A stretch of DNA of 57,783 nucleotides, from positions 1 through 57,783 of the IMG/VR virus record IMGVR_UViG_3300045988_161144; one strand, 5' to 3'. Of this stretch, positions 1-57,783 are shown in pieces. The stretch is from a virus. A program made the position numbers and the translations under genes. Every line of letters starts with the position of its first letter. Positions within the stretch are counted from its first letter, which is position 1. Below the pieces are notes generated by a model. It had not been told where the DNA came from and ran no database searches. It saw only the letters and a program-made list of their open reading frames with translations.

Positions 1-79
1 GCAACCTCTGCATCATTCAATAATACAGTTAAAGCAGTATTCTTAAGATTAGATGATAAGGTGATTGGTAAATCATCAC
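1..79. repeat. Terminal direct repeat, identical to 57705..57783 (79/79 nt); likely circular-contig overlap or terminal redundancy
   Basis: Direct comparison of the first and last 79 nt of the window; the minus-strand reading frame is continuous across the junction. Confidence 0.9.
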
Positions 80-1478
80 CAACCCCCCCAATCAAAGTAG
101 ATGCACTAATACTGATTTGTGGTGATTCAGCTGGAACAACTGTCCATTTTGCAGTAACACTCGCACCATTATACAAATTATCCCCATCAAACTTAAACAC
201 TCTTGTAGCAACCCCACTTGTTGGATTAGCATAATTAAATGTTACTCTACCTTCATCATTAGTAGTTTTACTCCAATCCCCGCAATAAACTGTTTTATTT
301 GCTAATGGGTTGTTTTGATTGTCTTTCAAATATAATATGCATAATACATTCTCACCAACAGTAACACTATTTTTATCAACAGTACAAGTTAATACAGAGG
401 TTTTTTTAGTCCACTCCACCACAACACTATCATGTGCTGGTAAATAATTAGAATCCCCATCGAAATCATAAGTCAATTCCACCTTTTGAGGGACTGCTGG
501 AGTATAAGTATATGTGACTTTCCCATCATTATTTGTAGACTTAATATTATTATACCTGTCCCTAATTGCTTTATTAGGAACTGGTTTATTATTCTTATCT
601 AACAATGTAACTGTCATGATCAACATTTTCCCAGCTTCCAACACTGTCTGACTTGCTGAAACAATAAAAGATACTGGTATCTTAGACACTTGTACAGACA
701 CAGATTGACTACATTCATTATATGCTGGTGAACCACCATATATAAAATCAAGAGTTAAATTTAATGATGCTTTGACAGTATCTGAAAATTCGCCTTTATC
801 ATTTGTAATGTATTGTTTTTCATTAAACAATATTTCAGCCCCTTTAACTAATTCTCCATCACTACTTTTTAAAACACCATTGAAGGAAATAATATCATCA
901 ATATAATATGAGTCCTTGTCCAGAGTAATGGTTAAATTTGTGTCTAATTTAGTGATGTCTGGAAGTTTTGGTTTATCAACCATTACAGGATTATTAATTT
1001 CTAACAAATATCCATCATATAAAAAACTAATAAAATTATAAACCTTAAATGATTCTGGTAAGATACAAAAAGCCAATACAATATTAGTAACCTTATTGAC
1101 AATAAAAACCCCAGCCATATCCTGTGCCACATTACCGATTTCAACAATTGGGGTGGCAGATGATACTTGGACAGTTAATCCACCATTATCATAACTTTGC
1201 ATATATAATTCAATTGGTGGATAATTAACACTTTCACGAACCTCTAACCCATCATCATCAGTATAGACCTTCTTTAAAGGAGTGACTTCATTATAATTCA
1301 AGGTGTAATCATTATTGATGTTCTTTTTCCAATCACCACTACATCGACTTACGGGGATAAAACACCATTTATTAAAATTATTTCCTTTAACCATTTGTTC
1401 AAAACTAAAACACCCTCTTTTATTAATTATCTTCCAAAGATTTCCAATAAGTTTAAATTCTAAATAATCATCAATCAT
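1..1478 (-). CDS. Tail fibre / adhesin-like protein, N-terminal 492 aa (Dit-like N-domain plus repeated Ig-like beta-sandwich modules); continues across the window junction into 57704..57035
   Basis: ATG at 1478 immediately downstream of the stop of ORF 1493..4558; open frame to position 1 in the same phase as ORF 57035..57783; N-terminal 170 aa paralogous to ORF 13139..13663; repeated TNDxG..VTF motifs. Confidence 0.6.
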   Translation of the reverse strand, partial: MIDDYLEFKLIGNLWKIINKRGCFSFEQMVKGNNFNKWCFIPVSRCSGDWKKNINNDYTLNYNEVTPLKKVYTDDDGLEVRESVNYPPIELYMQSYDNGGLTVQVSSATPIVEIGNVAQDMAGVFIVNKVTNIVLAFCILPESFKVYNFISFLYDGYLLEINNPVMVDKPKLPDITKLDTNLTITLDKDSYYIDDIISFNGVLKSSDGELVKGAEILFNEKQYITNDKGEFSDTVKASLNLTLDFIYGGSPAYNECSQSVSVQVSKIPVSFIVSASQTVLEAGKMLIMTVTLLDKNNKPVPNKAIRDRYNNIKSTNNDGKVTYTYTPAVPQKVELTYDFDGDSNYLPAHDSVVVEWTKKTSVLTCTVDKNSVTVGENVLCILYLKDNQNNPLANKTVYCGDWSKTTNDEGRVTFNYANPTSGVATRVFKFDGDNLYNGASVTAKWTVVPAESPQISISASTLIGGVGDDLPITLSSNLKNTALTVLLNDAEV

Positions 1479-1492
1479 ATTAAAAACACTCC

Positions 1493-4400
1493 TTAATATT
1501 GTATTTTCATTTCAACATAATCTATCCTGAACTCACTAACATTATATGATGCTGTAGACTTAAGATGACTTTCCTGCGGAATAATAAGTAATGCAAGGTT
1601 GTCTGATTCGATTGCAGATGCTTGTTCAGCAGTGAATGGGTGTGTAATAGTGAATGGTAAGTATGTGTTCTTGTTTTCTACTCCGAAGTTTCCTTGAGTG
1701 GTTTTTTCATCATAAACTATATTATTAATCACATCTTTTAATTGTAATTTTGGGAAATACATGTGTCCTCCAGTTATACCTCCGAACTCTCCGCAGAATA
1801 CTGTTGCTGTTACTGTACAAGCCTTGTTTGGTCGTGGGAATTTAAACACATTAAAATATATTTGAGCCGGAGTAGTTCTCAAATATGCGGAAACACTACT
1901 GTTATGTGTGCAGGTAATTGCAGTTGATGCACTACTATTATTTTCTCTTTTCTGCACTCTTGCAACATTCAATGAATCACTATTATATCCTTTAATTTTA
2001 TTATTAGTTCCAGCAGCACTTAATGATAAAGGCACACGAGTATGGGTAGTTATTGGTGCTGTTTTACCTGTTATCTTCACAGTATTTGAATATGTTGCTC
2101 TATTACTAATGAACTCATTAGTGGATTCTGCGAATTTACATATGAATGTCCCATTCTCTTTAACAGTTAATTTAACCTCACCATTCTCATCAGTTTTATA
2201 GGTAGTGTTGTTAATTAATAATTCAAAATTTGGTAGAATTTCCCCATGGTTATTTAATGCTGTTACTGTTAAAATATCTCCTTGTAGAACATACCCAGTA
2301 TTTTGATACGCGCCTCCAGAGAATTGTATATTCCCAATGGTTTTCACCACATTAACAGTATATGATTTTTCGCATGGAGCATAAGTCATATCCCCATTAA
2401 AAACTCCTAAAATATTATATTCTCCTTGATTTAATCTTAACGGTATTTTAGCAATTCCTGAATTATCGGTTGTTTTGTAATAATTTTTCCCATTAACGGT
2501 AAATGCAACACTCCTACCACCCAATAAATTATTTGATGAGTCTTTTAATGTCACACTTAAATAATCTCCAACTTCAACGGTAGTGGATATTACATCTGAT
2601 AAAACGGTTAATGTTCTTGGATTAATTGTATAAATAAAAGTACCAAAAGTATTCGAGTATGGTCCTGATGTATTGTTTCCTTTACCAATAACTCCTGCAG
2701 GTGTTATTTTTAATCTACCATTACTTGATCCATCGCCTAAGTTTAAATCATTAGTGTAGATGGGTACTGGAGGTCTTAATCTTTCAGGGATTTCATGTTT
2801 ACCATCATTTGGAAATAATCTGAAATAATATTCACCATCATTACCATAATCTGAGCTGTTCCCACTGAATTTATAAAATTGGACAATTACAATGTTTCCC
2901 AATTCATAGATGACTATATAATTCTGTGTTTTATCTGATTCATCACGATAAATATATGTTGTGGGGATTACTGAGGATAAAAAGTTTATTGGTGATTTAC
3001 CATCTAATGTTTTAGCATCTACTCCTGATTCATTAACAGATTCAACAATTTCTTCAGTGGATGGTGTTTTACCATCTTCTCCTTTGATTAATGACCAGGT
3101 GTATCTTGACGGGTCTTGACTTGTTTCCTGCACATAATCATAATATGTACCCATATATTTTCGATTAGTGCTGTTTTCTGTACTGAAATCTGTTTCACCT
3201 TTATCATCATTCGCATATGCAAAATGCACATAACCATCATTTGGTGCTTGAGGAAGACTTGCCCATAATGCAGGGGCAGAATAATTACTCCACACGCCAT
3301 TTATTTTTAATTGTTTACAAACCCATTCATACCCAAAATTATTACGAACTCCTTGAGGATTTTCAAACCATTGACCATCATCATCAGCATCATCATCACT
3401 ATCGTCCGATCTAACAATTATTGTTTTTGGTGGGGTTTCAGGTTGTGAATTGGAATTTGTTCTACAGAAGATATAATGTACATCATCACCATCTAATGCA
3501 GACAAACATAATATATTAACTGCTTGAGTTGAATTATCAGTATACTTAATTAGATTCCTACTCCACAAATATGGTTTCTCATCAGTTGTTGATGGTTTTA
3601 CTGTACTCCACCCATCTGTTGGTGAATTAACATATTCATTAGATATGGTATATTCTTCATATATGTTCAAAATGCCCTTACTTTCAACTTTAAAATAGAA
3701 ATATTTATTTACATCAGTAGAATCTAATAGATTATTATCATAATAATATCCAATAAAACTCCCACCTTCTTCATTTAAACCAGTTCCTATATCATCATAT
3801 GCATATTTGATGTGCATATAGTACATTACATCATTTAATGTGTATGATAATCCATCAACAGGTTTTATCTTCCAAGAATATTTACTAATATCTGTAGAAT
3901 CCACTACATTACCATCTACATAATACCCAATATATTTTTGAGGTTGTAAGCTTGTTTGACTAATATCTAAAGGATTATTTAATGTACAGTATCTTATATG
4001 CATATATAATGGTGAACCATCTTTAGTACCACATAATAATCCCTGACTTGTTTCAACACCACTGTCACCAGTAATACATACTGGTTCAGAGTATTTAACA
4101 CCATGATTACTTGTTATTTTAGTTCTACTCCAAATATATCTTCCAATAAGATGAGTTGGTGCATCTGTACTCCACCCTTCATCTGATTGGAGAGGTGGAG
4201 TTGTTCGTGATTTTGTTTGAATAAACTCAATATCCATATCTAAAATATTTTCCCCACCACCATTATTTGTACAGAATGGTTCAGTTTTAAGTTTAGCCAC
4301 ACCAGTATCAATAACATTCATAATCCACAAATATTTGTCCTTTATATCTGGAGGTAATGTAGTGCTCCACCCACTATCATCTTTAGAAGGTACATCAATA

Positions 4401-4558
4401 TTATTATCTGTTAAAAGATAATATGATTCATAATTCATAGAATTGTAATTAGATTCTAAATTGTCTACATCAATCCTTAATCTCCTAATATCATGATCCA
4501 TGATTTTAATCCTCCCATTTATATGTTTCTTTTTTATCATATACGGCAGTTTTTCCAA
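1493..4558 (-). CDS. Large adhesin-like tail fibre protein (1021 aa) with repeated Big/CarboxypepD_reg-like beta-sandwich modules
   Basis: Six-frame ORF; repeated T(D/N)xxG..(K/V).. modules (TTDNSGIAKIPL, KTDENGEVKLTV); in tail gene block; overlaps upstream gene start by 53 nt. Confidence 0.55.
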   Translation of the reverse strand: MEKLPYMIKKKHINGRIKIMDHDIRRLRIDVDNLESNYNSMNYESYYLLTDNNIDVPSKDDSGWSTTLPPDIKDKYLWIMNVIDTGVAKLKTEPFCTNNGGGENILDMDIEFIQTKSRTTPPLQSDEGWSTDAPTHLIGRYIWSRTKITSNHGVKYSEPVCITGDSGVETSQGLLCGTKDGSPLYMHIRYCTLNNPLDISQTSLQPQKYIGYYVDGNVVDSTDISKYSWKIKPVDGLSYTLNDVMYYMHIKYAYDDIGTGLNEEGGSFIGYYYDNNLLDSTDVNKYFYFKVESKGILNIYEEYTISNEYVNSPTDGWSTVKPSTTDEKPYLWSRNLIKYTDNSTQAVNILCLSALDGDDVHYIFCRTNSNSQPETPPKTIIVRSDDSDDDADDDGQWFENPQGVRNNFGYEWVCKQLKINGVWSNYSAPALWASLPQAPNDGYVHFAYANDDKGETDFSTENSTNRKYMGTYYDYVQETSQDPSRYTWSLIKGEDGKTPSTEEIVESVNESGVDAKTLDGKSPINFLSSVIPTTYIYRDESDKTQNYIVIYELGNIVIVQFYKFSGNSSDYGNDGEYYFRLFPNDGKHEIPERLRPPVPIYTNDLNLGDGSSNGRLKITPAGVIGKGNNTSGPYSNTFGTFIYTINPRTLTVLSDVISTTVEVGDYLSVTLKDSSNNLLGGRSVAFTVNGKNYYKTTDNSGIAKIPLRLNQGEYNILGVFNGDMTYAPCEKSYTVNVVKTIGNIQFSGGAYQNTGYVLQGDILTVTALNNHGEILPNFELLINNTTYKTDENGEVKLTVKENGTFICKFAESTNEFISNRATYSNTVKITGKTAPITTHTRVPLSLSAAGTNNKIKGYNSDSLNVARVQKRENNSSASTAITCTHNSSVSAYLRTTPAQIYFNVFKFPRPNKACTVTATVFCGEFGGITGGHMYFPKLQLKDVINNIVYDEKTTQGNFGVENKNTYLPFTITHPFTAEQASAIESDNLALLIIPQESHLKSTASYNVSEFRIDYVEMKIQY

Positions 4559-7500
4559 ATACTGCTTGTTTAGATTGTGTTATTACTCTTTGTTTTTCAT
4601 ATTCTTCTCTTAATTCAATTACTGGTTCTGGTTTATTCAACCCTATTTTTGTTTGTAATTTTGGAGAATTTCGAACATTATATTCGTGAGTGATACTTTT
4701 AACTTGTTTATAATCATTATATGCAGAATTTTCAAATATACAATCTACATAATCACCAACCCTTAAATCTTTTGGACAACCTTTAACAGTTACAGTTAAA
4801 CTATCACTACGGTCATTTTTAAATTTAGGGTTGCTCCTTGCTTCATAATATGCTTCAAGACCACTAATATCATCACTAATACTCACGACATTGGTGATTT
4901 CACCATATTGTGTAACTTTCATTGGATTACGACTTTCAAGATAATTATATATACTATCCTCAGCATTCCTTTCTTTCCTCTTATAAACCACCATTGACCT
5001 ACTAATGAAATCAGATACTGGAGTATACTCCCAGTTACTAATTGATATAATGTTTCCATCATCACCTTCTTTTATTGTAAATCTTGGTTCAGGAGCTTTC
5101 TGTTTATGTGAAACATATAATCTATCATTTCTCCTCATTTGTTGTGGGTATAATCTTAATTCTAAATCTCCAGAAGACAATATTGTTTCCATTAAACTAT
5201 TCAATGATTTACCAGTTGCTTCAAGATTAATTGGATTTAAAATATTCCCATTACGAAAACCAATCCTCCTTAAAATCATTCTACAACTACTATTATCTTC
5301 GGTGGAGTCGTTACTCTCCCATAATTTTTCAGAACCAACAACATATTCAAAAGTAATATTTCTCAAATACACTTTAGGATAATATGTTTCATTAAGTTTG
5401 TTGATTATACTTACACTACCAGTAGTAAATACATTATTTAAAATAACTGGTGTGAATCCTCTAAAAGTCTTTAAAGAATCAGATTCGGCAGATGTAAAAT
5501 CAATATAAATTGGGATTCTCTCAGCATTTTTGTTCTGAGATGTACTGAACTCTATTTTAACCCATGCTTGGAACGGTTTATCTTTATCAAATCCATTAGT
5601 TATTGATTTACCACCATTTCCAGCTTTATCTATAGTATTACCTTTATGTTCTCGAACAATCCTTCCACCCCATACTCCAGAAGTATCATTTAACATATTC
5701 CCATATCTTTCACCCCATTTATATTGCCTATATGGGAAATTTTGCCATTGTCCATTACTATCTAAATATTGCACAGTACGATGAGCTCTTGATGAATTAG
5801 TAGCATATTCCATGATACGGCAGGAAATATTTTTTTCAAATAATCGAGTATAAATCAAATCACTAAATGCCCAACAATCCCCATATCCTTTAGATTGCAA
5901 ACACCCTAAACTACTGCATGTATCTCCACGAAGTAAATATTTGTACTGAAATGCCTCATTGGTTATTGTTGCAAAAATATCGCCAACATTTACTGTGGTG
6001 TTTTCAGTATCGTCTGATGATGTTGAAGTATTTCCAGCATTACTTGCTTCATTTGCACTTGCACTTACGAGTTTTACTCGCCTACATTTAGCTCCAGCTG
6101 CTTTATCTCCTCCACAGTATCCACAGTAATCAGCATCACAACCACCTTTTTTCATGCTACAGGTTATTTCTCCTTCATAAACTCCTTTGGGGTTGTCTGT
6201 TAATGTTCCGCTTTTACCACAATTGGGGCAGTAATTTCTCCATGTTTTAGTGTATCTTTTATATTGTGTTCCATAGAAACAAGCACATAATGGCATATGA
6301 TTAACTGTAATTGTTTCACCAGTAGTTACACTACTATTATTCTCAGATGCGACATCATATTTAGTCATAGGTTCGCCCATACCATATTCAATGAAAAATA
6401 TGGGAAAATCATTTAATAATTGTGGAGATGAATTATACCAGTCGGAATCATAAACAACAAATGATTGTTTAGTATTAATTGAAGAATTGTTTCTAATATA
6501 GACTCCAGTTCCTTTTAATGAAACAGTCATTTCTGTTGCTTTACATTTATTGAAATTATTTTTATTGGTTAAATCCACAGATATTTCATTAAATTTATCT
6601 GCTTCAAAAACATCTGGTAATGTATTAAGTAATGGTTGTTCCATTGCACGAAGAACATAATCTAATGCATAATTATAGTCAGGATAATGGACAACATCTC
6701 CATCTTTATATGCAGTATTATAATCTGAAGCATTTCCACCAACATTTATTTCTTGTGTACAATATCTTACATCACCATCAATTAATCTTCCCGCACATTT
6801 GATTGTTAATTCTGTTTCATCACTATTCTTTGAAACATTACTGATATATCCTCCAAAGATTTGTTCCATTTCACCATCAGAATTAATTACACTATAATTA
6901 ATTTCATCACGATAATCAAAAACAAAATTTGTTAATGTTGTTTCATCTTCCCACTCATTATCATATAATATAGTGAATGAGAACTCATCAGCACCAACCT
7001 TTTCAGAATCAGAATGATTTGCTGAAAGTAGAGTTAATTTGGCATCTGCACTTAAATCAGAATCTGCTTTATATGTGGTGATTTTTTTAACAAATGCACT
7101 TAAAACTTTTAGATGACTATCTATCTGTAATTTAAATTTATGTGTTCCTTGTTTAAGTGAATATTTATAAGTTTTACGGGTTAGCCATTTTGGATTACTC
7201 CTTATAGACCAATTCATTAAATTATCATCAATTGTCCACACAATATTATGATAATCCTCATCTGTACTTGTAAATAGAAATCCAATATCATAGTCCCCAG
7301 TTTCTGGTGCAGTAAATAGATATTCTACAAAGAAATCATTACTATTGTTACTTTCAATTGTTTCCCATGAATCCCATTTACCATATTTAGCATTAGACAT
7401 GATAACTGGTGTGCCACTTGACCTTGAAATAAAATCTTGTTCGTAGTTTACTTCATTATGTCTAATTTCCAATAAAAACTTTTCAGTATAAACATGATCC

Positions 7501-7568
7501 ACAAACCTTTGTGAATCAGTCCATGGTTTTGTATTATGTTTAGCTATACCATGCATTTTAAAAATCAC
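4506..7568 (-). CDS. Tail-associated protein (1020 aa) with Cys-rich zinc-ribbon segment and transglutaminase-like cysteine peptidase core (G-D-C-W-A-F-S ... A-H-R ... D)
   Basis: Motif GYGDCWAFSDLIYTRLFEKNISCRIMEY..AHRTVQYLD matches transglutaminase-core pattern G.C..FA...R.GIP.R...G...H.W; CxxC-rich block CPNCGK..CGYCGG. Confidence 0.6.
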   Translation of the reverse strand: MIFKMHGIAKHNTKPWTDSQRFVDHVYTEKFLLEIRHNEVNYEQDFISRSSGTPVIMSNAKYGKWDSWETIESNNSNDFFVEYLFTAPETGDYDIGFLFTSTDEDYHNIVWTIDDNLMNWSIRSNPKWLTRKTYKYSLKQGTHKFKLQIDSHLKVLSAFVKKITTYKADSDLSADAKLTLLSANHSDSEKVGADEFSFTILYDNEWEDETTLTNFVFDYRDEINYSVINSDGEMEQIFGGYISNVSKNSDETELTIKCAGRLIDGDVRYCTQEINVGGNASDYNTAYKDGDVVHYPDYNYALDYVLRAMEQPLLNTLPDVFEADKFNEISVDLTNKNNFNKCKATEMTVSLKGTGVYIRNNSSINTKQSFVVYDSDWYNSSPQLLNDFPIFFIEYGMGEPMTKYDVASENNSSVTTGETITVNHMPLCACFYGTQYKRYTKTWRNYCPNCGKSGTLTDNPKGVYEGEITCSMKKGGCDADYCGYCGGDKAAGAKCRRVKLVSASANEASNAGNTSTSSDDTENTTVNVGDIFATITNEAFQYKYLLRGDTCSSLGCLQSKGYGDCWAFSDLIYTRLFEKNISCRIMEYATNSSRAHRTVQYLDSNGQWQNFPYRQYKWGERYGNMLNDTSGVWGGRIVREHKGNTIDKAGNGGKSITNGFDKDKPFQAWVKIEFSTSQNKNAERIPIYIDFTSAESDSLKTFRGFTPVILNNVFTTGSVSIINKLNETYYPKVYLRNITFEYVVGSEKLWESNDSTEDNSSCRMILRRIGFRNGNILNPINLEATGKSLNSLMETILSSGDLELRLYPQQMRRNDRLYVSHKQKAPEPRFTIKEGDDGNIISISNWEYTPVSDFISRSMVVYKRKERNAEDSIYNYLESRNPMKVTQYGEITNVVSISDDISGLEAYYEARSNPKFKNDRSDSLTVTVKGCPKDLRVGDYVDCIFENSAYNDYKQVKSITHEYNVRNSPKLQTKIGLNKPEPVIELREEYEKQRVITQSKQAVFGKTAVYDKKETYKWED

Positions 7569-7828
7569 CTAATAATTTTTATTGTTTCCTCTTTAGAATA
7601 TGCATATTCGATAGCTACACTATCTGGGTCATCATATTCTCTACTTGATTTTAAGAATGGATAGAAAACTGTTCTATCATTCTTATCAATTTTATTTAAA
7701 TGTATTTCTTTCCTATTTGGTCTTATAATTGATAATCCACAAGTACTATAATCATCATGGATTTCTACATTAATATGTTTGTCAAATAGGACTATGCTGT
7801 CCTTTGGTGCTGTTGGTTCTACCATCAT
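7565..7828 (-). CDS. Hypothetical small tail-module protein (87 aa)
   Basis: ORF translationally coupled (overlapping start/stop) with the flanking giant tail genes. Confidence 0.35.
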   Translation of the reverse strand: MMVEPTAPKDSIVLFDKHINVEIHDDYSTCGLSIIRPNRKEIHLNKIDKNDRTVFYPFLKSSREYDDPDSVAIEYAYSKEETIKIIR

Positions 7829-10800
7829 TTACTCCTCCACGATTTCTGTTGGGATAACATAACTTACACCTAATTCAAATTTGTTTAAAACAAGACTTGC
7901 TGGGTTTTGAGAAGTATTCTTATCATGTTCAAACAATACTCCAAACACAAAACTATTATTTATCACACCAGATAACATATTTAATCCAGTCCATTCCACA
8001 CCAACAATATTATATCCTTCTTTAGATTGTAATGGTATACTATATCCTTTTTTACCATTATTTATTCCACAATTTATTAATGTTGCACTTGCAGAGCCAA
8101 TTGTAGGATATAATTTATCTGATTGTGGATTGAATTGTTTTTCCTGCCACCTTGCACTTATCTTAACAATTTTGTAATCGTCTTTACTAAATGAGAAATT
8201 AAATGATGACATATTTAATGTATCTGGAGTATTGTAATTGCCTGAAATACCATCAATAGGAGTTACTCCAGATATGCTTTTGTCCCCACAACTGATTGGG
8301 AATTTTGGTGTATCTGATAAACTCCATGGTTTGAATGGTTTTGTATTATTTTCATGTGTATTCCTGATTTTTATTGGGGATTTCCATACTGTGATTGGGT
8401 CAAGAACTTCCAAGACATATTCTTTAGTACAGCCAATGTAATTTTTATCTCCTTCAAAGGTTATTTTAACATTATATTGTCCTGCGAGTAATCTTATATT
8501 CATATAACATAATCCTTGGTCATTAGTGACTCTCTCATAGGTTACTCCATTAACTTTATATGATAATTTTTTACCAACTAATGGGATATTTTCAGAATCA
8601 ACTAATTTGAATATGTCTTGAGTGTATCTGTACACATAATTTTTCTTTTTAACATCAATAATTTTTGTTGTATCATTATTTACTGTTAAATTAATTATTG
8701 GTGATTGGGATTTTGAGAAAAATGCTGTACCATTATATTTTAATTGGAGTTCATGTTCTCCAAGTGTTTTTGCCTGATAATATAATGTTTTTGGATTTTT
8801 ACCTATTGTTTTGGATAAAACTGGTGTGCCATTATCATATAATGTTACAGGTAAATCATTATGTGATGCTGAAGCTACCAAGTCTACAGTTCTATCAACA
8901 TGACAAGTGTATTTTGATGTTTCTGTAGGGTATGTATCAAATAATAATGAAACATTTGTATTTACTGATGGAACAGTAATTTTCTGTAAATAATTATATG
9001 CTTGATATACATCATCACCATCATATTTTACACTTATGTCATAATCTCCAGATTTTGGAAACTTGATAATTCTTGATTCACCAGAACCCATCTCAAACGA
9101 ACCAACATTTGGTATGTTTAACATAAGTTTGCCAGTAAAGTCATAATTCTTATTTACTTTTAATTCACAAGACCCATCATCAGATTCAACAATAAGTACA
9201 TCATCAGACAAAGCAATATTTTCACCAATACTCAACAAATCCTCGCCAAAACCACTTAAATCAGGGTCAATTACACATAAAGTATACTCCTTACTTTCAG
9301 AACTTGAATATGTTAAATTCCCCATAGATTTAGCTTTAATATTATATAATCCTTGTTTTTTGAAATTTAATGGATAACGGGTAGAATCTGATTCTGTAAC
9401 TAACTCTCCAATATATTTATTATTAGCATATATTTCCACCCTCATATCATTAATTATCGTTGGAAGTGACTCATTACTTGTCTGATAAACCTTAACTAAC
9501 ATATAATCAGTAGAACTATTGATTGGTACAATAAGGTTAGGTATGGTTAATTCTGTAATGGATTCAGTTACAATAGAATTAAAATAACAATTATTACTTT
9601 TAGATTCGCTGAAATGGAGTTCTGGGATAAATCTTGCAGAAGCAACATAATTCTGATTTCCCTCAACAACAAAATTATAAATCCATTCATATTCATCATC
9701 AGAAGATAATGATGGTGTTGGGTCTACATATACGGATTCATCATTAACAATAAATTCAACACGACCAATAGGTTTTCCATCAACAAAACCTTGACTAATA
9801 CCATTAATGTCCTTAACATTAGCTACAAGCATTACTTCATAACCACTATTAAATTGTGATTCAACAATTCCTTCACTGGTGCGAGTTTCTAATTCAATAG
9901 TAGTAATTACATCATAAAGGTAAACTGCCCTTTTTCCACGATTGCCATCATATACGATTATGTTATCTGGTGTAAGTAATCCTTCACATTCAACAGTATT
10001 ATATTTATCATTAATCATCAAATCCACATTTTCATGTTGGCATTCAATAAATGGGTGTCCTCTCCACATAGTCCATAATGTTTGACCAAATTTGACAGAA
10101 ATTTTATCATCATTATAGGATTCAATTTCAAAATCATTAAAATCATCTAAACGAACCATATTAGTGTAAACATAATTATTTGTTGATGCATCATAAACAT
10201 AAAATGAAACAGTACCAAACAACCTATCAAAACCAACTTTTATCAAGTTATTTGAAAGGTATAATGTTGAATTGTAATTTTCAACAAACATTACACTTGA
10301 ACCACCGCTTGTTTGAAGGTCTACACCACCCTTATATTGTTGGAAACCATCAACAAGATAATATATGTTAGAAGTGTCCTCATCAATAGTATAATAATAT
10401 AATATCCCTTCCTCTGATTTACGATAGAATAATAAATTTTTACTCGGTAATGGGAATGGAGAAACAACTAAATTATTATAAAAATTACTATATGGATTCG
10501 CTAAAATATTTTCATATGATTCAACATCTAAATGAGCGGTGAAATTAGGTTCAATAAGTCCAACATCATTATTATCAAAACAAACATCAATAATATATTC
10601 ACCAGAAGCCAATTCGATATCTTTTTCAACAATTTCTAAACCATTAGCACCTGATTCAGTAATAGTTACATAATCCCTGTCAAAATGGAAATTAGTTGAG
10701 GATTTAAATACTCCATCAAATGGTTCTTCCCAGTCAAGTTTAATTCTCTTATTAAAGACATTGAGTATACGACCATTCTTATAAACAACACAATTTGCAT

Positions 10801-13129
10801 TACATTGATTAACAACTTTTCCTCTTTCATCAAAACAAGTAAAATCATATAATGTATATTCTAAAACATTCTTTCCAGAATTATTATCAATAATAGTGTA
10901 AACTATGCTATTCTGTTTATAATCATTAGATTCATCAGTAGGATCTGATGGCAAAATACAATCCCAGTAATATGTAACATCACAAATATCTTTCAAAGCC
11001 CATTTATTCCTAATATGTAATGCTTCACCAGTACTACAGTTAATCTCATTAATCCTATTATTAACCAAATCATGACTAATTTGACCAGAACCAAATAATT
11101 CAAAATAATTAATTAATGAATCTCCCTTATTTATAGTGTTAATTAAATCATATGGGAGATTAGTTTCACATAACCTTGCACCAAGGATTATTGATGCCTT
11201 ACCAAAATATTTTCTTGTTAAATATTCTACATCAATTTCACCTTTGTAAACCCATGAATTAACTCTCTCAATATTACTTATTGCTTGAATATCAACCCAC
11301 CCACGATGATTCAAAACATCATCATCACTACATGAAGGACATAATTCAATAGAAACAGGTCTATCCATCTTTGTGAAACCTTCTAATGTTTTCCAATGAT
11401 TTGGTGGTAAATATATACTTAAAGACAATTCATCTTCCCATATTCCAGTTTTGGAAACATATTTACGATTTTGATAAGTTCCTTTTTTAACTGGGTTTTT
11501 AAATGAGAATTTTGGATTGTGATGACTATATGGAACTTTTAATGGACCAATATGTTTAACTCTTTTTTCAAAGAAAACTTTAAGGGCGGACATTGAACTA
11601 TTCCATTTACCAAAACCTTCTTTTGTTTTGCATTTAAAAAAGAATCCTCCACCATCACATTCTACTGCAATATTTGGGGTATTCACAGTTAATATTTTAT
11701 GTGCAAATTCCAAATCCACTCCCTTTTCAGGTCCAACTCTAAAGTTAAATACATATTTTTCTGAATTAGTGTAATGGTCAGAACTGTTATTGTTTGAAAA
11801 GAATGTATGGAATTGATAATCTCCCTCATTCCATGAGATATGCATAAATTCTCCTAATAATACAAAATTTAATTTGCCAGTGAATTCATTAGGATTATTA
11901 ATTTTAATATCTAATTGTAGAGTTTTTTTATCAGCAGATAAGTGTTGATTAACTAATTTCATGCCTAATAATCCACCAACATTCTCTTGGAACTGATACT
12001 CTGGGAATTTCATGTATTTGTCTGTTTCAGGGTCATAACATTTAAGGAGAACAGGATAAACCCAATCATTACTTTCCAATTCATAAGTGTCCAAATCATA
12101 TATCCAATATTCAATATGGAATGTTTCTGCAGGAGCAATTTCACCACTCCAATTTCTACTGAATACTGGACACCTTATTTGTGCATTGTTTCTATATTCA
12201 TTATAATAAGCATCTACTACTTTAACATAATATACTGCAACTTGTGAATCATGGGTTGCTTTAATTAATCCAACTTCCTCATTATCAAAGGGTTCGCCAA
12301 CCACCATTAACTTATAATGGAAATAATCTGTAGACTTGTCGATTTTTGGAGTAACATACCAATGATATGTATTTTGGTTAATTTTCTCTACTCTTCCAGC
12401 ACTAACCTCATAATCGTCCAATTTATAATTATCTGGGAAATATAATACAACAAGTTGTTCTGTGGGACTTAAACCATTAGTAGTACGGATATAACAATAA
12501 CTGCTAAAAACTTCACCCATATGCACCTCATGTGGTTCATCAGGTGTACTCCATGTTTCTACTCTTCCCTTTTTGTTAGGTTCAGTCATACTAACATTAT
12601 ATGTTGCAACATCATAATCTATTTCAATATAAACATAATCTAAATATATTGCACCAACATTGGGGCTTACATTTGGAGTATATGCTAATGTAACACCAAA
12701 ATCATTCTTATTAACTTCTGCAACAGTAAGTTTTGTTGATAAATCCATGAAATAACGGCTTCTCTTCACAAAATTTTTATAAACATCAGAATCACTTGTT
12801 TCAAAAGATAAATTAGTTCCAACCAATCTAATGTCTAATCCACGAAAAATAGGATATGTATTATCATTAGATTCATCAGTATAAGATACTTTCCTATCTT
12901 CATAACCTACTTCAATACTATTAATAACTGCATCACGGGGCAAATCAAAGTTAAAATTAGTGAAAGTTATGGGTGCAGGTATTAATTTCACACCCTTACT
13001 TGAAGAAATATTGTTACATTGTCCCACCTGTCCTTCAGGATATAATAAATTATTTAAAAGATTCCAATCCTTACAACGAGGATTAGATAAGTCCTGAACA
13101 ACCTTATTTGCATATTTTCTAATAATCAT
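7829..13129 (-). CDS. Giant tail/baseplate protein (1766 aa), Tal-like position, adhesin-like with Ig-like repeats
   Basis: Long uninterrupted ORF directly downstream of Dit-like gene; contains TNDQG-type beta-sandwich motifs. Confidence 0.55.
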   Translation of the reverse strand: MIIRKYANKVVQDLSNPRCKDWNLLNNLLYPEGQVGQCNNISSSKGVKLIPAPITFTNFNFDLPRDAVINSIEVGYEDRKVSYTDESNDNTYPIFRGLDIRLVGTNLSFETSDSDVYKNFVKRSRYFMDLSTKLTVAEVNKNDFGVTLAYTPNVSPNVGAIYLDYVYIEIDYDVATYNVSMTEPNKKGRVETWSTPDEPHEVHMGEVFSSYCYIRTTNGLSPTEQLVVLYFPDNYKLDDYEVSAGRVEKINQNTYHWYVTPKIDKSTDYFHYKLMVVGEPFDNEEVGLIKATHDSQVAVYYVKVVDAYYNEYRNNAQIRCPVFSRNWSGEIAPAETFHIEYWIYDLDTYELESNDWVYPVLLKCYDPETDKYMKFPEYQFQENVGGLLGMKLVNQHLSADKKTLQLDIKINNPNEFTGKLNFVLLGEFMHISWNEGDYQFHTFFSNNNSSDHYTNSEKYVFNFRVGPEKGVDLEFAHKILTVNTPNIAVECDGGGFFFKCKTKEGFGKWNSSMSALKVFFEKRVKHIGPLKVPYSHHNPKFSFKNPVKKGTYQNRKYVSKTGIWEDELSLSIYLPPNHWKTLEGFTKMDRPVSIELCPSCSDDDVLNHRGWVDIQAISNIERVNSWVYKGEIDVEYLTRKYFGKASIILGARLCETNLPYDLINTINKGDSLINYFELFGSGQISHDLVNNRINEINCSTGEALHIRNKWALKDICDVTYYWDCILPSDPTDESNDYKQNSIVYTIIDNNSGKNVLEYTLYDFTCFDERGKVVNQCNANCVVYKNGRILNVFNKRIKLDWEEPFDGVFKSSTNFHFDRDYVTITESGANGLEIVEKDIELASGEYIIDVCFDNNDVGLIEPNFTAHLDVESYENILANPYSNFYNNLVVSPFPLPSKNLLFYRKSEEGILYYYTIDEDTSNIYYLVDGFQQYKGGVDLQTSGGSSVMFVENYNSTLYLSNNLIKVGFDRLFGTVSFYVYDASTNNYVYTNMVRLDDFNDFEIESYNDDKISVKFGQTLWTMWRGHPFIECQHENVDLMINDKYNTVECEGLLTPDNIIVYDGNRGKRAVYLYDVITTIELETRTSEGIVESQFNSGYEVMLVANVKDINGISQGFVDGKPIGRVEFIVNDESVYVDPTPSLSSDDEYEWIYNFVVEGNQNYVASARFIPELHFSESKSNNCYFNSIVTESITELTIPNLIVPINSSTDYMLVKVYQTSNESLPTIINDMRVEIYANNKYIGELVTESDSTRYPLNFKKQGLYNIKAKSMGNLTYSSSESKEYTLCVIDPDLSGFGEDLLSIGENIALSDDVLIVESDDGSCELKVNKNYDFTGKLMLNIPNVGSFEMGSGESRIIKFPKSGDYDISVKYDGDDVYQAYNYLQKITVPSVNTNVSLLFDTYPTETSKYTCHVDRTVDLVASASHNDLPVTLYDNGTPVLSKTIGKNPKTLYYQAKTLGEHELQLKYNGTAFFSKSQSPIINLTVNNDTTKIIDVKKKNYVYRYTQDIFKLVDSENIPLVGKKLSYKVNGVTYERVTNDQGLCYMNIRLLAGQYNVKITFEGDKNYIGCTKEYVLEVLDPITVWKSPIKIRNTHENNTKPFKPWSLSDTPKFPISCGDKSISGVTPIDGISGNYNTPDTLNMSSFNFSFSKDDYKIVKISARWQEKQFNPQSDKLYPTIGSASATLINCGINNGKKGYSIPLQSKEGYNIVGVEWTGLNMLSGVINNSFVFGVLFEHDKNTSQNPASLVLNKFELGVSYVIPTEIVEE

Positions 13130-13138
13130 AATATTCTC

Positions 13139-13663
13139 CTATTGTGTAGGGATAGAATATGTTGGAAGAATCTCAACAACAAATCCTTCACTTGGTAAAG
13201 TTAAATAGTTCATAATTTTAGCAGGTTTTGGAAGAATACAATAACTTATAACAGCTCCAGTGTATTCATTACACAAAAAAACACCTTTTAAGTTTTGAAC
13301 TTCTGAACCAATACTTAAAGTAGGTGTTTTAGAACCAATACTAACAACCAATCCACCATAACCTACTTCTTCAGCAACCAACTCTACCACAGGACAATCT
13401 AAGTCTTTAACAGTAATATCACCTGAATCTGAATAACTAATATTTTTAATAGGAACAGCCTTTGACTTATCCAATGTATAATCTGCTTTAATATTTGACT
13501 TCCAATCATCACTACAATTAGACACAGGTACAAATTCAAAACGATTCTTAGAATTATTCAATACCATGTCTGAGATGCTGAATGTTCCTTCTTTATTCAT
13601 TATTTTATGAAAATTATCAATTAATTTAAATTCTAAAACAACAGTTGTGGATTTATTACTCAT
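13139..13663 (-). CDS. Distal-tail-protein-like (174 aa), paralogous to N-terminus of junction-spanning tail fibre
   Basis: Located immediately after the tape measure gene; clear similarity (LEFKLI.N..KI.NK.G.FS...MV..N..N...F.PVS.CS.DWK.NI..DYTL) to ORF starting at 1478. Confidence 0.45.
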   Translation of the reverse strand: MSNKSTTVVLEFKLIDNFHKIMNKEGTFSISDMVLNNSKNRFEFVPVSNCSDDWKSNIKADYTLDKSKAVPIKNISYSDSGDITVKDLDCPVVELVAEEVGYGGLVVSIGSKTPTLSIGSEVQNLKGVFLCNEYTGAVISYCILPKPAKIMNYLTLPSEGFVVEILPTYSIPTQ

Positions 13664-13717
13664 ATAAAATCACCCTAAAATAAAAAACAATAAAAATAAA
13701 AGAAAAAAAGAAAAAAG

Positions 13718-16700
13718 TTACCTGCCAGTGTTCTTATTCACACCAGTCAGGTCAATAATTTTATCAACGACAATGTCACCAATATCCTGACCAATAGATT
13801 CATCAGAAACATTTGCTCCCCTCATATCAATATTCAAAGTTAAATGTAATGACTTATCTACTTTGGATTCTTCTTCAGGAGGTTTCAAACTGCTTCTTGT
13901 TCCAATACCTGAAACCTTTGGGGAAGTAAAACCATACCCTTGCTGAATAGCAGTAGCATCAATATCACCAATACCATCAACATGAGCCCAAACATGAGGA
14001 ACACCATTCCAAGAACCATGCCTCATACTACTACTGAAACCAAATGCACGAGCCAAAGCCATAATAATCAAAGCACCATCATAACAGTTAAACATACCAC
14101 TATTATATGCTGCCACTGGATCACCACCAGTTTTAGAATTCATGTATCCTTGATAACTTGTACGGCTAATAGCATCATAAATATATCCCTTACATATTTC
14201 TGGTATACCACGAACTGGGAAATCATCATTTTCAAATTTACCCACACTCAAATAAGGGTCATATATTGCACCAAAGTTTGTTCTCCAATGTAACAATGCT
14301 TGCCTAATATCATCTGTCCAATTAAAGTTCCAACCACCAGCATAACATTCTTTACCAGAATTCAAACAATTAATATATTGGGCTAAAAAATCAATATCAT
14401 CATTCTTCATTCTTGGCTTAAAACTATTGCTAATACCTGTGGTTTTACTATATCCACCAGCACCAAAACTACCTTTTGGGATTCTAATTTTAGGTGAACT
14501 TGAATTCATAGTTTTAATCACACCAGATTTAACTGGGTTGCTGATAGGTGTCCTTGTACTTGTAGTTGAGAAATCTCCACCAGCACTACCCATTAACAAT
14601 GCAGGATTTTGGACTTTCCTCCAGAAACTACCCATATTATGTTCTAACTGGTTTATTTTAGCACCAGTTTGACTACGAATATATTCTGCACTACTGATTA
14701 ATGCATTTTGCATACCATGCCAACTATTAGTTATAGCATGGATATGTCTGGTTGTCTGATTCTGCATATTATTCATTTGAACACGAGTAGTCGTACCCAT
14801 TTTAGTATATGCAGATGAAGCAGAAGTATTTATACCATTAAATGTTGTTTGGAGTTTCAAACCCATATTAGAGAATGTACTACCCATAACAGTATCTAAA
14901 CCCACAAATGCATTCTGTGTAGTGAGTGCAATATTCTGACTCAAACCAGTAGCCATACTTGCATCAGCTTGGAACTGTTGTAATGCAGGCTGATTCAACA
15001 TTGGGTCAAGACCCATAACTCCGAGAGTACTGTTAGCATTACTGGTTAAACTTGAATATGTGTTGTTTGCAAAATTAGCCATTGTAGGAGCATAACCACT
15101 AACAACAGCCTCAGCCAAACCTTTAGCACTATTATATGCTAAAGTAGTGTTACTTAATGCCTGACCAATACCAGTAACTTCTGCAATAGTACTTCTCCAC
15201 ATAATTCCTGGAGAATGTATATCCATACCGTCCTTATAACCATTACTTGCAGATTGTCCTAATTGGTATCCTTTGTTATAGAAGTATTGTTTTTTATCCT
15301 CCATAACTTGCAATGCACCACGACACTCCTTATCCGTAGCTTCCTTGATTTTGAATCCTCCAACAAAACCTGTATTAGCATTATTACCCATGGACTTACC
15401 ATGGCTACGAGCATTAACTCCGCCATAATTAAATCCATTAGCTAATTGAGTACTTATAACAGTAGACAATCCCATCATACCACTATTAATACCCTGTTTT
15501 ATTGCCTGACCAATACTTTTCCCTTTAGTACTTGCTGTACTAATAGCATTATCAAGTGCAGAACTCATGCCCTTAACAGCATTACTTATAGCAGTAACCA
15601 TGCTTGTAGCACCAGAAACATCAGCAGTCTTGCCAGATGTGGCAGTATTGATATTATTATTAAATTTGATGATATCATTAACCATGTCTTCTAATTGTTT
15701 CAACTTACCACCTAAACTGGAGGAATATCCTCCAGCAGATCCACCACCAACAAGGTTGCCTAAAATATTACCTCCAGGAATCATTGAACCAACAACATTA
15801 GCAACACCACCAATAAAATCACCAGTATTATTACTAACTGCTGATTGGACTGTCTGAACAGCCTGATTAATGGATTGGATACTTGTAGCTATTTCTTGAA
15901 TCTGTGTTGCTTTAGACTTATTAACTTGGGGAATTTCCATTTTATTTAATTCTGTTGCGAATTCCTTCATTGATGTAACTACACCATTTTCACCAACAAG
16001 TCCTTTAATATATTCACTTATGCCCTGACCACCAGTAGTTATTTTAGATATAAAGTCAGTAGTTAATACTGCAAGTAATGGAATCATTGCCATACCAATA
16101 ATGGTTAATGCTTCACCAACCACTTTTATTGCATTTGCACCTTGTTGTATACTGGTTAAATCTGGGAATAATGTACCAACAATAGCTAACATTCCAAGAG
16201 GTGCAACCATACCAATAATTGCTTCAGAAAGTATGACTAACCCAGCACCGACACCAGCAACAGCAATAACAAAAGTTGCTCCACCAGTAGCGAAAGCAGA
16301 TGCCGCTATTAAAACTCCTGCAATAAATAATGGGATAAATGGTGCAAGACTATTTAATGCATTAGAGCATGCTTGTACTGCTTGAATTCCCCTATCTATA
16401 TTAGTTGAACCTATAGTATCATAAACCCAACCTAATCCAGCAAATGTCAATAATGGTAATGCTAAACCAATAATTGCTTCAGAAACAAGAAGTAAGCCAA
16501 TTGCAATACCTGCTGCCGCATCTTTTAAAAAGGATAATTTACCTGTTTTTAATAATTTACCTGATAAGATAACAACTCCACCAAAAACAAGCACTAATGG
16601 AATAATTGAAAGGAGGGTGTCACTAATTAATTTAAGTACCTCTGCACCTTGTTTAACTTGACCTTCAATACCAGAATATACTGTACCTAACCCAGCAATG

Positions 16701-19700
16701 GCTAATAATGGGACATTTAACAATAATACTGCTTCAGTAACAAGAAGCATTGCAATCAATAACCCATATGCTTCGGTAATCGCATCTTTTGTCAATGTAA
16801 TTATGTCTGACCTTGCAGATAATTTAAGAGTAATGGCAAAAGCAACAACTAATGGCAAAGTAGATATTAACAAGTCAGATACGAATTTGAGAGTCTCGCC
16901 ACCCTTACGGATATTTTCTTCATTGGATTTGAACATATCACCAGTTGAAGCTAAAGCAAATAATGGCATTTGTAAAAGAGCAATTGCTTCAGTCATCAAA
17001 CCCATACCAATAGCAATACCAGTAGCTGCTTTAACTGCAAACCTTCCTTGTGATTTTAAATCCTCAACAATACCTTCTTTAAATCCAACATCTGTTGTTT
17101 TGCCTTTAGGTGTTTTAGTTTTGGTTTTGCCCTTACCTTTTCCTTTTCCTTTATCTTTGTTTTTACCTTTATTTTTATCTTTCTTTTTGGGTTTTTTCTT
17201 CTTTTTCCCCTTACCTTTACCACTACCAGTAGTAACTACAGTTCCATCATCAGAATCCTCATCAGAACTGTCTTTGTTTTTACCACGACGACCAATTTTA
17301 CCTAATTTATCCTTAAGTGCATCAAGAACACCACCATTTTTAGCTAAGTCTTTTAATCTGTTATATGCTGATTTAGCATTCTCGCCAATCTTCTTCAAAG
17401 CATCAATAGTACCTTTAGCCTTACCACCAATACCTGCAAGTTTAGCAATAAGTAATCCTAAACCACCCATCAAAACATAAGAGCCTGCTTGAGATTCAGA
17501 TAACCATGCAACAAATCTCGCACCATACTGCAACACAATAATTAATGCATTACCTATCCAATGTAATGCATCACCTATTTGATTAAACACTGGCTGTAAA
17601 TTTCCCCAAGCCTTAGCACATTCCTCAGCAAATTTAACAAATTCTGGATTATTACTAATATCAATCCATATTTTAACTAATTCAAGCCATGCCGCAGTAA
17701 CACCTGCCCACATGTCCCCTTCATTAAACTGTTTCCATTTATATGCCTGTTCCTGAACTACACTCGCATAATCTTCAGCATATTTTTGTCTTGCTTTCAA
17801 GGACACATTTTGTTTGGCTAATTCATTAGTGTGTTCCTCTACATGTTTAAGTCCATCACGAGTAGTGTTCTCATATGCCTTCATACCTTTTTGGAGATAA
17901 TATGTTCCAGCATCAACATTAGATAATAAATCATATGCTTTAACATTAGCTTTGTCTGATTCTATACCGTTTTCTTGATATATTTTAGATAATTCTTGTT
18001 GATTTCGGATATCTATTTGTGATTTTCTATTTGCAAGGTCTTGTTTAACTTGTTTAGCACGATTATATGCTTCTTCAGCATTAGCAACATTATCCTTGGC
18101 TGTTGCTAAATCCTTTTCTGCTTGAGTTAAATATTTAACTGCATCTGCTTCTTCACGAGCAGATGATGCATTCTCTACATGTTGTTTTGCAGAATTAACT
18201 ACCCCTTCAAAATATTTCACACTATTCTGAGCATTAGTAATGTGCTGTTGTCCATTCTCAATTACATCATTAAACCCTTCAACAGCCTTTTTAGCTTTTT
18301 CACACTGGCTCCATACATGACCGATAGCAACAGCAAGAGCTGCGAAAAATGCTGTTAATCCAATGGTTTTAAGTGCAGCACCACTAAAAATAATTGTTTT
18401 CAATGATTTTGCAAAACTCATATTCTTTGCAGTAGCAACATCAACTTTACCAGTCAATACTGATAATGTTTGATGCCATTTCAAACCAGCACTTCTAATT
18501 TTAACAAGTTCTTTCTCATTATCAAGTAAACCTAACTTTGAACCAATCAATGCAGTTTTAAAACCATGCTCTTTAACAATCGCACCATCTAACCCAAGAA
18601 CATAAGCAGCAATTGCTCTTTTAGCAGATAATGCAGCGACAGTTTCAGTCTTATATCCAGTGATTTTCTTCACGATAGCCTTGGTTACTGCATTATGCCC
18701 TTTCTCTGATTTAAATAATGCAATTTCTTCCGCATTAATACTGAATATTGTTGCTAATATAGAGTTTTTCAAACCCAATTGTGATAATTGTGCAAGTCCT
18801 AATTTTGTACGATACATAGCCAATACAGTACCAACAGTACCAATAACGGCAGTTAAAGTAGTGAAACTGGTGAATAATTTAGATGCTGGATCCAAGTTAT
18901 TAAACCAGCCAGAAATACTTGAAACTAAAGATATTAAACCATTAAATACACCAGTAATCGCTGGTGTGACAAATGATTCCAGCCTTGCAACAAATTCAGT
19001 AAGACGATCACTTGTAATAATCAGAATATCATTTAAACTTGTTGCTTTTTCTGCGAAAACATCCCAATGTCTTGAAGTACCAATTTTTTCCAATGCAGTA
19101 AGCAAACTCATTACATCAGTATTCTTACCATTCCAACCTGCGGCTAATAATTCATTTCTACCAACACCAGTTTCACGACTTAACCTTTGGAATTCTCCTT
19201 GCAGTACATCTTTAACTGCAAGACTTGCTTCTTCTGCAGTTCTTCCTGCACGAATATATTCAGATTGAATCATTGCAACAATAGGCATGGCTTTTTCCAT
19301 TTCTTTTGCATTTAATCCGAATTCTACACCTAAACTGGAAACTGTTTCACCTAAAGAATACTTATTCATTTTCTGGAATCTTGAAATAGTATTATCTAAT
19401 GCTTTGTTGAAACTGTTTACTTGGTTTCCAGTTAATTTCATTTGTTGCAACATAGAATCCATTTCAGATTTGTTTGTAATGGTTTCTTTTGTTGCCTCAA
19501 CTAAAGACATAACCCATTTTGTTGCAAAATCATGAATCATTCCTTTAGCAACCCAATTAAATAAAGATACTGATGTTTTCAATCCAGAAAACACATTCAT
19601 TAAACCAGAACCTTTACTACGAACATCTGCAAAGGATAATGCTAAATTTTTATTTAAACCAATTGTTTTTGTACCAACAGCATTAATTTGACTTAAATAA

Positions 19701-20470
19701 GTGGCATAACCATTACCACCAGCAGCACCAGAGGTAATTTTGGTTTGTGCTTTTTGATTGTTGAGATAATTAGTATAATCATTATATGTTTTAGGTAATG
19801 ATTTACGATAATTATAATAACTCTGTTTCAATTGATTATTTGCATTAGCTAATTCTCTCGCAGCCGCAGTCTGTTTATTCATTTCTTGAGTAACACGATT
19901 TAATTCCAGATTCCTTGAAATGGTATTGATATCATTTAATGCTTGCTTATACCCTTTTGATGCAACCCTTGTCGCATCTATGGATTTTGCAATAGTATTA
20001 AGTGTATTTCTTGCCTCATTATATGATTTATTAACCATATCCTGTGACAAACTACGATTATAACTGCTTGTTAATGTGTTTAAGTTATTTCTTGCTTTTG
20101 AAAATCCTTGTGATGCAGTTATCTGCCTATTTAAGGATTTTGCCATCGCATCTATATTTTTTTTAGCATTAATATATTCTTTAGATAATGATTGGAGGTT
20201 TGTTTGAGCCTTTTTTGTGGATTCTGTCTGAGAATCAAGACCTTTTTTAAGATTATTCAAATCTTTTTTAATATTTTTGATCTGATTTGAGTTCTGTTTT
20301 AATTCTCTTGCCATTTGCCTCCAATCATTAATTGATGTTTTAAATGAACCTTTTTTAAGAGCTTCAGTAAGAGATTTTAATGATTCTTTCGCTTGTCTAA
20401 CTTGTTCTTTAAATTCTTTAGAATCTAATACGAGTTTTGCAGACACAGAACCTACAGAATAATCAGTCAT
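13718..20470 (-). CDS. Tail tape measure protein (2250 aa) with coiled-coil N-region, Lys/Gly-rich low-complexity linker, about four repeated hydrophobic ~95-aa units and a C-terminal transglutaminase-like cysteine peptidase domain
   Basis: Size and position between chaperone-like genes and Dit-like gene; C-terminal motif GMFNCYDGALIIMALARAFGF..VPHVWAHVDGIGDIDAT fits transglutaminase core Cys-His-Asp; internal repeats ...SEAIIGL..PLL..AGLG. Confidence 0.8.
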   Translation of the reverse strand: MTDYSVGSVSAKLVLDSKEFKEQVRQAKESLKSLTEALKKGSFKTSINDWRQMARELKQNSNQIKNIKKDLNNLKKGLDSQTESTKKAQTNLQSLSKEYINAKKNIDAMAKSLNRQITASQGFSKARNNLNTLTSSYNRSLSQDMVNKSYNEARNTLNTIAKSIDATRVASKGYKQALNDINTISRNLELNRVTQEMNKQTAAARELANANNQLKQSYYNYRKSLPKTYNDYTNYLNNQKAQTKITSGAAGGNGYATYLSQINAVGTKTIGLNKNLALSFADVRSKGSGLMNVFSGLKTSVSLFNWVAKGMIHDFATKWVMSLVEATKETITNKSEMDSMLQQMKLTGNQVNSFNKALDNTISRFQKMNKYSLGETVSSLGVEFGLNAKEMEKAMPIVAMIQSEYIRAGRTAEEASLAVKDVLQGEFQRLSRETGVGRNELLAAGWNGKNTDVMSLLTALEKIGTSRHWDVFAEKATSLNDILIITSDRLTEFVARLESFVTPAITGVFNGLISLVSSISGWFNNLDPASKLFTSFTTLTAVIGTVGTVLAMYRTKLGLAQLSQLGLKNSILATIFSINAEEIALFKSEKGHNAVTKAIVKKITGYKTETVAALSAKRAIAAYVLGLDGAIVKEHGFKTALIGSKLGLLDNEKELVKIRSAGLKWHQTLSVLTGKVDVATAKNMSFAKSLKTIIFSGAALKTIGLTAFFAALAVAIGHVWSQCEKAKKAVEGFNDVIENGQQHITNAQNSVKYFEGVVNSAKQHVENASSAREEADAVKYLTQAEKDLATAKDNVANAEEAYNRAKQVKQDLANRKSQIDIRNQQELSKIYQENGIESDKANVKAYDLLSNVDAGTYYLQKGMKAYENTTRDGLKHVEEHTNELAKQNVSLKARQKYAEDYASVVQEQAYKWKQFNEGDMWAGVTAAWLELVKIWIDISNNPEFVKFAEECAKAWGNLQPVFNQIGDALHWIGNALIIVLQYGARFVAWLSESQAGSYVLMGGLGLLIAKLAGIGGKAKGTIDALKKIGENAKSAYNRLKDLAKNGGVLDALKDKLGKIGRRGKNKDSSDEDSDDGTVVTTGSGKGKGKKKKKPKKKDKNKGKNKDKGKGKGKGKTKTKTPKGKTTDVGFKEGIVEDLKSQGRFAVKAATGIAIGMGLMTEAIALLQMPLFALASTGDMFKSNEENIRKGGETLKFVSDLLISTLPLVVAFAITLKLSARSDIITLTKDAITEAYGLLIAMLLVTEAVLLLNVPLLAIAGLGTVYSGIEGQVKQGAEVLKLISDTLLSIIPLVLVFGGVVILSGKLLKTGKLSFLKDAAAGIAIGLLLVSEAIIGLALPLLTFAGLGWVYDTIGSTNIDRGIQAVQACSNALNSLAPFIPLFIAGVLIAASAFATGGATFVIAVAGVGAGLVILSEAIIGMVAPLGMLAIVGTLFPDLTSIQQGANAIKVVGEALTIIGMAMIPLLAVLTTDFISKITTGGQGISEYIKGLVGENGVVTSMKEFATELNKMEIPQVNKSKATQIQEIATSIQSINQAVQTVQSAVSNNTGDFIGGVANVVGSMIPGGNILGNLVGGGSAGGYSSSLGGKLKQLEDMVNDIIKFNNNINTATSGKTADVSGATSMVTAISNAVKGMSSALDNAISTASTKGKSIGQAIKQGINSGMMGLSTVISTQLANGFNYGGVNARSHGKSMGNNANTGFVGGFKIKEATDKECRGALQVMEDKKQYFYNKGYQLGQSASNGYKDGMDIHSPGIMWRSTIAEVTGIGQALSNTTLAYNSAKGLAEAVVSGYAPTMANFANNTYSSLTSNANSTLGVMGLDPMLNQPALQQFQADASMATGLSQNIALTTQNAFVGLDTVMGSTFSNMGLKLQTTFNGINTSASSAYTKMGTTTRVQMNNMQNQTTRHIHAITNSWHGMQNALISSAEYIRSQTGAKINQLEHNMGSFWRKVQNPALLMGSAGGDFSTTSTRTPISNPVKSGVIKTMNSSSPKIRIPKGSFGAGGYSKTTGISNSFKPRMKNDDIDFLAQYINCLNSGKECYAGGWNFNWTDDIRQALLHWRTNFGAIYDPYLSVGKFENDDFPVRGIPEICKGYIYDAISRTSYQGYMNSKTGGDPVAAYNSGMFNCYDGALIIMALARAFGFSSSMRHGSWNGVPHVWAHVDGIGDIDATAIQQGYGFTSPKVSGIGTRSSLKPPEEESKVDKSLHLTLNIDMRGANVSDESIGQDIGDIVVDKIIDLTGVNKNTGR

Positions 20471-20492
20471 CTTTTTAATCTCCTTTAAATAT

Positions 20493-20936
20493 TTATTTCC
20501 TCTTTAATACTTCCCAGTATCCTTCAGCTACAGCATTCATAATATGTGGTTCGGCAACAGGAATGTTTTTCTCAAGAAACTTCCCAGAACCACCTCTTCT
20601 CCTTTCTCCCATCAATTCATGTTGGAATAATGCATAATCCTTATCTGGATAAAAAAACCCCACTTGATTATATTTCATACGATTACTTGGTGGGTTTTTT
20701 TCACCAGTATACCTTACTTTAATACTTGCACGAAAATCAGATTCCTCAACAACCCAATCCTCAGTACCAGATTCAACAAGGTAACCTGATTGTAAAGGAA
20801 CATCTTCGGTAACATAATCAACAAGAACCTCCGCCATATTGTTAAGAATCCTTTTACGACTATTGTCTAATGATGGCATTAAATTTTCCAACCAAGGAGT
20901 AACTTCATCTTCAACTAATCGTGTTCTAATCATCAA
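20493..20936 (-). CDS. Tail component protein (147 aa), HK97 gp10-like by position
   Basis: ORF tightly packed upstream of tape measure; overlaps neighbour by 11 nt. Confidence 0.35.
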   Translation of the reverse strand: MMIRTRLVEDEVTPWLENLMPSLDNSRKRILNNMAEVLVDYVTEDVPLQSGYLVESGTEDWVVEESDFRASIKVRYTGEKNPPSNRMKYNQVGFFYPDKDYALFQHELMGERRRGGSGKFLEKNIPVAEPHIMNAVAEGYWEVLKRK

Positions 20937-21189
20937 TTAAACCCATCTCCATCATCAAATTTTCAACTTCTGGGTCATTCTGGTCACTTGGGTCTGATTT
21001 TTTACCGTCCATTCTTCGTTCTTCTTCATCAATCAAATCCAATTCTGTTAAATAAAGGAAACTTATTGTCCATGTGTCTGTTTCCCAAAATTCTTTTAAG
21101 GACATACCTAAACCTTTCATTCTATGAACAAGTAATTTATATATCCCCAACATTATCTGTTCAAGTTGCCAAGAATAATCGCTCATCAT
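20926..21189 (-). CDS. Acidic small protein (87 aa), possible tail assembly chaperone partner
   Basis: Position between major tail gene and tape measure; acidic C-terminus. Confidence 0.3.
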   Translation of the reverse strand: MMSDYSWQLEQIMLGIYKLLVHRMKGLGMSLKEFWETDTWTISFLYLTELDLIDEEERRMDGKKSDPSDQNDPEVENLMMEMGLIDD

Positions 21190-21220
21190 TGGAGTGATTA
21201 TCTTGGGGTTTGTTGAATCA

Positions 21221-21823
21221 TCATCTTCTCTGAAATGATTCTATTCTCTCATTTTGTGCTTCAATATCTAATTGGATTTGTCTACGGATTTTGGCTTCTT
21301 TTTCACCAAGCATACACATTTGATAATAATTAGTGAGGTTTCCAGCAACTCTTATATCAATTGGATCATATTCGTTTAAGAATTCTTCAGCAGTGATTCC
21401 ATCAAGCATCGCCTCAACTTTTTTAGCCATGATTTTAGTGGTTTCTTCTTGTATTTTCAAATAATCTTCTTCATGTGCTTCATCATGTTCAACTATTTGT
21501 TTTCTTAAAGATTTTAATTCATCAAGACATTCTTCTTGTTTGTCCAAGTATCTGAGAGCTAAATCAAGTTCCTTATCTGATGGCTCATCTTTCATATCAA
21601 TAATATCTATTTTCCTTTCAAAATTATTGATTTTTTTAACCAATGTTTCCTCATTATCTTCCATGAGTTCCAATTCATCTTGAATTGGTTTCATTTCTTT
21701 AAGTTTAGCTTGTAATTGCTCATCATATTTCTTTAAATCTCCCATCGGACATCTTTTAAAATATAATTCTTTACCACATAATGGAATTGGGGTTTCAGTA
21801 AATTTTCTTGCCATAATAATCAC
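21221..21823 (-). CDS. Coiled-coil acidic protein (200 aa), putative tail assembly chaperone
   Basis: Position directly downstream of putative major tail protein; heptad-rich sequence. Confidence 0.35.
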   Translation of the reverse strand: MIIMARKFTETPIPLCGKELYFKRCPMGDLKKYDEQLQAKLKEMKPIQDELELMEDNEETLVKKINNFERKIDIIDMKDEPSDKELDLALRYLDKQEECLDELKSLRKQIVEHDEAHEEDYLKIQEETTKIMAKKVEAMLDGITAEEFLNEYDPIDIRVAGNLTNYYQMCMLGEKEAKIRRQIQLDIEAQNERIESFQRR

Positions 21824-21898
21824 AAAAAAGTATAAAAATTTATTAAAAAAATAAGAAAAGAAGAATAAAGAAAGTATAAAAAGTTATTTCCCTAAAAT

Positions 21899-23281
21899 TT
21901 AAGATTTGACTAAAGCCACATTAACTGTGGTTTTGCCAGTAACCTTAACTTGTTCAGTTTTAGTAGTGTAACCAGTTTTACTGATACTTGCACTATAATC
22001 ACCAGCAGTTAATGATAATATAGTCTCACCGTTATCATCAGTATTTCCAGTGATTGCTCCAACAGTCACAGTAGCACCTTTAATTGGAGTAGTCCCTTCT
22101 TTAACAACAAATTTAACATCATATTTGGTGTCGGCAGAATTAGATGGGTCATCTACACCATAATCATATTTAAGGTCATTTAATGTGCAGCCTTCATTAT
22201 CAGTATGTAAATCAGATAAATCAGTCCATATATCAACAGTCACAAATGATTGTCCTGGTTCTTCAGACACTTTCCATTCAACTGTTAAATCTTTAGCTTC
22301 ATCACCAGATAATGGGGATTCTGCTTTAGTTAAAACAATTTTTTGGAAATGGATTAAAGTACGGTAATTGTAAGTGGAATCACCTATTTTGCCTCCAACA
22401 GCATCATATGCAATTTGTTTATAGATGGATTCATCAGTAACAGAATGAGATTTACTATTACCACCTTCAAATTCAGGTTCAAGTTTCCTTGTTTTATCAG
22501 TCCATGGGACTTTGAAACTACCTTCAGTTTCTCTTGAACCCATGAATTTGGTGTTTTTACCAAACTCATCATCTTGACATGGTTGAGTTTCAGCATTATT
22601 ATTGATACTAAATGAAGATTCAAGGTAACATCCAAGTTTACTTAACTCTTCTAATTTTTTATCAACATCACCATAATATATTGCTACTTGTTTAGGTTTC
22701 ACAAAGTTAGTATTTTTAGCATAACTTCTTGAAGGATTAGTCATGTTAAAATTATTGTAATCAGAAAGATATTTTGGGTGAATTGATGGTTTTTCATCAT
22801 TCTTAAAATTACATTCTAATTCATTCAACATTGCATTGTTAAATACTCTACCGTCATCAACAGTTTTAGCAAACCCATTATATATAGTAGTTAATGGTAA
22901 TTCAATTGGATTATCATTATTTGTTGGGTCTACAATTGATGGGAAGAAGAACCTGTAATGATATACTCCAGTTGCTACTTCCTCTTTAGTGTATTTTCCA
23001 AGTAAGTGATACCAGTAATCTTCAAATCCTTCACCATATCTCCATGCGTCCTCCCATTCAGGTTCACTTGATGCATCATTACGATATTCGCCCATATCGA
23101 TTGAAGCAGTACCAGTATGTCCCTCATCAGTTTCAGTACTTATATCATTACCAGATTCAAAATCAACCCCACGAACACTCACCATATATTTAGCAAATGT
23201 TTCTTTGTCAAGGTCATCGGATTTGTTTCCAAATCCCCAAAAATGCCAAGTTGCACTTGGTGCAATATTAGATTTCGCCAT
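21899..23281 (-). CDS. Major tail protein (460 aa) with C-terminal Ig-like/CarboxypepD_reg-like domain
   Basis: Gene-order logic (after connector genes, before chaperones and tape measure); C-terminal VKEGTTPIKGATVTVGAITGNTDDNGETILSL..GDYSASISKTGY is a typical Big/CarboxypepD_reg-like module. Confidence 0.5.
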   Translation of the reverse strand: MAKSNIAPSATWHFWGFGNKSDDLDKETFAKYMVSVRGVDFESGNDISTETDEGHTGTASIDMGEYRNDASSEPEWEDAWRYGEGFEDYWYHLLGKYTKEEVATGVYHYRFFFPSIVDPTNNDNPIELPLTTIYNGFAKTVDDGRVFNNAMLNELECNFKNDEKPSIHPKYLSDYNNFNMTNPSRSYAKNTNFVKPKQVAIYYGDVDKKLEELSKLGCYLESSFSINNNAETQPCQDDEFGKNTKFMGSRETEGSFKVPWTDKTRKLEPEFEGGNSKSHSVTDESIYKQIAYDAVGGKIGDSTYNYRTLIHFQKIVLTKAESPLSGDEAKDLTVEWKVSEEPGQSFVTVDIWTDLSDLHTDNEGCTLNDLKYDYGVDDPSNSADTKYDVKFVVKEGTTPIKGATVTVGAITGNTDDNGETILSLTAGDYSASISKTGYTTKTEQVKVTGKTTVNVALVKS

Positions 23282-23481
23282 TATTTATTCCTCCTCTTCC
23301 TTTTAATTTGAACATAATTTCCATTCAATTTAAGTCTTTTAATAAGGCTTTTCTTTTCATCTGGGACTGTAAAGGTCATACCATTAACCAATTCATCATT
23401 TTTCTCCATAATTCCATAAATGACAAGGTCAATGTCTTTGAACCCATTTTCCCCAATATATTTAAAATCCATAATAATCAA
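23281..23481 (-). CDS. Hypothetical small head-tail joining protein (66 aa)
   Basis: Overlapping start/stop with neighbours in structural operon. Confidence 0.3.
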   Translation of the reverse strand: MIIMDFKYIGENGFKDIDLVIYGIMEKNDELVNGMTFTVPDEKKSLIKRLKLNGNYVQIKRKRRNK

Positions 23482-23924
23482 TACCTTAATTCATAATAAA
23501 CAGATACTAAACTTGCAAAAGTAGTTTTGGCAGCTTTATAACTGTCTTTATCCTTGTTTACATATCTTAAAACAGCCAATTCACTACCTCCCATGAGTTT
23601 TAAATCAAACCCTAATTCATCAGTACTGGATTCAATACTATCCATAACTTTCAATAATGCTTCATTATAATCCCATAAGTCTTTAATTGCTTCCCTTTTG
23701 TTTAAATTATCATCAGCAAGAATAATTTCAAGTGTCCGTTTAGATACATCACAACCATGGTCATTCTCACGACCCCAAGGACCAGCATGGAAAACAATAC
23801 ATGGAAAAGAAGCAGAATTTGGGGATAACTCAATATCGTCCCAGTAAATAGTGATTTGTTTAAATGATGGGTGCTGTCTAATTTTAGCCGCAATATGTTC
23901 GAGGGCATCTTGCACTTTACTCAT
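23478..23924 (-). CDS. Head-tail connector / tail completion protein (148 aa)
   Basis: Operon position between capsid and tail genes. Confidence 0.35.
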   Translation of the reverse strand: MSKVQDALEHIAAKIRQHPSFKQITIYWDDIELSPNSASFPCIVFHAGPWGRENDHGCDVSKRTLEIILADDNLNKREAIKDLWDYNEALLKVMDSIESSTDELGFDLKLMGGSELAVLRYVNKDKDSYKAAKTTFASLVSVYYELRY

Positions 23925-24734
23925 CTACCTTAACCCCCAAGAAATGTTTGTAGAACCAGTTAATTTGGGATTAATATAATTATCTTCAGGATTATTATAG
24001 ATACTATCCAAATATGCCTTAATTCCACTATCTACCTTACCAAACAACCTATCAGCATAATTGTTTGATTCTGATTTCGGTTCTTTCATAGGTTTAGATT
24101 CATATTCCCATACGGTGAGCCAAGCATATGCTCCAGCACACATCAACACATATTTCTCCAATTGTTTAGGATATTCCTCATAATGATTGAAATAATCTGT
24201 ACTGTTTAATTTATCAATAACATATCTTTCACCATCAGCATAGGATTTATCCAAATCAGATAATGTATGAGTATAATCATGACTTCTAAAAACAATGCTA
24301 AGTATCTTTAAATCAACAACATCTACTCCAAAATTTAATGAAATTTTTTTGATACCAGTTAAATTACTACTGATATCAGTCATAGTATAATTTTCATCAA
24401 TCTCAAATTCAAGTAATGTTGTTTTATCTTTAATTAATGGTTGGTCTGGTGCAGATGCTTCAAGGATTGGCAATGTTCCTTCATCATCTATACAAAAACC
24501 TATTTTTGGAGTAATATTATCTACATCATTTGATGATTTTATGAGTAATTGAACAACATCAACACCCTTAAATGCATCATGACATAAATCGAAAACAAAA
24601 TTATCACCAGACCACAACAATAAATCATTCCCATCATCATCTAACACTCCAGATTCCAAGATGACAGGATATTGCCTATCGAGTTTCGCACCTTTTAAAT
24701 AATGCACAATCTCATAATATGTTTCCATCTCCAT
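23925..24734 (-). CDS. Head-tail connector protein (269 aa)
   Basis: Operon position; contiguous with neighbour (stop/start adjacent). Confidence 0.35.
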   Translation of the reverse strand: MEMETYYEIVHYLKGAKLDRQYPVILESGVLDDDGNDLLLWSGDNFVFDLCHDAFKGVDVVQLLIKSSNDVDNITPKIGFCIDDEGTLPILEASAPDQPLIKDKTTLLEFEIDENYTMTDISSNLTGIKKISLNFGVDVVDLKILSIVFRSHDYTHTLSDLDKSYADGERYVIDKLNSTDYFNHYEEYPKQLEKYVLMCAGAYAWLTVWEYESKPMKEPKSESNNYADRLFGKVDSGIKAYLDSIYNNPEDNYINPKLTGSTNISWGLR

Positions 24735-24740
24735 AAATCA

Positions 24741-25046
24741 TCACAATTCAACTTTATTAACAGTAGAACCATCAGAAACTACAAAATACTTCTTAGAATT
24801 AGTTGTATCAGAAACCACTCCAAAACAAGCACCACTACCAAGAGCAGATAAAATCTCAGCATCAGTAACAGTAGCACCAGAAGCAGCAGTAGAAACAATT
24901 TTAGCAGTACCAGAAGACTCTGAAGGACTACCTACAATAATATGTTCACAAATATCTTTCAAATTCAAATATAATCTTTTATCAACAATTTTCCCCTTAC
25001 GGAATAATTGTCTAAAATCAAATTTCAAATCCATCTTAAAAAACAC
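24741..25046 (-). CDS. Small head protein (101 aa), Gly/Ser/Ala/Thr-rich C-terminus
   Basis: ORF directly downstream of putative capsid gene. Confidence 0.3.
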   Translation of the reverse strand: MFFKMDLKFDFRQLFRKGKIVDKRLYLNLKDICEHIIVGSPSESSGTAKIVSTAASGATVTDAEILSALGSGACFGVVSDTTNSKKYFVVSDGSTVNKVEL

Positions 25047-25092
25047 TCCTCTAAAAAATCTTTAAAAAGAAAAATTATAGGTGAAAATGGAT

Positions 25093-25965
25093 TTACACAT
25101 CCTCTTGCCATAACATAGCCTTAGGGTGTTTTACTCCAATACCATACTCCATCCACATCTCAACAATGTGATCCTTAGGAGAAGCTTGTTCTTGGAACAC
25201 ATCAACATTAACAATTGAACCCTTAACAGAACTGTATTTATCATTAATATTATAATAGAAAGACAATGGTTTAATTTTCAAATCCAATCCAACTAATCCT
25301 TTAGTGTATTCAGTTACTTTATGCATTGCAGAACCTTCACAATCTTCAGGAGTAAATGATTCATTTAATGCTTTCCAATATTTCTTAGCACCATACCATG
25401 ATGGTTTACCAACAAACATATCAGTTAATTCATACTCATATCCTTCAATATCAAATGCTTCCTGCATATCCACAATATCTTCAGAAATCATATTACTGGT
25501 TTTCCAAGAACCATCATTCAATGTAATGGTGTTTGCTTTAGCATAATTCACCATAGTATTCAAGAAATCATAATTAATCATCCTACTCATAGAATATGCT
25601 GCCCTATCCATATAACGGATTAATGGTTCTACAAGTTTATTTTCCCTTGTAGCTTTTAAATCAGATATTCTGAAACTGAACCCATACCTTTTAGTATCAC
25701 CATGAATAGATGAAATTGGACTAACTTTGATTTCATGTAATCTTGATTCTTCACTAATTACTTCAGGCTTTGATAATACACCTGATTTAATATCATCTTC
25801 TGCAGAAACCTCATCAACATATTGTTCAAAAGTAGTTGAACCATATAAATTAATTGGTTTAAACATTCCAAGGAATCCCATTGAAGGATTCATTTTCTCC
25901 AAAATATATGGTTCGATGAATTCTCTGCGAAGACATTCTTCCATACTTGTTACTTCAGCACTCAT
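25093..25965 (-). CDS. Putative major capsid protein (290 aa)
   Basis: Position after portal/scaffold genes; size compatible with a small HK97-fold capsid protein; no motif-level proof. Confidence 0.45.
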   Translation of the reverse strand: MSAEVTSMEECLRREFIEPYILEKMNPSMGFLGMFKPINLYGSTTFEQYVDEVSAEDDIKSGVLSKPEVISEESRLHEIKVSPISSIHGDTKRYGFSFRISDLKATRENKLVEPLIRYMDRAAYSMSRMINYDFLNTMVNYAKANTITLNDGSWKTSNMISEDIVDMQEAFDIEGYEYELTDMFVGKPSWYGAKKYWKALNESFTPEDCEGSAMHKVTEYTKGLVGLDLKIKPLSFYYNINDKYSSVKGSIVNVDVFQEQASPKDHIVEMWMEYGIGVKHPKAMLWQEDV

Positions 25966-25983
25966 TTAATCACCAAAAAAATA

Positions 25984-26577
25984 TTATTTTTCAAAGTTCC
26001 CATAGTATCCGAACAATACTTGGACTCTACCACTTTTCAATGCTTCTTTACCAGTTAATGCAATTGCCCTAATAGATTTAGTTGATTTGTCCCATTTACC
26101 ATCAGAGGTGATTGCTACACCATCACCAGGTTTAATTTCAGCATTTTGTTCAGTTAATTCAACAGTTTCAATGATTGTACCATATAATCTAACTGTTGCC
26201 CTTCTCCTAACATATTCGCCATCAGTTTTGTTCTCTAATGGTCTTGCTGCTGCATTATCCCATTCAGGATTGCTTATCAATTTACCAATGAGTGGTTTTA
26301 AACCAGTTGCTTTTTTAACTGTTTTCGCTTCTGAATCAATTAATTCAACATAATCGCCTTTAGCTAATTCATTAGCGAAAGTCCACACAGGCAATTTTCC
26401 AAATACACCATTTGCATCAGGGTGATATGACACATCTCCCTCAACAAGTGCAAATGAAATATCTATATAGAAAGGTGCATAATCTCCTTTCACTTCTCCT
26501 TCATTACCAAAATTTACTACCATAATACTCACCACAAAATAAATATTATAAAAATTAAATATACTTAGGCTCTTCAC
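25984..26577 (-). CDS. Head protein (197 aa; true start may be internal at MVVNFG), possible decoration protein
   Basis: ORF between scaffold-like and capsid-like genes. Confidence 0.3.
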   Translation of the reverse strand: MKSLSIFNFYNIYFVVSIMVVNFGNEGEVKGDYAPFYIDISFALVEGDVSYHPDANGVFGKLPVWTFANELAKGDYVELIDSEAKTVKKATGLKPLIGKLISNPEWDNAAARPLENKTDGEYVRRRATVRLYGTIIETVELTEQNAEIKPGDGVAITSDGKWDKSTKSIRAIALTGKEALKSGRVQVLFGYYGNFEK

Positions 26578-27403
26578 CAGTTATTTCCTCATACATGGTT
26601 CTGAATTTGTCCCTATCAAAACCTTCTTCATTATCTTCTTTATTTGGAGGATTACCATTACCAGAACCTTGTCTTGAACTAACACCACGAGGTTCTTGTT
26701 TAATAACTCTTGTTTCCGCAATAACTTCTAACTGTTTCAAATCAAAAGATTCATATTTACTACGGAGTTCATCACTATCTCCAGCCAATTCATCTAAAAG
26801 TTTATCTCGTTTAATAGCAGAATATTCATCATATTTTTTAGCTTTAGGAGTTAATTCCTCAAGTTTAGCACTACTCTTGGAATATTTCTTCTCCAAGTCA
26901 GAATATTTCTTCTCCAACTCCTCATTTTTAGCTAATTTTTGTTTCAATGATTCCAATTCATTATCTTTCTGAGCCATTTCTTTCTCAAGTTCAGCATTCC
27001 TTCTCATTGTTTGTTGTAACATTTCATCAGACAAATAATCACTTCCAACTTCACTATTATTCAAAATATGGGTTCTCGGGGTTTTAGTTAAACCAACACT
27101 TAACAATTCCCCATTAACTGGTTGTAAAAAACCATCTCTCTCAACCAATTCTGCCTTAAATTGAGGGCTAAGACCATAACCAGACATATCAACATTATCT
27201 GATACATCACACTTCAAAATACCATCAACAAACATAAAATTAGAAACAGAACCAATAACTTCATTAGTATGTTTTTTAGTCAAATCAACTGATTCAACAT
27301 CTTTAATTACATCTTTTAAAAAGTCTTCATCATATCTGACTGGTTTATCAGTTAAACCATTTTCCACATATAATGAAGATAGTGGTTTAAATAAATCATA
27401 CAT
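26555..27403 (-). CDS. Scaffolding-like protein (282 aa) with coiled-coil C-terminal half (KEMAQKDNELESLKQKLAKNEELEKKYSDLEKKY)
   Basis: Heptad-rich charged sequence, position between portal and capsid genes. Confidence 0.4.
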   Translation of the reverse strand: MYDLFKPLSSLYVENGLTDKPVRYDEDFLKDVIKDVESVDLTKKHTNEVIGSVSNFMFVDGILKCDVSDNVDMSGYGLSPQFKAELVERDGFLQPVNGELLSVGLTKTPRTHILNNSEVGSDYLSDEMLQQTMRRNAELEKEMAQKDNELESLKQKLAKNEELEKKYSDLEKKYSKSSAKLEELTPKAKKYDEYSAIKRDKLLDELAGDSDELRSKYESFDLKQLEVIAETRVIKQEPRGVSSRQGSGNGNPPNKEDNEEGFDRDKFRTMYEEITGEEPKYI

Positions 27404-27453
27404 AACACAAAACCAACCTTAAAAAAATCTCAACAACCACAATTTAGGTTATA

Positions 27454-28713
27454 TCATAGATTAACTTCAGCTAAACGACCATCACCATTACGGATATTAT
27501 TAATATTAAGACCATCACTTGGTGAAACATTCAAATTATTCATGTCCTCATCATCTAAACCATCTTCAACTTCTTGTATTGGATTGAAATCCAACCAAAC
27601 AGTGTCTTTACTATAACCACCAATTTCAAGTTGAGTATTGAATACTTCCTTTTTAATCCAACGATTCAATTTATTCTGCAAAAATTCTTGCATAAGAACC
27701 CTACCAGACTTATTACTATCTAATTGGACAACGGCAGTACTACGATTACTACTACTACTGGAAAATACTGCTTCAGGAGTAATTAAACCAACATAAACCT
27801 GTTTTTCAAGAACATTAATATATTCCTGTACTTTAGGCAATACAGTATCACCTACAAGTTCAACAGAAACACCATATGGAACTGCAACAGCTCCAGCTTC
27901 ATGATAATTAGTCATGTTGTCAAGGATAGTCTTCATCTCATCAATGGATAAATTTAAATTCCTAACATCCTTGTTACCAACAGTAGCAACCATAGTATTA
28001 GTCTGCTTATATACAATTTGTGGAAGCATCTGATTCAACAATTCAATCATATATACATGGTCAAGAACACCACGAACAATACTCTTCGGTTTACCTTGGT
28101 CGCGGAAGAAACAAGGGACAGTAATTTGTTCAGGGAGGAAATTAACAGTCTTATACTCTTCACTATAATTTGATGTGAAGAAATGTTTTCCAGTCCAGCC
28201 CTTATTGGTTTGTTGATTATATTTAACCCATTGTTGATAACCAATAATTTCAGTACCTGAATCATCATATAATTCTTTAATACGGTAATTTTCACCATCG
28301 AAAGCTAATTGTCTAAGAGTTAATTCATTATCAATAATGACTTTCTCATAGAAATCAACTCCTGAAATGAAATTATTCATACTAACTTCAAAAAGAAGGG
28401 ATTTAATATCCCATCTTTCCTCATGCTCCTTAATATAGGCAACGGCTTCAGGATCATCACCAACAATCTCATATCCTGAAATACTTTTCATGACAAAATC
28501 GTGGAGAATACCACTAACCAATGGTGTAGCCCCACATTTCCGAAGATTGATGATTGATGGTCTAACAAGGTCAGGTAATTTATCATGCCAATCAACACTA
28601 TGACAATCAGTATTGTCATCCACACCTTGAACACCAATTTCCTGCTCCGTATTTGGTTCTGTATTGTTAAGAGTAACCTTCCCTAATGTTCTAAATCTAT
28701 CAAAAATACTCAT
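27454..28713 (-). CDS. Portal protein (419 aa)
   Basis: Immediately downstream of TerL with 4-nt overlap; size typical. Confidence 0.5.
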   Translation of the reverse strand: MSIFDRFRTLGKVTLNNTEPNTEQEIGVQGVDDNTDCHSVDWHDKLPDLVRPSIINLRKCGATPLVSGILHDFVMKSISGYEIVGDDPEAVAYIKEHEERWDIKSLLFEVSMNNFISGVDFYEKVIIDNELTLRQLAFDGENYRIKELYDDSGTEIIGYQQWVKYNQQTNKGWTGKHFFTSNYSEEYKTVNFLPEQITVPCFFRDQGKPKSIVRGVLDHVYMIELLNQMLPQIVYKQTNTMVATVGNKDVRNLNLSIDEMKTILDNMTNYHEAGAVAVPYGVSVELVGDTVLPKVQEYINVLEKQVYVGLITPEAVFSSSSSNRSTAVVQLDSNKSGRVLMQEFLQNKLNRWIKKEVFNTQLEIGGYSKDTVWLDFNPIQEVEDGLDDEDMNNLNVSPSDGLNINNIRNGDGRLAEVNL

Positions 28714-30023
28714 AATGCCATAACCTTAAATCTATCATTATTATCTGGGATATTTCTTGTTGGGCTTAATTGTCCGCGAACACCATAAACAGCATAACCT
28801 AAAGCATCCATTGCATGGTCATTGAATTTAACAGGTTCATCAAGAGTTACTCCGTCCTTATCAACTTTCCATTTGTATCCTTTAATTTCCTTAATTGTAT
28901 TGACACATTTTGGGTGAATATGGATTTTAGTCTGTTTCACAGTATTTATTTTAGCAGTAACATCTTTGATTCCACCCTCTGCGGCGAAATCATTTTGTCT
29001 AAACTCTTCAATATCGTCAGGATTAGCCTTATCACAACAAACCATATCCAAGGATTCGGGGAGCAGGTGGTGTTCAAACAACATATCCTTAGTCTTCTGA
29101 ATGAAATCACGATTAAGTAATTCTCTCTCATAAACTTCATCTAAAACATAGCATTCATTATCATACCAACCACATAAAAGGAAACAGGAAGGGTTGTTAA
29201 ATCCAAAATCAACACCACCAGTATAGAAATCGAATGAATCACGAAGAACAACAGTGTCATAATTAGGATAAATCACACCAGAAAGTTTACCCCATTTACC
29301 TGCACTATATCTTAACCATAAATCATAATCCACATTACGAAGATTATCATAATTAGCACGAGTTTCAGGTGGGAGATAATAATTCTCACTATAATGGAAA
29401 TGGGCGGTTTTACGATGCTCTTTCTTGTAAGCTAAATCCTGTTCAGCAGTAACCCATTCACCAAAACCATTATAGTGTGCACCAACATCATCATATAAAT
29501 GGTACTTTTTGTATATCCAATGTTCCTCAGATTCTGGTTGAACAACAAGTAACATTTGAGCATAATTTCCTGGTTTTCTACTTGCTTTACCCCTACCAAG
29601 CCTAAGTAATAATTCCTCATAAAATGCAGGGTCTTTAAGTTCCTCAGCCTGCTCAATATAAATCATATCAGCATTAATACTACGAACCTTTGATAGGGAA
29701 TCCAATGCACCAAAATAGAGTTTTGATTTATTACCGAATTCAATGAATCCTTCGGATTTGTTCTCGAAATATGGGATTTTCAAGTCATATAATAATTCAC
29801 GAATCTCCTTCCAACTGGTTCTTTTCAGGGAAGGTAAAGTAACACGATAAACATAAACACTCGCCATATCATTTTGCAATGCATAGAATATGGCTTTGTA
29901 ACATGCAAAGATGGTTTTGCCTGAACCAGCAGAACCCTCAATTAATAATTCACGACTCTTGTCATCAATCCACTCCATCTGAGTGTTCGTCATCTCCACA
30001 TTCAGGTTTACCATGTTTCTCAC
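28710..30023 (-). CDS. terL: Terminase large subunit (437 aa)
   Basis: Walker A GSAGSGKT, Walker B-like MIYIEQAEE, C-terminal nuclease-type acidic residues (GVDFG, DHAMDALGYA). Confidence 0.85.
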   Translation of the reverse strand: MRNMVNLNVEMTNTQMEWIDDKSRELLIEGSAGSGKTIFACYKAIFYALQNDMASVYVYRVTLPSLKRTSWKEIRELLYDLKIPYFENKSEGFIEFGNKSKLYFGALDSLSKVRSINADMIYIEQAEELKDPAFYEELLLRLGRGKASRKPGNYAQMLLVVQPESEEHWIYKKYHLYDDVGAHYNGFGEWVTAEQDLAYKKEHRKTAHFHYSENYYLPPETRANYDNLRNVDYDLWLRYSAGKWGKLSGVIYPNYDTVVLRDSFDFYTGGVDFGFNNPSCFLLCGWYDNECYVLDEVYERELLNRDFIQKTKDMLFEHHLLPESLDMVCCDKANPDDIEEFRQNDFAAEGGIKDVTAKINTVKQTKIHIHPKCVNTIKEIKGYKWKVDKDGVTLDEPVKFNDHAMDALGYAVYGVRGQLSPTRNIPDNNDRFKVMAL

Positions 30024-30438
30024 TCATTTTTGTAATATTGATGTTAATTTTGTTGGATTCTTCATCATTAGTTGAAAGTTCAACTTCTTGTCGATTATTA
30101 TATTTAAATCGTTTCTCAAGAAGGAATGCTGCTGCCTTCCAATCCCCTTCCACTTTAGCCTTATCAGTTACTACTGTTACTAAATCCATTTCAGCTTCAG
30201 CTTCTGCTTTAAGGATTGGTTCGAAGAATCTTTGGATTTGTGTACCAGTATATCCATGTTCTTGCTCCTCTTTCATCCATCTCTTCCAGTTACGATATGT
30301 GGAGTCAGCTATACCTGCTAAACCAGCAGCCTTCTCTACCCTTACACAACTCCTAACATATTTAGCAACCTTTTCACCCAATAATTCTGGACTCCTTGCA
30401 AGTTTCTTCGGTTTATGTAACTTATACTCTTCACTCAT
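29965..30438 (-). CDS. terS: Putative terminase small subunit (157 aa) with HTH-like segment (AGLAGIADSTYRNWKRW)
   Basis: Position directly upstream of TerL with overlap; HTH-like motif typical of TerS. Confidence 0.45.
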   Translation of the reverse strand: MSEEYKLHKPKKLARSPELLGEKVAKYVRSCVRVEKAAGLAGIADSTYRNWKRWMKEEQEHGYTGTQIQRFFEPILKAEAEAEMDLVTVVTDKAKVEGDWKAAAFLLEKRFKYNNRQEVELSTNDEESNKININITKMSEKHGKPECGDDEHSDGVD

Positions 30439-30465
30439 TCACACACCACCTTATAATCCCATAAA

Positions 30466-30753
30466 TTAATCTAATAAAATGGTTGCGGTTTTTATTATGA
30501 ATAATACTCCAGATAATCCAAAAATAGAGATTAATAAGTAGATTATTGACTTATATGTTCTTGCCACACTTGTGGTCTCCATCAATTGTAACTCTACACG
30601 ACTCAAGTGTTCTAATAAATCATCTAATTTATCATTGAAGCTATCTAATCGTGCCTCAATATCATTAATTTCGTACCTTTTATGTTTAATTTGTGTTTTA
30701 AGTTCAGCAATATCTGCCTCGTGACTACATTGGTGCTCAGGTGTCTGCTTCAT
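30466..30753 (-). CDS. Small membrane protein (95 aa): coiled-coil N-part, C-terminal TM helix; holin-like candidate
   Basis: Hydrophobic C-terminal segment IIYLLISIFGLSGVLFIIKTATILL. Confidence 0.4.
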   Translation of the reverse strand: MKQTPEHQCSHEADIAELKTQIKHKRYEINDIEARLDSFNDKLDDLLEHLSRVELQLMETTSVARTYKSIIYLLISIFGLSGVLFIIKTATILLD

Positions 30754-30904
30754 TCACAGCCTCCAAATTAACAACACGATCCTTAGCCAAGAAACCAATC
30801 AAACCACCAACAATAGTAGTTAAAACAGTTTCCATACCCTGAAACAAACTCAAAACACCAATAACAGTGATGCAAACAATTAAAATAGTAATATTATCCA
30901 CCAT
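30737..30904 (-). CDS. Small hydrophobic protein (55 aa, two predicted TM segments), not in supplied ORF track
   Basis: ATG (rc of 30902-30904), translation MVDNITILIVCITVIGVLSLFQGMETVLTTIVGGLIGFLAKDRVVNLEAVNEADT, overlaps downstream gene start by 17 nt. Confidence 0.3.
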   Translation of the reverse strand: MVDNITILIVCITVIGVLSLFQGMETVLTTIVGGLIGFLAKDRVVNLEAVNEADT

Positions 30905-30905
30905 G

Positions 30906-31700
30906 AAACAACCACAACCATAAAAAATATTATAAAAAAAATAACACCCTAACCATATACTGCACTATAATATTCCGAAGAATCAACCAATAAAACACCC
31001 TCACACATAAGTACCAACCCACTAAACAGGCAAAAATACTCATCATGATGATTATCATATAAGACAATATCATCAAAAACAAAAGGAAACCTATGATTAG
31101 ACACACAAAAATTCATCATACAAAAAAAATCCTATAAAAAAAATCATAATACAATATACATACACTATAATATGTCTTACCACATACGACCACAAACACA
31201 AAGAAACATCAGAAAAAAAATAAAAAACCAAAACAAAAAAGAATAAACACAATAAACACACACCAACATGAAAAAAATAAACACAACAATGTATGTCAAA
31301 TTTTGTGTTTTTGTTTTTGTTTTTTTGTGTTGTATTGTTTTTGTTTTTTTGTGGTGGTGGTGGTTGTTTGTAATTATTAGCAATTTTTTATTATTTTTTT
31401 AGTTATTTTTAGTTATTTTTAGCTATTGTTTATAGTTTTTAGTTATTATTAGCTGTTATTTATGATTATTAGCAATTTTTTAAGTATTAATAGCAATCAT
31501 TAAAGTAAAAATAGACGTTAAAATAAGAATAATAAGAATAATAAGGATAATAAAAGAATAATTAAGAATAAAAAAATAAGAATAATAAGAATAAAAAGAA
31601 TAAAAACAAACAATAAACAACAATAAAAATAATAAAAAGAATAATAATATGGATAATTATTATATATCCTATATTATTATGTATTGTGTTATGTTATGTT
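30906..31700. repeat. Low-complexity, strongly strand-asymmetric non-coding region. Blocks are G-depleted A+C-rich, then T+G-rich, then tandem TAGTTATTTTT-like repeats, then AATAAGAAT-like purine tract. Imperfect long palindrome centred near 31290
   Basis: Direct reading; switches of base composition; tandem short repeats; located just upstream (in transcription sense) of terS. Confidence 0.7.
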
Positions 31701-31714
31701 AGTGATCTGTTTTT

Positions 31715-32104
31715 TTATAATATGATTATATATATTAGTCCTATTATTAGTATAATATATAATAGTGTTCCTATTATTATTCTTATTGTGCTGTGTTCGT
31801 TGTTGTTTGGTTCTTCTGTTGTTTCTGCGTCTGTTGTGTTTGTATATATTGTTTCTGGTTCTGTTACTTGTTTAATATTTAGTACTGATTCTAAATAGGA
31901 ACATATATAATAGTATTGGTTAAAATTCATATCATATATTTTATAGATCTGTTTGCCGTTTTGATATATTGTCACTTCCTTAAAATATTCACTATGTTTA
32001 AATTTATATGTTTGTTGCTGGTTTAAGTTGCTTTCTAATATCCTTTTTATTGTTGTTTGGTTTACTGTTTGGGGGTTTCTGATGTTGTAGCCTTTAATTT
32101 TCAT
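31715..32104 (-). CDS. Tail-anchored membrane protein (129 aa)
   Basis: C-terminal hydrophobic stretch IRIIIGTLLYIILIIGLIYIIIL. Confidence 0.4.
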   Translation of the reverse strand: MKIKGYNIRNPQTVNQTTIKRILESNLNQQQTYKFKHSEYFKEVTIYQNGKQIYKIYDMNFNQYYYICSYLESVLNIKQVTEPETIYTNTTDAETTEEPNNNEHSTIRIIIGTLLYIILIIGLIYIIIL

Positions 32105-32116
32105 AATATTAAATCC

Positions 32117-32896
32117 TTATTTATAATTATTTATAATCTCTTGTAATTCTTCTATATTCTTAGCATATGATATACAATCAGGGCAATTATAACACAAATA
32201 ATTATTACAGACATTATAAATAAAGTCTTCTACCTCGTTTAATAATGTCTTGTCTTTATATATTTGTTTCCTTAATTTCTTATTTGTTATTATTTCCTTT
32301 AATGAATATTCATATTCGTAATAATTTTTTGGATCTGCTTTTATAGAATAATAATAATTTATATATTTATGATTCAGATTTGAATAATATAAACCGTCTT
32401 CCTCTATAAAGTCATCTGAGACAAATATTCCTCTTGGTGTTGCTACTGCCCATCTGCAATTTGTAGCTTGAGATAATATATCTATTCCTTGTTGGTTTGC
32501 TTTTATACCATTCCTATATTTTCTTATATATGTGGCGGTGTCGTTTAAACCTTTTTCAAGTGTTAAATTGCTTATGGTTCCATTCATAAAATATACTGGT
32601 TTTCTGCCTGTGTATTCTGTAATATTTGGGTTATTCTTCTTAAATGGGTGTGTCTGTCTTTTATTCGTGCTTCCTTTGCTGGTTATTCTAAAATGTACTA
32701 TTTTTTCATAATTCTTATTATTGTATTTCTTAAATTCTCTTAAAAATTCGTTAAATTTCATGAATCCTTTTTTATAATAAACTTTGCCATTTTCTATTAT
32801 GGCATATCCTCCTCCGTCTGGGTTTGTTTCCCATGCTTCTTTAAGTTCGTTTTCTTCTATTTCTGTTCCTATTTTTGAATAAATAATTATACACAT
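32117..32896 (-). CDS. Class-II (Ntn) glutamine amidotransferase-like protein (259 aa), N-terminal Met-Cys nucleophile
   Basis: Begins MCIIIY.. (Cys2 as in GAT-II enzymes); adjacent to amidoligase-like gene with only 2 nt between them. Confidence 0.4.
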   Translation of the reverse strand: MCIIIYSKIGTEIEENELKEAWETNPDGGGYAIIENGKVYYKKGFMKFNEFLREFKKYNNKNYEKIVHFRITSKGSTNKRQTHPFKKNNPNITEYTGRKPVYFMNGTISNLTLEKGLNDTATYIRKYRNGIKANQQGIDILSQATNCRWAVATPRGIFVSDDFIEEDGLYYSNLNHKYINYYYSIKADPKNYYEYEYSLKEIITNKKLRKQIYKDKTLLNEVEDFIYNVCNNYLCYNCPDCISYAKNIEELQEIINNYK

Positions 32897-32898
32897 AT

Positions 32899-33867
32899 TT
32901 AATATCTCCTTGGTCTGTAAATGTCTTGGACATATCTTTCTTCAATCTTGTTTCCTATCATACAAGTATTTTTATAGATAATTGTCTTTTTCTCAAATGA
33001 TTTAATATCGTCTAATATTTGAGTATTATATGATGATTCATTAAATTTATTTAAAAATTTTCTTAACATAGTGTTAGAATATCTTCTATTTTTACATATT
33101 TCAGTAACTTGTTTAATTGATAATTTATTACTGTAATTTATTAATTCAGCAATAAAATAGATCCTTGAGCCTATAAGCTCGTGGTCTGTTGATGCGGAAA
33201 AACCGCGATACTCTATAGTTTCGCTATGTTGTAGGTTTACTAAAACTTCGTGAGTTTCGTCGTCGTAATCTAAATATTCTAACATTTCAATAGCTTCTGA
33301 TACATAATCAATATTTTGACGGCACCATTTGTCCCAATCTTGGCGGTACCTACCCGATACTTTAAATAGGCACCTTTGCCACATGCTACATAAAACAATA
33401 AATTTACAAATGTTTTCTGTGCTGTCGTGGAACCAATCTATTATGTCGTAATGAATATGTAAACCGGCACCATTTCCGCCTTCTGCTGATATATTATATA
33501 ATAATTCTTCAGCTTTTTCTATTGTTTCATCAATATTTAATGCTGGGGTTATAAATTCTACTCCGTCGTTATCTATTATACTACCGTCGTAAGTAGCTAT
33601 AATATTTTTATAACTGCTCCTATATTGTTTAATGTTAATGTTTCCGTTTTTTACTTCGTTTAGTAAGCTTCTTAAGCTTACATAAGTTAATTCTATTTCC
33701 GCTCCTACTTTTTTAGTTGCGGTTTCATCTACAAATATATTATATGAATGATAGCCATATAAAAAATCGTTAAGGTTACAACACCTTAACAATATACTTT
33801 CATCAGTTATTCCCATATTATTTATTATTTCTCTATATACCATTTCTAACAACTCCTTAATAATCAC
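32899..33867 (-). CDS. Amidoligase-like enzyme (322 aa; glutamine-synthetase-like fold family)
   Basis: N-terminal VGAEIELTY and GGNGAGLHIHYD motifs resemble the amidoligase family signatures (G.E.E.. / G.H.H). Confidence 0.4.
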   Translation of the reverse strand: MIIKELLEMVYREIINNMGITDESILLRCCNLNDFLYGYHSYNIFVDETATKKVGAEIELTYVSLRSLLNEVKNGNINIKQYRSSYKNIIATYDGSIIDNDGVEFITPALNIDETIEKAEELLYNISAEGGNGAGLHIHYDIIDWFHDSTENICKFIVLCSMWQRCLFKVSGRYRQDWDKWCRQNIDYVSEAIEMLEYLDYDDETHEVLVNLQHSETIEYRGFSASTDHELIGSRIYFIAELINYSNKLSIKQVTEICKNRRYSNTMLRKFLNKFNESSYNTQILDDIKSFEKKTIIYKNTCMIGNKIEERYVQDIYRPRRY

Positions 33868-34048
33868 TACAATATAAATAATAAATGCCTTTTTCAGCGT
33901 CTTCTATGCTATTATACATTGTTTCTTCCCATTCAGTAAAAAAACAGCCTTTCCTATAACCTGAGTGTCTTTCATATATTATTCCTTTTTCTTCTTTGAG
34001 TTCAAATTTTGCATAATTTGTATTAATTATAAGTTGCATAATATACAC
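33857..34048 (-). CDS. Hypothetical small protein (63 aa)
   Basis: ORF overlapping start of amidoligase-like gene. Confidence 0.3.
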   Translation of the reverse strand: MYIMQLIINTNYAKFELKEEKGIIYERHSGYRKGCFFTEWEETMYNSIEDAEKGIYYLYCSDY

Positions 34049-34156
34049 CTTTTAATTTTTTTAAGTAATACTGTTGTACTACTCGTTACTCTATCTTATG
34101 TTCTATCTACTATTTATACTTTTTGGTTTTAGTGTGTGTTATGTTCTATATTATTG

Positions 34157-34221
34157 TTATTTTTCAGACGTTACTGTTAATGATCAACTTATTTATTTTT
34201 CAGACGTTACTGTTAATGATC
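34157..34221. repeat. Two tandem copies of 29-bp TTATTTTTCAGACGTTACTGTTAATGATC (period 36)
   Basis: Exact duplicate read directly. Confidence 0.85.
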
Positions 34222-34551
34222 CTATTTTTATATTATGATTTTTTTTATTTTCTGTCCTTGTTTTATATCTTATTTTAACACTTTATTTTAATTATTTTAC
34301 TACTTTTTACTTTAACTATTAATTTAATTGTGTGGTTCTTTAATTATTTTTATGGTGTTGGTGTTTTATTAGTTTATAGTATTGTCTTATCTATATTTAT
34401 TTGTTGATTTATTACAATTTCTTTAATTTTAATTTTATTTCATGATTTGTTTTTTATTGTGTCTGTTGCTGTTTGTGTTCGTGTTTTCTGTTGTTGCTTC
34501 AGCTTCAGCAATTGAATATATTATTATAGTTATTATATTCTTTATTGTGTT

Positions 34552-34580
34552 TATGCCTATTATGCCTATTATGCCTATTA
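34552..34580. repeat. Tandem 9-mer TATGCCTAT x3
   Basis: Read directly. Confidence 0.8.
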
Positions 34581-34677
34581 TTCATATTTTACATATTATC
34601 CACATTATATTATTTTAATATATTTTACTCATGATACAGATTATCCTGCGTCACTTACATTATATGGGTTTAGGTCT

Positions 34678-34872
34678 TTAATTCGTAGATGGTTCGGGGA
34701 TTTTTTTTAATTCGTAGATAAAATGGGTTTAATTCGTAGATAGATTTTAATTCGTAGATCATGTCCTTAATTCGTAGATAATTTATAAGTTTAATTCGTA
34801 GATGGTAAGAGTAATTTTAATTCGTAGATGGTAGATGGTTTTAGTTTACAAATAATAGTTTAATTCGTAGAT
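34678..34872. repeat. Array of eight direct 13-bp iteron-like repeats TTAATTCGTAGAT with irregular spacing (starts 34678, 34707, 34729, 34747, 34767, 34791, 34817, 34860); several extend to TTAATTCGTAGATGGTAGATGG
   Basis: Exact copies read directly in non-coding region; variable spacers 5-30 bp. Confidence 0.85.
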
Positions 34873-35485
34873 GGTAGATGGTTTAATAAAAAGATGGCTC
34901 TCCTTTAAATACTTCATTAATCAAAATTAATTATTAGAGGTTTATTAAAATTAATGTTTGAGGATTAAAATAACACGAACATAATATGTGATGGTTTTTT
35001 ATGAATTATCCAGTTTTCCCCAGCATATATTATGTTATCCAATATATTCTTCTAATTAATTTTAAACATATATTATAAATCATAAGGATTTAATGATTTA
35101 GCTCAACTCTATTATATTAAAACACTTGTTCATATTATATTAGACCTTTCTGTACATTGTTAAAAACGGGTATGACTTATAGGATAATCCAACATAATAT
35201 TAATAGATTAATTAAACCTCTAAAACAAATATTAGATAGTATAGGATTATCTAATGTGTCTTGTGTATTCAAACATTACATGAACTATTATCCTATTATA
35301 GAATGTGTGAATATTTAATTCTTGAATAAGATTATGTGATGGTATAGGTTTATTGTCTAAAGATATTCTTCATAATAATAATTTAACGGTCCCAAATTCC
35401 CATATACTGCGTATATGGGAGTTATTGTTATTATTATTGGCTTATTTTTTAATTCTGACATTTGTTCTTTTTAGATAATTAATCT

Positions 35486-35525
35486 ATATTGTCATATGAT
35501 CGCCTCCTATTGAATATGACAATAT
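35486..35525. terminator. Perfect 12-bp inverted repeat ATATTGTCATAT / ATATGACAATAT with 16-nt spacer, followed by T-rich tract; hairpin or operator
   Basis: Read directly. Confidence 0.5.
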
Positions 35526-35699
35526 TCTTTCTATTTTACTGTTTTTGTAAGTAGATTTGGATATGTTTTATTTTATATCGGATTTTTTATAGGTGTGTGT
35601 TGAATACTTATTTTTGTGGTTGATTAGGTTAGTTATTGTTGTATGTAATCATGTTTTAGTTTAGTTTTTAGATGATTATTTTTGTGTGTTTTATGTTTT

Positions 35700-35880
35700 T
35701 GTTTGTGTTATTTTTTCCATTTCCAAATCCATTTTCATTTTCATTTCCATTTCCATTTCTAAACTTGTTTTCATTTCCATTTCCTTTTTCAATCCCATTC
35801 TTATTTCATTTTTCATTTCTAATCTCATTTCCAAATCCATTTTCATTTTCATTTCCATTTCTAATTTTGTTTTTTTTGAA
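35700..35880. repeat. Block of degenerate TTCCATTT / CATTTTCATTTCC repeats including a roughly 38-bp unit present twice
   Basis: Read directly; ORFs over it translate to FPFPF / EMEMK low-complexity peptides. Confidence 0.7.
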
Positions 35881-36283
35881 TAGTTGGTGGGTGGAAAATA
35901 CCTTCCACCAATCTTCGCTTTGCACTTCAAATTCACTTCAATATTCGTGACAAAAAGGATTCTCTATCCTTCTTTTTTAAATTAGAGTATTATTTATATA
36001 TATTTATTGTTGAGAAGAAGGACTCTGGGGGGTATAAGAAGACTTTTGTTTTTATGTTTGTATAGTATAAAACAATACTATAATGAAAGTAAAATATACA
36101 CTCTCCTTTAAATACACCTATAATACAAATAAAGATATGAGATTAGAGAGAAAAAAAGAAAGTAATATGTGAGGCATATTTTTATAAATATGTTTCACAA
36201 AATTTTCCTAACAAAAAATATCTCATCTAATGATTAACAAACATAAAAAAGTAATAATAACTATACCTTGGAGGTGACAAACC

Positions 36284-36484
36284 ATGACTACTACATTACC
36301 TTTAGCACCAATCCGTAGAATAATGACTGAAGCAGGGTGTAAAAGAGTATCTGAAGATGCAGTAGCATTAATGGCTAAATATGCTGAATCAGCAATCTAC
36401 GAAGTTAGTGCAGAAGCAAAACATGCAACTGAACATGCTGGTAGAAATACTGTTCGTGTAGAAGATATTGAATTTGTAATTTAA
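36284..36484 (+). CDS. Archaeal histone (HMf/HMfB family, 66 aa)
   Basis: LPLAPIRRIM.EAG..RVSEDA ... HAGRNTVRVEDIEFV closely parallels HMfB [22 protein letters not shown] ... HAGRKTIKAEDIELA; RBS GGAGGTGA 6 nt upstream. Confidence 0.9.
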   Translation: MTTTLPLAPIRRIMTEAGCKRVSEDAVALMAKYAESAIYEVSAEAKHATEHAGRNTVRVEDIEFVI

Positions 36485-37143
36485 TATTTTCTCCATATAC
36501 ACCCATTTTTTAAGTATTTATGATTAGTCTACTATTAATGTTTTTTCTTATAATCATTGTCGTTCATTTTTTCATTATTAGTAGACTACTGATAAATATT
36601 TTATTACTAATGTCTATATTGATCTTTCTGTGGATTTGACAATATTTTTTCATCTTATTTTGATATTGTTAATTCCACACTCATTTTCTTTAATGATTCA
36701 TTTTTTTATAATTACTTTTTTTATAAACTATTAGAAAAACAATAAGTTTTATATAGTAGAATAAATAAATAAAATTTCATGTAAAAAAAATTATTAAATA
36801 ATATCCTTCGCAACATAGAACCATCAACTATTCTTAAATTCTCATATATACACCGTACTAATTTGTCTTCGTCGTAACAATTCTGAGAACACTCCATACT
36901 TTATTGTCTTTATGAGGCATAAATGAAGTGCCTTCAACTTTTCACAATATAGGTTGCACGAAACATTTTCAGATAATTTTTTTAAAAATAAGCCTTCTCC
37001 ATCAAGATAATCAAAAAGTATTATTAGAACTCTGAAAAGTATTATAAAAATTAAATAGAAACTATTATATAGTAGAAAGAATATAGTAATATTCGAGAAG
37101 CACAAATAAGTGTACTCAAAAAAACAACAAGGAGACAAACAAA

Positions 37144-37974
37144 ATGAAAAACAAAAACATAAAAACAAAAATAAAAGAATTAGAAAACAATGAAATATAC
37201 ATTGACAAATTCAATAAAGGATTAGTCATCTACAACAACAAACAAGAATATGTCATACCAGATTTGATGAGGAAAGTCACAATAAAACATGGAATAGAAA
37301 AAACCACCTTCAATCAGGAAGAACTAACACAATTATTCCTAAAACATAAAGTTTATGAAAAAATAACATCAGCAGATTACAATAGAGTATTAACTGAATA
37401 TGAATTCATAAAACAAAACATTCCAGACACATATGCATCAAAACATAAAACACCTTTCAAAGAAGCAAAAGAATATGCATTAAACTATTATATTAACAAC
37501 GAATATGTTCCAGGAGTATTGGAAAACACATTAAATATATTAGAATATTATCCGAGCATATATAATTTGCCATTGAAAGGATTCCATTACAAATACAATT
37601 ATGTCGCACAAATACTTGAAGACTACAATGTAAATCGTTTTGGGAACATCACAAAACCATTATACAATAAAACCTTCGCAGTATTAGAACATAATACAGA
37701 TACATTAATATTAAATAAATCTGGAAACAAAATAATAAATGGTGTAATATACAAAAATTCAATCAATGCTCCAAACCTACTCATGATATTATGGGGTAGA
37801 GCATATGACAATATAATGAATGATCCCAAAGTACAATATGGGTACAAATATAATCAAGAACCAGACACATACCAAGTAGCAGATTTCACTGGTTGTTTAA
37901 ATCAAATTAATGAATTATATGGTAAAGATAAAGTTGTATGTGATTTTAGAATTAACAGAGGAGTTGGATTATGA
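37144..37974 (+). CDS. Hypothetical protein (276 aa), lysogeny-region candidate
   Basis: Six-frame ORF following histone gene, translationally coupled to next small ORF. Confidence 0.4.
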   Translation: MKNKNIKTKIKELENNEIYIDKFNKGLVIYNNKQEYVIPDLMRKVTIKHGIEKTTFNQEELTQLFLKHKVYEKITSADYNRVLTEYEFIKQNIPDTYASKHKTPFKEAKEYALNYYINNEYVPGVLENTLNILEYYPSIYNLPLKGFHYKYNYVAQILEDYNVNRFGNITKPLYNKTFAVLEHNTDTLILNKSGNKIINGVIYKNSINAPNLLMILWGRAYDNIMNDPKVQYGYKYNQEPDTYQVADFTGCLNQINELYGKDKVVCDFRINRGVGL

Positions 37975-38117
37975 GGAGAATGACTAAAAATTTAGTTGTA
38001 TATGTTGAAGATTATAATGAATTGAATAATATCAAAATCAGTTCTTCAGAAACATATGATAATGTAATTATTAGAGTATTAAATGAGGTGGAGAATCGTG
38101 GCAAAGAAAGAAACTAA
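37971..38117 (+). CDS. Small RHH-like protein (48 aa), not in ORF track
   Basis: ATG overlapping the stop of the upstream gene (ATGA); beta-strand-then-helix pattern NLVVYVEDYNELNNIK. Confidence 0.3.
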   Translation: MRRMTKNLVVYVEDYNELNNIKISSSETYDNVIIRVLNEVENRGKERN

Positions 38118-38496
38118 AACTATCAAAATATCGATTGAAGCATACACGAGATTAAAACATTGGAAGAATATTGATGAATCTAATCCTCAAGCAATGCATA
38201 GGTTGCTTGAAGAATATAAATCATATGTTCATATTGAGAGTCAGGAATATGTTGTTGATTATAAAGACACATCACTTCATTTTAAAGTTGTGGGTGATGA
38301 ATTAAAATATTATCATGTTTCCGAGGATAACTGGTGGAGTTCTATTGATGCATGGGTTGATGTAGCAAATGGTTTCCATTATGTGGAAATCATTGATTTT
38401 TTCAAGAATTTCTTGTTGAAGGAATCTGCAATGATTTTACTTAAGGACATGGGTGATGAATTAGTTTATGGAGATTATATTATCAGGAAATTATAG
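38083..38496 (+). CDS. Putative DNA-binding regulator (137 aa) with RHH-like N-terminus (KTIKISIEAYTRLKHWK)
   Basis: RBS GAGGTGG upstream; RHH-like motif. Confidence 0.4.
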   Translation: MRWRIVAKKETKTIKISIEAYTRLKHWKNIDESNPQAMHRLLEEYKSYVHIESQEYVVDYKDTSLHFKVVGDELKYYHVSEDNWWSSIDAWVDVANGFHYVEIIDFFKNFLLKESAMILLKDMGDELVYGDYIIRKL

Positions 38497-38546
38497 TAAA
38501 TATTATATATTATAGCTGATATAATAAATACTATGATTATTTTTTG

Positions 38547-38565
38547 AGTGTTTTAGTGAAACACT
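38547..38565. terminator. Hairpin AGTGTTT-TAGTG-AAACACT flanked by T/A tracts, between regulator gene and int
   Basis: Perfect 7-bp stem read directly. Confidence 0.35.
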
Positions 38566-38648
38566 ACTAAAAAAATCATAGTGTTCAAGAATACTTTTCA
38601 AATGGGGTCTTGGACAATATAAATGTTTAGTGGATACAAATTATATCT

Positions 38649-39722
38649 GTGATAAATATGGTTTTCGAACAATTCGTACAAGAACGAAACTTATCAAAAG
38701 AAACAAGGCGGAGATATAAAACAATATTAAAAAAATATGCCTTGTTCAATGATATGAGTTTGGAAGAATTGTTAGATGAAGCAGACAAAGAAGAAATCAA
38801 AGGAGTAAGATGGAAAAATAGAAAACTCAAAACAAGACTAATTGAATTTAGAAAATATTTGTATAATTCATTAAGGTCATCAACTGCAAAAATGTATTTT
38901 ATAAGTGTAGTATCATTTTACAGGCATTTTGAGATAGAAATCCATAAATTACCTTCAACAAGTAATGTGAATGTTCATTCACCTGAACCAGTAGAGTTTT
39001 CAGATATTCCCACAAAAGAATTACTTCAAAAAGTGATAAACGAATCAAAAAACAATACATTCAGAACAGTAATATATTTCATGTCAAGTACAGGATTAGC
39101 AATGATTGATACATTAAATTTAACTGTTAAAGATTTCCTTACTGCATGCAATGTTGAGAGTATTGATGAATTAGATAACTTATCAGAATATGTTTCCACA
39201 TTCAAATTAAAACGGAGGAAAACTGGAAAATATTTCTATACATTTGCAACACCTGAAACAACAAAACAAATAATAAATTATATCCATTCAAAACCAAATG
39301 TGAACGTGGGTGATAAATTATTTGATATAAGTGCAGATTACTTATACCAACTGTTTCGAAAAACAAATGATAGATTAGGTAAAGGTAGAAAAAATAATCA
39401 GAGTTTGTTCAGAAGCCATATGTTAAGGAAGTATCATGCAACAACATTACTCAATTCTGGTTTGACTCTTGAACAAATAGATGCTTTACAAGGTAGGAGT
39501 AAGGAAATTACTCACCAATCATATTTTCTTGATGATCCCAAAGTTTTGAAAGAAATTTATATGGAGCATATGGATAAATTAACCATATTTGGAGATAGTG
39601 AAGAAATACAGGAATTAAAGGAGAAAAATCGAGAATACGAGGAGAAATTTGTGGAACAAGAAGAATTAATTAAGGAAATTGTTGAAGCACAGGAAAAATT
39701 AGAGAAACTATTGGAACTCTGA
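38649..39722 (+). CDS. int: Tyrosine integrase / site-specific recombinase (357 aa)
   Basis: N-terminal core-binding-like region; catalytic motifs R (RTVIYFMSSTGLA), H-x-x-R (FRSHMLRKYHATT), and C-terminal GRSKEITHQSY with Tyr. Confidence 0.85.
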   Translation: MINMVFEQFVQERNLSKETRRRYKTILKKYALFNDMSLEELLDEADKEEIKGVRWKNRKLKTRLIEFRKYLYNSLRSSTAKMYFISVVSFYRHFEIEIHKLPSTSNVNVHSPEPVEFSDIPTKELLQKVINESKNNTFRTVIYFMSSTGLAMIDTLNLTVKDFLTACNVESIDELDNLSEYVSTFKLKRRKTGKYFYTFATPETTKQIINYIHSKPNVNVGDKLFDISADYLYQLFRKTNDRLGKGRKNNQSLFRSHMLRKYHATTLLNSGLTLEQIDALQGRSKEITHQSYFLDDPKVLKEIYMEHMDKLTIFGDSEEIQELKEKNREYEEKFVEQEELIKEIVEAQEKLEKLLEL

Positions 39723-39960
39723 TTCAAATAATTATTGTTAAGTTATGTTAGGCAACCACTCCGTAACATGACTATAATTATATGAACTTCGAGTTCCAAG
39801 ATTTCATTGAGACAAACAAAATAAATGGAAGATATTTTTTAAAAAAAAAGTATCTTTTACATAATATTTTGTGTAAAATCACTCACCCGCATCAGATTTA
39901 AGATTGGGTTGAGCATATTTTATTTTGTTGTTTTCATGTATTTATAGTTTTTTCTAATTT

Positions 39961-39982
39961 TTGTGTGTTTCACAACACACAA
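39961..39982. promoter_or_regulatory. Perfect palindrome TTGTGTGTT-TCAC-AACACACAA about 120 bp upstream of the first gene of the rightward operon; candidate operator
   Basis: Read directly. Confidence 0.45.
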
Positions 39983-40104
39983 CCAAAAGATTTATATACT
40001 ATAAAGAACATAGTAATATACAAGAACAGAAAAGTAAAGGGAAAAACAACCACAAAAAAATTTCCCAAAACAGAAAACTGTTCCTAAAAAAAGGAGGCAA
40101 ACAA

Positions 40105-40266
40105 ATGGAAGAAATAACCTATAAAGGAGAACATGGAATCTTCATGACTCATGAAGAACGAAATGACTTGTTCTCATTAATAAAAAAACAATCCGACTTA
40201 GCAAAACAAGCAATGCAAAAATCTGAAGAAACAATCAGAGAGTGTAAAAATGAGTTGGCTAAATGA
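40105..40266 (+). CDS. Small protein (53 aa)
   Basis: ATG preceded by RBS AAGGAGG; the longer track ORF starting at 39961 lies over the palindrome and is unlikely. Confidence 0.35.
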   Translation: MEEITYKGEHGIFMTHEERNDLFSLIKKQSDLAKQAMQKSEETIRECKNELAK

Positions 40267-40636
40267 GATCGACAATTGCATCAAAACATCAGATGCAAAA
40301 ATCGAATTTCAAAAAAATGTTGTAGAAAAACAAGAATCCAACATTCAAAGAAAAAAAACCTGCCAACCAAGAATAAAACAAGCAAAAGCAGTAAAACAAT
40401 TAATCAGAAATATTGATTACAAAAGAAAAACAGCACTTGTCGAATCTAAGGCAGGGAAGGTTTACCCAGTAATATTAAGTGACCAAGCATTAGCCAAAAA
40501 TGTCACAGAAACAGATCTGGCAATTGTTAAAAAAGTCAATGGTTACTGGATAATGATAGATGTTGAAAAACCAATGAAAATGGATTCATCAACAGCAGAA
40601 TTATTTGATGAGGGATATGAATGGTGTCAATATTAA
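40250..40636 (+). CDS. Hypothetical protein (128 aa)
   Basis: ORF in tightly packed plus-strand operon. Confidence 0.4.
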   Translation: MSWLNEIDNCIKTSDAKIEFQKNVVEKQESNIQRKKTCQPRIKQAKAVKQLIRNIDYKRKTALVESKAGKVYPVILSDQALAKNVTETDLAIVKKVNGYWIMIDVEKPMKMDSSTAELFDEGYEWCQY

Positions 40637-40857
40637 TTAAACTAAGTAACTGGATTGATATTCATAGGAAACGAAAACTGAAAACAAAACAACCAATAAA
40701 AATAAGAATAAATAATTGGGTTATGAGGAACTTTGGATTCCTATTATTATTAATAGTCTTCCTAATGCTCATATTATTCATGATTTTCAGTTTCCAAATA
40801 GTAGGAGCATCATTAGAATCAGGCAACTATTATAACCATTTAGGTGATGTAATATGA
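40621..40857 (+). CDS. Small membrane protein (78 aa)
   Basis: TM segment FGFLLLLIVFLMLILFMIFSFQIV. Confidence 0.35.
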   Translation: MVSILIKLSNWIDIHRKRKLKTKQPIKIRINNWVMRNFGFLLLLIVFLMLILFMIFSFQIVGASLESGNYYNHLGDVI

Positions 40858-41150
40858 TGAGAAGAATGGTTAAAAGACACTTCCCATTAGCTACACCTAT
40901 TGAAATTAAAAAAATAATTTCATTAAGTGAAGCAACAAATCCTAAAAGATTAGATGAATGGTTAAATGATTATATCTACATTACAATAGAAGAATGCTAT
41001 GATAGATATGATGACTTATTAACAACCACATATGATGATTGGGTGGATAATTTCCAACCATATCAAGTAATAGAGCAATTGGCAGAAGAACAAAAATTAC
41101 CACTTATTTATTTAAGTGAAAATGCATTTTTATTAAATGTAAAAACATGA
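40854..41150 (+). CDS. Hypothetical protein (98 aa)
   Basis: Overlapping start/stop with neighbours. Confidence 0.4.
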   Translation: MMRRMVKRHFPLATPIEIKKIISLSEATNPKRLDEWLNDYIYITIEECYDRYDDLLTTTYDDWVDNFQPYQVIEQLAEEQKLPLIYLSENAFLLNVKT

Positions 41151-41168
41151 AAAAGAGGAGTTAAAAAA

Positions 41169-41420
41169 ATGGGAAAAAATTCATTAATGGACCATATAAT
41201 AATGTCTGAACTGATGAAAACAGAAATGGCTATGGCGTCATTTTCAAAAGAACACATAATCGAAACATTAGAACATATTATTGAAACAATCAAAAAAATT
41301 GATGAAGAAGATAGTCTCGCACTTGCAAGTGCAGGTCAATCAATGAGCAGTACTGGAAATATGATAGCAATAGCTGGTGTTAAAAAATACAGGAACAAAA
41401 TAATCAGAGAAAGGAGTTAA
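41169..41420 (+). CDS. Small protein (83 aa), tandem paralog of 41425..41676
   Basis: Shared pattern IIETLE..I..I..D......A..G..M...G...A.KK. Confidence 0.4.
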   Translation: MGKNSLMDHIIMSELMKTEMAMASFSKEHIIETLEHIIETIKKIDEEDSLALASAGQSMSSTGNMIAIAGVKKYRNKIIRERS

Positions 41421-41424
41421 AATA

Positions 41425-41676
41425 ATGAATACTAATAATATTGAAAATAATATAGATGAATTCATATCTATGAATAATTTATTAAATTTAATGATGGCAG
41501 AACAGAACTTTAATAAAAAAGACATAATTGAAACATTAGAAAATATGGCACAAACCATAAATGACATAGAAGATAATGATTATGCTACATTAGGCATTGC
41601 AGGAACAGCAATGATTGATATTGGTCAATTATTAGCAACAGTAGCAATAAAAAAAATTAGTGGGGACAAACAATGA
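41425..41676 (+). CDS. Small protein (83 aa), tandem paralog of 41169..41420
   Basis: As above. Confidence 0.4.
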   Translation: MNTNNIENNIDEFISMNNLLNLMMAEQNFNKKDIIETLENMAQTINDIEDNDYATLGIAGTAMIDIGQLLATVAIKKISGDKQ

Positions 41677-41993
41677 GTGAAAGAGCATTATTAAATACAC
41701 TAAATTCAGCAATAGTTGAAGCACATACAGAATACATTAATGCAAAAAAAGAATATTTAACTGCAAAAAATAATCTTGCAGAAGCAGAGGCACAAATAAG
41801 TTTAACAGATAAAGAAACATGGAAAGACATAGGCATCACAAACCAAGCAGGAAGAGATGCATACATTAGACAACAAACAAAACAACTACATGATAAACTT
41901 AATCAGGCAAGACTTGCATTAGATTACTGTGAAGTGCAAGCACAGTATCAGGAAAATAAACTAAAAATATATCTTGTAACAACAGAGGAATAA
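41673..41993 (+). CDS. Coiled-coil protein (106 aa)
   Basis: ORF, overlapping stop/start. Confidence 0.4.
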   Translation: MSERALLNTLNSAIVEAHTEYINAKKEYLTAKNNLAEAEAQISLTDKETWKDIGITNQAGRDAYIRQQTKQLHDKLNQARLALDYCEVQAQYQENKLKIYLVTTEE

Positions 41994-41994
41994 A

Positions 41995-42300
41995 ATGACA
42001 AAATATGTTGGAACAGCATTCAGTATGCAAATGATTCAGGGTGGAGTAGGTTTGCTTGAATATTGCCAAATATCTGAAGAAACATTCAGAAAACTCGTTC
42101 AAGGAGCAGTATCCTTTGTAGGACACAAGGACATGGCAGAACACCTTGGAGTACCAGTGAATCGTGGAAACCTTATACTTGAAGATGGAGATGTACTATA
42201 TCTTGCCCAGAAATGTAATGGGAGAAATGGTTCAAATGCTCCACCTGAAGATGTGGAAATCAAATATTATCAAATATTTAATGTAGGTGATAAATTATGA
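41995..42300 (+). CDS. Hypothetical protein (101 aa)
   Basis: ORF in operon. Confidence 0.4.
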   Translation: MTKYVGTAFSMQMIQGGVGLLEYCQISEETFRKLVQGAVSFVGHKDMAEHLGVPVNRGNLILEDGDVLYLAQKCNGRNGSNAPPEDVEIKYYQIFNVGDKL

Positions 42301-42953
42301 GTAGGAAACAAAAAGTAACTGAACCTATGATAATACAAAATGAACATGGTAATGTTTTAGCAGAGTATTCTCCAGAATTATTATCCACAATAAAGAATAC
42401 TGTGGCTAAAGGAGCAACTAATGAAGAATTATATATGTTTCTTCAAATAGCATCAATGTATGACCTCAATCCTTTCTTGAAAGAGATATGGTTTACAAAA
42501 ATGAAAGATGAGGTTGCAATCATGACCAGTCGTGATGGTTATGCTAAAATTGCTAAAAGAGATCCCGAATTCAAGAAATGCCAATCCATGGCTGTGTTTG
42601 AAAATGATGTTTTCAAAACCAAACTTGAAATGGGTGAAGTGGTTGGTATAACTCATGAATTTGGTCAGAATGACCGAGGCAAACTTGTAGGTGCATATGC
42701 AATATTAATAACCTACAGTGGTGGAAAATTATATTCCTATGTTGATTATAGAGAATATGATAAGAGAAATTACATCTGGAAGAACTATCCTACGGCAATG
42801 TTGAGGAAAGTAGCTGAAAATGATGTATATAAAAGATTTGCAAATATCAATGGTATCTCAACCATAGAAGATATGCCTTCTGGATACGCTGATTATGCAA
42901 TTGAAAATGAAATTATTGAGACAAACAAAATAAATGGAGATGGATTAGAATGA
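42297..42953 (+). CDS. Putative RecT/Redbeta-like single-strand annealing protein (218 aa)
   Basis: Central ELYMFLQIASMYDLNPFLKEIWF resembles RecT-family core (....GLdP......y.i); C-terminal TAMLRKVAENDVYKRF resembles RecT tail; unverified. Confidence 0.4.
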   Translation: MSRKQKVTEPMIIQNEHGNVLAEYSPELLSTIKNTVAKGATNEELYMFLQIASMYDLNPFLKEIWFTKMKDEVAIMTSRDGYAKIAKRDPEFKKCQSMAVFENDVFKTKLEMGEVVGITHEFGQNDRGKLVGAYAILITYSGGKLYSYVDYREYDKRNYIWKNYPTAMLRKVAENDVYKRFANINGISTIEDMPSGYADYAIENEIIETNKINGDGLE

Positions 42954-43507
42954 ATTATTCTGAAGATTTTGAAATAAGTGATGTGACTAATGAAAGAGAT
43001 GCAGGTAGTGTATTTGATGAATTCGGTATTGAACCAGAGTTTGTTGAAGAACAGACTGGAGGTATTGAAATACCATTCGATTTCAATGTAACTGAATTGA
43101 AAGATGCATATGATGGGGAATATCTTCAAGGTAAACCATATTTGTCTGATGTTATTGAATATGATTATGAAGACAAAGACACAGGTGAGAAAAAGAAAAA
43201 CACTTACTGTGAATTAGTTCTGATTGATTCTGATGAAAAAGAAGCATATAAAATTAGAATTAATCTAAAATCAGATAAGAATGTACAGGAAAATGTACAT
43301 AAATCATCTAAACTCTATGCATTAGTTGTAGGATTAATTAACTTAAAAAATAAAGGTGTATTTAAAAATTATAATCATCTTAAAAAAGTTAATTTAGACA
43401 ATATTAGAAATATTGTGAGCGGGATTGATGATTTAACTGTTAAAGTTAAAGAAGTTCAATCAAACAATTTCTCATATAATACATTTGTAATCGTTGATGA
43501 TGAATAA
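42950..43507 (+). CDS. Acidic hypothetical protein (185 aa)
   Basis: ORF coupled to neighbours. Confidence 0.4.
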   Translation: MNYSEDFEISDVTNERDAGSVFDEFGIEPEFVEEQTGGIEIPFDFNVTELKDAYDGEYLQGKPYLSDVIEYDYEDKDTGEKKKNTYCELVLIDSDEKEAYKIRINLKSDKNVQENVHKSSKLYALVVGLINLKNKGVFKNYNHLKKVNLDNIRNIVSGIDDLTVKVKEVQSNNFSYNTFVIVDDE

Positions 43508-45222
43508 TGAATTTGAAAGAGGGTGTACCTCTTGATAATGGAACATATGTTAAGGTGAGTCCTGAAGGCTCACAATTTCATTATGTTTTCTTTGAAGGGG
43601 GTAAGATGATTTATGAAACAAGGAATCCTGCTCCTTTAAGATTATCTCCACAGTCCTTAACTGGTAGGAAGATAAGATCATGTTTTCCAGAAAATATACA
43701 AAAAAATACAGATAAATCTTATCAGCGATTTGATGAGGTTAAACAAGTTCTGCATGAATACATTAAACTTCTTGAATTAGAGGAGCATAAACAATCAGTT
43801 CAACAGAAACTGGAGGAAGAAGCAAAAGAGAAATTAGAATGGGAAGATGCATTAAAGAAATATGAAAGTATTGATGACCCATTAATTTGGCTTAGGAGTA
43901 TGATTGATTGGGTGAGTGCAGGTGAATCAAATAATATTATGATTGCATTTCTTACATATTGTAGTCAGATTATACTTGAACACCCAATATCTCTAATTAT
44001 GTTAGGGGAAGGTAGTTCAGGTAAAAACCATATTATTGAAATTGCTAAAATGTTATGTCCAGAGGAATATTTTATCAACATGAACCACCCTACACTTGCT
44101 TCCATATTCCGTAAGGCTGATGAAGACCCATATTATTTCCACCGTAAAATTGTAAGCATGGGTGATTTGGGTGGTGATAATGATCATGAAGAGGTTGCTG
44201 ATGCAAAAAATATTTTCAAAGAACTTCAAACTGAAGGAGAATTGAGTCGTCCTGTTTCAAGAAAAGTTGATGGTGATTGGGTTGTTGTAGACTTGTATTT
44301 GAAAGGTAAACCATGCCTTAACTATTCAACAGTACCTAATCATAACTTTGATAGTCAAGAGAAGAGTCGTGCAATGTTATTGACTCCACGAACAGATAAT
44401 CAGAAATCTTTCTTTAAAATGATGACTATGATTGAATTTAAGGGAGGATATAATTATAATATGTATCATGAAATCTTCAATTATTTATCCGAATTTATGC
44501 CTTTGGTTGTCAGGGGTTTAGTGGATAAATTTAAGAATACTAATGTCATTAATCCCTATGTCACTTGTATTCAGGATTTTGTTAAAGGTTCAGATTATTT
44601 TAAAAGAGATTTTCCAAAATACAATGCGATAATGCAAGTCATTGCTATATTAAATTATTCTAATAAAAAAATACACACTATTGATGGGAAACAATCAATA
44701 TTTGTGAATATGGGGGATTTATTAATTTTCCTTGAATTGTTTAATTTGTATAATGATGCTATGCAGTCTAATTTGTCTTTGAGAGCCACCCAAATATATC
44801 AGGATTTACTGGATAATTTTGATGTGTATGCACTAAATAGTCCCGATAAGGATAATTATAATGAATTTGGTATTACTATTAATGATTATATGCTTCAATC
44901 TGAACAGAATCTTTCTAAAAGGAGTCTCCAAACATACTTTAAAGAATTACGAGATAAGAATATTATTAGAGTTGTTGGGGCTTTTTGGAAATCACCAATC
45001 TACCAATTGAATAAAAATCATAAAAAGAAAGTTTATGATTTGATGGACTGTCTTGATGATCATATGCAGAACATACTTGCTGATGTATATGGTTATGGTG
45101 TATTAGATGATATTTTAATTGAAAGTAATGTTGAGGATATTGATATATTTTCACAACACTCCCTAATTAATCCACCACCATGGCAGGATAATAAATGTGT
45201 CGGTGATGTTAATAGTAAATGA
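43507..45222 (+). CDS. P-loop ATPase (571 aa), putative replication initiator / SF3-like helicase
   Basis: Walker A LIMLGEGSSGKNHI, Walker B-like KIVSMGDLG, possible motif C STVPN. Confidence 0.4.
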   Translation: MNLKEGVPLDNGTYVKVSPEGSQFHYVFFEGGKMIYETRNPAPLRLSPQSLTGRKIRSCFPENIQKNTDKSYQRFDEVKQVLHEYIKLLELEEHKQSVQQKLEEEAKEKLEWEDALKKYESIDDPLIWLRSMIDWVSAGESNNIMIAFLTYCSQIILEHPISLIMLGEGSSGKNHIIEIAKMLCPEEYFINMNHPTLASIFRKADEDPYYFHRKIVSMGDLGGDNDHEEVADAKNIFKELQTEGELSRPVSRKVDGDWVVVDLYLKGKPCLNYSTVPNHNFDSQEKSRAMLLTPRTDNQKSFFKMMTMIEFKGGYNYNMYHEIFNYLSEFMPLVVRGLVDKFKNTNVINPYVTCIQDFVKGSDYFKRDFPKYNAIMQVIAILNYSNKKIHTIDGKQSIFVNMGDLLIFLELFNLYNDAMQSNLSLRATQIYQDLLDNFDVYALNSPDKDNYNEFGITINDYMLQSEQNLSKRSLQTYFKELRDKNIIRVVGAFWKSPIYQLNKNHKKKVYDLMDCLDDHMQNILADVYGYGVLDDILIESNVEDIDIFSQHSLINPPPWQDNKCVGDVNSK

Positions 45223-45533
45223 ATATTTTGATGTATATGATAGACTATAAAAACCTCAAAAAAAACATGAAGCAGAAAAGGATTGACAATCTAAAAACCA
45301 ACTACTCAATCCAACGAACATGCTTCTACAATGAAGGCAATGGGCATGAACTATGCCCACACAAAACTAATTGTTTACTAAACGAGGAAGTATCAACAAT
45401 CCTCAACGAAATAGATACTCTCAAAAAAGAATCATATAATTTAAACGAGTTATCTAAAAGAAAAAATTATTATAAAATAAAAAAATTAGAAGAAAAATTG
45501 AGACAAACAAAAACAATAGCTGGAGGATATTAA
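45219..45533 (+). CDS. Small Cys/His-containing protein (104 aa)
   Basis: ORF; CFYNEGNGHELCPHKTNC cluster. Confidence 0.35.
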   Translation: MNILMYMIDYKNLKKNMKQKRIDNLKTNYSIQRTCFYNEGNGHELCPHKTNCLLNEEVSTILNEIDTLKKESYNLNELSKRKNYYKIKKLEEKLRQTKTIAGGY

Positions 45534-45535
45534 AT

Positions 45536-45709
45536 ATGAAATTCAATCTTGTAGAAGGAGAATCTCATAATTCAAAATACCATAGATTTGTAGAATATTA
45601 TAATTCTAACAAATCATGGAGAGAAATAACAAAAGAATTCACAAAACAAATGTCACAGAAATTATACACTGAAGCAATCGAGAAAAAAGATATTGAGGCA
45701 AGATTGTGA
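45536..45709 (+). CDS. Small protein (57 aa), not in ORF track
   Basis: ATG with RBS GGAGGA 8 nt upstream; stop overlaps GTG start of next gene (GTGA). Confidence 0.3.
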   Translation: MKFNLVEGESHNSKYHRFVEYYNSNKSWREITKEFTKQMSQKLYTEAIEKKDIEARL

Positions 45710-46437
45710 TTGTAACAAATATTAAAACATTTAAAAGTGTGTTTCGCGGATTATCAAAGATTTGTGATGAAGTCAAATTCAGATTAGATTCTGATGAATT
45801 ATACTGTTCATTCCTCAATCGTAGCCATACAATTTTCTGTAGAGCATTTATTAAATGTGTTAATATATGTGATGATGAAAAAAACACAACATTCGTCATA
45901 GACTTGTATGAGTTTGAAAAGGTGTTAAAGAACATCAAAAATTCAGGTGAATTATCAATTAAATTATCTGATTCATATATTGATATACTATATAAAAACA
46001 ATAATTCAAAAAAGAATTATCGTTTAGGATTATTAAATAGTGATGGGGCAGAATCCAGAGAACCTCCAACACTAAATTACGATATGTTAAATATACCATT
46101 AGAATTCATTAAGGAATCCTTGAATGATATTAAACTTGTTTCAACAGAATCATGTGTATTTACAATAGATGAAAAATGGTTCTTAATATCAATAAAAGAA
46201 CCAACAATGATGTTAATGGATTACAACAACAGTATAGAATTAGATAATCTGCATGAAAACCAAAAAGCAACATATACTATAAATTTACTTGAATTATTCC
46301 TTGAATTTAAAGATATATCATCTGAACTAATGATTGGATTCAAAACAGACTATCCATTAAAATTGGTTATTTCAAATAATGATGCATTAATTGAAGGGGT
46401 AGTAGCACCAAGGCTTGAAGAAGATGAAGATGAGTGA
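45706..46437 (+). CDS. PCNA-like sliding clamp (243 aa) with acidic C-terminal tail
   Basis: Length, N-terminal pattern (F..vf..Lskic.EvkF.ld.deL.......sh..f) and EEDEDE tail resemble archaeal PCNA; unverified. Confidence 0.4.
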   Translation: MIVTNIKTFKSVFRGLSKICDEVKFRLDSDELYCSFLNRSHTIFCRAFIKCVNICDDEKNTTFVIDLYEFEKVLKNIKNSGELSIKLSDSYIDILYKNNNSKKNYRLGLLNSDGAESREPPTLNYDMLNIPLEFIKESLNDIKLVSTESCVFTIDEKWFLISIKEPTMMLMDYNNSIELDNLHENQKATYTINLLELFLEFKDISSELMIGFKTDYPLKLVISNNDALIEGVVAPRLEEDEDE

Positions 46438-46946
46438 TAAACATGAAAGTATTATTAATCACAGGTGAAAGCGGAGTGGGTAAAACCACATTCGCAAAAC
46501 ACCTAAAAGAGAATTATAATTATAATATAGTTCACAGTTACACAACAAGACCAAAAAGAGATGAACAAGATAATGACCACATATTCATATCAAAAGATAA
46601 GGCTTATGAAATGATGAATAATGAGGAAATTGTAGCACATACACAAATAAATAAAGAACATTACTTCACAACAGTCTTTGATTTTAAATTAGATCGTCCT
46701 AATGCATATATTGTTGATGCAAAAGGGGTTAAAGATGTTAAAAAAAATTGTCCAGAATGGGACATTACAGTATTAAAAGTAATAACTAATGAAAATCATG
46801 TTTCAAAAGATAGGTTAAAAAGAGACATAGCAATTCCTGAAGATCATGAATGTGATTTGATATTAGAAAGAAAAGTTATCCACAAATATTATCTCACAAA
46901 AAAGAATGTCCGAATCCCTAAACCAAATTGGGTTGATGTATTATGA
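46434..46946 (+). CDS. Guanylate-kinase-like nucleoside monophosphate kinase (170 aa)
   Basis: P-loop GESGVGKTT and guanylate-kinase signature SYTTRPKRDEQDNDHIF. Confidence 0.6.
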   Translation: MINMKVLLITGESGVGKTTFAKHLKENYNYNIVHSYTTRPKRDEQDNDHIFISKDKAYEMMNNEEIVAHTQINKEHYFTTVFDFKLDRPNAYIVDAKGVKDVKKNCPEWDITVLKVITNENHVSKDRLKRDIAIPEDHECDLILERKVIHKYYLTKKNVRIPKPNWVDVL

Positions 46947-47605
46947 ATAGTGAACATATAAAAGATGCATATTTAAAATTAGTTGAACATGTATTGATAA
47001 ATGGTGACATTATCGATGATGAAAGAGGCAGTACAACAATTGAATGCACAAACCTTCAAATGCATATTAAAAACCCTAATGGAGGAATATTATACAATCC
47101 ATTAGCAAAAGAAAATATACCAAAAGGTTGTGTGTGGAATGAAGAAAGAATCAGAAAATATAGTGAACAATTAATGAATCCAAAAAACAAGGGATTCATA
47201 TACACATATGGTGAAAGACTACGAAATAATCAGGGTATAGATCAAATAACTAAATTAATTTCAAGATTAAATAATTGTAAGAATACTCGTAGAGCCACAG
47301 CAGTTACATGGAAACCAGAAATTGATTTTGAAGAAGAAGATGTCCCATGCCTAATATTGTTAGATTTCAAAATTCGTGGTGGGAAATTACATGTAACAGG
47401 TGTTTGGAGGAGTCATGACATCTTTGGTGCATATTTCGCAAATGTTCATGGAATATGGAATCTTATGAGATATGTAGCTATGGAAACACAAACAAAAGTG
47501 GGAAGTTTAACAACACATAGTATATCTGCACACATATACGAGCATGATTTAGAAGCTGCTAAAAAATTAATAGAATTAAATAAAAAAGGAATAAGGTGGT
47601 TTTAA
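46943..47605 (+). CDS. Thymidylate synthase (ThyA)-like enzyme (220 aa)
   Basis: Y.KLVEHVLINGD...ERGSTT (N-terminal TS motif), NTRRATAVTWKPEID, VPCLILLDF (Cys nucleophile), WRSHDIFGAYFANVHG, ISAHIYEHD. Confidence 0.6.
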   Translation: MNSEHIKDAYLKLVEHVLINGDIIDDERGSTTIECTNLQMHIKNPNGGILYNPLAKENIPKGCVWNEERIRKYSEQLMNPKNKGFIYTYGERLRNNQGIDQITKLISRLNNCKNTRRATAVTWKPEIDFEEEDVPCLILLDFKIRGGKLHVTGVWRSHDIFGAYFANVHGIWNLMRYVAMETQTKVGSLTTHSISAHIYEHDLEAAKKLIELNKKGIRWF

Positions 47606-47780
47606 ATTTATGAATACTACTGATTACATTACTATTTGTCTTTTATTAGTTTTTATAATTATTCTTTTTTGTGCAGGATATTATACTTTGAGTTTAAAAA
47701 TACAAGTGGCAAATACATTGGGATTACATGGAATAGATTACTGGTGGTTCTTATTACATTAAAAAAAGGAGGTATTTAAT

Positions 47781-48074
47781 ATGAATGATTATGAATCAGT
47801 TAAAAAATCATTAATAAAAAGATACAATATTAGAGAAGCAGAATTTTCAGATTCAGACAATATTAATGGGTACATATACCATATCGGATTAAAAAAAATA
47901 GTATTCCCTCACACATTAATAAAACTATGTGGGAATGATAAATGGGTTGAATTTGTGAATTTAATAACAAAATATGATACAATGGAAAATTCGGAGAATT
48001 ATGTATTATATATCCAGGATTTGTTATTTGTATTTGATGATTTAGATGCATTAAATGAAAAATTGGGGTTGTAG
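47781..48074 (+). CDS. Hypothetical protein (97 aa)
   Basis: ORF with RBS AGGAGG upstream. Confidence 0.4.
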   Translation: MNDYESVKKSLIKRYNIREAEFSDSDNINGYIYHIGLKKIVFPHTLIKLCGNDKWVEFVNLITKYDTMENSENYVLYIQDLLFVFDDLDALNEKLGL

Positions 48075-48252
48075 AATGAACAGATTTAATGAAGAGATTT
48101 GGTCTATTCAAAACACAATATCATATTATACAAATATTTTACATAAACGTGAGGATTCATTGACTGAAGAGCAAAGACAATTAATAGTTGAAAAGATTAA
48201 GGATTTGCAGACTGAAGTGAATAATAGATTAAACATATCAAAGGATTTATGA
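48055..48252 (+). CDS. Hypothetical small protein (65 aa)
   Basis: ORF, overlapping neighbour. Confidence 0.3.
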   Translation: MKNWGCRMNRFNEEIWSIQNTISYYTNILHKREDSLTEEQRQLIVEKIKDLQTEVNNRLNISKDL

Positions 48253-48258
48253 TGCTCA

Positions 48259-48501
48259 ATGGAATGTGTAAATATGACCAAATGCACTTGTGGGTTGTTA
48301 GATCCTAAACAGATAAGATATGAGAGGTTTTTCATTGCATGTAATGACTTGCTGAAAGTAGTTAATGTTTTAAATGAAAATTGTGATGAAGTGGAGTATT
48401 TGGAAATATTATATGATAATATTCAAACATGGATTGCTGAAAGTCGAGAAGTATTATCCCAGTATGATTTAGAAGAGGAGGATATTGAAAATGAAAGTTA
48501 G
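48259..48501 (+). CDS. Hypothetical acidic protein (80 aa)
   Basis: ORF. Confidence 0.35.
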   Translation: MECVNMTKCTCGLLDPKQIRYERFFIACNDLLKVVNVLNENCDEVEYLEILYDNIQTWIAESREVLSQYDLEEEDIENES

Positions 48502-48661
48502 AGAGTTAATGGAATATTTAAACAAATTTCCTGGGGATGCGACAGTAATGTGTTTTGAACCAGGAAATGGTGAGTATATGATTAACACAGTCAAACCTGC
48601 TGCATCACTTGCGATGATGGATTGTGCTACAACTGGTTTAATTATAAGGAGAGTGTTTTAG
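48491..48661 (+). CDS. Small protein (56 aa) MKVRELMEYLNKF..., paralog of 49451..49621; not in ORF track
   Basis: ATG with GAGGAGG upstream; shared N-terminus MKV(R/K)E(L/I).E.L.K. Confidence 0.3.
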   Translation: MKVRELMEYLNKFPGDATVMCFEPGNGEYMINTVKPAASLAMMDCATTGLIIRRVF

Positions 48662-48662
48662 A

Positions 48663-49454
48663 ATGTATTTTTATAGAATAGAAGTATATTATCCATTCGG
48701 TGAAACAAACTATATAATAATGAGCCATAATGATTGTTTTGATAATCATCAACTGAATATTATTGTTCAGGAAGCATTTGATGAATGTATAGAAAAATAT
48801 TGTGATAAACAATTATTGGATAAAGGTGAGGAAGCTTGTAGAATAGAGGTTGAAACCATTTTTGAGAAACATCTTCCATCACAATTAAAAAATCATGGAT
48901 TTAAGAATATTAAAATCAATGAAACCTGTTCCATCATAGGTGGAGAGTTATTTGTTGGTAATATAGTAATTAATTCTGTATTAAAGGATAGATATAAAGA
49001 TATGCTGATTCCTCCTTGTAAAAAATGTATGAGAGAAACATATATTGGATATGATGGTAAATGTGTTGTACCGAATACACGAAAAGACACCAGCCTACCT
49101 ACTACACATGTTGTAAAAACAATACCTATTAATTTAAACGAAGAAAAAACGGAAAAGGATAACGAAGATGATTTCTATATCGATATAATCAAATTTTATT
49201 TCAATAATTCAAAAAAATCATTTGAAGATAAAAAAATAGCAACAGATGCTACCACTATTATTTTTGATAATAATAATTTAGATGATTTTTGGACAGAATA
49301 TGGAACATCAGAAAAAGAAGTGCATGAAGGGGACATTTTATGTGTTTTTGATATGGAATCTGACGAAAAAAAGGCTAAAGACCTACTCATAAATTATGGT
49401 TTTATTCTTCAAAAAGGCGAAAATGGTTTCTGGATAACTGGAGTGAAAGAATGA
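48663..49454 (+). CDS. Hypothetical Cys-containing protein (263 aa)
   Basis: ORF; CKKCMRETYIGYDGKCVV. Confidence 0.4.
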   Translation: MYFYRIEVYYPFGETNYIIMSHNDCFDNHQLNIIVQEAFDECIEKYCDKQLLDKGEEACRIEVETIFEKHLPSQLKNHGFKNIKINETCSIIGGELFVGNIVINSVLKDRYKDMLIPPCKKCMRETYIGYDGKCVVPNTRKDTSLPTTHVVKTIPINLNEEKTEKDNEDDFYIDIIKFYFNNSKKSFEDKKIATDATTIIFDNNNLDDFWTEYGTSEKEVHEGDILCVFDMESDEKKAKDLLINYGFILQKGENGFWITGVKE

Positions 49455-49621
49455 AAGTTAAAGAAATAATTGAAATATTACAAAAACACAACCCTAACCG
49501 AGAAATAATATTCTTAAATGATAACAGTATATATACAATCGATCCAGATAACTCAGCTACAATATTTTCACAAAAATACTTAAATAATATAGTTATCATG
49601 CATCTTAAAAGATTACAATAA
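49451..49621 (+). CDS. Small protein (56 aa) MKVKEIIEILQKH..., paralog of 48491..48661; not in ORF track
   Basis: ATG overlapping upstream stop; paralogy. Confidence 0.3.
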   Translation: MKVKEIIEILQKHNPNREIIFLNDNSIYTIDPDNSATIFSQKYLNNIVIMHLKRLQ

Positions 49622-49641
49622 AAAAATGAGGGGATTATAAA

Positions 49642-50049
49642 ATGAATTTTCGCATAATTGAAGGTGACACTACTGATTGGGAATTATACGAATCATTTAA
49701 AGATTTGTACTTCAATCATCTTGAATTAACACTACATGACATACAAGATAGATTAAATTTGACATCTTCACAGTTAAACAAATTTAGAAGACATACAATA
49801 CAGGAAACTGGTAAACAAAGAACACGAACCAATGGGACGAGTATACAGGATACTGATAAGATTACTACTGGTTTGTTTTGGGAGAAGTATCCTGAATTTA
49901 AAAGATTATACTTTAATAATGATTATAATAGTTTGAAAATCCGTAAATTGTTAGGATTATCAAGATATGCTTATGACCAGTTGCAACGGAAGGTTACAAA
50001 GGAAACTGGTTATATTAAAAGGAATCAGTGGGGAATGGGTAAAAAATGA
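49642..50049 (+). CDS. Protein with two copies of a ~45-aa module ending ETGY(I/K)..N (135 aa); probable DNA-binding repeat protein
   Basis: Internal repeats FKDLYFNHL...QETGKQRTRTNG and FKRLYFNND...KETGYIKRNQWG. Confidence 0.4.
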   Translation: MNFRIIEGDTTDWELYESFKDLYFNHLELTLHDIQDRLNLTSSQLNKFRRHTIQETGKQRTRTNGTSIQDTDKITTGLFWEKYPEFKRLYFNNDYNSLKIRKLLGLSRYAYDQLQRKVTKETGYIKRNQWGMGKK

Positions 50050-50270
50050 TTATTGAAACAAGTAGTACTGAACGAAACAAGGAGTATGATTGTTTCAAAA
50101 AATTATATTTGAAAAGGTTGGATGTGTCTACTAAAGAGATTGAAGAAAGGTTGGATATGGGTAATGGTAAATATACAACTATGGTAAAGCAGGTTAAAGA
50201 GGAAACAGGTTATATCCGAAGTAATTGGAATGGAGTAAGATTAATTGTGCATCTTAAAAAAGAATTATAA
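50046..50270 (+). CDS. Single-module paralog (74 aa) of the 49642..50049 repeat protein
   Basis: FKKLYLKRLDVSTKEIEERL...EETGYIRSNWNG. Confidence 0.4.
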   Translation: MIIETSSTERNKEYDCFKKLYLKRLDVSTKEIEERLDMGNGKYTTMVKQVKEETGYIRSNWNGVRLIVHLKKEL

Positions 50271-50285
50271 TGGAAAAATAGGAAG

Positions 50286-50855
50286 TTGGATAAAATGAAA
50301 GCTAAAAGATTAATTAAAATATTACGATCAGTGAGTCCTAATGCAGATGTAATGTGCTGTATTTCAACAGATGACCTTGAAGAATTAACAAATATGGCTC
50401 CCGCACCTTTTAAGACTCACGAAAACTATGAAATATTTGGTGTTTTAATAGGGAAGGAGGATAAAGATTATTGTAAAGTATTACTAAAAAAGAATCCTTA
50501 TCAATACAACCCAAAAGGAGTGGGGAATAAATCATCTATTGTTGATGAGGGATATAATATGGATTTTATTAATGAAATGAAATATATCGAACAAGAAAAG
50601 TCCATTCCAATAACTTGCCAGCAATTAGAAGAAGAACATGAAAAAAATAAAAAACTTGAAGAAAACTATTACAAGATTTCAGCAGACTTAATGCAAAAAT
50701 TACGTGCAATTAATAGAACACTAAATGATTTACATGAAGAAATAGATAAAAAGTACACTACATTAGAGAACAGTAATGAAGAATTAGCTATTGCTTGTGC
50801 AGATGCACAATTACAGTTAATTAAAGAAATAATTGATAAAGTGGAGAAAATATGA
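50286..50855 (+). CDS. Coiled-coil protein (189 aa)
   Basis: ORF. Confidence 0.4.
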   Translation: MDKMKAKRLIKILRSVSPNADVMCCISTDDLEELTNMAPAPFKTHENYEIFGVLIGKEDKDYCKVLLKKNPYQYNPKGVGNKSSIVDEGYNMDFINEMKYIEQEKSIPITCQQLEEEHEKNKKLEENYYKISADLMQKLRAINRTLNDLHEEIDKKYTTLENSNEELAIACADAQLQLIKEIIDKVEKI

Positions 50856-51091
50856 CTGGAGGATTAATAAATATTAATAATGATTGTAATCAGTGTATGA
50901 AGTGTGTGGAAGTCTGCCAAAGTGGAATATTAGCAGAAGTTTTCACAAACATAGTTAAAATCACACTAAACGGTAAGTACTTCTACTTCGGAAAATATGT
51001 TCAGGGATGCACTTATTGTGAATCCTGTAGGGACATCTGCGAACAAAAAGCCATATGGATTATACATCCAGGACGGGAGGAACTACAATGA
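50852..51091 (+). CDS. 2x[4Fe-4S] ferredoxin-like protein (79 aa)
   Basis: Two CxxCxxCxxxC clusters: CNQCMKCVEVC and CTYCESCRDIC. Confidence 0.55.
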   Translation: MTGGLININNDCNQCMKCVEVCQSGILAEVFTNIVKITLNGKYFYFGKYVQGCTYCESCRDICEQKAIWIIHPGREELQ

Positions 51092-51549
51092 GAATAAAAT
51101 GTAAGAAAAGAGCAGATGGTTGGATACCAGTTAAAGGAAATGAAGAAGAAATAATTGATTTTTTATGGGGACAGCAAAGAGAATATTTTAATAATCACGA
51201 TGGTTACTTCGTTAAATTAAATGATGATGGAAGTATAGCTGTATCTGATGGGCAACCTTCTTTCGGAGAGTATATCGCAGTACCATTTTCTATAGCTAGC
51301 CAAGATATGATAAAGATACTTCAAGCTCAAAATTTTGTAAGTTTGGCTATGGAAAGCGATGGGACAATAGACACATTATTAAAAAATTGGAGGGTAAAAA
51401 CTACAACTAAAACCTTTGCAGTAACCCAGAATGATATTCTTATCTTTAATATGGATTGGAAAATTGTGGATTGTTTAAGGAACGAACAAAATCAATTGTA
51501 TAGGGATATTTTAGAAGCTAATGATTACATTGTGGAACGAGATGATTAG
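51088..51549 (+). CDS. Hypothetical protein (153 aa), paralog of 52349..52894
   Basis: ATG after RBS GGGAGG; shared N- and C-terminal motifs (IKCKK....GNEEEII / DILIFN....NDYIVE). Confidence 0.4.
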   Translation: MRIKCKKRADGWIPVKGNEEEIIDFLWGQQREYFNNHDGYFVKLNDDGSIAVSDGQPSFGEYIAVPFSIASQDMIKILQAQNFVSLAMESDGTIDTLLKNWRVKTTTKTFAVTQNDILIFNMDWKIVDCLRNEQNQLYRDILEANDYIVERDD

Positions 51550-51574
51550 ACGATACAATAAAAGAGAAGATAAA

Positions 51575-51823
51575 ATGAAAACCGTACATTTAAACATACA
51601 TGATGACCTGCATCAGTACCTCTTAAAAGTTAAAGAGGAAGCAGGTAAAACAGATTACAATATCACCATATCTGATATTATTCGTGCAAGTATGGTATAC
51701 TTCCTCACAGACCTGGATCTTTATACAAGTTCGGATAAAGATGCATTACTGTTAATACAAGCACAAAACAGTTTATACAATGAACATATGTATAATGAGT
51801 TAAATCGTTTACCATTCAAATAA
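51575..51823 (+). CDS. Small RHH-like protein (82 aa) MKTVHLNIHDDLHQYL...
   Basis: ATG with upstream AAGAGAAG; the track ORF start at 51521 overlaps the preceding gene. Confidence 0.35.
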   Translation: MKTVHLNIHDDLHQYLLKVKEEAGKTDYNITISDIIRASMVYFLTDLDLYTSSDKDALLLIQAQNSLYNEHMYNELNRLPFK

Positions 51824-51859
51824 AAATGAGGACATAAATATATTAAAAGAGAAGATAAA

Positions 51860-52294
51860 ATGATATTCGGCGATTTAAATTTAGGAATTGATGAATTCTT
51901 TGTAGGGATGACTGGACATATTAACCCTGCGGCAGTTTTTATGATACAATATGATAGGAAGAAAGGTAATACTCGGGAAATACTTGATTTTATTAATAAA
52001 GAGTATGTCGAAGAGTATTCTTATGATGTGTTACTACCACATTATGAAAGGACATATAATAAGGGACATGTTTCAGGTTTGAATATACTTTTCACTGAGG
52101 AGTTTATTAATAATCCTGATGTAAAATTATGTTTTAATGAGACTGAACCTTTTACATTAAAACATAATGATTATTTGATGTTTGTGATTTCTGAGGATAA
52201 TAAGTTATATGTTAGTACTGTTATGGAAAGTGAAGCAGAATTTATGTTTAATAATTGGATTGTGGAAGAATTATGCTCATTCTTGAAAGACTAA
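51860..52294 (+). CDS. Hypothetical protein (144 aa)
   Basis: ORF with AAGAGAAG upstream. Confidence 0.4.
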   Translation: MIFGDLNLGIDEFFVGMTGHINPAAVFMIQYDRKKGNTREILDFINKEYVEEYSYDVLLPHYERTYNKGHVSGLNILFTEEFINNPDVKLCFNETEPFTLKHNDYLMFVISEDNKLYVSTVMESEAEFMFNNWIVEELCSFLKD

Positions 52295-52348
52295 AAGAGA
52301 GGAGTGAGTCATAATATTAGTAAGTTTCTTAAGGAGTAAGTGTTTTTT

Positions 52349-52894
52349 ATGGTAATAATTTGTAAAAAAAAATCAAGTGAATATAAACCGATCAGAGGGA
52401 ATGAGTTGGAAATTATCGCAAAATTAATGGAAAGTAAATATTATGATGAATCAGAAGTCACTTTTAAAAATGATGATGTATATTTCACAATAACAAACGA
52501 ATATGGTGAAGAAGAAAATTTTAAAAACTTTAAAGACGCCTATTTTAGGATTGAGGAAAATGGGGAAGTAATTTTTAAGTATAATAATCCAGACTCATTA
52601 GAATATATTGCAGTAATATTCGACATATGTAAAATTGATTCAGTATATGCTCATTGGTTGCTTTTAACCCCAAATATCAAATCAATACGAAGACTTCAAA
52701 CAATCCCTATAACATGGGAATTACAACTACATAATTCATACTTTGCAAACAACCAAGTCCTTACAATGTCCTCTGGTGACATATTAATATTTAATAGGAA
52801 ATCAAGAAAAATCCATACAGTATTAGAAAGAATAGATGAAGATGTAGAAGAAACTTTGCGAAAAAACGATTATATAATTATTGAAAAGGAGTAG
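52349..52894 (+). CDS. Hypothetical protein (181 aa), paralog of 51088..51549
   Basis: ATG 10 nt after AAGGAG; paralogy. Confidence 0.4.
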   Translation: MVIICKKKSSEYKPIRGNELEIIAKLMESKYYDESEVTFKNDDVYFTITNEYGEEENFKNFKDAYFRIEENGEVIFKYNNPDSLEYIAVIFDICKIDSVYAHWLLLTPNIKSIRRLQTIPITWELQLHNSYFANNQVLTMSSGDILIFNRKSRKIHTVLERIDEDVEETLRKNDYIIIEKE

Positions 52895-52900
52895 AAAATT

Positions 52901-53431
52901 ATGGCAATTGTAGGAAACAAATACTGGGAAGAAAATGGTGACACAATAATAGAACCATTCGAACCTGATCATATACAACCTAATGGAATAGATTTAAGAT
53001 TAGCAAATAAATTAATAGATTACAATAACCTTGGAAAGATAGATTCCAAAAACAAGATACCTCACGGGAAAACATTAACTTGTCAAAAGAATAGTGGTTT
53101 TGTACTTAAACCACATAGTTTCTATCTCGGAACTACATATGAAGAAATATCTATACCTCCAAGTTATATTGGGAAAGTTGAAGGTCGTTCAAGTGTTGGT
53201 AGATTGGGAGTTACTGTTCATGTAACTGCTGGATTTATTGATACTGGTTTTAAAGGTCATGTGACTTTGGAACTTGCAAATTTATCAAATAATGAAGTTG
53301 TAGTTTATCCTATGCAAAGGGTTTGCCAATTAGTATTTGAAAACTGTATTTGTACAGATAAACTATATAATGGGAAGTATCAAGACCAAATCATGCCTCA
53401 ACCGAGTTTAATAAATTTTGATAAGGATTAA
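52901..53431 (+). CDS. dcd: dCTP deaminase / dUTPase-family enzyme (176 aa)
   Basis: IQPNGIDLRL, LKPHSFYLGTTYEEISIP, GKVEGRSSVGRLGVTVHVTAGFIDTGFKGHVTLELAN, QLVF match Dcd/dUTPase beta-barrel motifs. Confidence 0.65.
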   Translation: MAIVGNKYWEENGDTIIEPFEPDHIQPNGIDLRLANKLIDYNNLGKIDSKNKIPHGKTLTCQKNSGFVLKPHSFYLGTTYEEISIPPSYIGKVEGRSSVGRLGVTVHVTAGFIDTGFKGHVTLELANLSNNEVVVYPMQRVCQLVFENCICTDKLYNGKYQDQIMPQPSLINFDKD

Positions 53432-53507
53432 TTACTTTAATATCCTTTTTTCTTTTTTTCTTTTACTAATCTCCTGAAAAAAATTATTTTAGGAGTTGAA
53501 TGTAAAT

Positions 53508-54173
53508 ATGTCTAAAATTAAGAATGTAGTGATTGATTATCGTGAAGGAAGTCGTGTTTCCTCTGCTAAAAGCTTTTTCGAGGATTACAATGTAATCACT
53601 ACAACTTTGCAACATGGTGATTTCTTATTTCAAAATGATACTGATAATATGAATGTATTATTTGAGTATAAGACTGGTAATGATTTTTTAACAAGTATTA
53701 ATAATAAACATATATTTAATCAGACAGTTAGAGCTTGTCAGAATTATAAATATCAGTTTATTATTGTGCAGGTTCATGACATGAAATCATTGATTGATAG
53801 ATTTTTTTATCAATCTGGTGTTGATATGAGTATAGAGCAGGTTAATGGTGCAGTTGCTTCATTAAATACTATTTCTACAGTATTATTTGCTGATACATTA
53901 TATGATTCTTTTGATTTAATGTATCGTCAAGCAACAAAGGTTTTTGAGGATAAGCCATTGACTTATAAGTTTCAGAAGAAGAGTATGAATCCAGCATTGA
54001 ATTTTTTGCATGGGATTCATGGTATTGATAAGCAGGTGGAAGTGATTGTTGATAAATTTAACTTGTATTCATTATATGATTTATTTAATTTAACAGAAAA
54101 TGACTTAAAAACAGTACCTAATATAGGTGAAGCTAAAGCAAAAAACATATATAAAGCAATACATGGAGAATAA
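53508..54173 (+). CDS. XPF/Hef-like structure-specific nuclease (ERCC4 domain + C-terminal helix-hairpin-helix), 221 aa
   Basis: VVIDYREGS...GDFLF........VLFEYKTGNDFLTSI resembles ERCC4 (GD[YF]....ERK..DL..S); C-terminal LTENDLKTVPNIGEAKAKNIYKAI is HhH. Confidence 0.45.
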   Translation: MSKIKNVVIDYREGSRVSSAKSFFEDYNVITTTLQHGDFLFQNDTDNMNVLFEYKTGNDFLTSINNKHIFNQTVRACQNYKYQFIIVQVHDMKSLIDRFFYQSGVDMSIEQVNGAVASLNTISTVLFADTLYDSFDLMYRQATKVFEDKPLTYKFQKKSMNPALNFLHGIHGIDKQVEVIVDKFNLYSLYDLFNLTENDLKTVPNIGEAKAKNIYKAIHGE

Positions 54174-54177
54174 TTAA

Positions 54178-54603
54178 ATGAAGCATAAAGAAAATCGCAT
54201 ACAATACTTAATAGATAAATATGGTGAAACCAAAATTGCACCCTACGAATGCTTATCAAAAGACTCACGAGCAAAAATAAACCAACAATACTACAAAAAC
54301 AACATACAAAAAAATAGAGTACAACAAATACTAAATGAAACAAATACTACAAAACAGATAGAAACAGAAGTACACGAATTAATACAAAAAACAGAATTAA
54401 AACAATTATGTCCAAAATGTAAAGAAGAACAAATCATATCCACAATAATACTATTCATAATAAGAACATACAACAACAACTTCATAGAAGAAAGAACAAG
54501 AATCTGGAAAAAATACAAACTAAACTGGAAAATATACAGTAGAATAATCGCAAACCTATTAAAAAATATGCGAAAGAACCAACCAATCAAAAAACAAGTT
54601 TGA
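54178..54603 (+). CDS. Lys-rich hypothetical protein (141 aa)
   Basis: ORF, last gene of plus-strand operon. Confidence 0.35.
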   Translation: MKHKENRIQYLIDKYGETKIAPYECLSKDSRAKINQQYYKNNIQKNRVQQILNETNTTKQIETEVHELIQKTELKQLCPKCKEEQIISTIILFIIRTYNNNFIEERTRIWKKYKLNWKIYSRIIANLLKNMRKNQPIKKQV

Positions 54604-54624
54604 AAAAAATAAAAGGGTAGTTAA

Positions 54625-54656
54625 TAAGGTAGAGAATTGGAAACCACCCTACCTTA
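54625..54656. terminator. Hairpin TAAGGTAG-(16 nt)-CTACCTTA between convergent genes; candidate bidirectional terminator
   Basis: Perfect 8-bp stems read directly. Confidence 0.4.
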
Positions 54657-54684
54657 CAATACATATATTTCTACAACAATATAT

Positions 54685-55260
54685 TTAAAGGGTTGAGTTA
54701 ATAGCCTCTTCAGATAACCATTCCCTTGAACTATTACCTATAGTCTCAACATTGTCCACTAATACACAATCCTTCAAACCACTACCTAAACTACGGATCT
54801 CCAAAACATCACATTTAATTTCAAGTAAATTCACAGTATTCTTCCAAGCCAAATCATTAGAATAATCTGTAGAACTCATAATATTTAACTTATTAGCATC
54901 ACTACGATTCATGATTATAAATTCGGATTCGGTCATAAATACTACTTTAGAATCACCGAGTTCTTTCAACCAATTTAATGTGCCTTGGTCATAATCCATA
55001 TAGGAAGAATCACTATCTTTCAAAAATGATGTCATGGATTGGGGTTGGCTATTATATATTTCATAGGTTTCCCCAACTGATATTGGTTCATTATTATTGT
55101 CTGCGAAAAGTAGGAAATAACTACATACACAGCCAATAATTGCTACAAGAACAATCAATAAAATTATTATTTTATCTTTTTTATCCATTGTTTTTACACC
55201 TCTGGATAATAGATTGGTATAAAGTAGATTATATTTTTTATCATTGCACAAAGTTTTCAT
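54685..55260 (-). CDS. Membrane-anchored protein (191 aa; likely start at internal MDKKDK; single N-terminal TM then extracytoplasmic domain); lysis-cassette associated
   Basis: TM IIILLIVLVAIIGCVCSYFLLF; adjacent to Pei-like gene. Confidence 0.4.
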   Translation of the reverse strand: MKTLCNDKKYNLLYTNLLSRGVKTMDKKDKIIILLIVLVAIIGCVCSYFLLFADNNNEPISVGETYEIYNSQPQSMTSFLKDSDSSYMDYDQGTLNWLKELGDSKVVFMTESEFIIMNRSDANKLNIMSSTDYSNDLAWKNTVNLLEIKCDVLEIRSLGSGLKDCVLVDNVETIGNSSREWLSEEAINSTL

Positions 55261-55435
55261 AAACTATTTCTTGTGAATCAACCAAATCAAATTTGTTCCT
55301 TAAAGAGTTAATCACTAATTGCAAATCCATAACTTCTTCTATCAAACCATATTCTTCATACAATTTATTACATTCTTGTTGTAAATTATCTAATGTTTCT
55401 TTTAAACTTTCTTTTGCTTCTGTCATAATTCTCAC
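55241..55435 (-). CDS. Small coiled-coil protein (64 aa)
   Basis: ORF overlapping both neighbours. Confidence 0.35.
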   Translation of the reverse strand: MRIMTEAKESLKETLDNLQQECNKLYEEYGLIEEVMDLQLVINSLRNKFDLVDSQEIVYENFVQ

Positions 55436-56367
55436 CCTTTTGTTAAGATTGCAACACTCGGTTGGCTAATTCCTCTCATATAAGATAATTGATTTGACTT
55501 ACTACGAGTTTCTATATACCCACAATATGCAGGTTTATTACACCTGTTACCTAAACTGTTTAAAACAGTCACATTATTACCATTCACTGATTTAAGAACT
55601 TCATAATGCCCCCATTTATTATAGTATAATATGTGACAAAATACAGCCCCATTTGATGCATACTGGTTTAATTTATTCCATCTTGCTGAATCAGAACTTC
55701 CTAAATCATTGAAGTTTTTCCAAGTAATTTTAATGTTCTGTCCATATTTGCGATTAAACCAAGCTACAGCTGTATTAATACCTTGATGACCTGTACCTGA
55801 AGTTGTTGTTCCAGCTACACTTGCTATTGTAGATTCTGATATATGAATGCCAGTTAAACGATAGAATGCTTGTTGTAGACTATTACAAGCACAATAATAT
55901 GGTGTGCATTGTCCCATACCTGCACATCCTTTATTTGTTAAATAATTATGTAATTTATTATTGTTTGTAGTATTTTGTACTGATGTATTGCCAGTTAAAT
56001 ATACTATTGCGGGACTCACACCATTTTTAACTTCATATGCTGATACTCTGCGACACATATCTACATAAGTATCTTTCATATACTTCTTACCATTTTTATC
56101 AATCACATAATTTGGTAAAAAGCTTAAATCTTTGTTATCATGTATGGCACATTCTACAAATTCAGTTATAAGACTGTCAGATTGGTAATTAGTACCTCTT
56201 TCTTTAATCACTCGAATTATTGTACCGTAATCTGCACTACGGTTCATATATCCATATATATTTCTTGTATTGAATTTTTTATTATTATTAACAAGCCAGT
56301 AAGCAATTCTATTACAAATATTACTATAATTTGTATAGTTTGTAGATTCTCTATCCATTTTTATCAC
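55432..56367 (-). CDS. Putative pseudomurein endoisopeptidase-like endolysin (311 aa): N-terminal pseudomurein-binding-repeat-like region plus C-terminal Cys/His peptidase domain
   Basis: Length and architecture like PeiW/PeiP (about 305 aa); PNYV-containing repeats in N-half; C-half with conserved Cys (GQCTPYYCACNSLQQAF) and His (YYNKWGHYEVL) blocks; unverified by search. Confidence 0.5.
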   Translation of the reverse strand: MIKMDRESTNYTNYSNICNRIAYWLVNNNKKFNTRNIYGYMNRSADYGTIIRVIKERGTNYQSDSLITEFVECAIHDNKDLSFLPNYVIDKNGKKYMKDTYVDMCRRVSAYEVKNGVSPAIVYLTGNTSVQNTTNNNKLHNYLTNKGCAGMGQCTPYYCACNSLQQAFYRLTGIHISESTIASVAGTTTSGTGHQGINTAVAWFNRKYGQNIKITWKNFNDLGSSDSARWNKLNQYASNGAVFCHILYYNKWGHYEVLKSVNGNNVTVLNSLGNRCNKPAYCGYIETRSKSNQLSYMRGISQPSVAILTKG

Positions 56368-56501
56368 TTCCTTTTAATAGGCATTTGTTGTTGCGGTAGT
56401 AGCAACATTTTTCTACTTCTTCGTTTTTATCATGTTTACATTCATGGTCGCATTTTAAATTATTCATGGTTTTTTCTCTCTTTTTTTATTTTTTTTCGTA
56501 G

Positions 56502-56521
56502 GTTTATTATTCAAACATACT
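56502..56521. repeat. Inverted repeat left copy GTTTATTATTCAAACATACT (19/20 match to rc of 57582..57601); weaker similarity continues about 25 nt
   Basis: Direct comparison; both copies encode VYYSNIL in their respective strands. Confidence 0.85.
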
Positions 56522-57047
56522 GCAAGTTGAGGATTGTATTAAATATGGTTTTAAAGATTCTGATACTTGGGTTAATCCAACTGGACATTCTTCGACTAAT
56601 AATGTGGTTGATGGGGTCTTTACAAGCACCAGTAACAGTAGTAAAGGAGATAGTATACTTCAATTAGACCTTACTGGAGATTTCATAATCACATATGATG
56701 CACAATGGCAAAAATCAACAAGATGTGGAATCGGAGCAAAAGACACTACTCGTACATACCATTTCGATAGTGGAACAGACACTAACTTCAAAACTCAAAA
56801 ATACATCTACTGGGACGGCACTAAAGAAACAGAAACCCACTATTCTGAATCTACTCAAACTACTTACTGCCCATGTAAAATTATTAAAAGTGATGGACAT
56901 TTAAAAGGATATATGAATGATAAATTAGTCTGTGATTTGTCATATCCTTGGATAAGTCAGTGTACGGTTTGGAATTTCCATACAACAATTTGGAATCCAT
57001 CAACTATTAAAATCAAGAACTTGAAGATTAAACCTTATTCAGAATAA
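56502..57047 (+). CDS. Promoterless, start-less alternative tail-fibre C-terminal cassette (181 codons after an in-frame TAG; begins VYYSNILQVEDC..., ends ...KNLKIKPYSE)
   Basis: Open frame begins immediately after a stop with no ATG for 34 codons; first 12 aa and last 10 aa match the resident C-terminus of the tail fibre on the opposite strand. Confidence 0.5.
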   Translation, partial: VYYSNILQVEDCIKYGFKDSDTWVNPTGHSSTNNVVDGVFTSTSNSSKGDSILQLDLTGDFIITYDAQWQKSTRCGIGAKDTTRTYHFDSGTDTNFKTQKYIYWDGTKETETHYSESTQTTYCPCKIIKSDGHLKGYMNDKLVCDLSYPWISQCTVWNFHTTIWNPSTIKIKNLKIKPYSE

Positions 57048-57783
57048 TGTTTGATTTTAAGGTTTTTAACCTTCTGAATCCTGTTTCTGTTTGTGTAAAA
57101 ACAGAAATACTGGGTATCACAAGTTTTACCTTGATGTTTGTTTAATATTAATTCACCATTTTGGTACAATTTGACATTATTGGGTTCTACAATGAACTTC
57201 AAGTGGTCATTAGGGTTAATATCTCGTGTTATGTTTGCTTCAGTTTTACTTGAGCTTGTGCTTGAAGGATATGTACTGATTATGAATTTGTTTGTTCCAC
57301 TATCCCAATGACTCCCATACCAAAAAGTATCTCCAGAATATTTGGCATCAGGGTATAGTTCTAAACCCATTTTTTGGTTTCCTCCTCCATCTACCCAGTC
57401 AAATTCGATAGTGTATGGTGGAGTGAAGTATTTGCTTGGTAATCTATATTGTTGTTCGGAATTACTGTTTGTACTAAATTTAGTACCCTCTGAATCAATA
57501 TTTACAATAATGTCACTTGTTCTAACCCATCTGTCGGATTCACTGGTCATAGTATCATAAACTAAACAATCTTCAAGGTTTAGTATATTTGAATAATAAA
57601 CATTCGTTCCAGATAAGTATTTGACTTTCACATTTACATCACCAGCACCATTACAATTATAATTAAATACTGCATTACCAGTATTATCAGTAGTAACACT
57701 ATCCGCAACCTCTGCATCATTCAATAATACAGTTAAAGCAGTATTCTTAAGATTAGATGATAAGGTGATTGGTAAATCATCAC
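57035..57783 (-). CDS. Tail fibre / adhesin C-terminal part including receptor-binding-like domain (ends ...KNLKIKHYSE); N-terminus continues across junction to 1478
   Basis: Frame open to window end; identical 79 nt at 1..79 in same phase as ORF starting at 1478. Confidence 0.6.
   Translation of the reverse strand, partial: DDLPITLSSNLKNTALTVLLNDAEVADSVTTDNTGNAVFNYNCNGAGDVNVKVKYLSGTNVYYSNILNLEDCLVYDTMTSESDRWVRTSDIIVNIDSEGTKFSTNSNSEQQYRLPSKYFTPPYTIEFDWVDGGGNQKMGLELYPDAKYSGDTFWYGSHWDSGTNKFIISTYPSSTSSSKTEANITRDINPNDHLKFIVEPNNVKLYQNGELILNKHQGKTCDTQYFCFYTNRNRIQKVKNLKIKHYSE
57582..57601. repeat. Inverted repeat right copy AGTATATTTGAATAATAAAC within tail fibre gene
   Basis: See left copy. Confidence 0.85.
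57705..57783. repeat. Terminal direct repeat, identical to 1..79
   Basis: Direct comparison. Confidence 0.9.

What the first reader, a model, noticed from the sequence alone, without database searches (positions are those of the whole stretch)
1..79. Window ends are identical for 79 nt and one ORF spans the junction: likely complete circular or terminally redundant viral genome
Positions 1-79 equal 57705-57783 exactly. The minus-strand frame that begins at ATG 1478 is still open at position 1. It is in the same phase as the frame open at 57783, which ends at 57035. Joined, they give one 715-aa tail-fibre protein. An attL/attR explanation is unlikely because the repeat lies inside a continuous coding frame and int is 19 kb away. 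The window therefore probably represents the whole element of about 57.7 kb with assembly-style overlap.
Basis: seen in the sequence. Interest (0 to 1): 0.6.

Follow-up and report, generated by a model that had tools for sequence, protein, structure and literature searches.

The report
Complete circular methanogen virus genome
The identical 79 bases at both ends are an ordinary assembly overlap showing that the window is the whole 57.7-kb genome of a temperate virus of the gut methanogen Methanobrevibacter smithii; the gene it cuts is a tail-fibre gene that also carries a flippable receptor-binding tip.

Summary
Observation confirmed. Bases 1-79 equal 57705-57783 exactly, with no other copy. 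Removing one copy gives a 57,704-bp circle on which one minus-strand ORF (ATG 1478, stop 57035-57037) encodes 715 aa.

Interpretation supported. An independent contig (ERZ27229642 k119_36055, 57,695 nt) is the same genome cut near window 6290. It aligns without gaps through 1|57704 (18,560 nt, 8 mismatches) and encodes the intact 715-aa gene. All of about 20 further contigs examined read through the junction.

The repeat is not attL/attR. Proviruses with the identical integrase lie in archaeal host contigs of up to 1.56 Mb. Their ends map to a 9-nt core, TTTTAGTGA, at window 38551-38559, which is intact here.

Homologues of the junction protein are annotated Methanobrevibacter smithii. The gene set is complete.

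So the overlap is an assembler artefact of a circular map. The virion DNA form (probably headful, permuted) cannot be read from sequence.

Beside the junction, 56497-57606 is an invertible segment. Its 41-nt inverted repeats swap two lectin-like C-terminal tips of the fibre. Three close relatives carry it flipped with exactly reciprocal junctions. No dedicated invertase was found.

The parts
1..79 (.). Left copy of the 79-nt terminal overlap; it lies inside the fibre gene (codons about 467-492).
   Evidence: Exact identity with 57705-57783 and no other copy.
57705..57783 (.). Right copy of the 79-nt overlap. It is redundant: removing it gives the 57,704-bp unit.
   Evidence: The independent record aligns without gaps across 1|57704 once one copy is removed.
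1..1478 (-). 5' part of the fibre gene (ATG at 1478): the conserved N-terminus, plus a strain-variable Ig-like middle encoded at about 123-650.
   Evidence: Pfam Big_3_5 and Big_1 hits. The 123-650 stretch does not align in L001 and many other relatives. Five of the 8 SNPs against k119_36055 lie at 85-123.
57035..57704 (-). 3' part of the fibre gene: the end of the constant shaft, the crossover site, and expressed C-terminal cassette A (57035-57565; stop at 57035-57037).
   Evidence: The A domain model matches CBM66 and galectin folds.
57566..57606 (.). Right arm of the inverted repeat, inside the fibre gene (encodes NVYYSNILNLEDC). The 14-nt identical core is at 57588-57601.
56497..56537 (.). 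Left arm of the inverted repeat, with the core GTTTATTATTCAAA at 56502-56515. An in-frame TAG at 56499-56501 precedes it.
56502..57047 (+). Silent, promoterless alternative C-terminal cassette B (VYYSNILQVEDC...KNLKIKPYSE*). It converges on cassette A and overlaps it at the stop codons.
   Evidence: In-silico inversion gives a 708-aa protein. B-type tips are the expressed end in 84 of 120 homologue clusters. The model is lectin-like.
38551..38559 (.). attP core TTTTAGTGA, the site where the genome is cut on integration. It is intact in the window.
   Evidence: attP, attL and attR compared at base level. Provirus ends map to 38547-38565.
38658..39722 (+). Tyrosine integrase, the only recombinase detected.
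   Evidence: Pfam Phage_integrase and Phage_integr_3; phrog_1, E=2.2e-15. The identical protein sits next to host DNA in 9 of the 10 contigs shown.
28710..30023 (-). Large terminase subunit (PBSX / Terminase_3 type).
13718..28713 (-). Head and tail module: portal, prohead protease, scaffold, HK97-type capsid protein, connector proteins, major tail protein, chaperone, and a 2250-aa tape measure protein.
   Evidence: Synteny and 26-45% protein identity with the annotated genes of vir249.
1493..13663 (-). Distal tail / baseplate-like proteins (174, 1766, 87, about 1016 and about 1002 aa) directly upstream of the fibre gene.
   Evidence: BppU-like_C and Big_3_5 hints. The C-terminal 604 aa of the 1021-aa ORF is 90% identical to vir249's 'virion structural protein'.
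55432..56358 (-). Lysin: a pseudomurein-binding repeat plus a C-terminal peptidase domain.
   Evidence: PMBR hit. PDB 22oc at E=1.4e-34 and a weak hit to 8z4f pseudomurein endoisopeptidase. 60% identity to vir249 PeiW over 133 aa.
34000..36250 (.). AT-rich (24% G+C), ORF-poor, repeat-rich region between the two diverging gene blocks. It is probably a regulatory or origin region, and related contigs break here.

Best explanation
The window is one complete copy of a 57,704-bp temperate tailed virus (Caudoviricetes) of Methanobrevibacter smithii. It was assembled from its free form, meaning excised, replicating or packaged DNA.

The sequence closes on itself, so a de Bruijn-graph assembler walked round the cycle and emitted a linear contig whose last 79 bases repeat its first 79. 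This is a k-mer-sized overlap. The cut fell by accident of the graph inside the tail-fibre gene, at the edge of a strain-variable patch.

Shown: the exact overlap; the continuous 715-aa gene; closure confirmed by an independent contig cut elsewhere; attP intact at 38551-38559; provirus ends at that site in host contigs; a complete virus gene set.

Inferred: that 79 was the assembler's k; that the source DNA was circular or a circularly permuted, terminally redundant headful-packaged molecule rather than DNA with fixed ends.
For: The 79-nt identity is exact and unique, and the ORF is continuous across the join.

Record ena:ERZ27229642:k119_36055 (57,695 nt) is 100.000% identical to window 28658-49722. 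Its first 18,560 nt align without gaps to window 6287->1|57704->45432 with 8 mismatches, and it encodes the intact 715-aa gene. Its own ends map to window 6287 and about 6297, so its break lies in the window's interior.

About 20 further contigs from different samples span the junction.

The identical integrase lies next to archaeal host genes (PriS/PriL, MetRS, DUF530) in nine contigs of 53-177 kb. The other provirus end (histone, 276-aa and 137-aa genes) abuts further host genes in contigs of up to 1.56 Mb. attP, attL and attR share the core TTTTAGTGA at 38551-38559.

Homologues of the junction protein are named Methanobrevibacter smithii by NCBI.

The gene set is complete and syntenic with the circular record vir249. 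Other free contigs of this virus are 56.3-57.8 kb long.

A circular assembly of the M. smithii virus MSTV1 was likewise attributed to terminal redundancy and circular permutation from headful packaging (PMC11375127).
Against: No reads are available, so neither circular topology nor the nature of the virion ends is observed directly.

Five SNPs against the sister record cluster at 85-123, right beside the overlap. The source sample may therefore have held more than one strain, and the closing join could be a consensus of two near-identical variants.

The far end of k119_36055 was placed at window about 6297 by arithmetic only; the stretch 6297-28657 of that record was not retrieved (searches did not return it).

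That 79 is an assembler k-mer size is my own knowledge (it is in MEGAHIT's default k list), not a tool result.
Confidence: 0.93

Rival explanations
1. The 79 nt are a genuine short direct terminal repeat at fixed physical ends of the virion DNA, as in T7-like phages.
For: An exact direct terminal repeat is present, and tailed-virus DNA is linear in the particle (PMC11375127).
Against: The repeat lies in the middle of a 715-aa coding frame. An independent assembly of the same genome breaks 6.3 kb away and reads through this point. About 20 relatives also read through it. TerL is a PBSX / Terminase_3 type; its best annotated relative is vir249, and no T7-like terminase appeared among the 75 of 875 matching phage records that were listed. 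Five SNPs cluster directly beside the overlap, which fits an assembly-graph break at a strain-variable patch.
Confidence: 0.03
2. The repeat is attL/attR, and the window is an integrated prophage cut out at its attachment sites.
For: The element is temperate: it encodes an integrase and is often found integrated.
Against: The real att core is the 9-nt TTTTAGTGA at 38551-38559. Host DNA abuts the genome there in attL and attR, and the window carries the uninterrupted attP. The 79-mer is coding sequence shared with non-integrated relatives. No host genes lie in the window.
Confidence: 0.01
3. The closure is a chimeric or mis-assembled cycle. Two co-occurring strains, or a tandem repeat, share a 79-mer, and the assembler joined ends that are not adjacent in any single molecule.
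For: SNPs cluster at 85-123 beside the overlap. The fibre gene is mosaic among strains. Some assemblies break inside this gene.
Against: The same order and the same join are found in k119_36055 with no gaps and in many other contigs. The unit length agrees with other free contigs. The 79-mer occurs only once per unit. At worst the contig is a two-strain consensus with the correct structure.
Confidence: 0.03

Closest known systems
MSTV1, Methanobrevibacter smithii tailed virus 1 ('Usuviridae'; PMC11375127)
   Same: It is a temperate tailed virus of the same host that integrates as a provirus. Reads from its particles assembled into a circular contig, which the authors attribute to terminal redundancy and circular permutation from headful packaging.
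   Different: MSTV1 is 38.8 kb against 57.7 kb here. Megablast of window 20001-45000 against the phage collection found nothing, although I did not check whether MSTV1 is in that collection. No invertible fibre cassette is mentioned in that paper.
Caudoviricetes sp. vir249 (BK063678.1 / NC_133254.1): 51,140 bp, deposited as circular, human gut, host Methanobacteriales
   Same: It is the best annotated relative. Order is syntenic from TerL through portal, protease, scaffold, MCP, major tail protein, chaperone and TMP. It also has PeiW, integrase, dCTP deaminase, kinase, thymidylate synthase and PCNA homologues.
   Different: Identity is only 25-45% for most proteins. It has no homologue of the 715-aa fibre. 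One tail protein shares a C-terminal half that is 90% identical, which points to module exchange.
Assembly-derived direct terminal repeats, used as a completeness signal for uncultivated virus genomes (CheckV / IMG/VR practice; own knowledge)
   Same: An exact k-mer-sized repeat sits at both contig ends, and the sequence is continuous once one copy is removed.
   Different: None in kind. Here closure is additionally verified by an independent contig with a different break point.
Invertible tail-fibre segments of phages Mu (G segment / Gin) and P1 (C segment / Cin) (own knowledge)
   Same: Inverted repeats sit at the boundary between the constant and variable parts of a fibre gene. A second promoterless C-terminal cassette lies in the opposite orientation, and inversion swaps the receptor-binding end.
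   Different: No serine invertase gene lies next to the segment or anywhere in the genome. The host is an archaeon. Only the fibre tip is exchanged, with no accompanying assembly or chaperone gene.
Haloarchaeal virus phiCh1 phase variation (ORF34 / ORF35-int1 / ORF36; PMC4284463)
   Same: It is an archaeal tailed virus in which inversion exchanges the 3' ends of convergent fibre genes and changes adhesion specificity.
   Different: In phiCh1 the recombinase gene lies inside the invertible region, between two full fibre genes. Here the 1.1-kb segment holds only the two tips, and the sole recombinase is the integrase 17 kb away.

Membership tests
Complete virus genome with assembler-made terminal overlap (circular map) | Exact direct repeat of k-mer size at both contig ends, not low-complexity and not repeated elsewhere | tested here: met
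   79 nt exact, 33% G+C, only two copies.
Complete virus genome with assembler-made terminal overlap (circular map) | Sequence and reading frames are continuous when one copy is removed | tested here: met
   A single 715-aa ORF spans the join. Alignment to k119_36055 across the join has no gaps.
Complete virus genome with assembler-made terminal overlap (circular map) | Independent assemblies linearise the same sequence at other points | tested here: met
   k119_36055 starts at window 6287 (shown) and ends at about 6297 (by arithmetic). Contig 170671 breaks at 33843 and 36871.
Complete virus genome with assembler-made terminal overlap (circular map) | Full virus gene complement with no host flanks | tested here: met
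   Packaging, head, tail, lysis, integration, replication and nucleotide-metabolism genes are all present.
Complete virus genome with assembler-made terminal overlap (circular map) | Reads span the junction with even coverage | not testable with these tools
   No reads are available.
Headful (pac) packaging with circular permutation and terminal redundancy | Permuted ends and no fixed termini in virion DNA | not testable with these tools
   The only evidence is indirect. TerL is of the PBSX / Terminase_3 type, at most 29% identical to any characterised bacterial phage TerL. The analogy with MSTV1 is from PMC11375127.
Short fixed direct terminal repeat genomes (T7-like) | The repeat marks the physical ends, so assemblies of the same virus end there | tested here: not met
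   Independent contigs read through the point, and the repeat lies inside a gene.
Prophage bounded by attL/attR | Direct repeats at the element ends with host DNA outside | tested here: not met
   The att core is at 38551-38559, and the host junctions were found there in other contigs.
Tailed virus (Caudoviricetes) of Methanobacteriales | TerL, portal and HK97-fold capsid protein | tested here: met
   TerL matches Pfam. Portal and MCP are 40% and 45% identical to the annotated vir249 genes.
Tailed virus (Caudoviricetes) of Methanobacteriales | Host link to a pseudomurein-walled methanogen | tested here: met
   Proviruses lie in archaeal contigs. Homologues are named M. smithii. The lysin has a PMBR repeat and resembles PeiW.
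Invertible tail-fibre host-range switch (Mu G / P1 C / phiCh1 type) | Inverted repeats at the constant/variable boundary, flanking a segment that holds an alternative promoterless 3' cassette | tested here: met
   The 41-nt arms are at 56497-56537 and 57566-57606, with a 14-nt identical core. Cassette B is preceded by an in-frame TAG.
Invertible tail-fibre host-range switch (Mu G / P1 C / phiCh1 type) | Both orientations occur, with reciprocal junctions | tested here: met
   The window, L142, L001 and L003 have one orientation; L111, L154 and L005 have the other. Flanks are exchanged exactly at the core. These are different samples, not one population.
Invertible tail-fibre host-range switch (Mu G / P1 C / phiCh1 type) | Dedicated invertase gene in or beside the segment | tested here: not met
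   No resolvase/invertase or second tyrosine recombinase was found by Pfam or PHROGs in the ORFs scanned. The integrase, 17 kb away, is the only recombinase detected.
Invertible tail-fibre host-range switch (Mu G / P1 C / phiCh1 type) | Both orientations coexist within one virus population | not testable with these tools
   There is only a hint: contig L157 ends exactly at the last base shared by the A and B continuations.

The most novel reading that the evidence does not exclude
The contig break is not random. It sits in the most variable gene of a gut-methanogen virus, and that gene carries an active DNA-inversion switch. The switch exchanges two lectin-like receptor-binding tips (the two major alleles in the M. 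smithii virus population) with no invertase of its own. It would therefore be driven by the integrase acting at a second kind of site, or by a host recombinase. I found no report of a fibre phase-variation system in a virus of a methanogen or of any human-associated archaeon; the main survey of methanogen viruses (Medvedeva et al. 2023) could not be read.
Probability: 0.5. Interest if true: 0.55.

Novelty: new member of a known kind. Interest (0 to 1): 0.25.

Why it matters
The overlap itself matters only as quality control. It certifies that the window is a complete genome with a unit length of 57,704 bp, and it warns that the fibre gene appears split in any linear annotation of this contig.

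The context has more value. The work yields a base-level map of a complete, widespread temperate virus of the main human gut methanogen. The map includes attP/attL/attR, the integration locus and the free form. The work also uncovers a probable host-range switch in the virus's receptor-binding fibre. If that switch is active, it bears on how archaeal gut viruses coexist with hosts whose surface is highly variable.

Tried and rejected
1. Megablast of window 20001-45000 against GenBank phages found nothing. The first attempt failed because the query was one base over the length limit.

2. A TerL-based scan of representative genomes found only distant bacterial prophages and no provirus. Host evidence therefore came from exact-protein look-ups instead.

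3. An exact pattern spanning the junction was not found in viral contigs, because close relatives carry SNPs there. BLAST of the fetched loci answered the question instead.

4. My recollection that the MSTV1 paper described fibre inversion was wrong. It mentions no inversion of any kind.

5. The Medvedeva et al. 2023 compendium could not be read, so prior description of this lineage or of the switch cannot be excluded.

6. Search for a second recombinase: Pfam and PHROGs scans of most ORFs of 128 aa or more, plus a few smaller ones, found none.

7. attP and the inversion core share a GTTT-N(5-7)-AAAC dyad, but this is not significant: 14 matches in the window against 7.2 expected, and 2 of 100 shuffles reach 14. 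It was rejected as evidence that the integrase does the inverting.

8. No tRNA genes and no Rfam families were found in the window.

9. Inferring the packaging type from TerL failed. Relatives among characterised phages are at most 29% identical, and the best PDB hit, a 'large subunit terminase' (5oe8, E=9e-9), is uninformative.

10. Two look-ups meant to retrieve the far end of k119_36055 did not return that record.

11. My first in-silico inversion used the outer edge of the repeat and carried the TAG into the gene. It was corrected by placing the crossover in the identical core.

Full report
**1. The observation**

Positions 1-79 and 57705-57783 are identical, and 79 is the only prefix length (1-1999) that equals the suffix. 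The 79-mer has ordinary composition (33% G+C). It has no other copy on either strand, even with 20 mismatches allowed. The chance of such a match is about 1e-43.

Deleting one copy gives a unit of 57,704 bp. On its minus strand one open frame runs from 1511 through 1|57704 to 57038. Its first ATG is at 1478 and its stop at 57035-57037, giving 715 aa. Every coordinate in the finding is correct.

**2. Is the join real?**

The strongest test is an independent assembly cut at a different place. The exact integrase and lysin of the window are also encoded on ena:ERZ27229642:k119_36055, a 57,695-nt contig.

- 21,065 nt of that contig are 100.000% identical to window 28658-49722.
- Its first 18,560 nt align in one gapless block to window 6287 -> 1 | 57704 -> 45432, with 8 mismatches.
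- It encodes the 715-aa gene intact, with two amino-acid differences.
- Its start maps to window 6287 (shown). Its end maps to about 6297 by arithmetic only, because that end was not retrieved.

So that contig bridges the window's break directly, and by this arithmetic its own break lies inside the window.

The junction is also read through by these contigs:

- IMG/VR contigs L001, L002, L003 and L005;
- metagenome contig L111;
- ten contigs from ten further samples, L143-L152;
- L132, L134, L153 and L154.

A 715-aa homologue with 97% identity and full coverage exists in the protein collection.

**3. What the element is**

The window has 30.7% G+C, no tRNA genes and no Rfam match.

The minus-strand block, running from about 33.9 kb down through position 1 to 54.7 kb, encodes:

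- an amidoligase-like protein, a putative small terminase and TerL (Terminase_3);
- portal, prohead protease, scaffold and an HK97-type capsid protein;
- major tail protein, chaperone and a 2250-aa tape measure protein;
- four distal tail proteins, the 715-aa fibre, and a lysin.

The lysin has a pseudomurein-binding repeat. Its catalytic half matches PDB 22oc (E=1.4e-34) and it resembles vir249 PeiW.

The plus-strand block (36.3-54.6 kb) encodes:

- an archaeal histone (PF00808, E=6.6e-15) and the tyrosine integrase;
- RecT and a PCNA-like clamp;
- a kinase, a thymidylate-synthase homologue and dCTP deaminase;
- an ERCC4-HhH nuclease.

The two blocks diverge from a 2.3-kb AT-rich, repeat-rich, ORF-poor region. 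Order and content parallel the curated circular record vir249 (human gut, host Methanobacteriales), which has the closest annotated TerL at 45% identity. Nothing in the window looks like host DNA.

**4. Host, integration site, and why the repeat is not att**

The identical integrase occurs in 62 blocks of the contig collection. In nine of the ten places shown, archaeal host genes lie directly upstream of it: PriS/PriL primase, MetRS, DUF530 and DUF1699.

The identical histone gene marks the other provirus end. The order there is histone, 276-aa, 48-aa and 137-aa genes, then host genes: glycosyltransferase 4, RibD_C, DUF2115, PHP and UvrD. These host contigs are up to 1.56 Mb long.

Homology to the window stops at 38547 on one side and at 38552-38565 on the other. 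At base level the three sites share the core TTTTAGTGA:

- attP: GAGTG-TTTTAGTGA-AACACTAC
- attL: AAGTC-TTTTAGTGA-AACACTAC
- attR: GAGTG-TTTTAGTGA-TACTATTGG

The core is at window 38551-38559, about 100 nt upstream of int. The window therefore carries an intact attP and represents the free form. The integrated form is cut about 19 kb from the window ends. Homologues of the fibre protein are labelled Methanobrevibacter smithii by NCBI, and one sister contig is labelled human gut metagenome.

**5. How the overlap arose**

The best explanation is an assembler walking round a closed path and reporting the closing k-mer twice. Sister contigs carry MEGAHIT-style names (k119_, k127_, k141_). From my own knowledge, 79 is one of that program's default k values.

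The position of the cut is probably not wholly random. Five of the eight differences from the sister record lie at 85-123, immediately inside the overlap. The adjacent stretch 123-650 is replaced by unalignable sequence in many relatives. A strain-variable patch is where an assembly graph branches.

What the physical DNA looked like cannot be decided without reads. It could have been an excised circle, a replicating concatemer, or headful-packaged permuted linear molecules. TerL is a PBSX / Terminase_3 type but at most 29% identical to any characterised phage terminase. The authors of MSTV1 interpreted their circular assembly as headful packaging (PMC11375127), and I take that as the most likely case here.

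A real 79-bp terminal repeat, an att repeat and a chimeric closure are each given 3% or less, for the reasons listed under rivals.

**6. The gene that spans the junction**

The label 'tail fibre' rests on several points:

- It is the last structural gene, after the baseplate-like proteins and before the lysis genes.
- It has Ig-like Big_3_5 and Big_1 domains.
- Its end is exchangeable.

AlphaFold models of the two alternative C-terminal domains both find CBM66, galectins and other concanavalin-like lectin folds as best PDB matches (E about 2-3e-7, TM 0.5-0.6). The B model has pLDDT 74.9 and the A model 64.2. The function is inferred, not shown.

**7. An invertible fibre tip next to the junction (found in passing)**

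Comparison with relatives showed that 56502-57034 lies in the opposite orientation in several of them. The window has a 41-nt imperfect inverted repeat (56497-56537 and 57566-57606), with an identical 14-nt core, GTTTATTATTCAAA.

- The right arm lies in the fibre gene and encodes NVYYSNILNLEDC.
- The left arm is preceded by an in-frame TAG.
- The left arm is followed, on the plus strand, by a promoterless cassette VYYSNILQVEDC...KNLKIKPYSE*.
- That cassette parallels the expressed ...KNLKIKHYSE*.
- Inversion within the core would give a 708-aa fibre with tip B.

Seven two-cassette genomes were found in all. They fall into two states:

- A expressed: the window, L142, L001 and L003.
- Flipped, B expressed: L111, L154 and L005.

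L111 and L154 are 94-99% identical to the window over the aligned flanking sequence. In both, the 1100-nt segment is inverted with exactly reciprocal junctions. The flanks GGAACGAAT and TTTCGTAG swap partners at the core.

Most relatives carry only one cassette, either A or B, fused directly. Among 120 homologue clusters, 33 end in A, 84 in B and 3 in neither. The silent cassette is therefore a functional allele that is in wide use. One contig (L157) ends exactly at the last base common to both continuations. This hints at both joins in one sample.

No invertase gene was found. A dyad shared by attP and the inversion core is no more than chance. Candidates for the enzyme are the integrase, a host recombinase, or rare short-homology recombination; the virus encodes RecT.

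Known analogues are Mu G and P1 C (own knowledge) and the haloarchaeal virus phiCh1, where the recombinase lies inside the segment (PMC4284463). I found no report for methanogen viruses in the papers I could read.

**8. Verdict**

The feature itself is an ordinary assembly signature of a complete genome and deserves a low score.

The element is a complete genome of a widespread M. smithii temperate virus. It is not represented at the DNA level in the annotated phage collection, at least for the 25-kb stretch tested, although near-identical unannotated contigs exist. The adjacent inversion switch is the part worth following up.

Noticed in passing
window 56497-57606: A 1.1-kb invertible segment is bounded by 41-nt inverted repeats with a 14-nt identical core. 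It holds the expressed fibre tip A (minus strand) and a silent promoterless tip B (plus strand). Three close relatives (L111, L154, L005) carry it flipped with reciprocal junctions. No invertase gene was found.
   Followed up: yes
window 38551-38559; L112 about 9890; L128 and L131 about 12270: The attP core TTTTAGTGA lies about 100 nt upstream of int. attL and attR were identified in M. smithii-type host contigs. Integration lies between a DUF1699/172-aa gene region and a 151-aa/glycosyltransferase-4 region of the host.
   Followed up: yes
window 36284-36484 (+): The virus encodes a 66-aa archaeal histone (PF00808, E=6.6e-15). The identical protein is on record in 474 blocks of the contig collection; all ten places shown lie in this provirus.
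   Followed up: partly
window about 34000-36250: An AT-rich (24% G+C), ORF-poor region with several tandem-repeat arrays (34551-34609, 34705-34784, 35714-35861) lies between the diverging gene blocks. It is a possible origin or regulatory region. Related contigs end on either side of it (170671 at window 33843 and 36871) or inside it (157560 at about 35750).
   Followed up: partly
window 30754-31714: A second non-coding, repeat-dense stretch (arrays at 31301-31353, 31373-31514, 31520-31657) lies just upstream of the putative small terminase gene. It might contain the packaging start site.
   Followed up: no
window 85-650 (fibre codons about 276-465): This is a strain-variable middle part of the fibre gene. 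Five SNPs against the sister record lie at 85-123, and 123-650 is unalignable in many relatives that are otherwise 96-99% identical over the aligned flanking sequence. It coincides with the Ig-like domain region and with the contig break.
   Followed up: partly
window 1493-4558 (-) against vir249 31689-33491: The C-terminal 604 aa of the 1021-aa tail protein is 90% identical to vir249's 'virion structural protein', while the rest of the two genomes is 25-45% identical. This points to recent exchange of a tail module between distinct virus lineages.
   Followed up: no
window 46434-47605 and 52901-53431: A nucleotide-metabolism set is present: a guanylate-kinase-like P-loop kinase, a thymidylate-synthase homologue and dCTP deaminase. 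All three are also in vir249. This could mean dNTP pool tuning or a modified base.
   Followed up: no
window 55432-56358 (-): The lysin combines a pseudomurein-binding repeat with a C-terminal domain that strongly resembles the solved structure 22oc, 'P210 WT' (E=1.4e-34). I could not trace the nature of that entry.
   Followed up: partly
L157 (logan:DRR741534, contig end) and L156: Two assemblies of close relatives stop inside the fibre gene at the crossover site. One stops exactly at the last base shared by the A and B continuations, as expected if both joins coexist in that sample.
   Followed up: partly
window 32899-33867 (-): An Amidoligase_2-family gene (E=4.9e-10) sits at the start of the late gene block, upstream of the terminase genes. 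Its role in a virus is unclear.
   Followed up: no

Follow-up and report, generated by a model that had tools for sequence, protein, structure and literature searches.

The non-coding gap (34049-36283, 2,235 nt) between the leftward and rightward gene blocks of this virus contains an array of eight exact direct copies of a 13-mer. By its variation among relatives, the array is a set of putative sequence-specific binding sites under purifying selection, lying in a control region, and we think that it represents this virus's version of a cis-element kept by a group of Methanobrevibacter tailed viruses at the head of the late operon. The function that we prefer for it, tentatively and at rather less than even probability, is that of a lineage-specific operator array, through which a small viral protein would switch the late operon and an adjacent early-type promoter.

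The window, that is, the whole stretch of DNA analysed (57,783 nucleotides), shows the same 79 terminal bases at both ends and is therefore a circular assembly of ~57.7 kb. It is the complete circular genome of a temperate tailed virus infecting Methanobrevibacter smithii. The - strand encodes TerL, the portal-to-tail block and very large tail/adhesin proteins, and the + strand has genes for an archaeal histone, for two RHH-type proteins, for a tyrosine integrase, RecT and a 571-aa ATPase, and for a thymidylate-synthase-like enzyme, a dCTP deaminase and an ERCC4 nuclease; the products of the window also include a lysin that contains a pseudomurein-binding repeat. The element is present in many metagenome contigs, either excised, with int after the RHH gene, or integrated beside host genes, and one such host gene is identical to the Methanobrevibacter MraY-family glycosyltransferase ABQ86271.1. 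The closest named record is Caudoviricetes sp. vir249 (BK063678.1), whose TerL is 45% identical to that of the window. MSTV1 was considered as the identity of the window virus and rejected, since its description includes no histone (PMC11375127), and both the window virus and such repeat arrays are absent from the MSTV1 literature. The 571-aa ATPase (43507-45222), tentatively labelled SF3-like, has no relative in Pfam, PHROG or PDB. A 276-aa protein belongs to no Pfam or PHROG family, shows no Walker A motif by eye, is found in only two near-identical clusters among 5.8 billion proteins, and gives a single-sequence AlphaFold model whose pLDDT of 33 is too low for use.

The array and the features discussed with it are the following:

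34678..34881, - strand: array of eight exact 13-mers, reading TTAATTCGTAGAT on the + strand and ATCTACGAATTAA on the - strand
35714..35861, - strand: second block of repeats, of (T)GGAAATGAA type and periodic at 6 nt, ~0.8 kb from the array towards the early genes
34898..34912, + strand: archaeal promoter-like element CTCTCCTTTAAATAC, TATA box 34904-34911, duplicate of the histone-gene element
36101..36115, + strand: second promoter-like copy, upstream of the histone gene (36284-36484)
34935..35450, + strand: conserved non-coding stretch downstream of CTCTCCTTTAAATAC, the most conserved part of the gap
34102..34118, - strand: late-operon promoter-like element, TATAAATA (34111-34118) followed by GTAGATAGA (34102-34110)
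37971..38496, + strand: two overlapping RHH-type genes, of 48 aa (37971-38117) and 137 aa (38083-38496)
38540..38648, no strand assigned: attP region, with the provirus homology breakpoint at 38562; int starts at 38649

The copies of TTAATTCGTAGAT start, all on the + strand, at 34678, 34707, 34729, 34747, 34767, 34791, 34817 and 34860, with start-to-start steps of 29, 22, 18, 20, 24, 26 and 43 nt. The eight 13-mers span 34678-34872 and are separated by spacers of 5-30 bp that are unrelated in sequence; the direct exact search confirmed in this the number and spacing given in the preliminary description. Two copies had been described as extended, and these are copies 7 and 8, which carry the extension GGTAGATGG and read TTAATTCGTAGATGGTAGATGG (34817-34838 and 34860-34881). 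From composition, the 13-mer is expected by chance ~0.005 times per strand of the window; at up to two mismatches 11 occurrences are observed, a count matched in 0 of 100 shuffles. The array is listed on the - strand because homologous arrays share that orientation relative to the late genes. It lies, as had been noted, at the point where the leftward and rightward blocks diverge, and the neighbouring elements described with it are all present: a 29-bp duplicate (34157-34185 and 34193-34221), the threefold TATGCCTAT repeats (34551-34599), a perfect 12-bp hairpin (arms 35486-35497 and 35514-35525) and the second repeat block. The gap contains no ORF conserved in relatives. At the DNA level the gap matched none of 50,697 phage records, and Rfam gave nothing, either for the whole window at gathering thresholds or for the gap at E up to 5. 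A scan of a genome collection for the repeat pair found only 19-bp tandem repeats in two CPR bacteria, which were judged unrelated.

The gap was aligned with its counterparts in close relatives (16 distinct gap sequences), which show seven to eight copies of the repeat throughout. Within the array, one of the 104 repeat positions is variable, against nine of the 100 spacer positions (Fisher p = 0.009; 16 relatives), and the single repeat change is a C-to-T in copy 5, found in L008, L009 and L013; the 78 nt directly left of the array contain 23 variable positions. The close relatives are mosaics, in which the region from ~34600 to 38562 is 97-98% identical to the window and the late module 80-93%. 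The block inherited with the array includes the conserved non-coding stretch, the histone gene, the 276-aa gene and the two RHH genes. Since this right-hand block is low in diversity (98% identity), the conservation of the array partly reflects recent shared ancestry; the contrast between repeats and spacers points to selection on the sites themselves. The absence of the repeats from related viruses, which would have spoken against their importance, is not what was found: they are conserved.

Distant lineages were reached via TerL homologues (57-70% identical). Their arrays are of the types ATCTACCA-N-CTTAAAG or TTTAC-N-TTACGAAG, with 6-13 copies over the distant relatives; the units are 19-22 nt long, and arrays of 8-13 sites extend over 200-360 bp. 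L039 shows 11 copies of ATCTACCA-N3-5-CTTAAA(G), one of them reading ATCTACGAAAACTTAAAA, L052 shows 12 copies of the same unit and L047 at least 10 copies of ACCTACCA-N-CTTAAAG. L028, L030, L033 and L032 contain 6-7 copies of TTTAC-N-(T/C)(T/A)ACGAAG or AAGTCA-N-CTTACGAAG. On the late-gene strand the unit of the window reads ATCTACGAATTAAA, a shortened form of the ATCTACCA-N3-5-CTTAAA(G) unit, and it has TACGAA in common with the units of L028, L030, L033 and L032.

In the relatives, the array comes after T-rich stretches and the last small 'middle' gene, within non-coding DNA. Downstream of it, at 0.2-0.55 kb (0.2-0.45 kb in the lineages listed above), a conserved TATA element, TTTATATAGTAT or TATATATAGTAG, heads the late operon; in most lineages a GC-rich leader separates this element from the operon itself. 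The strand that reads ACGAA/ATCTAC is the late coding strand. L028, L030, L032, L033, L039, L047 and L052 all show this placement, with the last early/middle gene on one side of the array, the late promoter on the other and the orientation constant; L058 is an exception, showing a related motif in the opposite orientation. The window and L030, L032, L033, L039, L043 and L052 also have a (T)GGAAATGAA block, 0.7-1 kb from the array in the direction of the early genes, and, as it is kept whatever the reading frame, it is a DNA-level motif.

Two promoter-like elements flank the array of the window. On its right, CTCTCCTTTAAATAC begins 17 nt past the last repeat, is directed away from the array and is invariant in relatives. 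The window contains only two exact copies of it, one beside the array and one upstream of the histone gene, and the duplication between these two sites covers ~150 nt of promoter and leader. CTCTCCTTTAAATAC probably works as a promoter, with a predicted transcription start near 34935. The stretch that follows (34935-35450) is possibly a ~500-nt RNA: its 158 nt from 35184 to 35341 show only one variable position, its fold z-score against shuffled sequences is -2.7 for the + strand, compared with -1.6 for the - strand, and it is closed by a terminator-like hairpin (35395-35423) followed by a T-run. A 48-aa HTH-like ORF (35172-35318) was rejected as a gene, since most relatives show AAG for ATG and a 1-nt deletion upstream; no other ORF in the stretch is plausible, and the stretch is therefore considered non-coding. 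Covariation was also looked for in the hairpins at 35395-35423 and 35486-35525, and set aside because the changes are few and the strand indications conflict.

To the left of the array, at a distance of ~560 nt, the - strand shows a late TATA-like element, TATAAATAGTAG (34107-34118), and the ATG (34039) with which the leftward genes begin follows 72 nt downstream of this element. It matches (T)ATA(A/T)ATAGTA(G/T), which is found downstream of the arrays in L028, L030, L032 and L033, and it is presumably homologous to the late TATA of the relatives and functional. The leftward operon contains a gene encoding a 63-aa protein, amidoligase-like and Ntn-hydrolase-like genes, and the genes for TerS and TerL, followed by the structural genes. 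Both promoters that enter the operator model are predictions.

Among the relatives, the array type follows the small gene immediately upstream, and not TerS, TerL, the integrase or the histone. In L039, L052 and L047 the ATCTAC...CTTAAA arrays come after a gene encoding P92 (92-99 aa), in L033 the array variant comes after a P92 that is diverged and fused, and in L028 and L030 the TTTAC...ACGAAG arrays come after P102 (~102 aa, unrelated to P92). The TerL proteins of L028 and L039 are 91% identical, yet the array type and the adjacent gene both differ. Between viruses of the same array type TerS is only 25-34% identical, and the array types differ in the pair with the most similar TerS, L052/L033 (45%). 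L032 and L033 are 99.3% identical from ~7 kb onward, TerS and TerL included, with a non-homologous module of array and neighbours, which indicates that this module was exchanged as a unit. Neither P92 nor P102 belongs to a Pfam or PHROG family of known function. No homologue of either was found in the window (tblastn at E = 50; hmmsearch --max), and without them, or any conserved ORF on the array side, the link between protein and array that is seen in the relatives is missing here. The interval occupied in the window by the non-coding unit holds P92, on the opposite strand, in distant relatives, and the lineage of the window seems to have replaced the P92 gene by an oppositely oriented non-coding unit.

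As binders of the array in the window, the 48-aa and 137-aa RHH proteins are our best guess, made from their linkage in the inherited block. The RHH N-terminus was read from the sequence and gives a weak VapB_antitox Pfam hit, and the 137-aa protein is homologous to an RHH/DUF7557 gene heading the int operon in L114. RHH genes are also located directly upstream of unrelated arrays in L043 and L029.

In the operator reading, the array would provide eight high-specificity sites for a small virus-encoded sequence-specific DNA-binding protein, whose cooperative loading on the direct repeats would build an extended nucleoprotein complex. This complex would set the state of the flanking promoters: the early-type one, rightward and 17 nt from the last repeat, and the late one, ~560 nt to the left, which would drive the leftward operon. 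The array would thus be the operator part of an early-to-late switch. Protein binding, the identity of the binder in this virus and the transcriptional output are what we infer here. The operator reading is the best supported because the place and orientation of the arrays are fixed, their type co-varies with a small gene and an early-type promoter abuts the array of the window. Against it, 8-13 sites over 200-360 bp, placed 200-560 bp from the late TATA, would be an unusual arrangement for transcription-factor binding; the archaeal activators and repressors that are known exert their effect directly at the TATA box, at the BRE (the element recognised by TFB) or where transcription starts. The array looks more like the iterons of plasmids and phages, or a centromere, than like transcription-factor sites.

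A replication origin of the iteron type, as envisaged in the preliminary description, is the main rival, and we consider it somewhat unlikely. A viral initiator would bind the repeats, melt AT-rich DNA and load a machinery such as the 571-aa ATPase, in the manner of phage P4 ori/crr and of plasmid iteron origins. Repeat number, length and extent fit such an origin best (8-13 sites, 200-360 bp, 19-22-nt units in the relatives), and site number and extent fit it better than any known archaeal transcription factor site. The lineage-specific sequence co-varies with an adjacent small gene, like a Rep gene and its iterons, DNA of low stability lies on both sides within 160-450 nt (34229-34440 and ~35042), the conserved and predicted transcribed non-coding stretch abuts the array, and the virus has its own RecT, ATPase and nucleotide-metabolism enzymes. 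However, origins are usually in or beside the initiator gene, and in the window no conserved ORF, and so no initiator gene, adjoins the array. The replication genes are 8-10 kb away, and in L047 the array lies beyond a divergent switch region from the replication/recombination operon, at 2.5-3.5 kb. The stability minima of the genome are elsewhere (36704 and 31567), an Orc1/Cdc6 domain was not detected in the scanned ORFs of the window, and the constant link of the arrays is to the start of the late operon, which is not required of an origin. The cumulative GC skew, suggested earlier as a check, proved to be confounded: its minimum (33-37 kb) coincides with the gene-strand switch, and in the window and in relatives with genes in one direction the skew only follows gene orientation, keeping its sign across the arrays of L028, L030, L032 and L033, where the genes on both sides run the same way. 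What stands of the origin proposal is the iteron-like look of the repeats; a compositional or positional sign of an origin did not appear. Mimicry of host ORBs is not supported, since the Methanobacteriaceae ORB motif, TT[TA]CACTTGAAAT (PMC4164010), is not enriched in the window (102 matches versus 129 expected), shows no cluster in the gap, and all repeats are direct. An improbable variant would make the 2.2-kb gap a two-part origin, shared across the tailed viruses of Methanobrevibacter, in which the pan-lineage TGGAAATGAA block recruits the host Orc1/Cdc6 or a conserved factor and the array is bound by P92, P102 or an RHH protein; the lineage-specific array and its cognate protein would then give each lineage its own initiation specificity and incompatibility, and the conserved transcript between both parts would activate or prime initiation.

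It is also unlikely that the array is a pac/cos site, at which a TerS oligomer would bind the repeats and TerL would cut nearby, starting directional packaging. The array heads, in a fixed orientation, the operon that contains TerS and TerL, and in vir249 and other more distant relatives TerS lies only ~0.5-0.7 kb downstream of the array. In L033, L047 and L052 the arrays are followed by GC-rich islands and poly-G tracts, as at some cos sites, and in L032 an HNH-type gene comes before the array. But array type is independent of TerS similarity, terS is 4.2 kb, or about nine genes, from the array of the window, and the circular assemblies have unrelated break points, with no fixed end at the array; a contig broken inside an array is a circular assembly with a 127-nt assembler overlap. 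Contig ends were rejected as physical termini: several end in arrays and one in an Illumina adapter inside the GGAAATGAA block (IMG/VR), and since tandem arrays or strain heterogeneity can break assemblies, ends in arrays are uninformative. The other two functions proposed at the outset, integrase arm-type sites and a histone-positioning array, are very unlikely. The asymmetric direct repeats resemble those of arm-type sites, and the genes for the tyrosine integrase and the archaeal histone are both no more than 4 kb away. Seven integrated copies nevertheless lose homology at exactly 38562, where two excised copies continue through int at 98% identity, which puts attP in the interval that separates the 137-aa RHH gene from int, at a distance of 3.7 kb from the array. 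With this distance, and with no 13-mer near attP even at two mismatches, the arm-type reading is excluded. As for the histone, distant relatives keep homologous arrays and showed no histone homologue in the ~10 kb examined upstream of TerL, the 18-43 bp spacing shows neither 30-bp nor 10-bp regularity, and no archaeal histone is known to read 13-bp sequences. The least probable reading acts at the RNA level, with a transcribed UUAAUUCGUAGAU motif serving as a sponge or decoy for an RNA-binding protein, for example as a mimic of a CRISPR handle. Cas12a repeat handles end in GUAGAU, and the AAUU...GUAGAU of the unit resembles both ends of such a handle, a likeness that serves as a lead only; predicted promoters flank the region. 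Both of them point away from the array, however, the unit has no UCUAC arm for the handle stem, the spacers are irregular (5-30 nt), no Rfam match and no cas genes were seen, and the units of the relatives differ in exactly the relevant part. Type I-B and III-A CRISPR systems are reported for M. smithii hosts (PMC11375127).

Almost nothing is known of the cis-acting control DNA of viruses of M. smithii, the main human-gut archaeon, and such arrays are unannotated in the closest public record, vir249. The comparison defines a conserved and modular control locus of four parts: a GGAAATGAA block found across the lineages, an array specific to each lineage, a linked small gene (P92 or P102) and a conserved late promoter. 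P92 and P102 are small linked families without known relatives, and the pairing of each protein with its array is predicted by the co-variation of array and neighbour; the locus supplies short DNA probes, and small proteins, for binding assays. The locus offers a handle on the switch of the provirus to particle production or on the start of replication, and the two-part origin, if true, would give the viruses of this archaeon, the dominant one in the human gut, their first defined origin architecture.

Late regulators of temperate siphoviruses include lambda Q with its binding element and the RinA, ArpU and Alt activators, and in the lactococcal phage TP901-1 the sites bound by Alt are direct repeats that lie upstream of the late promoter. 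The relatives share with these systems a small gene located last before the late operon, with the presumed sites between gene and promoter, and the swapping of gene and sites together as a lineage-specific module. They differ in the layout of the sites, which number 8-13, occupy 200-360 bp and are 0.2-0.56 kb away from the TATA, instead of being 2-4 in number and abutting the promoter, in relying on archaeal transcription machinery, in the lack of detectable similarity of P92 and P102 to those regulators and, for the window, in the lack of an adjacent gene. Iteron systems are found in P1 oriR/incA, RK2 oriV and phage P4 ori/crr, the latter bound by the alpha primase-helicase. The arrays resemble them in their many asymmetric direct repeats in one orientation, lineage-specific and co-varying with a neighbour, with units of 19-22 nt in the relatives, and the irregular spacing is like that of P4 and P1 incA. 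Unlike in iterons, the exact core is 13 bp, the window has no adjacent initiator gene and the array is far from the replication genes. Arrays bound by RHH proteins are known from ParR-parC of plasmid R1, the omega heptad arrays of pSM19035 and the tandem-repeat operators of SSV1 F55. As in such operators and centromeres, the direct repeats could take many RHH dimers, and RHH genes are linked to the arrays of the window, L043 and L029. In contrast to RHH centromeres, a partition NTPase was not found, the repeats are not contiguous but set apart by variable spacers, and an integrating virus has no obvious need of a centromere.

Like ORBs, which are bound by Orc1/Cdc6, the array is a cluster of short repeats within a long, AT-rich region between genes. 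The common ORB motif is TCCA[CG]T[TG]GAAA[TC][GA]AAGGGGT (PMC4164010), and its 3' half is matched by the TGGAAATGAA block near the array. The 13-mer itself, however, shows no resemblance to it, the repeats are direct and not inverted round an unwinding element, and the window contains no orc1/cdc6. Compared with vir249 (human gut, Methanobacteriales host), TerL is 45% identical, the repeat unit is unrelated and the array of vir249 is much closer to terS; the genome plan is the same, with a leftward early block and a rightward late block, and vir249 shows a 1.5-kb unannotated gap containing a TTGTGTCA array just upstream of the TerS/TerL operon.

Near the array of 13-mers, the non-coding gap contains a block of (T)GGAAATGAA repeats, which is also found in distant relatives, among them L030, L039 and L052:

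window 35714-35861, - strand: (T)GGAAATGAA repeat block
L030 3095-3298: (T)GGAAATGAA repeat block
L039 4096-4380: (T)GGAAATGAA repeat block
L052 3956-4145: (T)GGAAATGAA repeat block

The block is kept across distant lineages, approximately 0.7-1 kb from the array and irrespective of reading frame, and its GGAAATGAA unit corresponds to positions 6-15 of the common archaeal origin recognition box (ORB) motif. Gene callers read the window block as an (EM/KM)n peptide with DLEMEKITQTKT at its end and a variable number of repeats. The public viral contig L001 (IMGVR_UViG_3300045988_157560) shows an Illumina adapter sequence, AGATCGGAAGAGCACACGTCTGAACTCCAGTCAC, at its end (L001 1-36), joined, at approximately window 35750, to virus sequence that belongs to the GGAAATGAA block.

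The genes of P92 and P102, two small protein families without known relatives, in every case directly precede the array, and these families co-vary with its repeat type:

L039 4619-4897, L052 4399-4677, L114 11480-11779, L033 3872-4519, L028 4069-4380 and L030 3622-3930: P92/P102 genes

Five close relatives (L008, L009, L010, L012 and L013) have about 300 additional nt at around window 35865, absent from the window, which encode a 61-aa winged-helix (TrmB/HTH_45-like) protein directly upstream of the histone gene. In the distant relative L028, a homologue of this gene (3766-4032) precedes the array by about 600 nt. The window also shows a duplication (34898-35000 and 36101-36181) of a promoter-like element with approximately the first 100 nt of its leader: one copy precedes the histone gene, whose 5' leader is about 145 nt long, and the other precedes a non-coding stretch. 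Between the two copies lies a hairpin:

window 35486-35525: perfect 12-bp hairpin, with a 16-nt loop that reads GATCGCCTCCTATTGA on the + strand

This loop is similar, on the + strand, to the anti-Shine-Dalgarno end of 16S rRNA; on the - strand the sequence is AGGAGGCGATC, and a 3-codon ORF comes directly after it. T-rich intergenic DNA at window 34442-34618 (+ strand) and 31100-31700 gives spurious hydrophobic ORFs, such as a 58-aa ORF at 34442, and another low-GC, repeat-rich gap lies inside the late block at about 31.1-31.7 kb. The close relative L008 entirely lacks window 34351-34578.

In relatives, the DNA that separates the array from the late genes contains GC-rich islands, poly-G runs (12-14 G) and more tandem repeats, for example 3.5 copies of a 25-nt unit in L052:

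L033 4810-4880, L052 5200-5400, L047 150-260 and L028 4880-5830: GC-rich, poly-G or tandem-repeat DNA
window 32117-33867, - strand: opening of the late operon, with an amidoligase-like gene (PF12224), then a protein beginning MC...

L030, L032 and L033 contain a conserved promoter-like TTTATATAGTATGCTAAC followed by a long GC-rich leader, whereas the window has no such islands, poly-G runs or GC-rich leader. The amidoligase-like gene and its neighbour, whose MC... start is as in N-terminal-nucleophile hydrolases, are also kept as a pair in L028, L030 and L033.

In the closest named virus record, vir249 (L131, BK063678.1), about ten TTGTGTCA units form an array at 2329-2509 that is not annotated; it has in part an 11-nt period and lies within a 1.5-kb gap directly upstream of the late genes. 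In a group of more distant viruses, with TerL 45-49% identical, perfect tandem arrays built of 13-, 18-, 25- or 27-nt units occur 2.5-4.4 kb upstream of TerL, and several near-genome-length contigs of this group terminate within them. The window 13-mer is also contained in intergenic 19-bp tandem repeats, TTTAATTCGTAGATTCGCA, of two candidate-phyla-radiation bacteria (Moranbacteria and Buchananbacteria genomes), which are probably not related to the virus array.

L056 1-125, L068 1-130, L071 1-125, L075 1-140 and L057 6328-6490: tandem arrays of the TerL 45-49% group
L002 6872-6903 and L003 4277-4353: TTTAATTCGTAGATTCGCA 19-bp tandem repeats

Since window 1-79 is identical to 57705-57783, the window represents a circular assembly that is complete, with a length of about 57.7 kb. 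Another assembly of this virus, 57,556 nt long, has its break point elsewhere, at about window coordinate 12.2 kb. The integration site is as follows:

window 38496-38648: attP, between the 137-aa RHH gene and the integrase gene (int)

Homology of the integrated copies (L014, L015, L017-L020 and L022) breaks exactly at window 38562, beyond which they contain a 151-aa ORF and then a glycosyltransferase gene identical to the Methanobrevibacter smithii MraY-family gene. int is kept whole on integration and is therefore not split in the manner of SSV-type integrases: in those the gene is split by integration, whereas int of the window virus is intact.

Follow-up and report, generated by a model that had tools for sequence, protein, structure and literature searches.

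A Divergent HMf-Family Histone Encoded by a Temperate Tailed Virus of Methanobrevibacter smithii

In this study, we describe a gene that almost certainly encodes a functional archaeal histone of the HMf family and that belongs to a virus, the carrier being a temperate tailed virus with proviruses in the chromosomes of Methanobrevibacter smithii. The window, that is, the whole stretch of DNA analysed (57,783 nucleotides, IMG/VR record IMGVR_UViG_3300045988_161144), is a circular contig, its ends overlapping by 79 nt, and represents a tailed-virus genome of about 57.7 kb. The best overall explanation for the gene, held with evenly balanced confidence, is a viral histone variant that acts inside the cell. 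The specific mechanism, on which our confidence falls a little short of that balance, would be the formation of a looser viral chromatin that tunes the accessibility of DNA.

Archaeal histones are the best model for the origin of nucleosome-like DNA wrapping, and the response of viruses to the chromatin of histone-bearing archaea is essentially unstudied. The experimental characterisation of virus-encoded histones is confined to giant viruses of eukaryotes, and histones of archaeal viruses were previously known from a metagenomic survey alone (Liu et al. 2024). M. smithii is cultivable, and both a different provirus, MSTV1, and the host chromatin proteins are already under study there; with a virus that is widespread in this human-gut methanogen, the role of archaeal viral histones becomes approachable in a cultivable host. 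As the viral histone differs from the host histones at positions thought to set DNA affinity and oligomer length, it constitutes a natural experiment on what governs these two properties, and, being small and easy to express, it offers a handle on virus–host chromatin conflict in archaea.

Identity and Fold of the Viral Histone

The product matched the Pfam family PF00808 (CBFD_NFYB_HMF) over residues 4–65 with 55.6 bits (cut-off 21.4, E = 6.6e-15), and a phmmer search of PDB returned HPhA, HMfA, and HMfB (E = 4e-13 to 3e-12). The AlphaFold2 model (pLDDT 89.2) has helices at residues 7–16, 24–51, and 59–65, which gives the layout of the histone fold, namely a short helix, loop 1 (L1), a long helix, loop 2 (L2), and a short helix. 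The top Foldseek matches of this model were HMfA, HPhA, and HMfB (TM 0.86–0.90, rmsd 0.8–1.4 Å), with an rmsd of about 0.9 Å against HMfA/HMfB. A histone of the Nucleocytoviricota type was ruled out, the protein having a single domain and its best matches being the archaeal HMf, HPhA, and HMt histones.

These data agree with the earlier note on this DNA, which had proposed a 66-aa HMf-family histone preceded by a strong ribosome-binding site (RBS). Its further statement that the DNA-binding loops are intact stands in part: R10, R19, S21, R52, T54, and D59 (HMfB numbering) are retained, but L2 reads RNT instead of RKT, and K13 is replaced by T.

The viral histone is 38–42% identical to the M. 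smithii histones Msm_0213, Msm_0844, and Msm_1260, which are themselves 59–66% identical to HMfB. The closest proteins outside its own cluster reach at most about 52% identity. An exhaustive HMMER search over 1.84 billion representatives ranked fused double histones first outside the cluster (E = 9e-14), followed by single-domain histones at E = 1e-10 or weaker. In a crude neighbour-joining tree, the viral histone fell outside the Methanobacteriales cluster. The gene is not a recent copy of a host gene. A supported viral-histone clade is not claimed, because mobile-element and cellular histones score alike (about 50 bits) and the tree supports only a pairing with protein P0009 (77%). The protein P0015 shares the MTTT N-terminus and sits on a contig of 515 bp, too short to offer any gene context.

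Viral Location, Conservation, and Transcription Unit

The viral gene set includes a terminase, portal, RecT, dCTP deaminase, ERCC4 nuclease, and integrase, together with ThyA-like, kinase, and amidoligase genes, and the histone gene is located outside the structural module, in the integration and regulation region (Table 1). Irrespective of the host context, homology between integrated copies and the window stops at about 38559, which is 2.1 kb past the histone, and the junction remained fixed beyond the histone in the copies L001 and L004–L009 despite their differing host flanks. The histone is constantly linked to viral genes in several host contexts, on contigs of up to 1.56 Mb, and human-gut samples have yielded the provirus on hundreds of M. 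smithii contigs. No tRNA gene was found in the window or at the junctions.

Table 1. Features of the histone locus and its surroundings (positions in the window).
Feature	Position	Strand	Basis or remark
Array of iterons (TTAATTCGTAGAT, at least 8 copies)	34677..34891	.	Repeat families D2, D6, D9 and TRF
TTTCCA-type repeat array, period 6 and 30	35714..35861	.	TRF, repeat family D1, blastn break points
Promoter-like box CTCTCCTTTAAATAC with TATA-like TTTAAATA	36101..36115	+	Direct-repeat family D3
13-bp inverted repeat, arms 36168–36180 and 36187–36199	36168..36199	+	Hairpin scan; conserved
RBS GGAGGTGA, 6 nt before ATG	36270..36277	+	Read from sequence; GAGGTGA kept in divergent relatives L002, L003
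Histone CDS, 66 aa, HMf family, ATG to TAA	36284..36484	+	ORF list, Pfam, PDB matches, AlphaFold2, Foldseek, conservation, dN/dS
Oligo-T run T6, candidate archaeal terminator	36506..36511	+	Sequence; 22 nt past the stop codon
29-nt inverted repeat I2, 86% complementary	36512–36540 / 36573–36601	+	Follows the T6 run
Three genes between histone and attP (276-aa ORFan, 48-aa and 137-aa proteins)	37144..38496	+	ORFs
Provirus/host junction (attP core region)	38543..38565	.	Homology end in 9 integrated or partial copies
Tyrosine integrase	38649..39722	+	Pfam Phage_integrase 27.5 bits (cut-off 27.1), Phage_integr_3; PHROG 1 integrase 2e-15

The histone retained its full length in each of the 13 fetched loci and each of the 17 protein variants that were examined, and 474 indexed blocks of the public collection contain the exact protein. 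Against the divergent lineage, dN/dS was about 0.24 (8 synonymous versus 7 non-synonymous changes, Fisher p = 0.007), and the coding sequence was 92.5% identical to that of L002 while the intergenic flanks were 80–85% identical. These data bear on the possibility that the gene is a neutral passenger or a host gene wrongly assigned to the virus, which we consider extremely improbable. The protein's NCBI listing as a plain M. smithii histone would fit such an error, as would the IMG/VR contig L014, whose histone is host-like and clusters with Msm_0213/0844 (bootstrap 100%); however, the circular contig, the fixed junction beyond the gene, the 38–42% host identity, the purifying selection, and the conservation on hundreds of contigs all argue against it.

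Concerning the transcription unit, the inverted repeat lying 85 nt 5' of the ATG is a candidate leader RNA hairpin or operator. Across 6 distinct sequences of the hairpin, standard RNA pairs occupied 100% of the cells; the 4 variable pairs alternate solely between A-U and G-U, with every change located in the 5' arm, and the loop differs. The 151-nt leader folds with z = −3.7. As the palindrome has no second copy within the window, it is not a dispersed operator. The promoter-like box has a second copy at 34898–34912, and the archaeal TATA consensus suggests a promoter role for the copy before the histone. A sigma-70 promoter scan, a model unsuited to the archaeal host, gave no enrichment, and Rfam (E up to 1) returned no match over 33800–38700. 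Further upstream, the TTTCCA-type array ends at a recombination junction at about 35860, where relatives carry a 1.27-kb cassette, and the iteron array may represent origin or regulator sites.

Downstream of the histone, 660 nt contain no called gene, and identity to L002 drops to 50–78% over 36560–36750, which separates the histone unit from the next. Because of the oligo-T run and this geneless, partly poorly conserved gap, the histone gene looks monocistronic, a stand-alone unit.

Several points raised in the earlier note can be settled at this stage. The gene had been placed at the head of a plus-strand operon, and this description needs correction, the gene not being clearly the first of an operon in view of the oligo-T run and the 660-nt gap; the repeat-rich non-coding region described upstream is confirmed by TRF and the repeat families. 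The two possibilities put forward as grounds for refutation, namely a pseudogenised host fragment and a window reaching into host flank, are contradicted, the former by the intact gene in 13 loci and 17 variants, the dN/dS ratio, and the low host identity, and the latter by the circular contig and a junction that always lies beyond the histone. The comparison with host histones suggested there as a check gave the identity stated above, and the residue analysis showed that the H49/D59 contact is kept and that the dimer and tetramer residues are partly changed. Of the three functions offered there, packaging of DNA in the virion is the least likely for a tailed virus that fills its head by a terminase, whereas the remodelling of chromatin or a part played near the lysogeny and integration module may apply.

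Neighbouring Genes, Relatives, and Earlier Records

Among the three genes between the histone and attP, the 276-aa protein had no Pfam or PHROG match and just two homologous clusters, and its AlphaFold model made without an alignment (pLDDT 33) was too poor for use. The 137-aa protein showed a weak VapB_antitox match (E = 0.0014, below the cut-off); it and the 48-aa protein look ribbon-helix-helix-like, the reading of the latter being by eye only. Neither the histone nor its neighbours had a family in PHROGs.

Nine IMG/VR contigs with HMf-like histones were recovered, 34–42% identical to the viral histone. The nearest relatives of the viral histone are likewise carried by viruses or other mobile elements, and related histones recur there beside integration or early genes (L023, L029, and L026); in L023, which is unrelated to the present virus, the histone is flanked by the integrase on one side and a tRNA-like attP remnant on the other. 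On some other viral contigs, the histone lies in a nucleotide-metabolism or early module, away from the integrase. No histone was found within 10 kb of the terminase in any of 80 related IMG/VR loci; it is therefore dispensable for such viruses, an accessory gene.

This genomic setting raises the possibility that the gene acts in lysogenic conversion, into which its position near att would also fit. In that case, the main target of the histone expressed from the provirus would be host chromatin or foreign DNA entering the cell, and the histone would change the expression of host genes or hamper superinfecting viruses or the acquisition of CRISPR spacers. Prophage morons usually sit near the provirus end, and the present gene, which stands alone at 2.1 kb from that end, is accessory and absent from relatives and has a related counterpart in L023 between an integrase and an attP remnant. 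Histones reportedly direct CRISPR spacer acquisition in a model archaeon, going by the title of a 2023 study by Watts, and that title supplies a link to this defence. A single 66-aa paralog, however, must compete with three abundant host histones, and the sequence carries no sign of host-specific targeting, so that we regard both the action on host or foreign DNA and these consequences as unlikely.

The same neighbourhood is consistent with an architectural cofactor, in which the histone, as a dimer or tetramer, bends attP or the iteron region and aids the assembly of an integrase or replication complex, in the manner of IHF, Xis, and Fis with lambda integrase or of origin-binding accessory proteins. 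The product would be a small DNA-bending protein, and its gene lies within the int/att, repeat-rich region, with the 30-nt repeat period adjoining it, and in the unrelated L023 a related histone is directly beside the integrase. We nevertheless consider this role quite improbable: two ribbon-helix-helix-like small proteins nearer attP are more conventional candidates for an excisionase or regulator, only non-specific DNA contacts are kept in the histone, and elsewhere histones are found in nucleotide-metabolism or early modules rather than near the integrase.

Peptide-pattern scans for the histone gave no match in IMG/VR or in GTDB species-representative genomes, and INPHARED yielded no megablast match for positions 30000–50000 of the window and no tblastn match for the viral histone. 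With either the viral or a host histone as tblastn query, an HMf-like histone was found in 0 of 50,697 deposited phage and archaeal-virus genomes. At NCBI, the protein is already labelled as a histone and is listed simply under M. smithii; WP_400255463.1 and WP_215670560.1 are proteins that point to strains with this provirus. Histones of archaeal viruses are not mentioned in three papers on M. smithii viruses (PMC11375127, PMC9800368, PMC13573593) or in a review of viral histones (PMC9145170). HMf-like histones on Caudoviricetes contigs with predicted Methanobacteriota hosts were reported in an IMG/VR-based survey that included no experiments on this archaeal-like group (Liu et al. 2024, bioRxiv 10.1101/2024.12.06.627149). 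Two IMG/VR contigs of the same virus break in the repeat region 5' of the histone, and since the contigs of this lineage break before the gene, the lineage is probably absent from that survey.

Residues, Interfaces, and Charge

Residue numbers follow the HMfB scheme unless stated otherwise, the viral protein being offset (HMfB position 18, for example, is viral K20), and residue frequencies were scored against 195 single-domain histones. The criteria for hypernucleosome formation are the L46/H49/D59/L62 interface, G16, and three stacking pairs (Henneman et al. 2018, PMC6136690), and for capstones such as Msm_1260 and Msp_0383 the marker is a residue at position 49 that is either acidic or hydrophobic (Stevens et al. 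2020, PMC7776873).

In addition to the loop residues named above, the viral histone retains G16, H49, A50, and G51. The DNA-contacting elements R10, R19, the R-x-T motif of L2, and the R52–D59 clamp are all present, and the DNA-anchoring set (R12, R21, R54, T56, and D61 in viral numbering) is essentially invariant among the variants, R21 being K in one. Three DNA-facing lysines are gone (K13T, K45H, and K53N); N at position 53 occurs in 1% of the single-domain histones. While variation among the 17 variants clusters in mid-alpha2, residues C17, K18, A46, H49, N53, and F62 are constant; position 13 is T in 15/17 and A in 2/17, and position 45 is H in 15/17 and N in 2/17. Rare fixed substitutions lie on both the DNA-facing and the oligomerisation surfaces (K13T, K53N, L46A, and L62F). 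A residue other than K at position 53 co-occurs with K18 (p = 0.007), and this lysine may make up the charge lost by K53N, which leaves a lower DNA affinity uncertain. The net charge is −2, compared with +2 for Msm_0213, +3 for Msm_0844, and −1 for the capstone Msm_1260; among the viral variants it ranges from −2 to +1, and a low net charge as a fixed trait was ruled out by variant P0003 at +1.

In the dimer core, HMfB A24, L28, L32, I39, and A43 correspond to viral A26, M30, A34 (or V), V41 (or I), and A45. The rare change L32A, seen in 6% of single-domain histones, is paired in the viral histone with G36I in the alpha2 core; because it generally co-occurs with a bulky residue at position 36 (9/12 versus 16/183, p = 4e-7), the change suggests re-packing of the core rather than its loss. 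At the dimer–dimer interface, H49 and D59 are kept (viral H51 and D61), and L46 and L62 are replaced by A and F (4.6% and 3.6% of single-domain histones, respectively); A46 tends to go with a bulky residue at position 62 (p = 0.003, uncorrected for phylogeny). Both L46A/L62F and L32A/G36I look like compensated pairs that preserve the self-interfaces. At the stacking interface, the small residue G16 (viral G18) is present and invariant, and K30–E61 (viral K32–E63) alone is kept, with two of the three stacking pairs lost: E34–R65 is abolished by S at position 34 and by a chain that stops at HMfB residue 64, and R48–D14 is replaced by E50/E16 in viral numbering (A50 in the divergent lineage). With fewer stacking pairs, a less compact or shorter oligomer is predicted.

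These changes could also describe a dominant-negative anti-histone, whose heterodimers would poison hypernucleosome growth and decondense host or viral DNA in the manner of a capstone. The loss of two stacking pairs and three lysines, the changed L46/L62 contacts, the heterodimerisation of the host paralogs, and the existence of capstones in M. smithii are in line with this, but His is kept at position 49 in place of the capstone marker, and the apparently compensated L46A/L62F and L32A/G36I would preserve the self-interfaces, making such a function very doubtful. A capstone variant in the strict sense was ruled out because His49 (viral His51) is invariant in all variants, with no acidic or hydrophobic residue there.

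The apparent compensation allows one further reading, to which we give a rather low probability, of an orthogonal lineage of mobile-element histones in which the present one pairs with itself, not with host histones, through the compensated interfaces and could build the virus's own chromatin on its own DNA. If so, this chromatin could mark or shield viral DNA; alternatively, the protein could support the adjacent integrase and attP architecturally, in an IHF-like way. Another option is an adaptation of the histone to viral DNA that carries chemical modifications, as suggested by the ThyA-like, dCTP-deaminase, kinase, and amidoligase genes that the virus carries.

Proposed Function in the Host Cell

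Based on the retained and altered residues, we favour an intracellular histone variant. It would take the canonical fold, dimerise, and bind and bend DNA without sequence specificity via L1 and L2, using R10, R19, S21, R52–T54, and the R52–D59 clamp. Since G16 and the H49–D59 contact are kept, DNA wrapping by a tetramer or short oligomer should persist. Apparently expressed from its own regulated unit beside the integration and regulation module, the histone would assemble inside the cell, by itself or together with host histones, on the DNA of the virus in its proviral, episomal, or replicating state, and host DNA may be a target too. The resulting complexes would be looser and shorter than host hypernucleosomes, and the accessibility of viral DNA would thereby be tuned for transcription, replication, recombination, and packaging by the terminase. 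Against this mechanism, a weaker binder cannot simply displace the host histones; the re-packed alpha2 core, for its part, could favour self-pairing over heterodimers with them.

The histone would not be a component of the virion under this mechanism. Histones of giant viruses are described as packaged and essential, and this precedent, set by Marseilleviridae and Medusavirus, would support a protein that condenses DNA in the virion. Tailed viruses with a terminase and portal, by contrast, thread naked DNA into a preformed head. The present virus is of this kind, its histone gene lies outside the structural module, and one dimer per 30 bp would bring in a mass roughly equal to that of the 57.7-kb genome; a virion role is hence scarcely credible.

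Comparison with Known Systems

The viral histone is of the same length class as the HMfA/HMfB-type histones, including Msm_0213 and Msm_0844, and is likewise tailless with the same fold, but it is virus-encoded, only 38–44% identical to them, and distinguished by K13T, K45H, K53N, L46A, L62F, L32A with G36I, E34S, and R48E. The capstones resemble it as divergent minor paralogs in the same host genus that are predicted to alter oligomerisation; they are, however, chromosomal and vertically inherited, whereas the viral histone is virus-borne and keeps His49.

Mobile elements of bacteria offer an analogy: TF1 of phage SPO1 is a homologue of HU, and Sfh of plasmid R27 is a homologue of H-NS. In both cases, a mobile element carries a divergent copy of a main host chromatin protein, although the likeness is functional only, as the folds are unrelated to that of the viral histone and the hosts are bacteria. 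The Nucleocytoviricota (Marseillevirus and Medusavirus) also encode the histone fold, but as doublets or sets of the eukaryote-like H2A/H2B/H3/H4 kind, which build nucleosomes within the virion, whereas the present virus packages naked DNA. Histone-fold genes are also found on other archaeal mobile elements, namely the 58-kb extrachromosomal element of M. jannaschii (NC_001732), whose histone is 39% identical to the viral one, and the Borgs. These elements are plasmid-like or giant, whereas the present carrier is an integrating tailed virus, and the Caudoviricetes histones of Liu et al. 2024 are likewise single-domain, HMf-like proteins on tailed-virus contigs.

Results

The 66-aa protein is a histone by sequence and by predicted fold, as had been proposed from the sequence. 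It scored 55.6 bits to Pfam PF00808 (CBFD_NFYB_HMF; E=6.6e-15), whose gathering score is 21.4, and a sequence search matched it to the solved archaeal histones HPhA, HMfA and HMfB (E=4e-13 to 3e-12). Its AlphaFold2 model, built on an alignment of 45 sequences, showed the three-helix histone fold with a mean pLDDT of 89.2 and superposed on HMfA, HPhA and HMfB at TM 0.86-0.90 and rmsd 0.8-1.4 Å. The strong ribosome-binding site described in the earlier note was likewise confirmed (see the table).

Features at and around the viral histone gene, in window coordinates
Feature	Position	Strand	Basis or remark
Histone CDS	36284-36484	+	ORF, 66 codons, ATG to TAA
Perfect Shine-Dalgarno-like sequence GGAGGTGA	36270-36277	+	Sequence
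Promoter-like box CTCTCCTTTAAATAC	36101-36115; second copy 34898-34912	+	Repeat analysis
13-bp inverted repeat	36168-36199	+	Conserved, upstream of histone
T6 run, then 29-nt inverted repeat (86% complementary, 32-nt loop)	Inverted repeat 36512-36601	+	Downstream of histone
Iteron array, at least 8 copies of TTAATTCGTAGAT, irregular spacing of 26-113 nt	34677-34891		Within gene-poor 2.4 kb
Degenerate TTTCCA hexamer array, ~25 units, also 30-nt period	35714-35861		Repeat analysis
Perfect 29-nt direct repeat TTATTTTTCAGACGTTACTGTTAATGATC, 36-nt spacing	34157-34185, 34193-34221		Sequence
48-aa and 137-aa ORFs just before attP	37971-38496	+	Ribbon-helix-helix DNA-binding look
Provirus/host junction, attP core near GAGTGTTTTAGTGAAACAC	38543-38565		End of homology with integrated copies

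The opening 79 nt of the window (1-79) are repeated exactly at 57705-57783, which makes the window a circular assembly of ~57,704 bp; it is a complete excised or replicating virus genome and not a provirus with flanks. Its gene content is typical of tailed viruses and mobile elements, with a large terminase, RecT, a nucleotide kinase, a thymidylate-synthase-like protein, dCTP deaminase, an ERCC4 nuclease and a tyrosine integrase, and a weak pseudomurein-binding repeat in one protein indicates a Methanobacteriales host. The histone gene is a conserved, intact and divergent gene of a temperate tailed virus. A nucleotide search with window 30000-50000 found no close match among deposited phage genomes, and MSTV1, at 38.8 kb, was ruled out as the same virus. 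ORFs of 1021, 1020 and 1766 aa (1493-13129, minus strand), downstream of a 2250-aa putative tape-measure gene, and a further ORF spanning the circular junction (57035-57724, minus strand) probably encode tail-fibre or adhesin-like proteins. An Amidoligase_2 gene is followed by one for a protein starting 'MC...', which looks Ntn-amidotransferase-like by eye; these occur along with the nucleotide kinase, thymidylate-synthase-like and dCTP deaminase genes (32117-33867, minus; 46434-47605, plus; 52901-53431, plus). In bacteriophages, gene sets with such enzymes go together with DNA base hypermodification.

The exact 66-aa histone is indexed in 474 blocks of a public collection; the contigs concerned reach 1.56 Mb, and the same viral genes adjoin it on all of them. 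Their similarity to the window stops between the 137-aa ORF and the integrase and host genes follow, which leaves 2.1 kb of provirus between the histone and the right end; this, together with the circular contig, disposes of the possibility that the window includes host flank at the gene. No tRNA gene was found at the provirus/host junctions. The host genes beyond them vary by contig (Glycos_transf_4, rubrerythrin, MazE/PIN or a UvrD-like gene), which may reflect either multiple integration contexts or the insertion of other elements beside the provirus, and one host-flank protein is 91% identical to an M. intestini protein. At NCBI, the protein is entered as "histone family protein [Methanobrevibacter smithii]" (WP_400255463.1, 260 contigs), and WP_215670560.1 is a second allele (274 contigs). 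A lysogenic-conversion function directed at the host is a rival reading, and we regard it as unlikely, though credible.

The viral protein is not a recent host copy, as its comparison with the three M. smithii ATCC 35061 histones, obtained from the data of Stevens et al. 2020, suggests: it is 38-42% identical to them, while they share 54-88% among themselves and 59-66% with HMfB, from a different genus. When 1.84 billion cluster representatives were searched exhaustively with HMMER, one close cluster was returned; beyond it, fused double histones scored best (E=9e-14), and single-domain histones reached E=1e-10 or weaker at identities of at most 51%. Just three 90%-identity clusters came up in a word-seeded search (98%, 89% and 89% identical), and the 120 matches listed in the profile search, its own cluster aside, were 41-52% identical.

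The sequence also points to constraint. The gene is intact in all 13 fetched loci, and against the divergent lineage (L002, L003) it shows 8 synonymous and 7 non-synonymous differences (dN/dS ~0.24, Fisher p=0.007); close copies have 0 non-synonymous against 1-3 synonymous changes, with A37T in the related locus L001 as the sole exception. Between the two lineages, the CDS is 92.5% identical and the non-coding flanks 80-85%. In 17 protein variants, substitutions are grouped mid-helix 2, with little or no variation at the signature positions. The intact copies, the dN/dS and the distance from host histones speak against a pseudogenised host fragment, the refutation that the earlier note had envisaged, and a neutral passenger is a scarcely credible reading of a gene under such constraint.

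Aligned to HMfB, whose numbering is used here, the viral histone keeps P4, A6, P7, R10, G16, R19, S21, A24, A43, H49, A50, G51, R52, T54 and D59. The claim that its DNA-binding loop motifs are intact stands for R10, R19, S21, R52, T54 and D59 and not for K13T and K53N: among 195 single-domain histones, the DNA-facing residues K13T (1%), K45H (0.5%) and K53N (1%) are rare, as are the tetramer-contact residues L46A (4.6%) and L62F (3.6%). In the helix-2 core, L32A (6%) is paired with G36I; the stacking surface carries E34S and R48E and lacks residue 65, the chain stopping at 64. Set against the criteria of Henneman et al. 2018, the protein retains G16 and the hydrogen-bonded tetramer contact H49-D59, has altered hydrophobic tetramer contacts, and is left with only one of three stacking pairs. 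H49 rules out a capstone histone, whose position 49 would be acidic or hydrophobic (Stevens et al. 2020).

Normally, a salt bridge links K53 to E18 in the partner chain; the viral pair is N55/K20 (viral numbering), and positive charge may thus have shifted to loop 1. Histones without K53 tend to have K18 (p=0.007). L32A and A46 co-occur with bulky residues at 36 (p=4e-7) and 62 (p=0.003), respectively, neither value being corrected for phylogeny. These last two pairings suggest compensated, self-consistent interfaces rather than damage. The net charge of -2 and pI of 5.6 lie in the lowest 6% of single-domain histones; one protein variant has a net charge of +1. Beside the altered and the seemingly compensated contacts, a dominant-negative partner for host histones was considered, and we find it quite improbable.

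The earlier note had placed the histone at the start of a plus-strand operon, which was not clearly borne out. It seems to stand as a separate unit, being followed by the T6 run, the 29-nt inverted repeat, which could be a terminator or regulatory hairpin, and the least conserved stretch of the locus (50-78% identity), beyond which the sequence leading up to the next gene is again well conserved. On the upstream side, all relatives share a conserved stretch of ~420 nt that begins at a recombination junction (~35860) and holds both the promoter-like box at 36101-36115 and the 13-bp inverted repeat. Two similarly regulated plus-strand units, the histone among them, may exist, as the duplicated promoter-like box suggests. 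Each copy of the box is trailed by a similar TAATATGTGA element (34972-35000 and 36153-36181). The 13-bp inverted repeat forms standard RNA pairs throughout six distinct sequences; its four variable positions are all A-U/G-U exchanges in the 5' arm, its loop differs between lineages, and no double compensatory changes occur in the six. This pattern fits an RNA hairpin on the plus strand better than a symmetric protein site; it suggests an RNA element, an operator being the less likely of the two. Folding of the 151-nt leader gave z=-3.7.

The 2.4-kb stretch that precedes the histone holds no convincing gene; the TTTCCA array yields spurious ORFs on both strands (e.g., 35691-35936, translated 'EMEMKMKM') and is unaligned in the L002 lineage. 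In many relatives, a ~1.27-kb variable cassette at ~35860 sits just upstream of the conserved histone block (8301-9573 in L005, L006, L008 and L009; 5673-6379 in L002), encoding a 126-130-aa protein, a 136-aa DUF7557 protein and an 86-aa TrmB-like protein; it is absent in the window, L001, L004 and L007. Three genes, of 276, 48 and 137 aa, separate the histone from attP. Known relatives of the 276-aa protein occur only inside this virus group, the 48-aa protein looks ribbon-helix-helix-like by eye, and the 137-aa protein has a weak, sub-threshold VapB_antitox match (E=0.0014); the latter two are candidate excisionases or repressors. The TTAATTCGTAGAT array is a candidate origin or set of regulator-binding iterons. 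With such an array and the integration module on either side, an IHF-like architectural cofactor for integrase or origin comes into consideration, and it seems distinctly unlikely.

No histone was found near related terminases (30-100% identity) in 80 IMG/VR loci with flanks of up to 10 kb, including syntenic relatives with 63-70% terminase identity; the histone is an accessory gene of the virus. Archaeal mobile elements nonetheless carry histones repeatedly. HMf-like histones with 34-42% identity to the viral one occur on nine IMG/VR contigs, some adjoining dCTP deaminase or terminase genes. One homologue, P0018 (45% identical, with A32, I36 and A46 in common), is encoded stand-alone just behind the integrase gene on an unrelated Methanobacteriales virus-like contig (L023 8525-11170, GC 26%), which belongs to another virus and also encodes a pseudomurein-binding lysin; GGTTCGAGTCTCAGCAAGACCA, a tRNA-3'-end-like string ~880 nt downstream, is probably its attP. 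The contig of another, P0300, also carries a GpA-type terminase. P0009 (47% identical) lies among three TnpB/OrfB_IS605 genes and type IV CRISPR Csf1 and Csf3 (L026 793-11014, GC 48%), a further mobile element with a histone. A crude NJ tree placed the viral histone outside the cellular Methanobacteriales cluster, beside P0009 (77% bootstrap), deeper groupings being unsupported, and the histone of IMG/VR contig L014 (8001-8192) with Msm_0213 and Msm_0844 of M. smithii (100%). The L014 gene is either a recent host capture or host flank within a 'viral' contig; these positions indicate that recent host-like and old divergent viral copies both exist. On IMG/VR contig L016, two adjacent HMf-like histone genes stand in tandem (7556-7977; tblastn 7556-7747 and 7786-7977).

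Discussion

From what is known of the family, the viral histone would be expected to dimerise and to bind or bend DNA non-specifically. Its residues suggest that it can probably still form tetramers, would make weaker or shorter stacks, and may have a somewhat lower affinity for DNA. In terminase-driven packaging the DNA is threaded naked, and the protein is for that reason presumably not a virion protein; a packaging role in the virion is highly improbable. We tentatively favour an intracellular role, in which the protein would act inside the cell as a histone variant and shape chromatin on viral DNA, possibly also on host DNA.

What is new is the placing of a widespread "fourth histone" of M. 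smithii on a specific 57.7-kb provirus, the depth of its divergence from the host histones, its fixed interface substitutions, and its apparently stand-alone regulated unit adjoining the integration module. By tblastn, no HMf-like histone was found among deposited virus genomes, and published accounts of M. smithii viruses (PMC11375127, PMC9800368, PMC13573593) make no mention of a virus-encoded histone. The protein is already named a histone at NCBI and its kind is already known: a 2024 preprint that mined IMG/VR (Liu et al., bioRxiv 10.1101/2024.12.06.627149) described archaeal-like histones in Caudoviricetes with Methanobacteriota as predicted hosts, and histones are carried too by Borgs and by the 58-kb extrachromosomal element of M. 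jannaschii, whose histone is 39% identical to the viral one.

Follow-up and report, generated by a model that had tools for sequence, protein, structure and literature searches.

Phage Mu (G segment, with S/S′ and U/U′, inverted by Gin) and phage P1 (C segment, Cin) carry serine-invertase host-range switches, which give rise to mixed populations with two host ranges. In the R64 shufflon, the tyrosine recombinase Rci acts at sfx sites and switches the C-terminus of the adhesin PilV. Gut bacteria reportedly possess gene-altering programmed inversions, bounded by inverted repeats, that recode the 3′ part of specificity genes. Among archaeal tailed temperate viruses, inversion in φCh1/φH1 is described, in the cited passages, as exchanging the fibre C-terminus, with a presumed effect on receptor binding (PMC6210493; PMC8371274). 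A long-read survey with PhaVa, which took in 42 archaeal datasets, lists 12 putative invertons from archaea; neither Methanobrevibacter nor tail fibres are mentioned in its text (PMC10028968). We found no earlier report of such a switch in viruses of methanogens, a mention in the compendium that includes the relatives vir080 and vir249 being possible (Medvedeva et al. 2023, doi 10.1038/s41564-023-01485-w), and searches of the literature that paired Methanobrevibacter with inversion, inverton, tail or recombinase returned a general review only. MSTV1 is the sole experimentally characterised virus of M. smithii/M. intestini; the MSTV1 paper was considered as a possible prior description of an invertible adhesin cassette and discarded, as it is silent on inversion and the words 'inversion', 'recombinase' and 'adhesin' are all absent from its text.

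Here we analysed a 57,783-nt stretch of viral DNA, referred to in its entirety as the window, in which the segment 56502–57601 is very probably a pair of invertible cassettes by which a 715-aa tail fibre/receptor-binding protein exchanges its C-terminal, glycan-binding tip (Table 1). The window is a circular 57.7-kb virus genome. Its two ends are identical over 79 nt, and owing to this circularity positions 1–79 are a copy of 57705–57783. It belongs to a temperate tailed virus of Methanobrevibacter (smithii/intestini). This host had been foreseen in the initial annotation, and is backed by the archaeal primase, MetRS and DUF1699 genes that adjoin the provirus integration site, as well as by an M. 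intestini CRISPR array containing spacers directed at the window and at related genomes. In the state captured in the window, a 527-aa constant part is joined via the heptapeptide VYYSNIL to the first cassette (CA), and the second (CB) would be silent on the other strand. In the mechanism that we propose, a site-specific recombinase would catalyse a conservative and reciprocal exchange within a 14–20-nt core, one inverted copy of which heads each cassette, and the segment would flip. CB would then be fused in frame and CA silent, and the change would be reversible.

Table 1. Coordinates of the switch, its neighbours and the candidate recombinase in the window
Feature	Position	Strand	Details
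Fibre N-terminal constant part	1..1478	-	ATG 1478-1476, MIDDYLEF...; from circular join and translation
Final 61 codons of constant part	57602..57783	-	...NCNGAGDVNVKVKYLSGTN; lead into constant-side repeat arm
Constant-side repeat arm	57566..57606		core 57582-57601, minus strand GTTTATTATTCAAATATACT = VYYSNIL
Cassette CA, C-terminal domain expressed in the window	57035..57601	-	188 aa from VYYSNIL; ends KNLKIKHYSE-stop
Centre of invertible segment	57035..57047	both	13-nt near-palindrome TTATTCAGAATAA; ...YSE-stop each way
Cassette CB, silent in the window	56502..57047	+	181 codons, without start codon; in-frame TAG 56499-56501
Distal repeat arm	56497..56537		core 56502-56521, GTTTATTATTCAAACATACT
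Distal non-coding flank	56468..56501		T-rich, ends TTCGTAG; stays put on inversion (arm alignments)
Small Cys-rich ORF, 38 aa	56351..56467	-	first gene downstream of switch; overlaps pei start
Pseudomurein endoisopeptidase-like lysis gene (pei)	55432..56358	-	downstream neighbour of switch; fixes flank orientation
Xer-like tyrosine integrase	38658..39722	+	only recognisable site-specific recombinase in genome; candidate invertase
attP core AGTGTTT-TAGTG-AAACACT	38544..38562		exchange within TTTTAGTGA; attL (L020) and attR (L047) compared with window

The tail-fibre gene lies on the minus strand, wraps around the contig ends and terminates in CA. A constant N-terminal part of 534 aa, as initially annotated, is recovered by treating the window as circular, with 527 aa ahead of VYYSNIL; that length does not hold for the linear sequence. 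Ig-like (Big) repeats make up part of this constant region, and the fibre homologues (707–718 aa), which begin at the same Met as the window gene, have the Pfam families Big_3_5, Big_1 and CarboxypepD_reg on record. The flank ...GGAACGAAT beside the core was unmoved in both orientations at every two-cassette locus.

On the minus strand, the fused cassette reads ...GTNVYYSNILNLEDCLVYD..., with the V at 57601 and the stop codon at 57035–57037. The CB frame begins straight after the TAG as VYYSNILQVEDCIKYGF... and runs to a stop at 57045–57047, its earliest in-frame start codon being a GTG at 56604, 34 codons in; in many relatives, CB is the expressed C-terminus. The two cassettes are arranged tail-to-tail with stop codons overlapping by 13 nt, and the converging alternative C-terminal frames, the overlap and the lack of an ATG in CB after the TAG, all pointed out in the initial annotation, are indeed present in the sequence. 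Beyond the shared heptapeptide, CA extends for 181 aa and CB for 174 aa (181 aa when CB is counted from VYYSNIL). Both terminate in KNLKIK(P/H)YSE and share 28% identity (BLASTP E = 1e-8). The ...YSE ending was present in every two-cassette locus inspected at the DNA level; L004 and L009, relatives with a single cassette, terminate in KIKSQ or KIKPQ. All of the cassettes examined (23/23) were intact, with 188–189 or 179–182 codons, and cassette dN/dS values of 0.09–0.7, silent–silent pairs included and with 0.1–0.5 for silent cassettes, show purifying selection on both cassettes, also where they are silent.

A lectin-like or jelly-roll fold had been suggested as something to look for in both C-terminal domains, and structure prediction modelled both as ConA-like lectin/glucanase jelly rolls, that is, as a curved beta-sandwich matching lectins, CBMs, GH16 and PL7, with modest confidence in the case of CA (pLDDT 63.5). 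On the indirect evidence of this fold, the 28% identity between the cassettes and the purifying selection on both, the CA and CB tips may bind different cell-surface glycans, and the switch would therefore alter host or strain range as a form of bet-hedging. Flipping could also aid escape from CRISPR spacers such as the one in M. intestini, since it would split junction-spanning protospacers.

The 20-bp inverted repeat noticed initially at the VYYSNIL codons was confirmed by matching the arms, 56502–56521 and 57582–57601, which agree at 19/20 positions; together with its flanks, the repeat covers 41 nt at 80% identity (56497–56537/57566–57606). It is the sole inverted pair of 20-mers in the window with at most one mismatch and arms 200–3000 nt apart. 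Any such pair appeared in 4/60 first-order Markov simulations, and the repeat by itself is therefore just modestly unlikely; what makes it non-random is the in-frame placement at the head of two homologous cassettes. A pattern search of the window found exactly two copies of the core and no third, and a repeat search of 54000–57783 yielded a single pair of arms, with repeat clusters absent.

Crossover was limited to the 14–20-nt core GTTTATTATTCAAA(Y)ATACT. When the window was compared with L005, L041, L004 and L009, the inversion breakpoint fell in the constant-side arm, and relative to L005 the breakpoints lay exactly on the repeat arms. Flank-specific bases were fixed, and the T/C site that follows the 14-nt core travelled with the cassette in most cases. 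The motif TTCGTA(G/T) beside the core was conserved even in divergent lineages, and a CRISPR spacer in L032 holds GTGTTCGTATG plus the core. Further core pairs on the host chromosome were also sought and discarded: in an exact 20-mer scan of species-representative genomes (one genome per species), the only Methanobrevibacter match was a CRISPR spacer (M. intestini), and the 12 other matches were single and in unrelated taxa.

Assemblies show that the 1.1-kb segment inverts between close relatives, among them a relative of the window virus itself. Pairs of genomes were found that differ by the inversion alone. Between L015 and L016, which come from different samples, the flanks are 99.93% identical over 9630 nt and 99.91% over 7486 nt, and the 1100-nt segment between them is 100% identical and reversed at the same coordinates. 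Likewise, L017/L018 and L019 share a flank at 99.97% identity, next to 1140 nt that are 100% identical and inverted. L041 (ERZ857998), the nearest flipped relative of the window, has flanks 97.1% and 98.2% identical to it and carries 56502–57601 inverted at 96.3% identity, with a mosaic constant part. The product of recombination between the inverted repeats that the initial annotation had predicted, a constant part fused to the alternative domain, was found in public protein data: P0103/P0007 and P0105/P0013 have 100% identical constant parts of ~530 aa followed by CA in one member and CB in the other, and the constant parts of P0104/P0016, again with CA vs CB, are 99.6% identical. Among the matches listed, none joined a constant part of the window lineage (at least 97%) to a CB of at least 93%. 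In addition, 'hairpin' contigs with both junction types were recovered from three samples (L017/L018, SAMEA13256718/ERR11563975; L044, ERZ27243134; and L045, SAMEA14101502), each linking CA and CB to one constant flank. The samples of L044 and L045 are distinct, and L017 and L018, being 100% identical records, were treated as one. This contig topology suggests that both states coexist within single samples.

The locus thereby has the features of an invertible fibre switch: repeats that lie within the coding sequence of the fibre and whose core is read in frame as VYYSNIL, two C-terminal parts of which one is joined to the start codon, and, in the assemblies of relatives, both orientations in the same virus. 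With Mu G and P1 C it shares a constant N-terminal fibre part followed by one of two C-terminal parts, with inverted repeats inside the coding sequence. Mu G, however, has a second gene pair (U/U′) in a segment of ~3 kb, whereas the window segment is 1.1 kb long without such a pair; and while Mu G and P1 C use a serine recombinase, none (Resolvase family) was detected in the archaeal window virus. No serine recombinase of the Gin/Cin/Hin/Pin kind adjoins the segment. The comparison with Mu S/S′ or P1 C drawn in the initial annotation therefore stands for the logic of the inversion and falls for family membership, as a serine invertase was not found. The window core GTTTATTATTCAAAYATACT is presumably also unlike the 26-bp gix/hix sites, with their 2-bp central overlap and Fis-bound enhancer; to our knowledge, Fis is absent from archaea. 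The R64 shufflon resembles the locus in site-specific inversion at short asymmetric sites within coding DNA, but comprises several segments, seven sfx sites and an adjacent rci, against two sites and a single segment here, with no recombinase beside it. The likeness to gut-bacterial programmed inversions and intragenic invertons is that two orientations are detectable from metagenomes.

As an archaeal temperate tailed virus with a fibre C-terminus swapped by inversion, φCh1/φH1 is similar in the outline given by the cited source (Rössler 2004 and Klein 2012, via PMC6210493). As described there, the two fibre copies flank a dedicated gene for an XerD-type recombinase, int1, within a segment of ~3.5 kb, and the fibre genes have numerous short repeats each (PMC6210493); by contrast, the 1.1-kb segment of the window has no tyrosine recombinase inside it, contains nothing but two convergent cassettes, and offers one 14–20-nt core per arm instead of numerous short repeats in the fibre gene. 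The host of the window virus differs in being a pseudomurein-walled gut methanogen, and between its ConA-like lectin domains and the φCh1 fibre no sequence relationship was detected.

The inversions could instead be rare and unprogrammed, arising by short-homology recombination or template-switching between the arms and coming into view via selection on receptor use. We consider this unlikely. The repeat would then exist because both cassettes open with the same conserved peptide, and the same nucleotides do occur at the junction in single-cassette relatives. The segment is without an associated invertase gene, the virus encodes a RecT/Bet-like protein (42297–42953) and an ERCC4/Hef/XPF-like nuclease (53496–54173) that would perhaps assist, and an archaeal integrase, that of pTN3, reportedly drives inversions of the homology type, though between segments no shorter than 104 bp (PMC8371274). 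Perfect homology at the window locus, however, is just 14 nt (20 nt with one mismatch), and the exchange is precise and length-neutral. It recurs in at least four lineage pairs with 0-mismatch segments, both states appear together in the three samples described above, and an architecture that looks selected (start-less cassette, in-frame stop, overlapping stops and TTCGTA(G/T)) is found across lineages with dS up to ~0.5–0.6.

It is far less probable that no intramolecular inversion takes place and that modules are exchanged at the VYYSNIL junction between co-infecting viruses, with the silent cassette as a leftover. Fibre modules are certainly mosaic: CA occurs on a constant part of just 28% identity (L014), constant-part lineages are paired with several CB alleles, single-cassette relatives are common, and the constant part of L041 is itself mosaic relative to that of the window. 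Yet silent cassettes do not decay, and in L015/L016 and L017/L019 the whole two-cassette segment is 100% identical and reversed between flanks of 99.9% identity, an outcome that exchange with another virus would not give. That the orientation differences are assembly artefacts of the inverted repeat can practically be discounted, for although L017, L018, L044 and L045 terminate at the repeat or double back through it, its 20–41 nt fall short of the k-mers named in the contig labels (k141 and k127; L044 is labelled as a k = 141 contig, exceeding the 41-nt repeat), so that real reads must cover each junction, and both orientations occur with consistent flanks in 45–155-kb contigs from independent studies and assemblers.

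Recombinase genes were searched for with Pfam (62 ORFs), PHROGs (20 ORFs) and NCBIfam (4 ORFs), and apart from the integrase, the RecT/Bet-like protein and the Hef/XPF-like nuclease nothing turned up. The absence of a visible Gin/Hin-like serine invertase, remarked on initially, was borne out: no serine invertase, Resolvase or Recombinase family was among the Pfam matches listed (62 ORFs; 25 of 34 families), and none emerged from PHROG scans of 20 non-structural ORFs. Neither a Piv/IS110-type enzyme nor a second tyrosine recombinase was found among the Pfam matches listed for the 62 ORFs or in the 20 PHROG scans. There is no invertase gene in or beside the segment and no recombinase gene within 17 kb of it. 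A diversity-generating retroelement was rejected, as the listed Pfam matches include no reverse transcriptase and the cassettes, at 28% identity, form no template/variable pair.

The tyrosine integrase singled out in the initial annotation as the sole recombinase, at 38649–39722, is indeed the one tyrosine recombinase, with its start corrected to 38658 (38649 is an upstream GTG). It matches Pfam Phage_integrase at 27.5 bits and the PHROG integrase family at E = 2e-15, and its match to the NCBIfam XerA-like model (E = 1e-12) is far below the cut-off. The exact protein was present in 62 blocks, integrated in Methanobrevibacter chromosomes. Action of this integrase through an att-like site at the repeat was considered and rejected: the inversion arms match the att core AGTGTTT-N5-AAACACT at 10/14 and 9/14 positions with a spacer of 7 nt rather than 5 nt, and ~90 sites in the genome score at least 10/14 with a 7-nt spacer, which places the similarity at chance level. 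Two candidates for the invertase appear about equally plausible, each at somewhat less than an even chance, namely a host-encoded recombinase and the Xer-like integrase of the virus, with a second, unrelated site as its substrate; the remaining probability falls to an unrecognised viral protein or short-homology recombination. As a tentative reading, we entertain an enzyme that is encoded away from the switch and maybe not by the virus, in the form of a Methanobrevibacter recombinase, or one of an unrecognised kind, acting on the minimal 14–20-bp core.

Among human-gut methanogens, M. smithii and M. intestini dominate, and host choice by their viruses is almost uncharted. A reversible tip-swap in a common group of temperate viruses would, if true, provide a mechanism for host-range bet-hedging and long-term virus–host coexistence, and would take fibre phase variation in archaeal viruses past the haloarchaeal φCh1 group. 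CA and CB represent two candidate glycan-binding domains for finding pseudomurein cell-surface receptors. The minimal 14–20-bp site comes without a cognate adjacent invertase, and its recombinase could become a genetic tool for methanogens. Should a host or unrecognised enzyme act on it, the locus would be a host-dependent receptor-binding-protein switch in a human-gut archaeal virus and would reveal an undescribed site-specific inversion activity in Methanobacteriales.

Downstream of the switch, pei corresponds to parts of the vir249 and MSTV1 records annotated 'pseudomurein endoisopeptidase' and shows a weak match to the Pfam PMBR repeat, and the 38-aa Cys-rich ORF was also called as a gene in L016, L019 and L046. 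L005 carries an additional 4.4 kb beside the switch, encoding, by eye, structural-type proteins and no recombinase. The gene upstream of the fibre matches PHROG families 'tail protein' and 'host range and adsorption protein', and its orthologue has BppU-like_C on record.

The tail-fibre gene of the window spans the ends of the stretch, whose first and last 79 nt are identical, which makes the contig circular or terminally redundant, its unit being 57,704 bp. The repeat arms, start-less frame and overlapping stops described in the initial annotation were all re-derived from the window, and its observation is confirmed; the constant part, there counted as 534 aa, corresponds to 527 aa plus the heptapeptide VYYSNIL. 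The two alternative C-terminal cassettes, the expressed CA and the silent CB, are homologous (28% identity, E = 1e-8), and the earliest in-frame start within CB is a GTG at 56604. No other 20-mer inverted repeat of this kind occurs in the window, and composition-matched simulations produced any such pair in 4 of 60 cases.

Features of the fibre switch and candidate recombination genes in the window
Feature	Position	Strand	Description
Fibre gene	ATG 1478-1476, through position 1 to 57783, stop 57035-57037	minus	715 aa
Fibre constant part			527 aa before VYYSNIL
CA, expressed cassette	from VYYSNIL to stop 57035-57037	minus	188 aa
CB, silent cassette	directly after TAG (56499-56501)	plus	opens VYYSNILQVEDC..., 181 codons, no start codon
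Repeat arms	56502-56521 and 57582-57601		19/20 matching; 41 nt at 80% when extended
Overlapping stop codons of CA and CB	57035-57047		near-palindrome TTATTCAGAATAA
Xer-like tyrosine integrase	38658-39722		sole recognisable site-specific recombinase
RecT/Bet-like single-strand annealing protein	42297-42953		
ERCC4/Hef-XPF-like nuclease with HhH domain	53496-54173		

Inversion of the segment between the arms, with fusion of the constant part to the alternative tip, is shown by comparison with relatives, including a near relative of the window genome. Among eight IMG/VR loci with relatives of CB, six encode a single-cassette fibre in which CB is the fused, expressed C-terminus, followed by the pseudomurein endoisopeptidase-like lysis gene (pei), and L003 and L007 are arranged as the window. 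Locus L005 carries both cassettes in the opposite arrangement (CB fused, CA silent), and DNA-level comparison of the window with L005, L004 and L009 puts the breakpoints precisely on the repeat arms. Searching with the hypothetical flipped protein (constant part of the window virus plus CB) returned 719 homologues; among the 120 listed, which were divided into constant part and tip, given constant-part lineages occur with either CA or CB, and the pairs P0103/P0007 and P0105/P0013 have constant parts (~530 aa) that are 100% identical within the pair and tips that differ.

The contigs that encode these two protein pairs decide the question. L015 (ERZ27307667, 155-kb contig) and L016 (ERZ918112, 57.8-kb contig) share flanks of 9.6 and 7.5 kb at 99.93% and 99.91% identity, and the 1100-nt segment that the arms enclose is inverted, 100% identical and at identical coordinates; L017/L018 and L019 likewise have a 99.97% identical flank and 1140 inverted nt at 100% identity. 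Scanning with a degenerate distal-junction pattern, blind to orientation, recovered L042, in the same state as the window, and L041 (ERZ857998), in which 56502-57601 is inverted at 96.3% identity between flanks 97.1% and 98.2% identical to those of the window. Both orientations are represented among the 14 two-cassette loci examined: seven have CA fused (window, L003, L007, L015, L017/L018, L042, L043) and seven CB (L005, L016, L019, L041, L044, L045, L046), a count biased by the queries used to sample loci.

Three samples appear to contain both states. The contigs L017/L018 (100% identical records, taken as one sample), L044 and L045 each hold one junction of constant part and cassette plus a second junction at the contig's end, where the other cassette is joined to 16–90 nt of the same constant-side flank, inverted. 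Since a repeat of 20–41 nt cannot yield such junction k-mers (the label of L044 gives k = 141), molecules in both states must have been sequenced in each sample; these contigs are the nearest approach to read-level evidence.

Alignment of the arms of ten two-cassette loci, with four more giving the same picture, localised the crossover. Outside the core, the constant-side bases ...GGAACGAAT and the distal non-coding bases ...TTCGTAG or ...GTGTTCGTAT remain with their flanks. The first polymorphic base beyond the 14-nt core GTTTATTATTCAAA (CA has T, CB has C) usually travels with its cassette; a C in the CA arm of four loci places some exchanges or conversions a few bases deeper. The fixed flanks and mostly mobile T/C base limit the crossover to 14–20 nt and make it reciprocal and length-neutral, as conservative site-specific recombination behaves. 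Homology of this length is, in our view, insufficient for efficient homologous recombination. A minority rival is a short-homology route, for which the virus's own RecT/Bet-like annealing protein and Hef/XPF-like nuclease could serve.

As to which enzyme would carry out site-specific inversion, Pfam and PHROG matches agreed with the earlier reading of a tyrosine integrase and no serine invertase, and the families listed included neither a serine recombinase nor a recombinase of any other kind. Comparison of attL (L020), attR (L047) and attP (window) gave the integrase site AGTGTTT-TAGTG-AAACACT, with exchange inside TTTTAGTGA. The inversion arms match it at 10/14 and 9/14 positions, with a spacer of 7 nt versus 5 nt, and about 90 genome sites with the same 7-nt spacer score at least 10/14, so that site similarity lends the integrase no support. 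No positive pointer to a host enzyme was found either. The window has the inversion core in its two arms and nowhere else, and searching species-representative genomes for the exact pattern revealed no chromosomal pairs of it. Separately, in some Methanobrevibacter chromosomes (L048–L050; e.g. L049:3437-4478, matching window 37519-38562) the integration locus holds no more of the provirus than its final ~1 kb, with the 137-aa gene at window 38083-38496. At the left junction AGTCTTTTGGAAAACAC, host flank meets a pseudo-att site within the viral 276-aa gene (AGTATTGGAAAACAC, window ~37512-37530), and the stretch looks like a remnant of recombination at a secondary att-like site.

That the silent cassette is itself a remnant is unlikely, as a remnant would decay and all cassettes in all loci, silent or expressed, are intact (188–189 or 179–182 codons), with pairwise dN/dS of 0.09–0.7 including silent–silent comparisons (window CB versus L007 CB: 79 non-synonymous and 40 synonymous differences, ratio 0.41). 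AlphaFold models from family alignments gave beta-sandwiches for both cassettes, and the lectin-like or jelly-roll fold anticipated earlier was recovered, CA and CB both being predicted ConA-like lectin/glucanase jelly rolls. This fold is common among glycan-binding or glycan-cleaving tips, and we infer, on good grounds, host-range switching by tip swap.

The fibre is highly modular: P0001, P0020 and P0030 (795–804 aa) have an extra ~115-aa insertion between constant part and CB, and L014 carries a CA cassette (93% identical) on a constant part just 28% identical. Where loci were examined as DNA, the fibres of two-cassette loci terminate in ...KIK(P/H/Y)YSE and the single-cassette fibres of L004 and L009 in KIKSQ or KIKPQ; the former ending may flag switch-bearing genomes. 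The switch does not always adjoin the lysis gene: in L005 (7290-11509), a divergent virus with both cassettes, 4.4 kb separate the silent cassette from pei and encode three further proteins (217, 834 and 257 aa) that on visual inspection resemble structural proteins.

Compared with known systems, the analogy to Mu G and P1 C drawn in the initial annotation holds for the functional logic and fails for family membership, those switches having a serine invertase that this one lacks. The closest precedent is the int1 region of the archaeal viruses φCh1 and φH1, where a XerD-type recombinase gene is flanked by two repeat-rich fibre genes of opposite orientation and the silent fibre copy has no start codon (PMC6210493; references in PMC8371274). 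The window segment, in contrast, has no recombinase inside or beside it and no repeat clusters, and membership tests placed it in neither the Mu/P1-type nor the φCh1 int1 family. It amounts to a minimal switch of 1.1 kb, its two cassettes placed tail to tail and each arm having one 14–20-nt core.

A literature search whose scope excluded the Medvedeva 2023 compendium, which catalogues two relatives, found no description of this switch. The paper on Methanobrevibacter smithii tailed virus 1 (MSTV1) does not mention inversion, the PhaVa inverton preprint (PMC10028968; 42 archaeal long-read datasets) contains no mention of Methanobrevibacter or tail fibres, and neither archaea nor Methanobrevibacter feature in the TPMM viral-inverton paper. 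We regard the switch as well supported and, it appears, not reported before in the viruses of the principal methanogen of the human gut. Because φCh1 exists, archaeal fibre inversion will not astonish specialists; the host here is a pseudomurein-walled gut methanogen, unlike in the Mu/P1 and φCh1/φH1 examples, and the switch poses the mechanistic question of which recombinase acts, with public reads allowing immediate testing.

Gene content marks the virus as tailed: the window (30.7% G+C) encodes a large terminase (Pfam), and upstream of the fibre gene lie four giant minus-strand ORFs (1020–2250 aa), the nearest matching PHROG 'tail protein' and 'host range and adsorption protein' families. 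The proposed Methanobrevibacter host is borne out by database records, integrated proviruses, a fibre homologue annotated by NCBI as M. smithii, and M. intestini spacers. Two human-gut entries whose listed host is Methanobacteriales, 'Caudoviricetes sp. vir080' and 'vir249', are its nearest database records; MSTV1 is a more distant match. An identical integrase protein is present in 62 collection blocks, where the provirus is inserted in archaeal chromosomal contigs and has DNA primase, MetRS, DUF530 and DUF1699 genes as neighbours. An archaeal histone-fold protein is encoded at 36284-36484 (+) (Pfam CBFD_NFYB_HMF, E = 6.6e-15), also in the integrated copies, and nucleotide-metabolism genes comprise dCTP deaminase/dUTPase, thymidylate synthase and guanylate kinase. 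A large non-coding region (about 34050-36280) holds eight copies of TTAATTCGTAGAT at 34678-34872 (spacing 18–43 nt), other tandem repeats at ~34150-34220 and 34540-34580, and CATTTCC-type repeats at 35700-35870, and resembles an origin of replication of the iteron type or a regulatory region. That TTCGTAG, a heptamer of the repeats at 34678-34872, recurs at the end of the distal flank of the inversion site is probably a coincidence.

The CRISPR array of M. intestini WWM1085 (L032:907-4944, NZ_NQLD01000016.1; 61 repeats, ATTTCAATCCTATTATAGTCTTATTTCTAAC) has many spacers targeting this virus group, several relatives included, and two match the window, at 43651-43689 (2 mismatches) and 32820-32845. 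A further spacer, AGTGTTCGTATGTTTATTATTCTAATATACTAACTG (L032:1867-1902), runs from the distal flank across the inversion core into the start of a silent CA cassette, a protospacer that flipping would split; another lies inside the CB cassette of L005.
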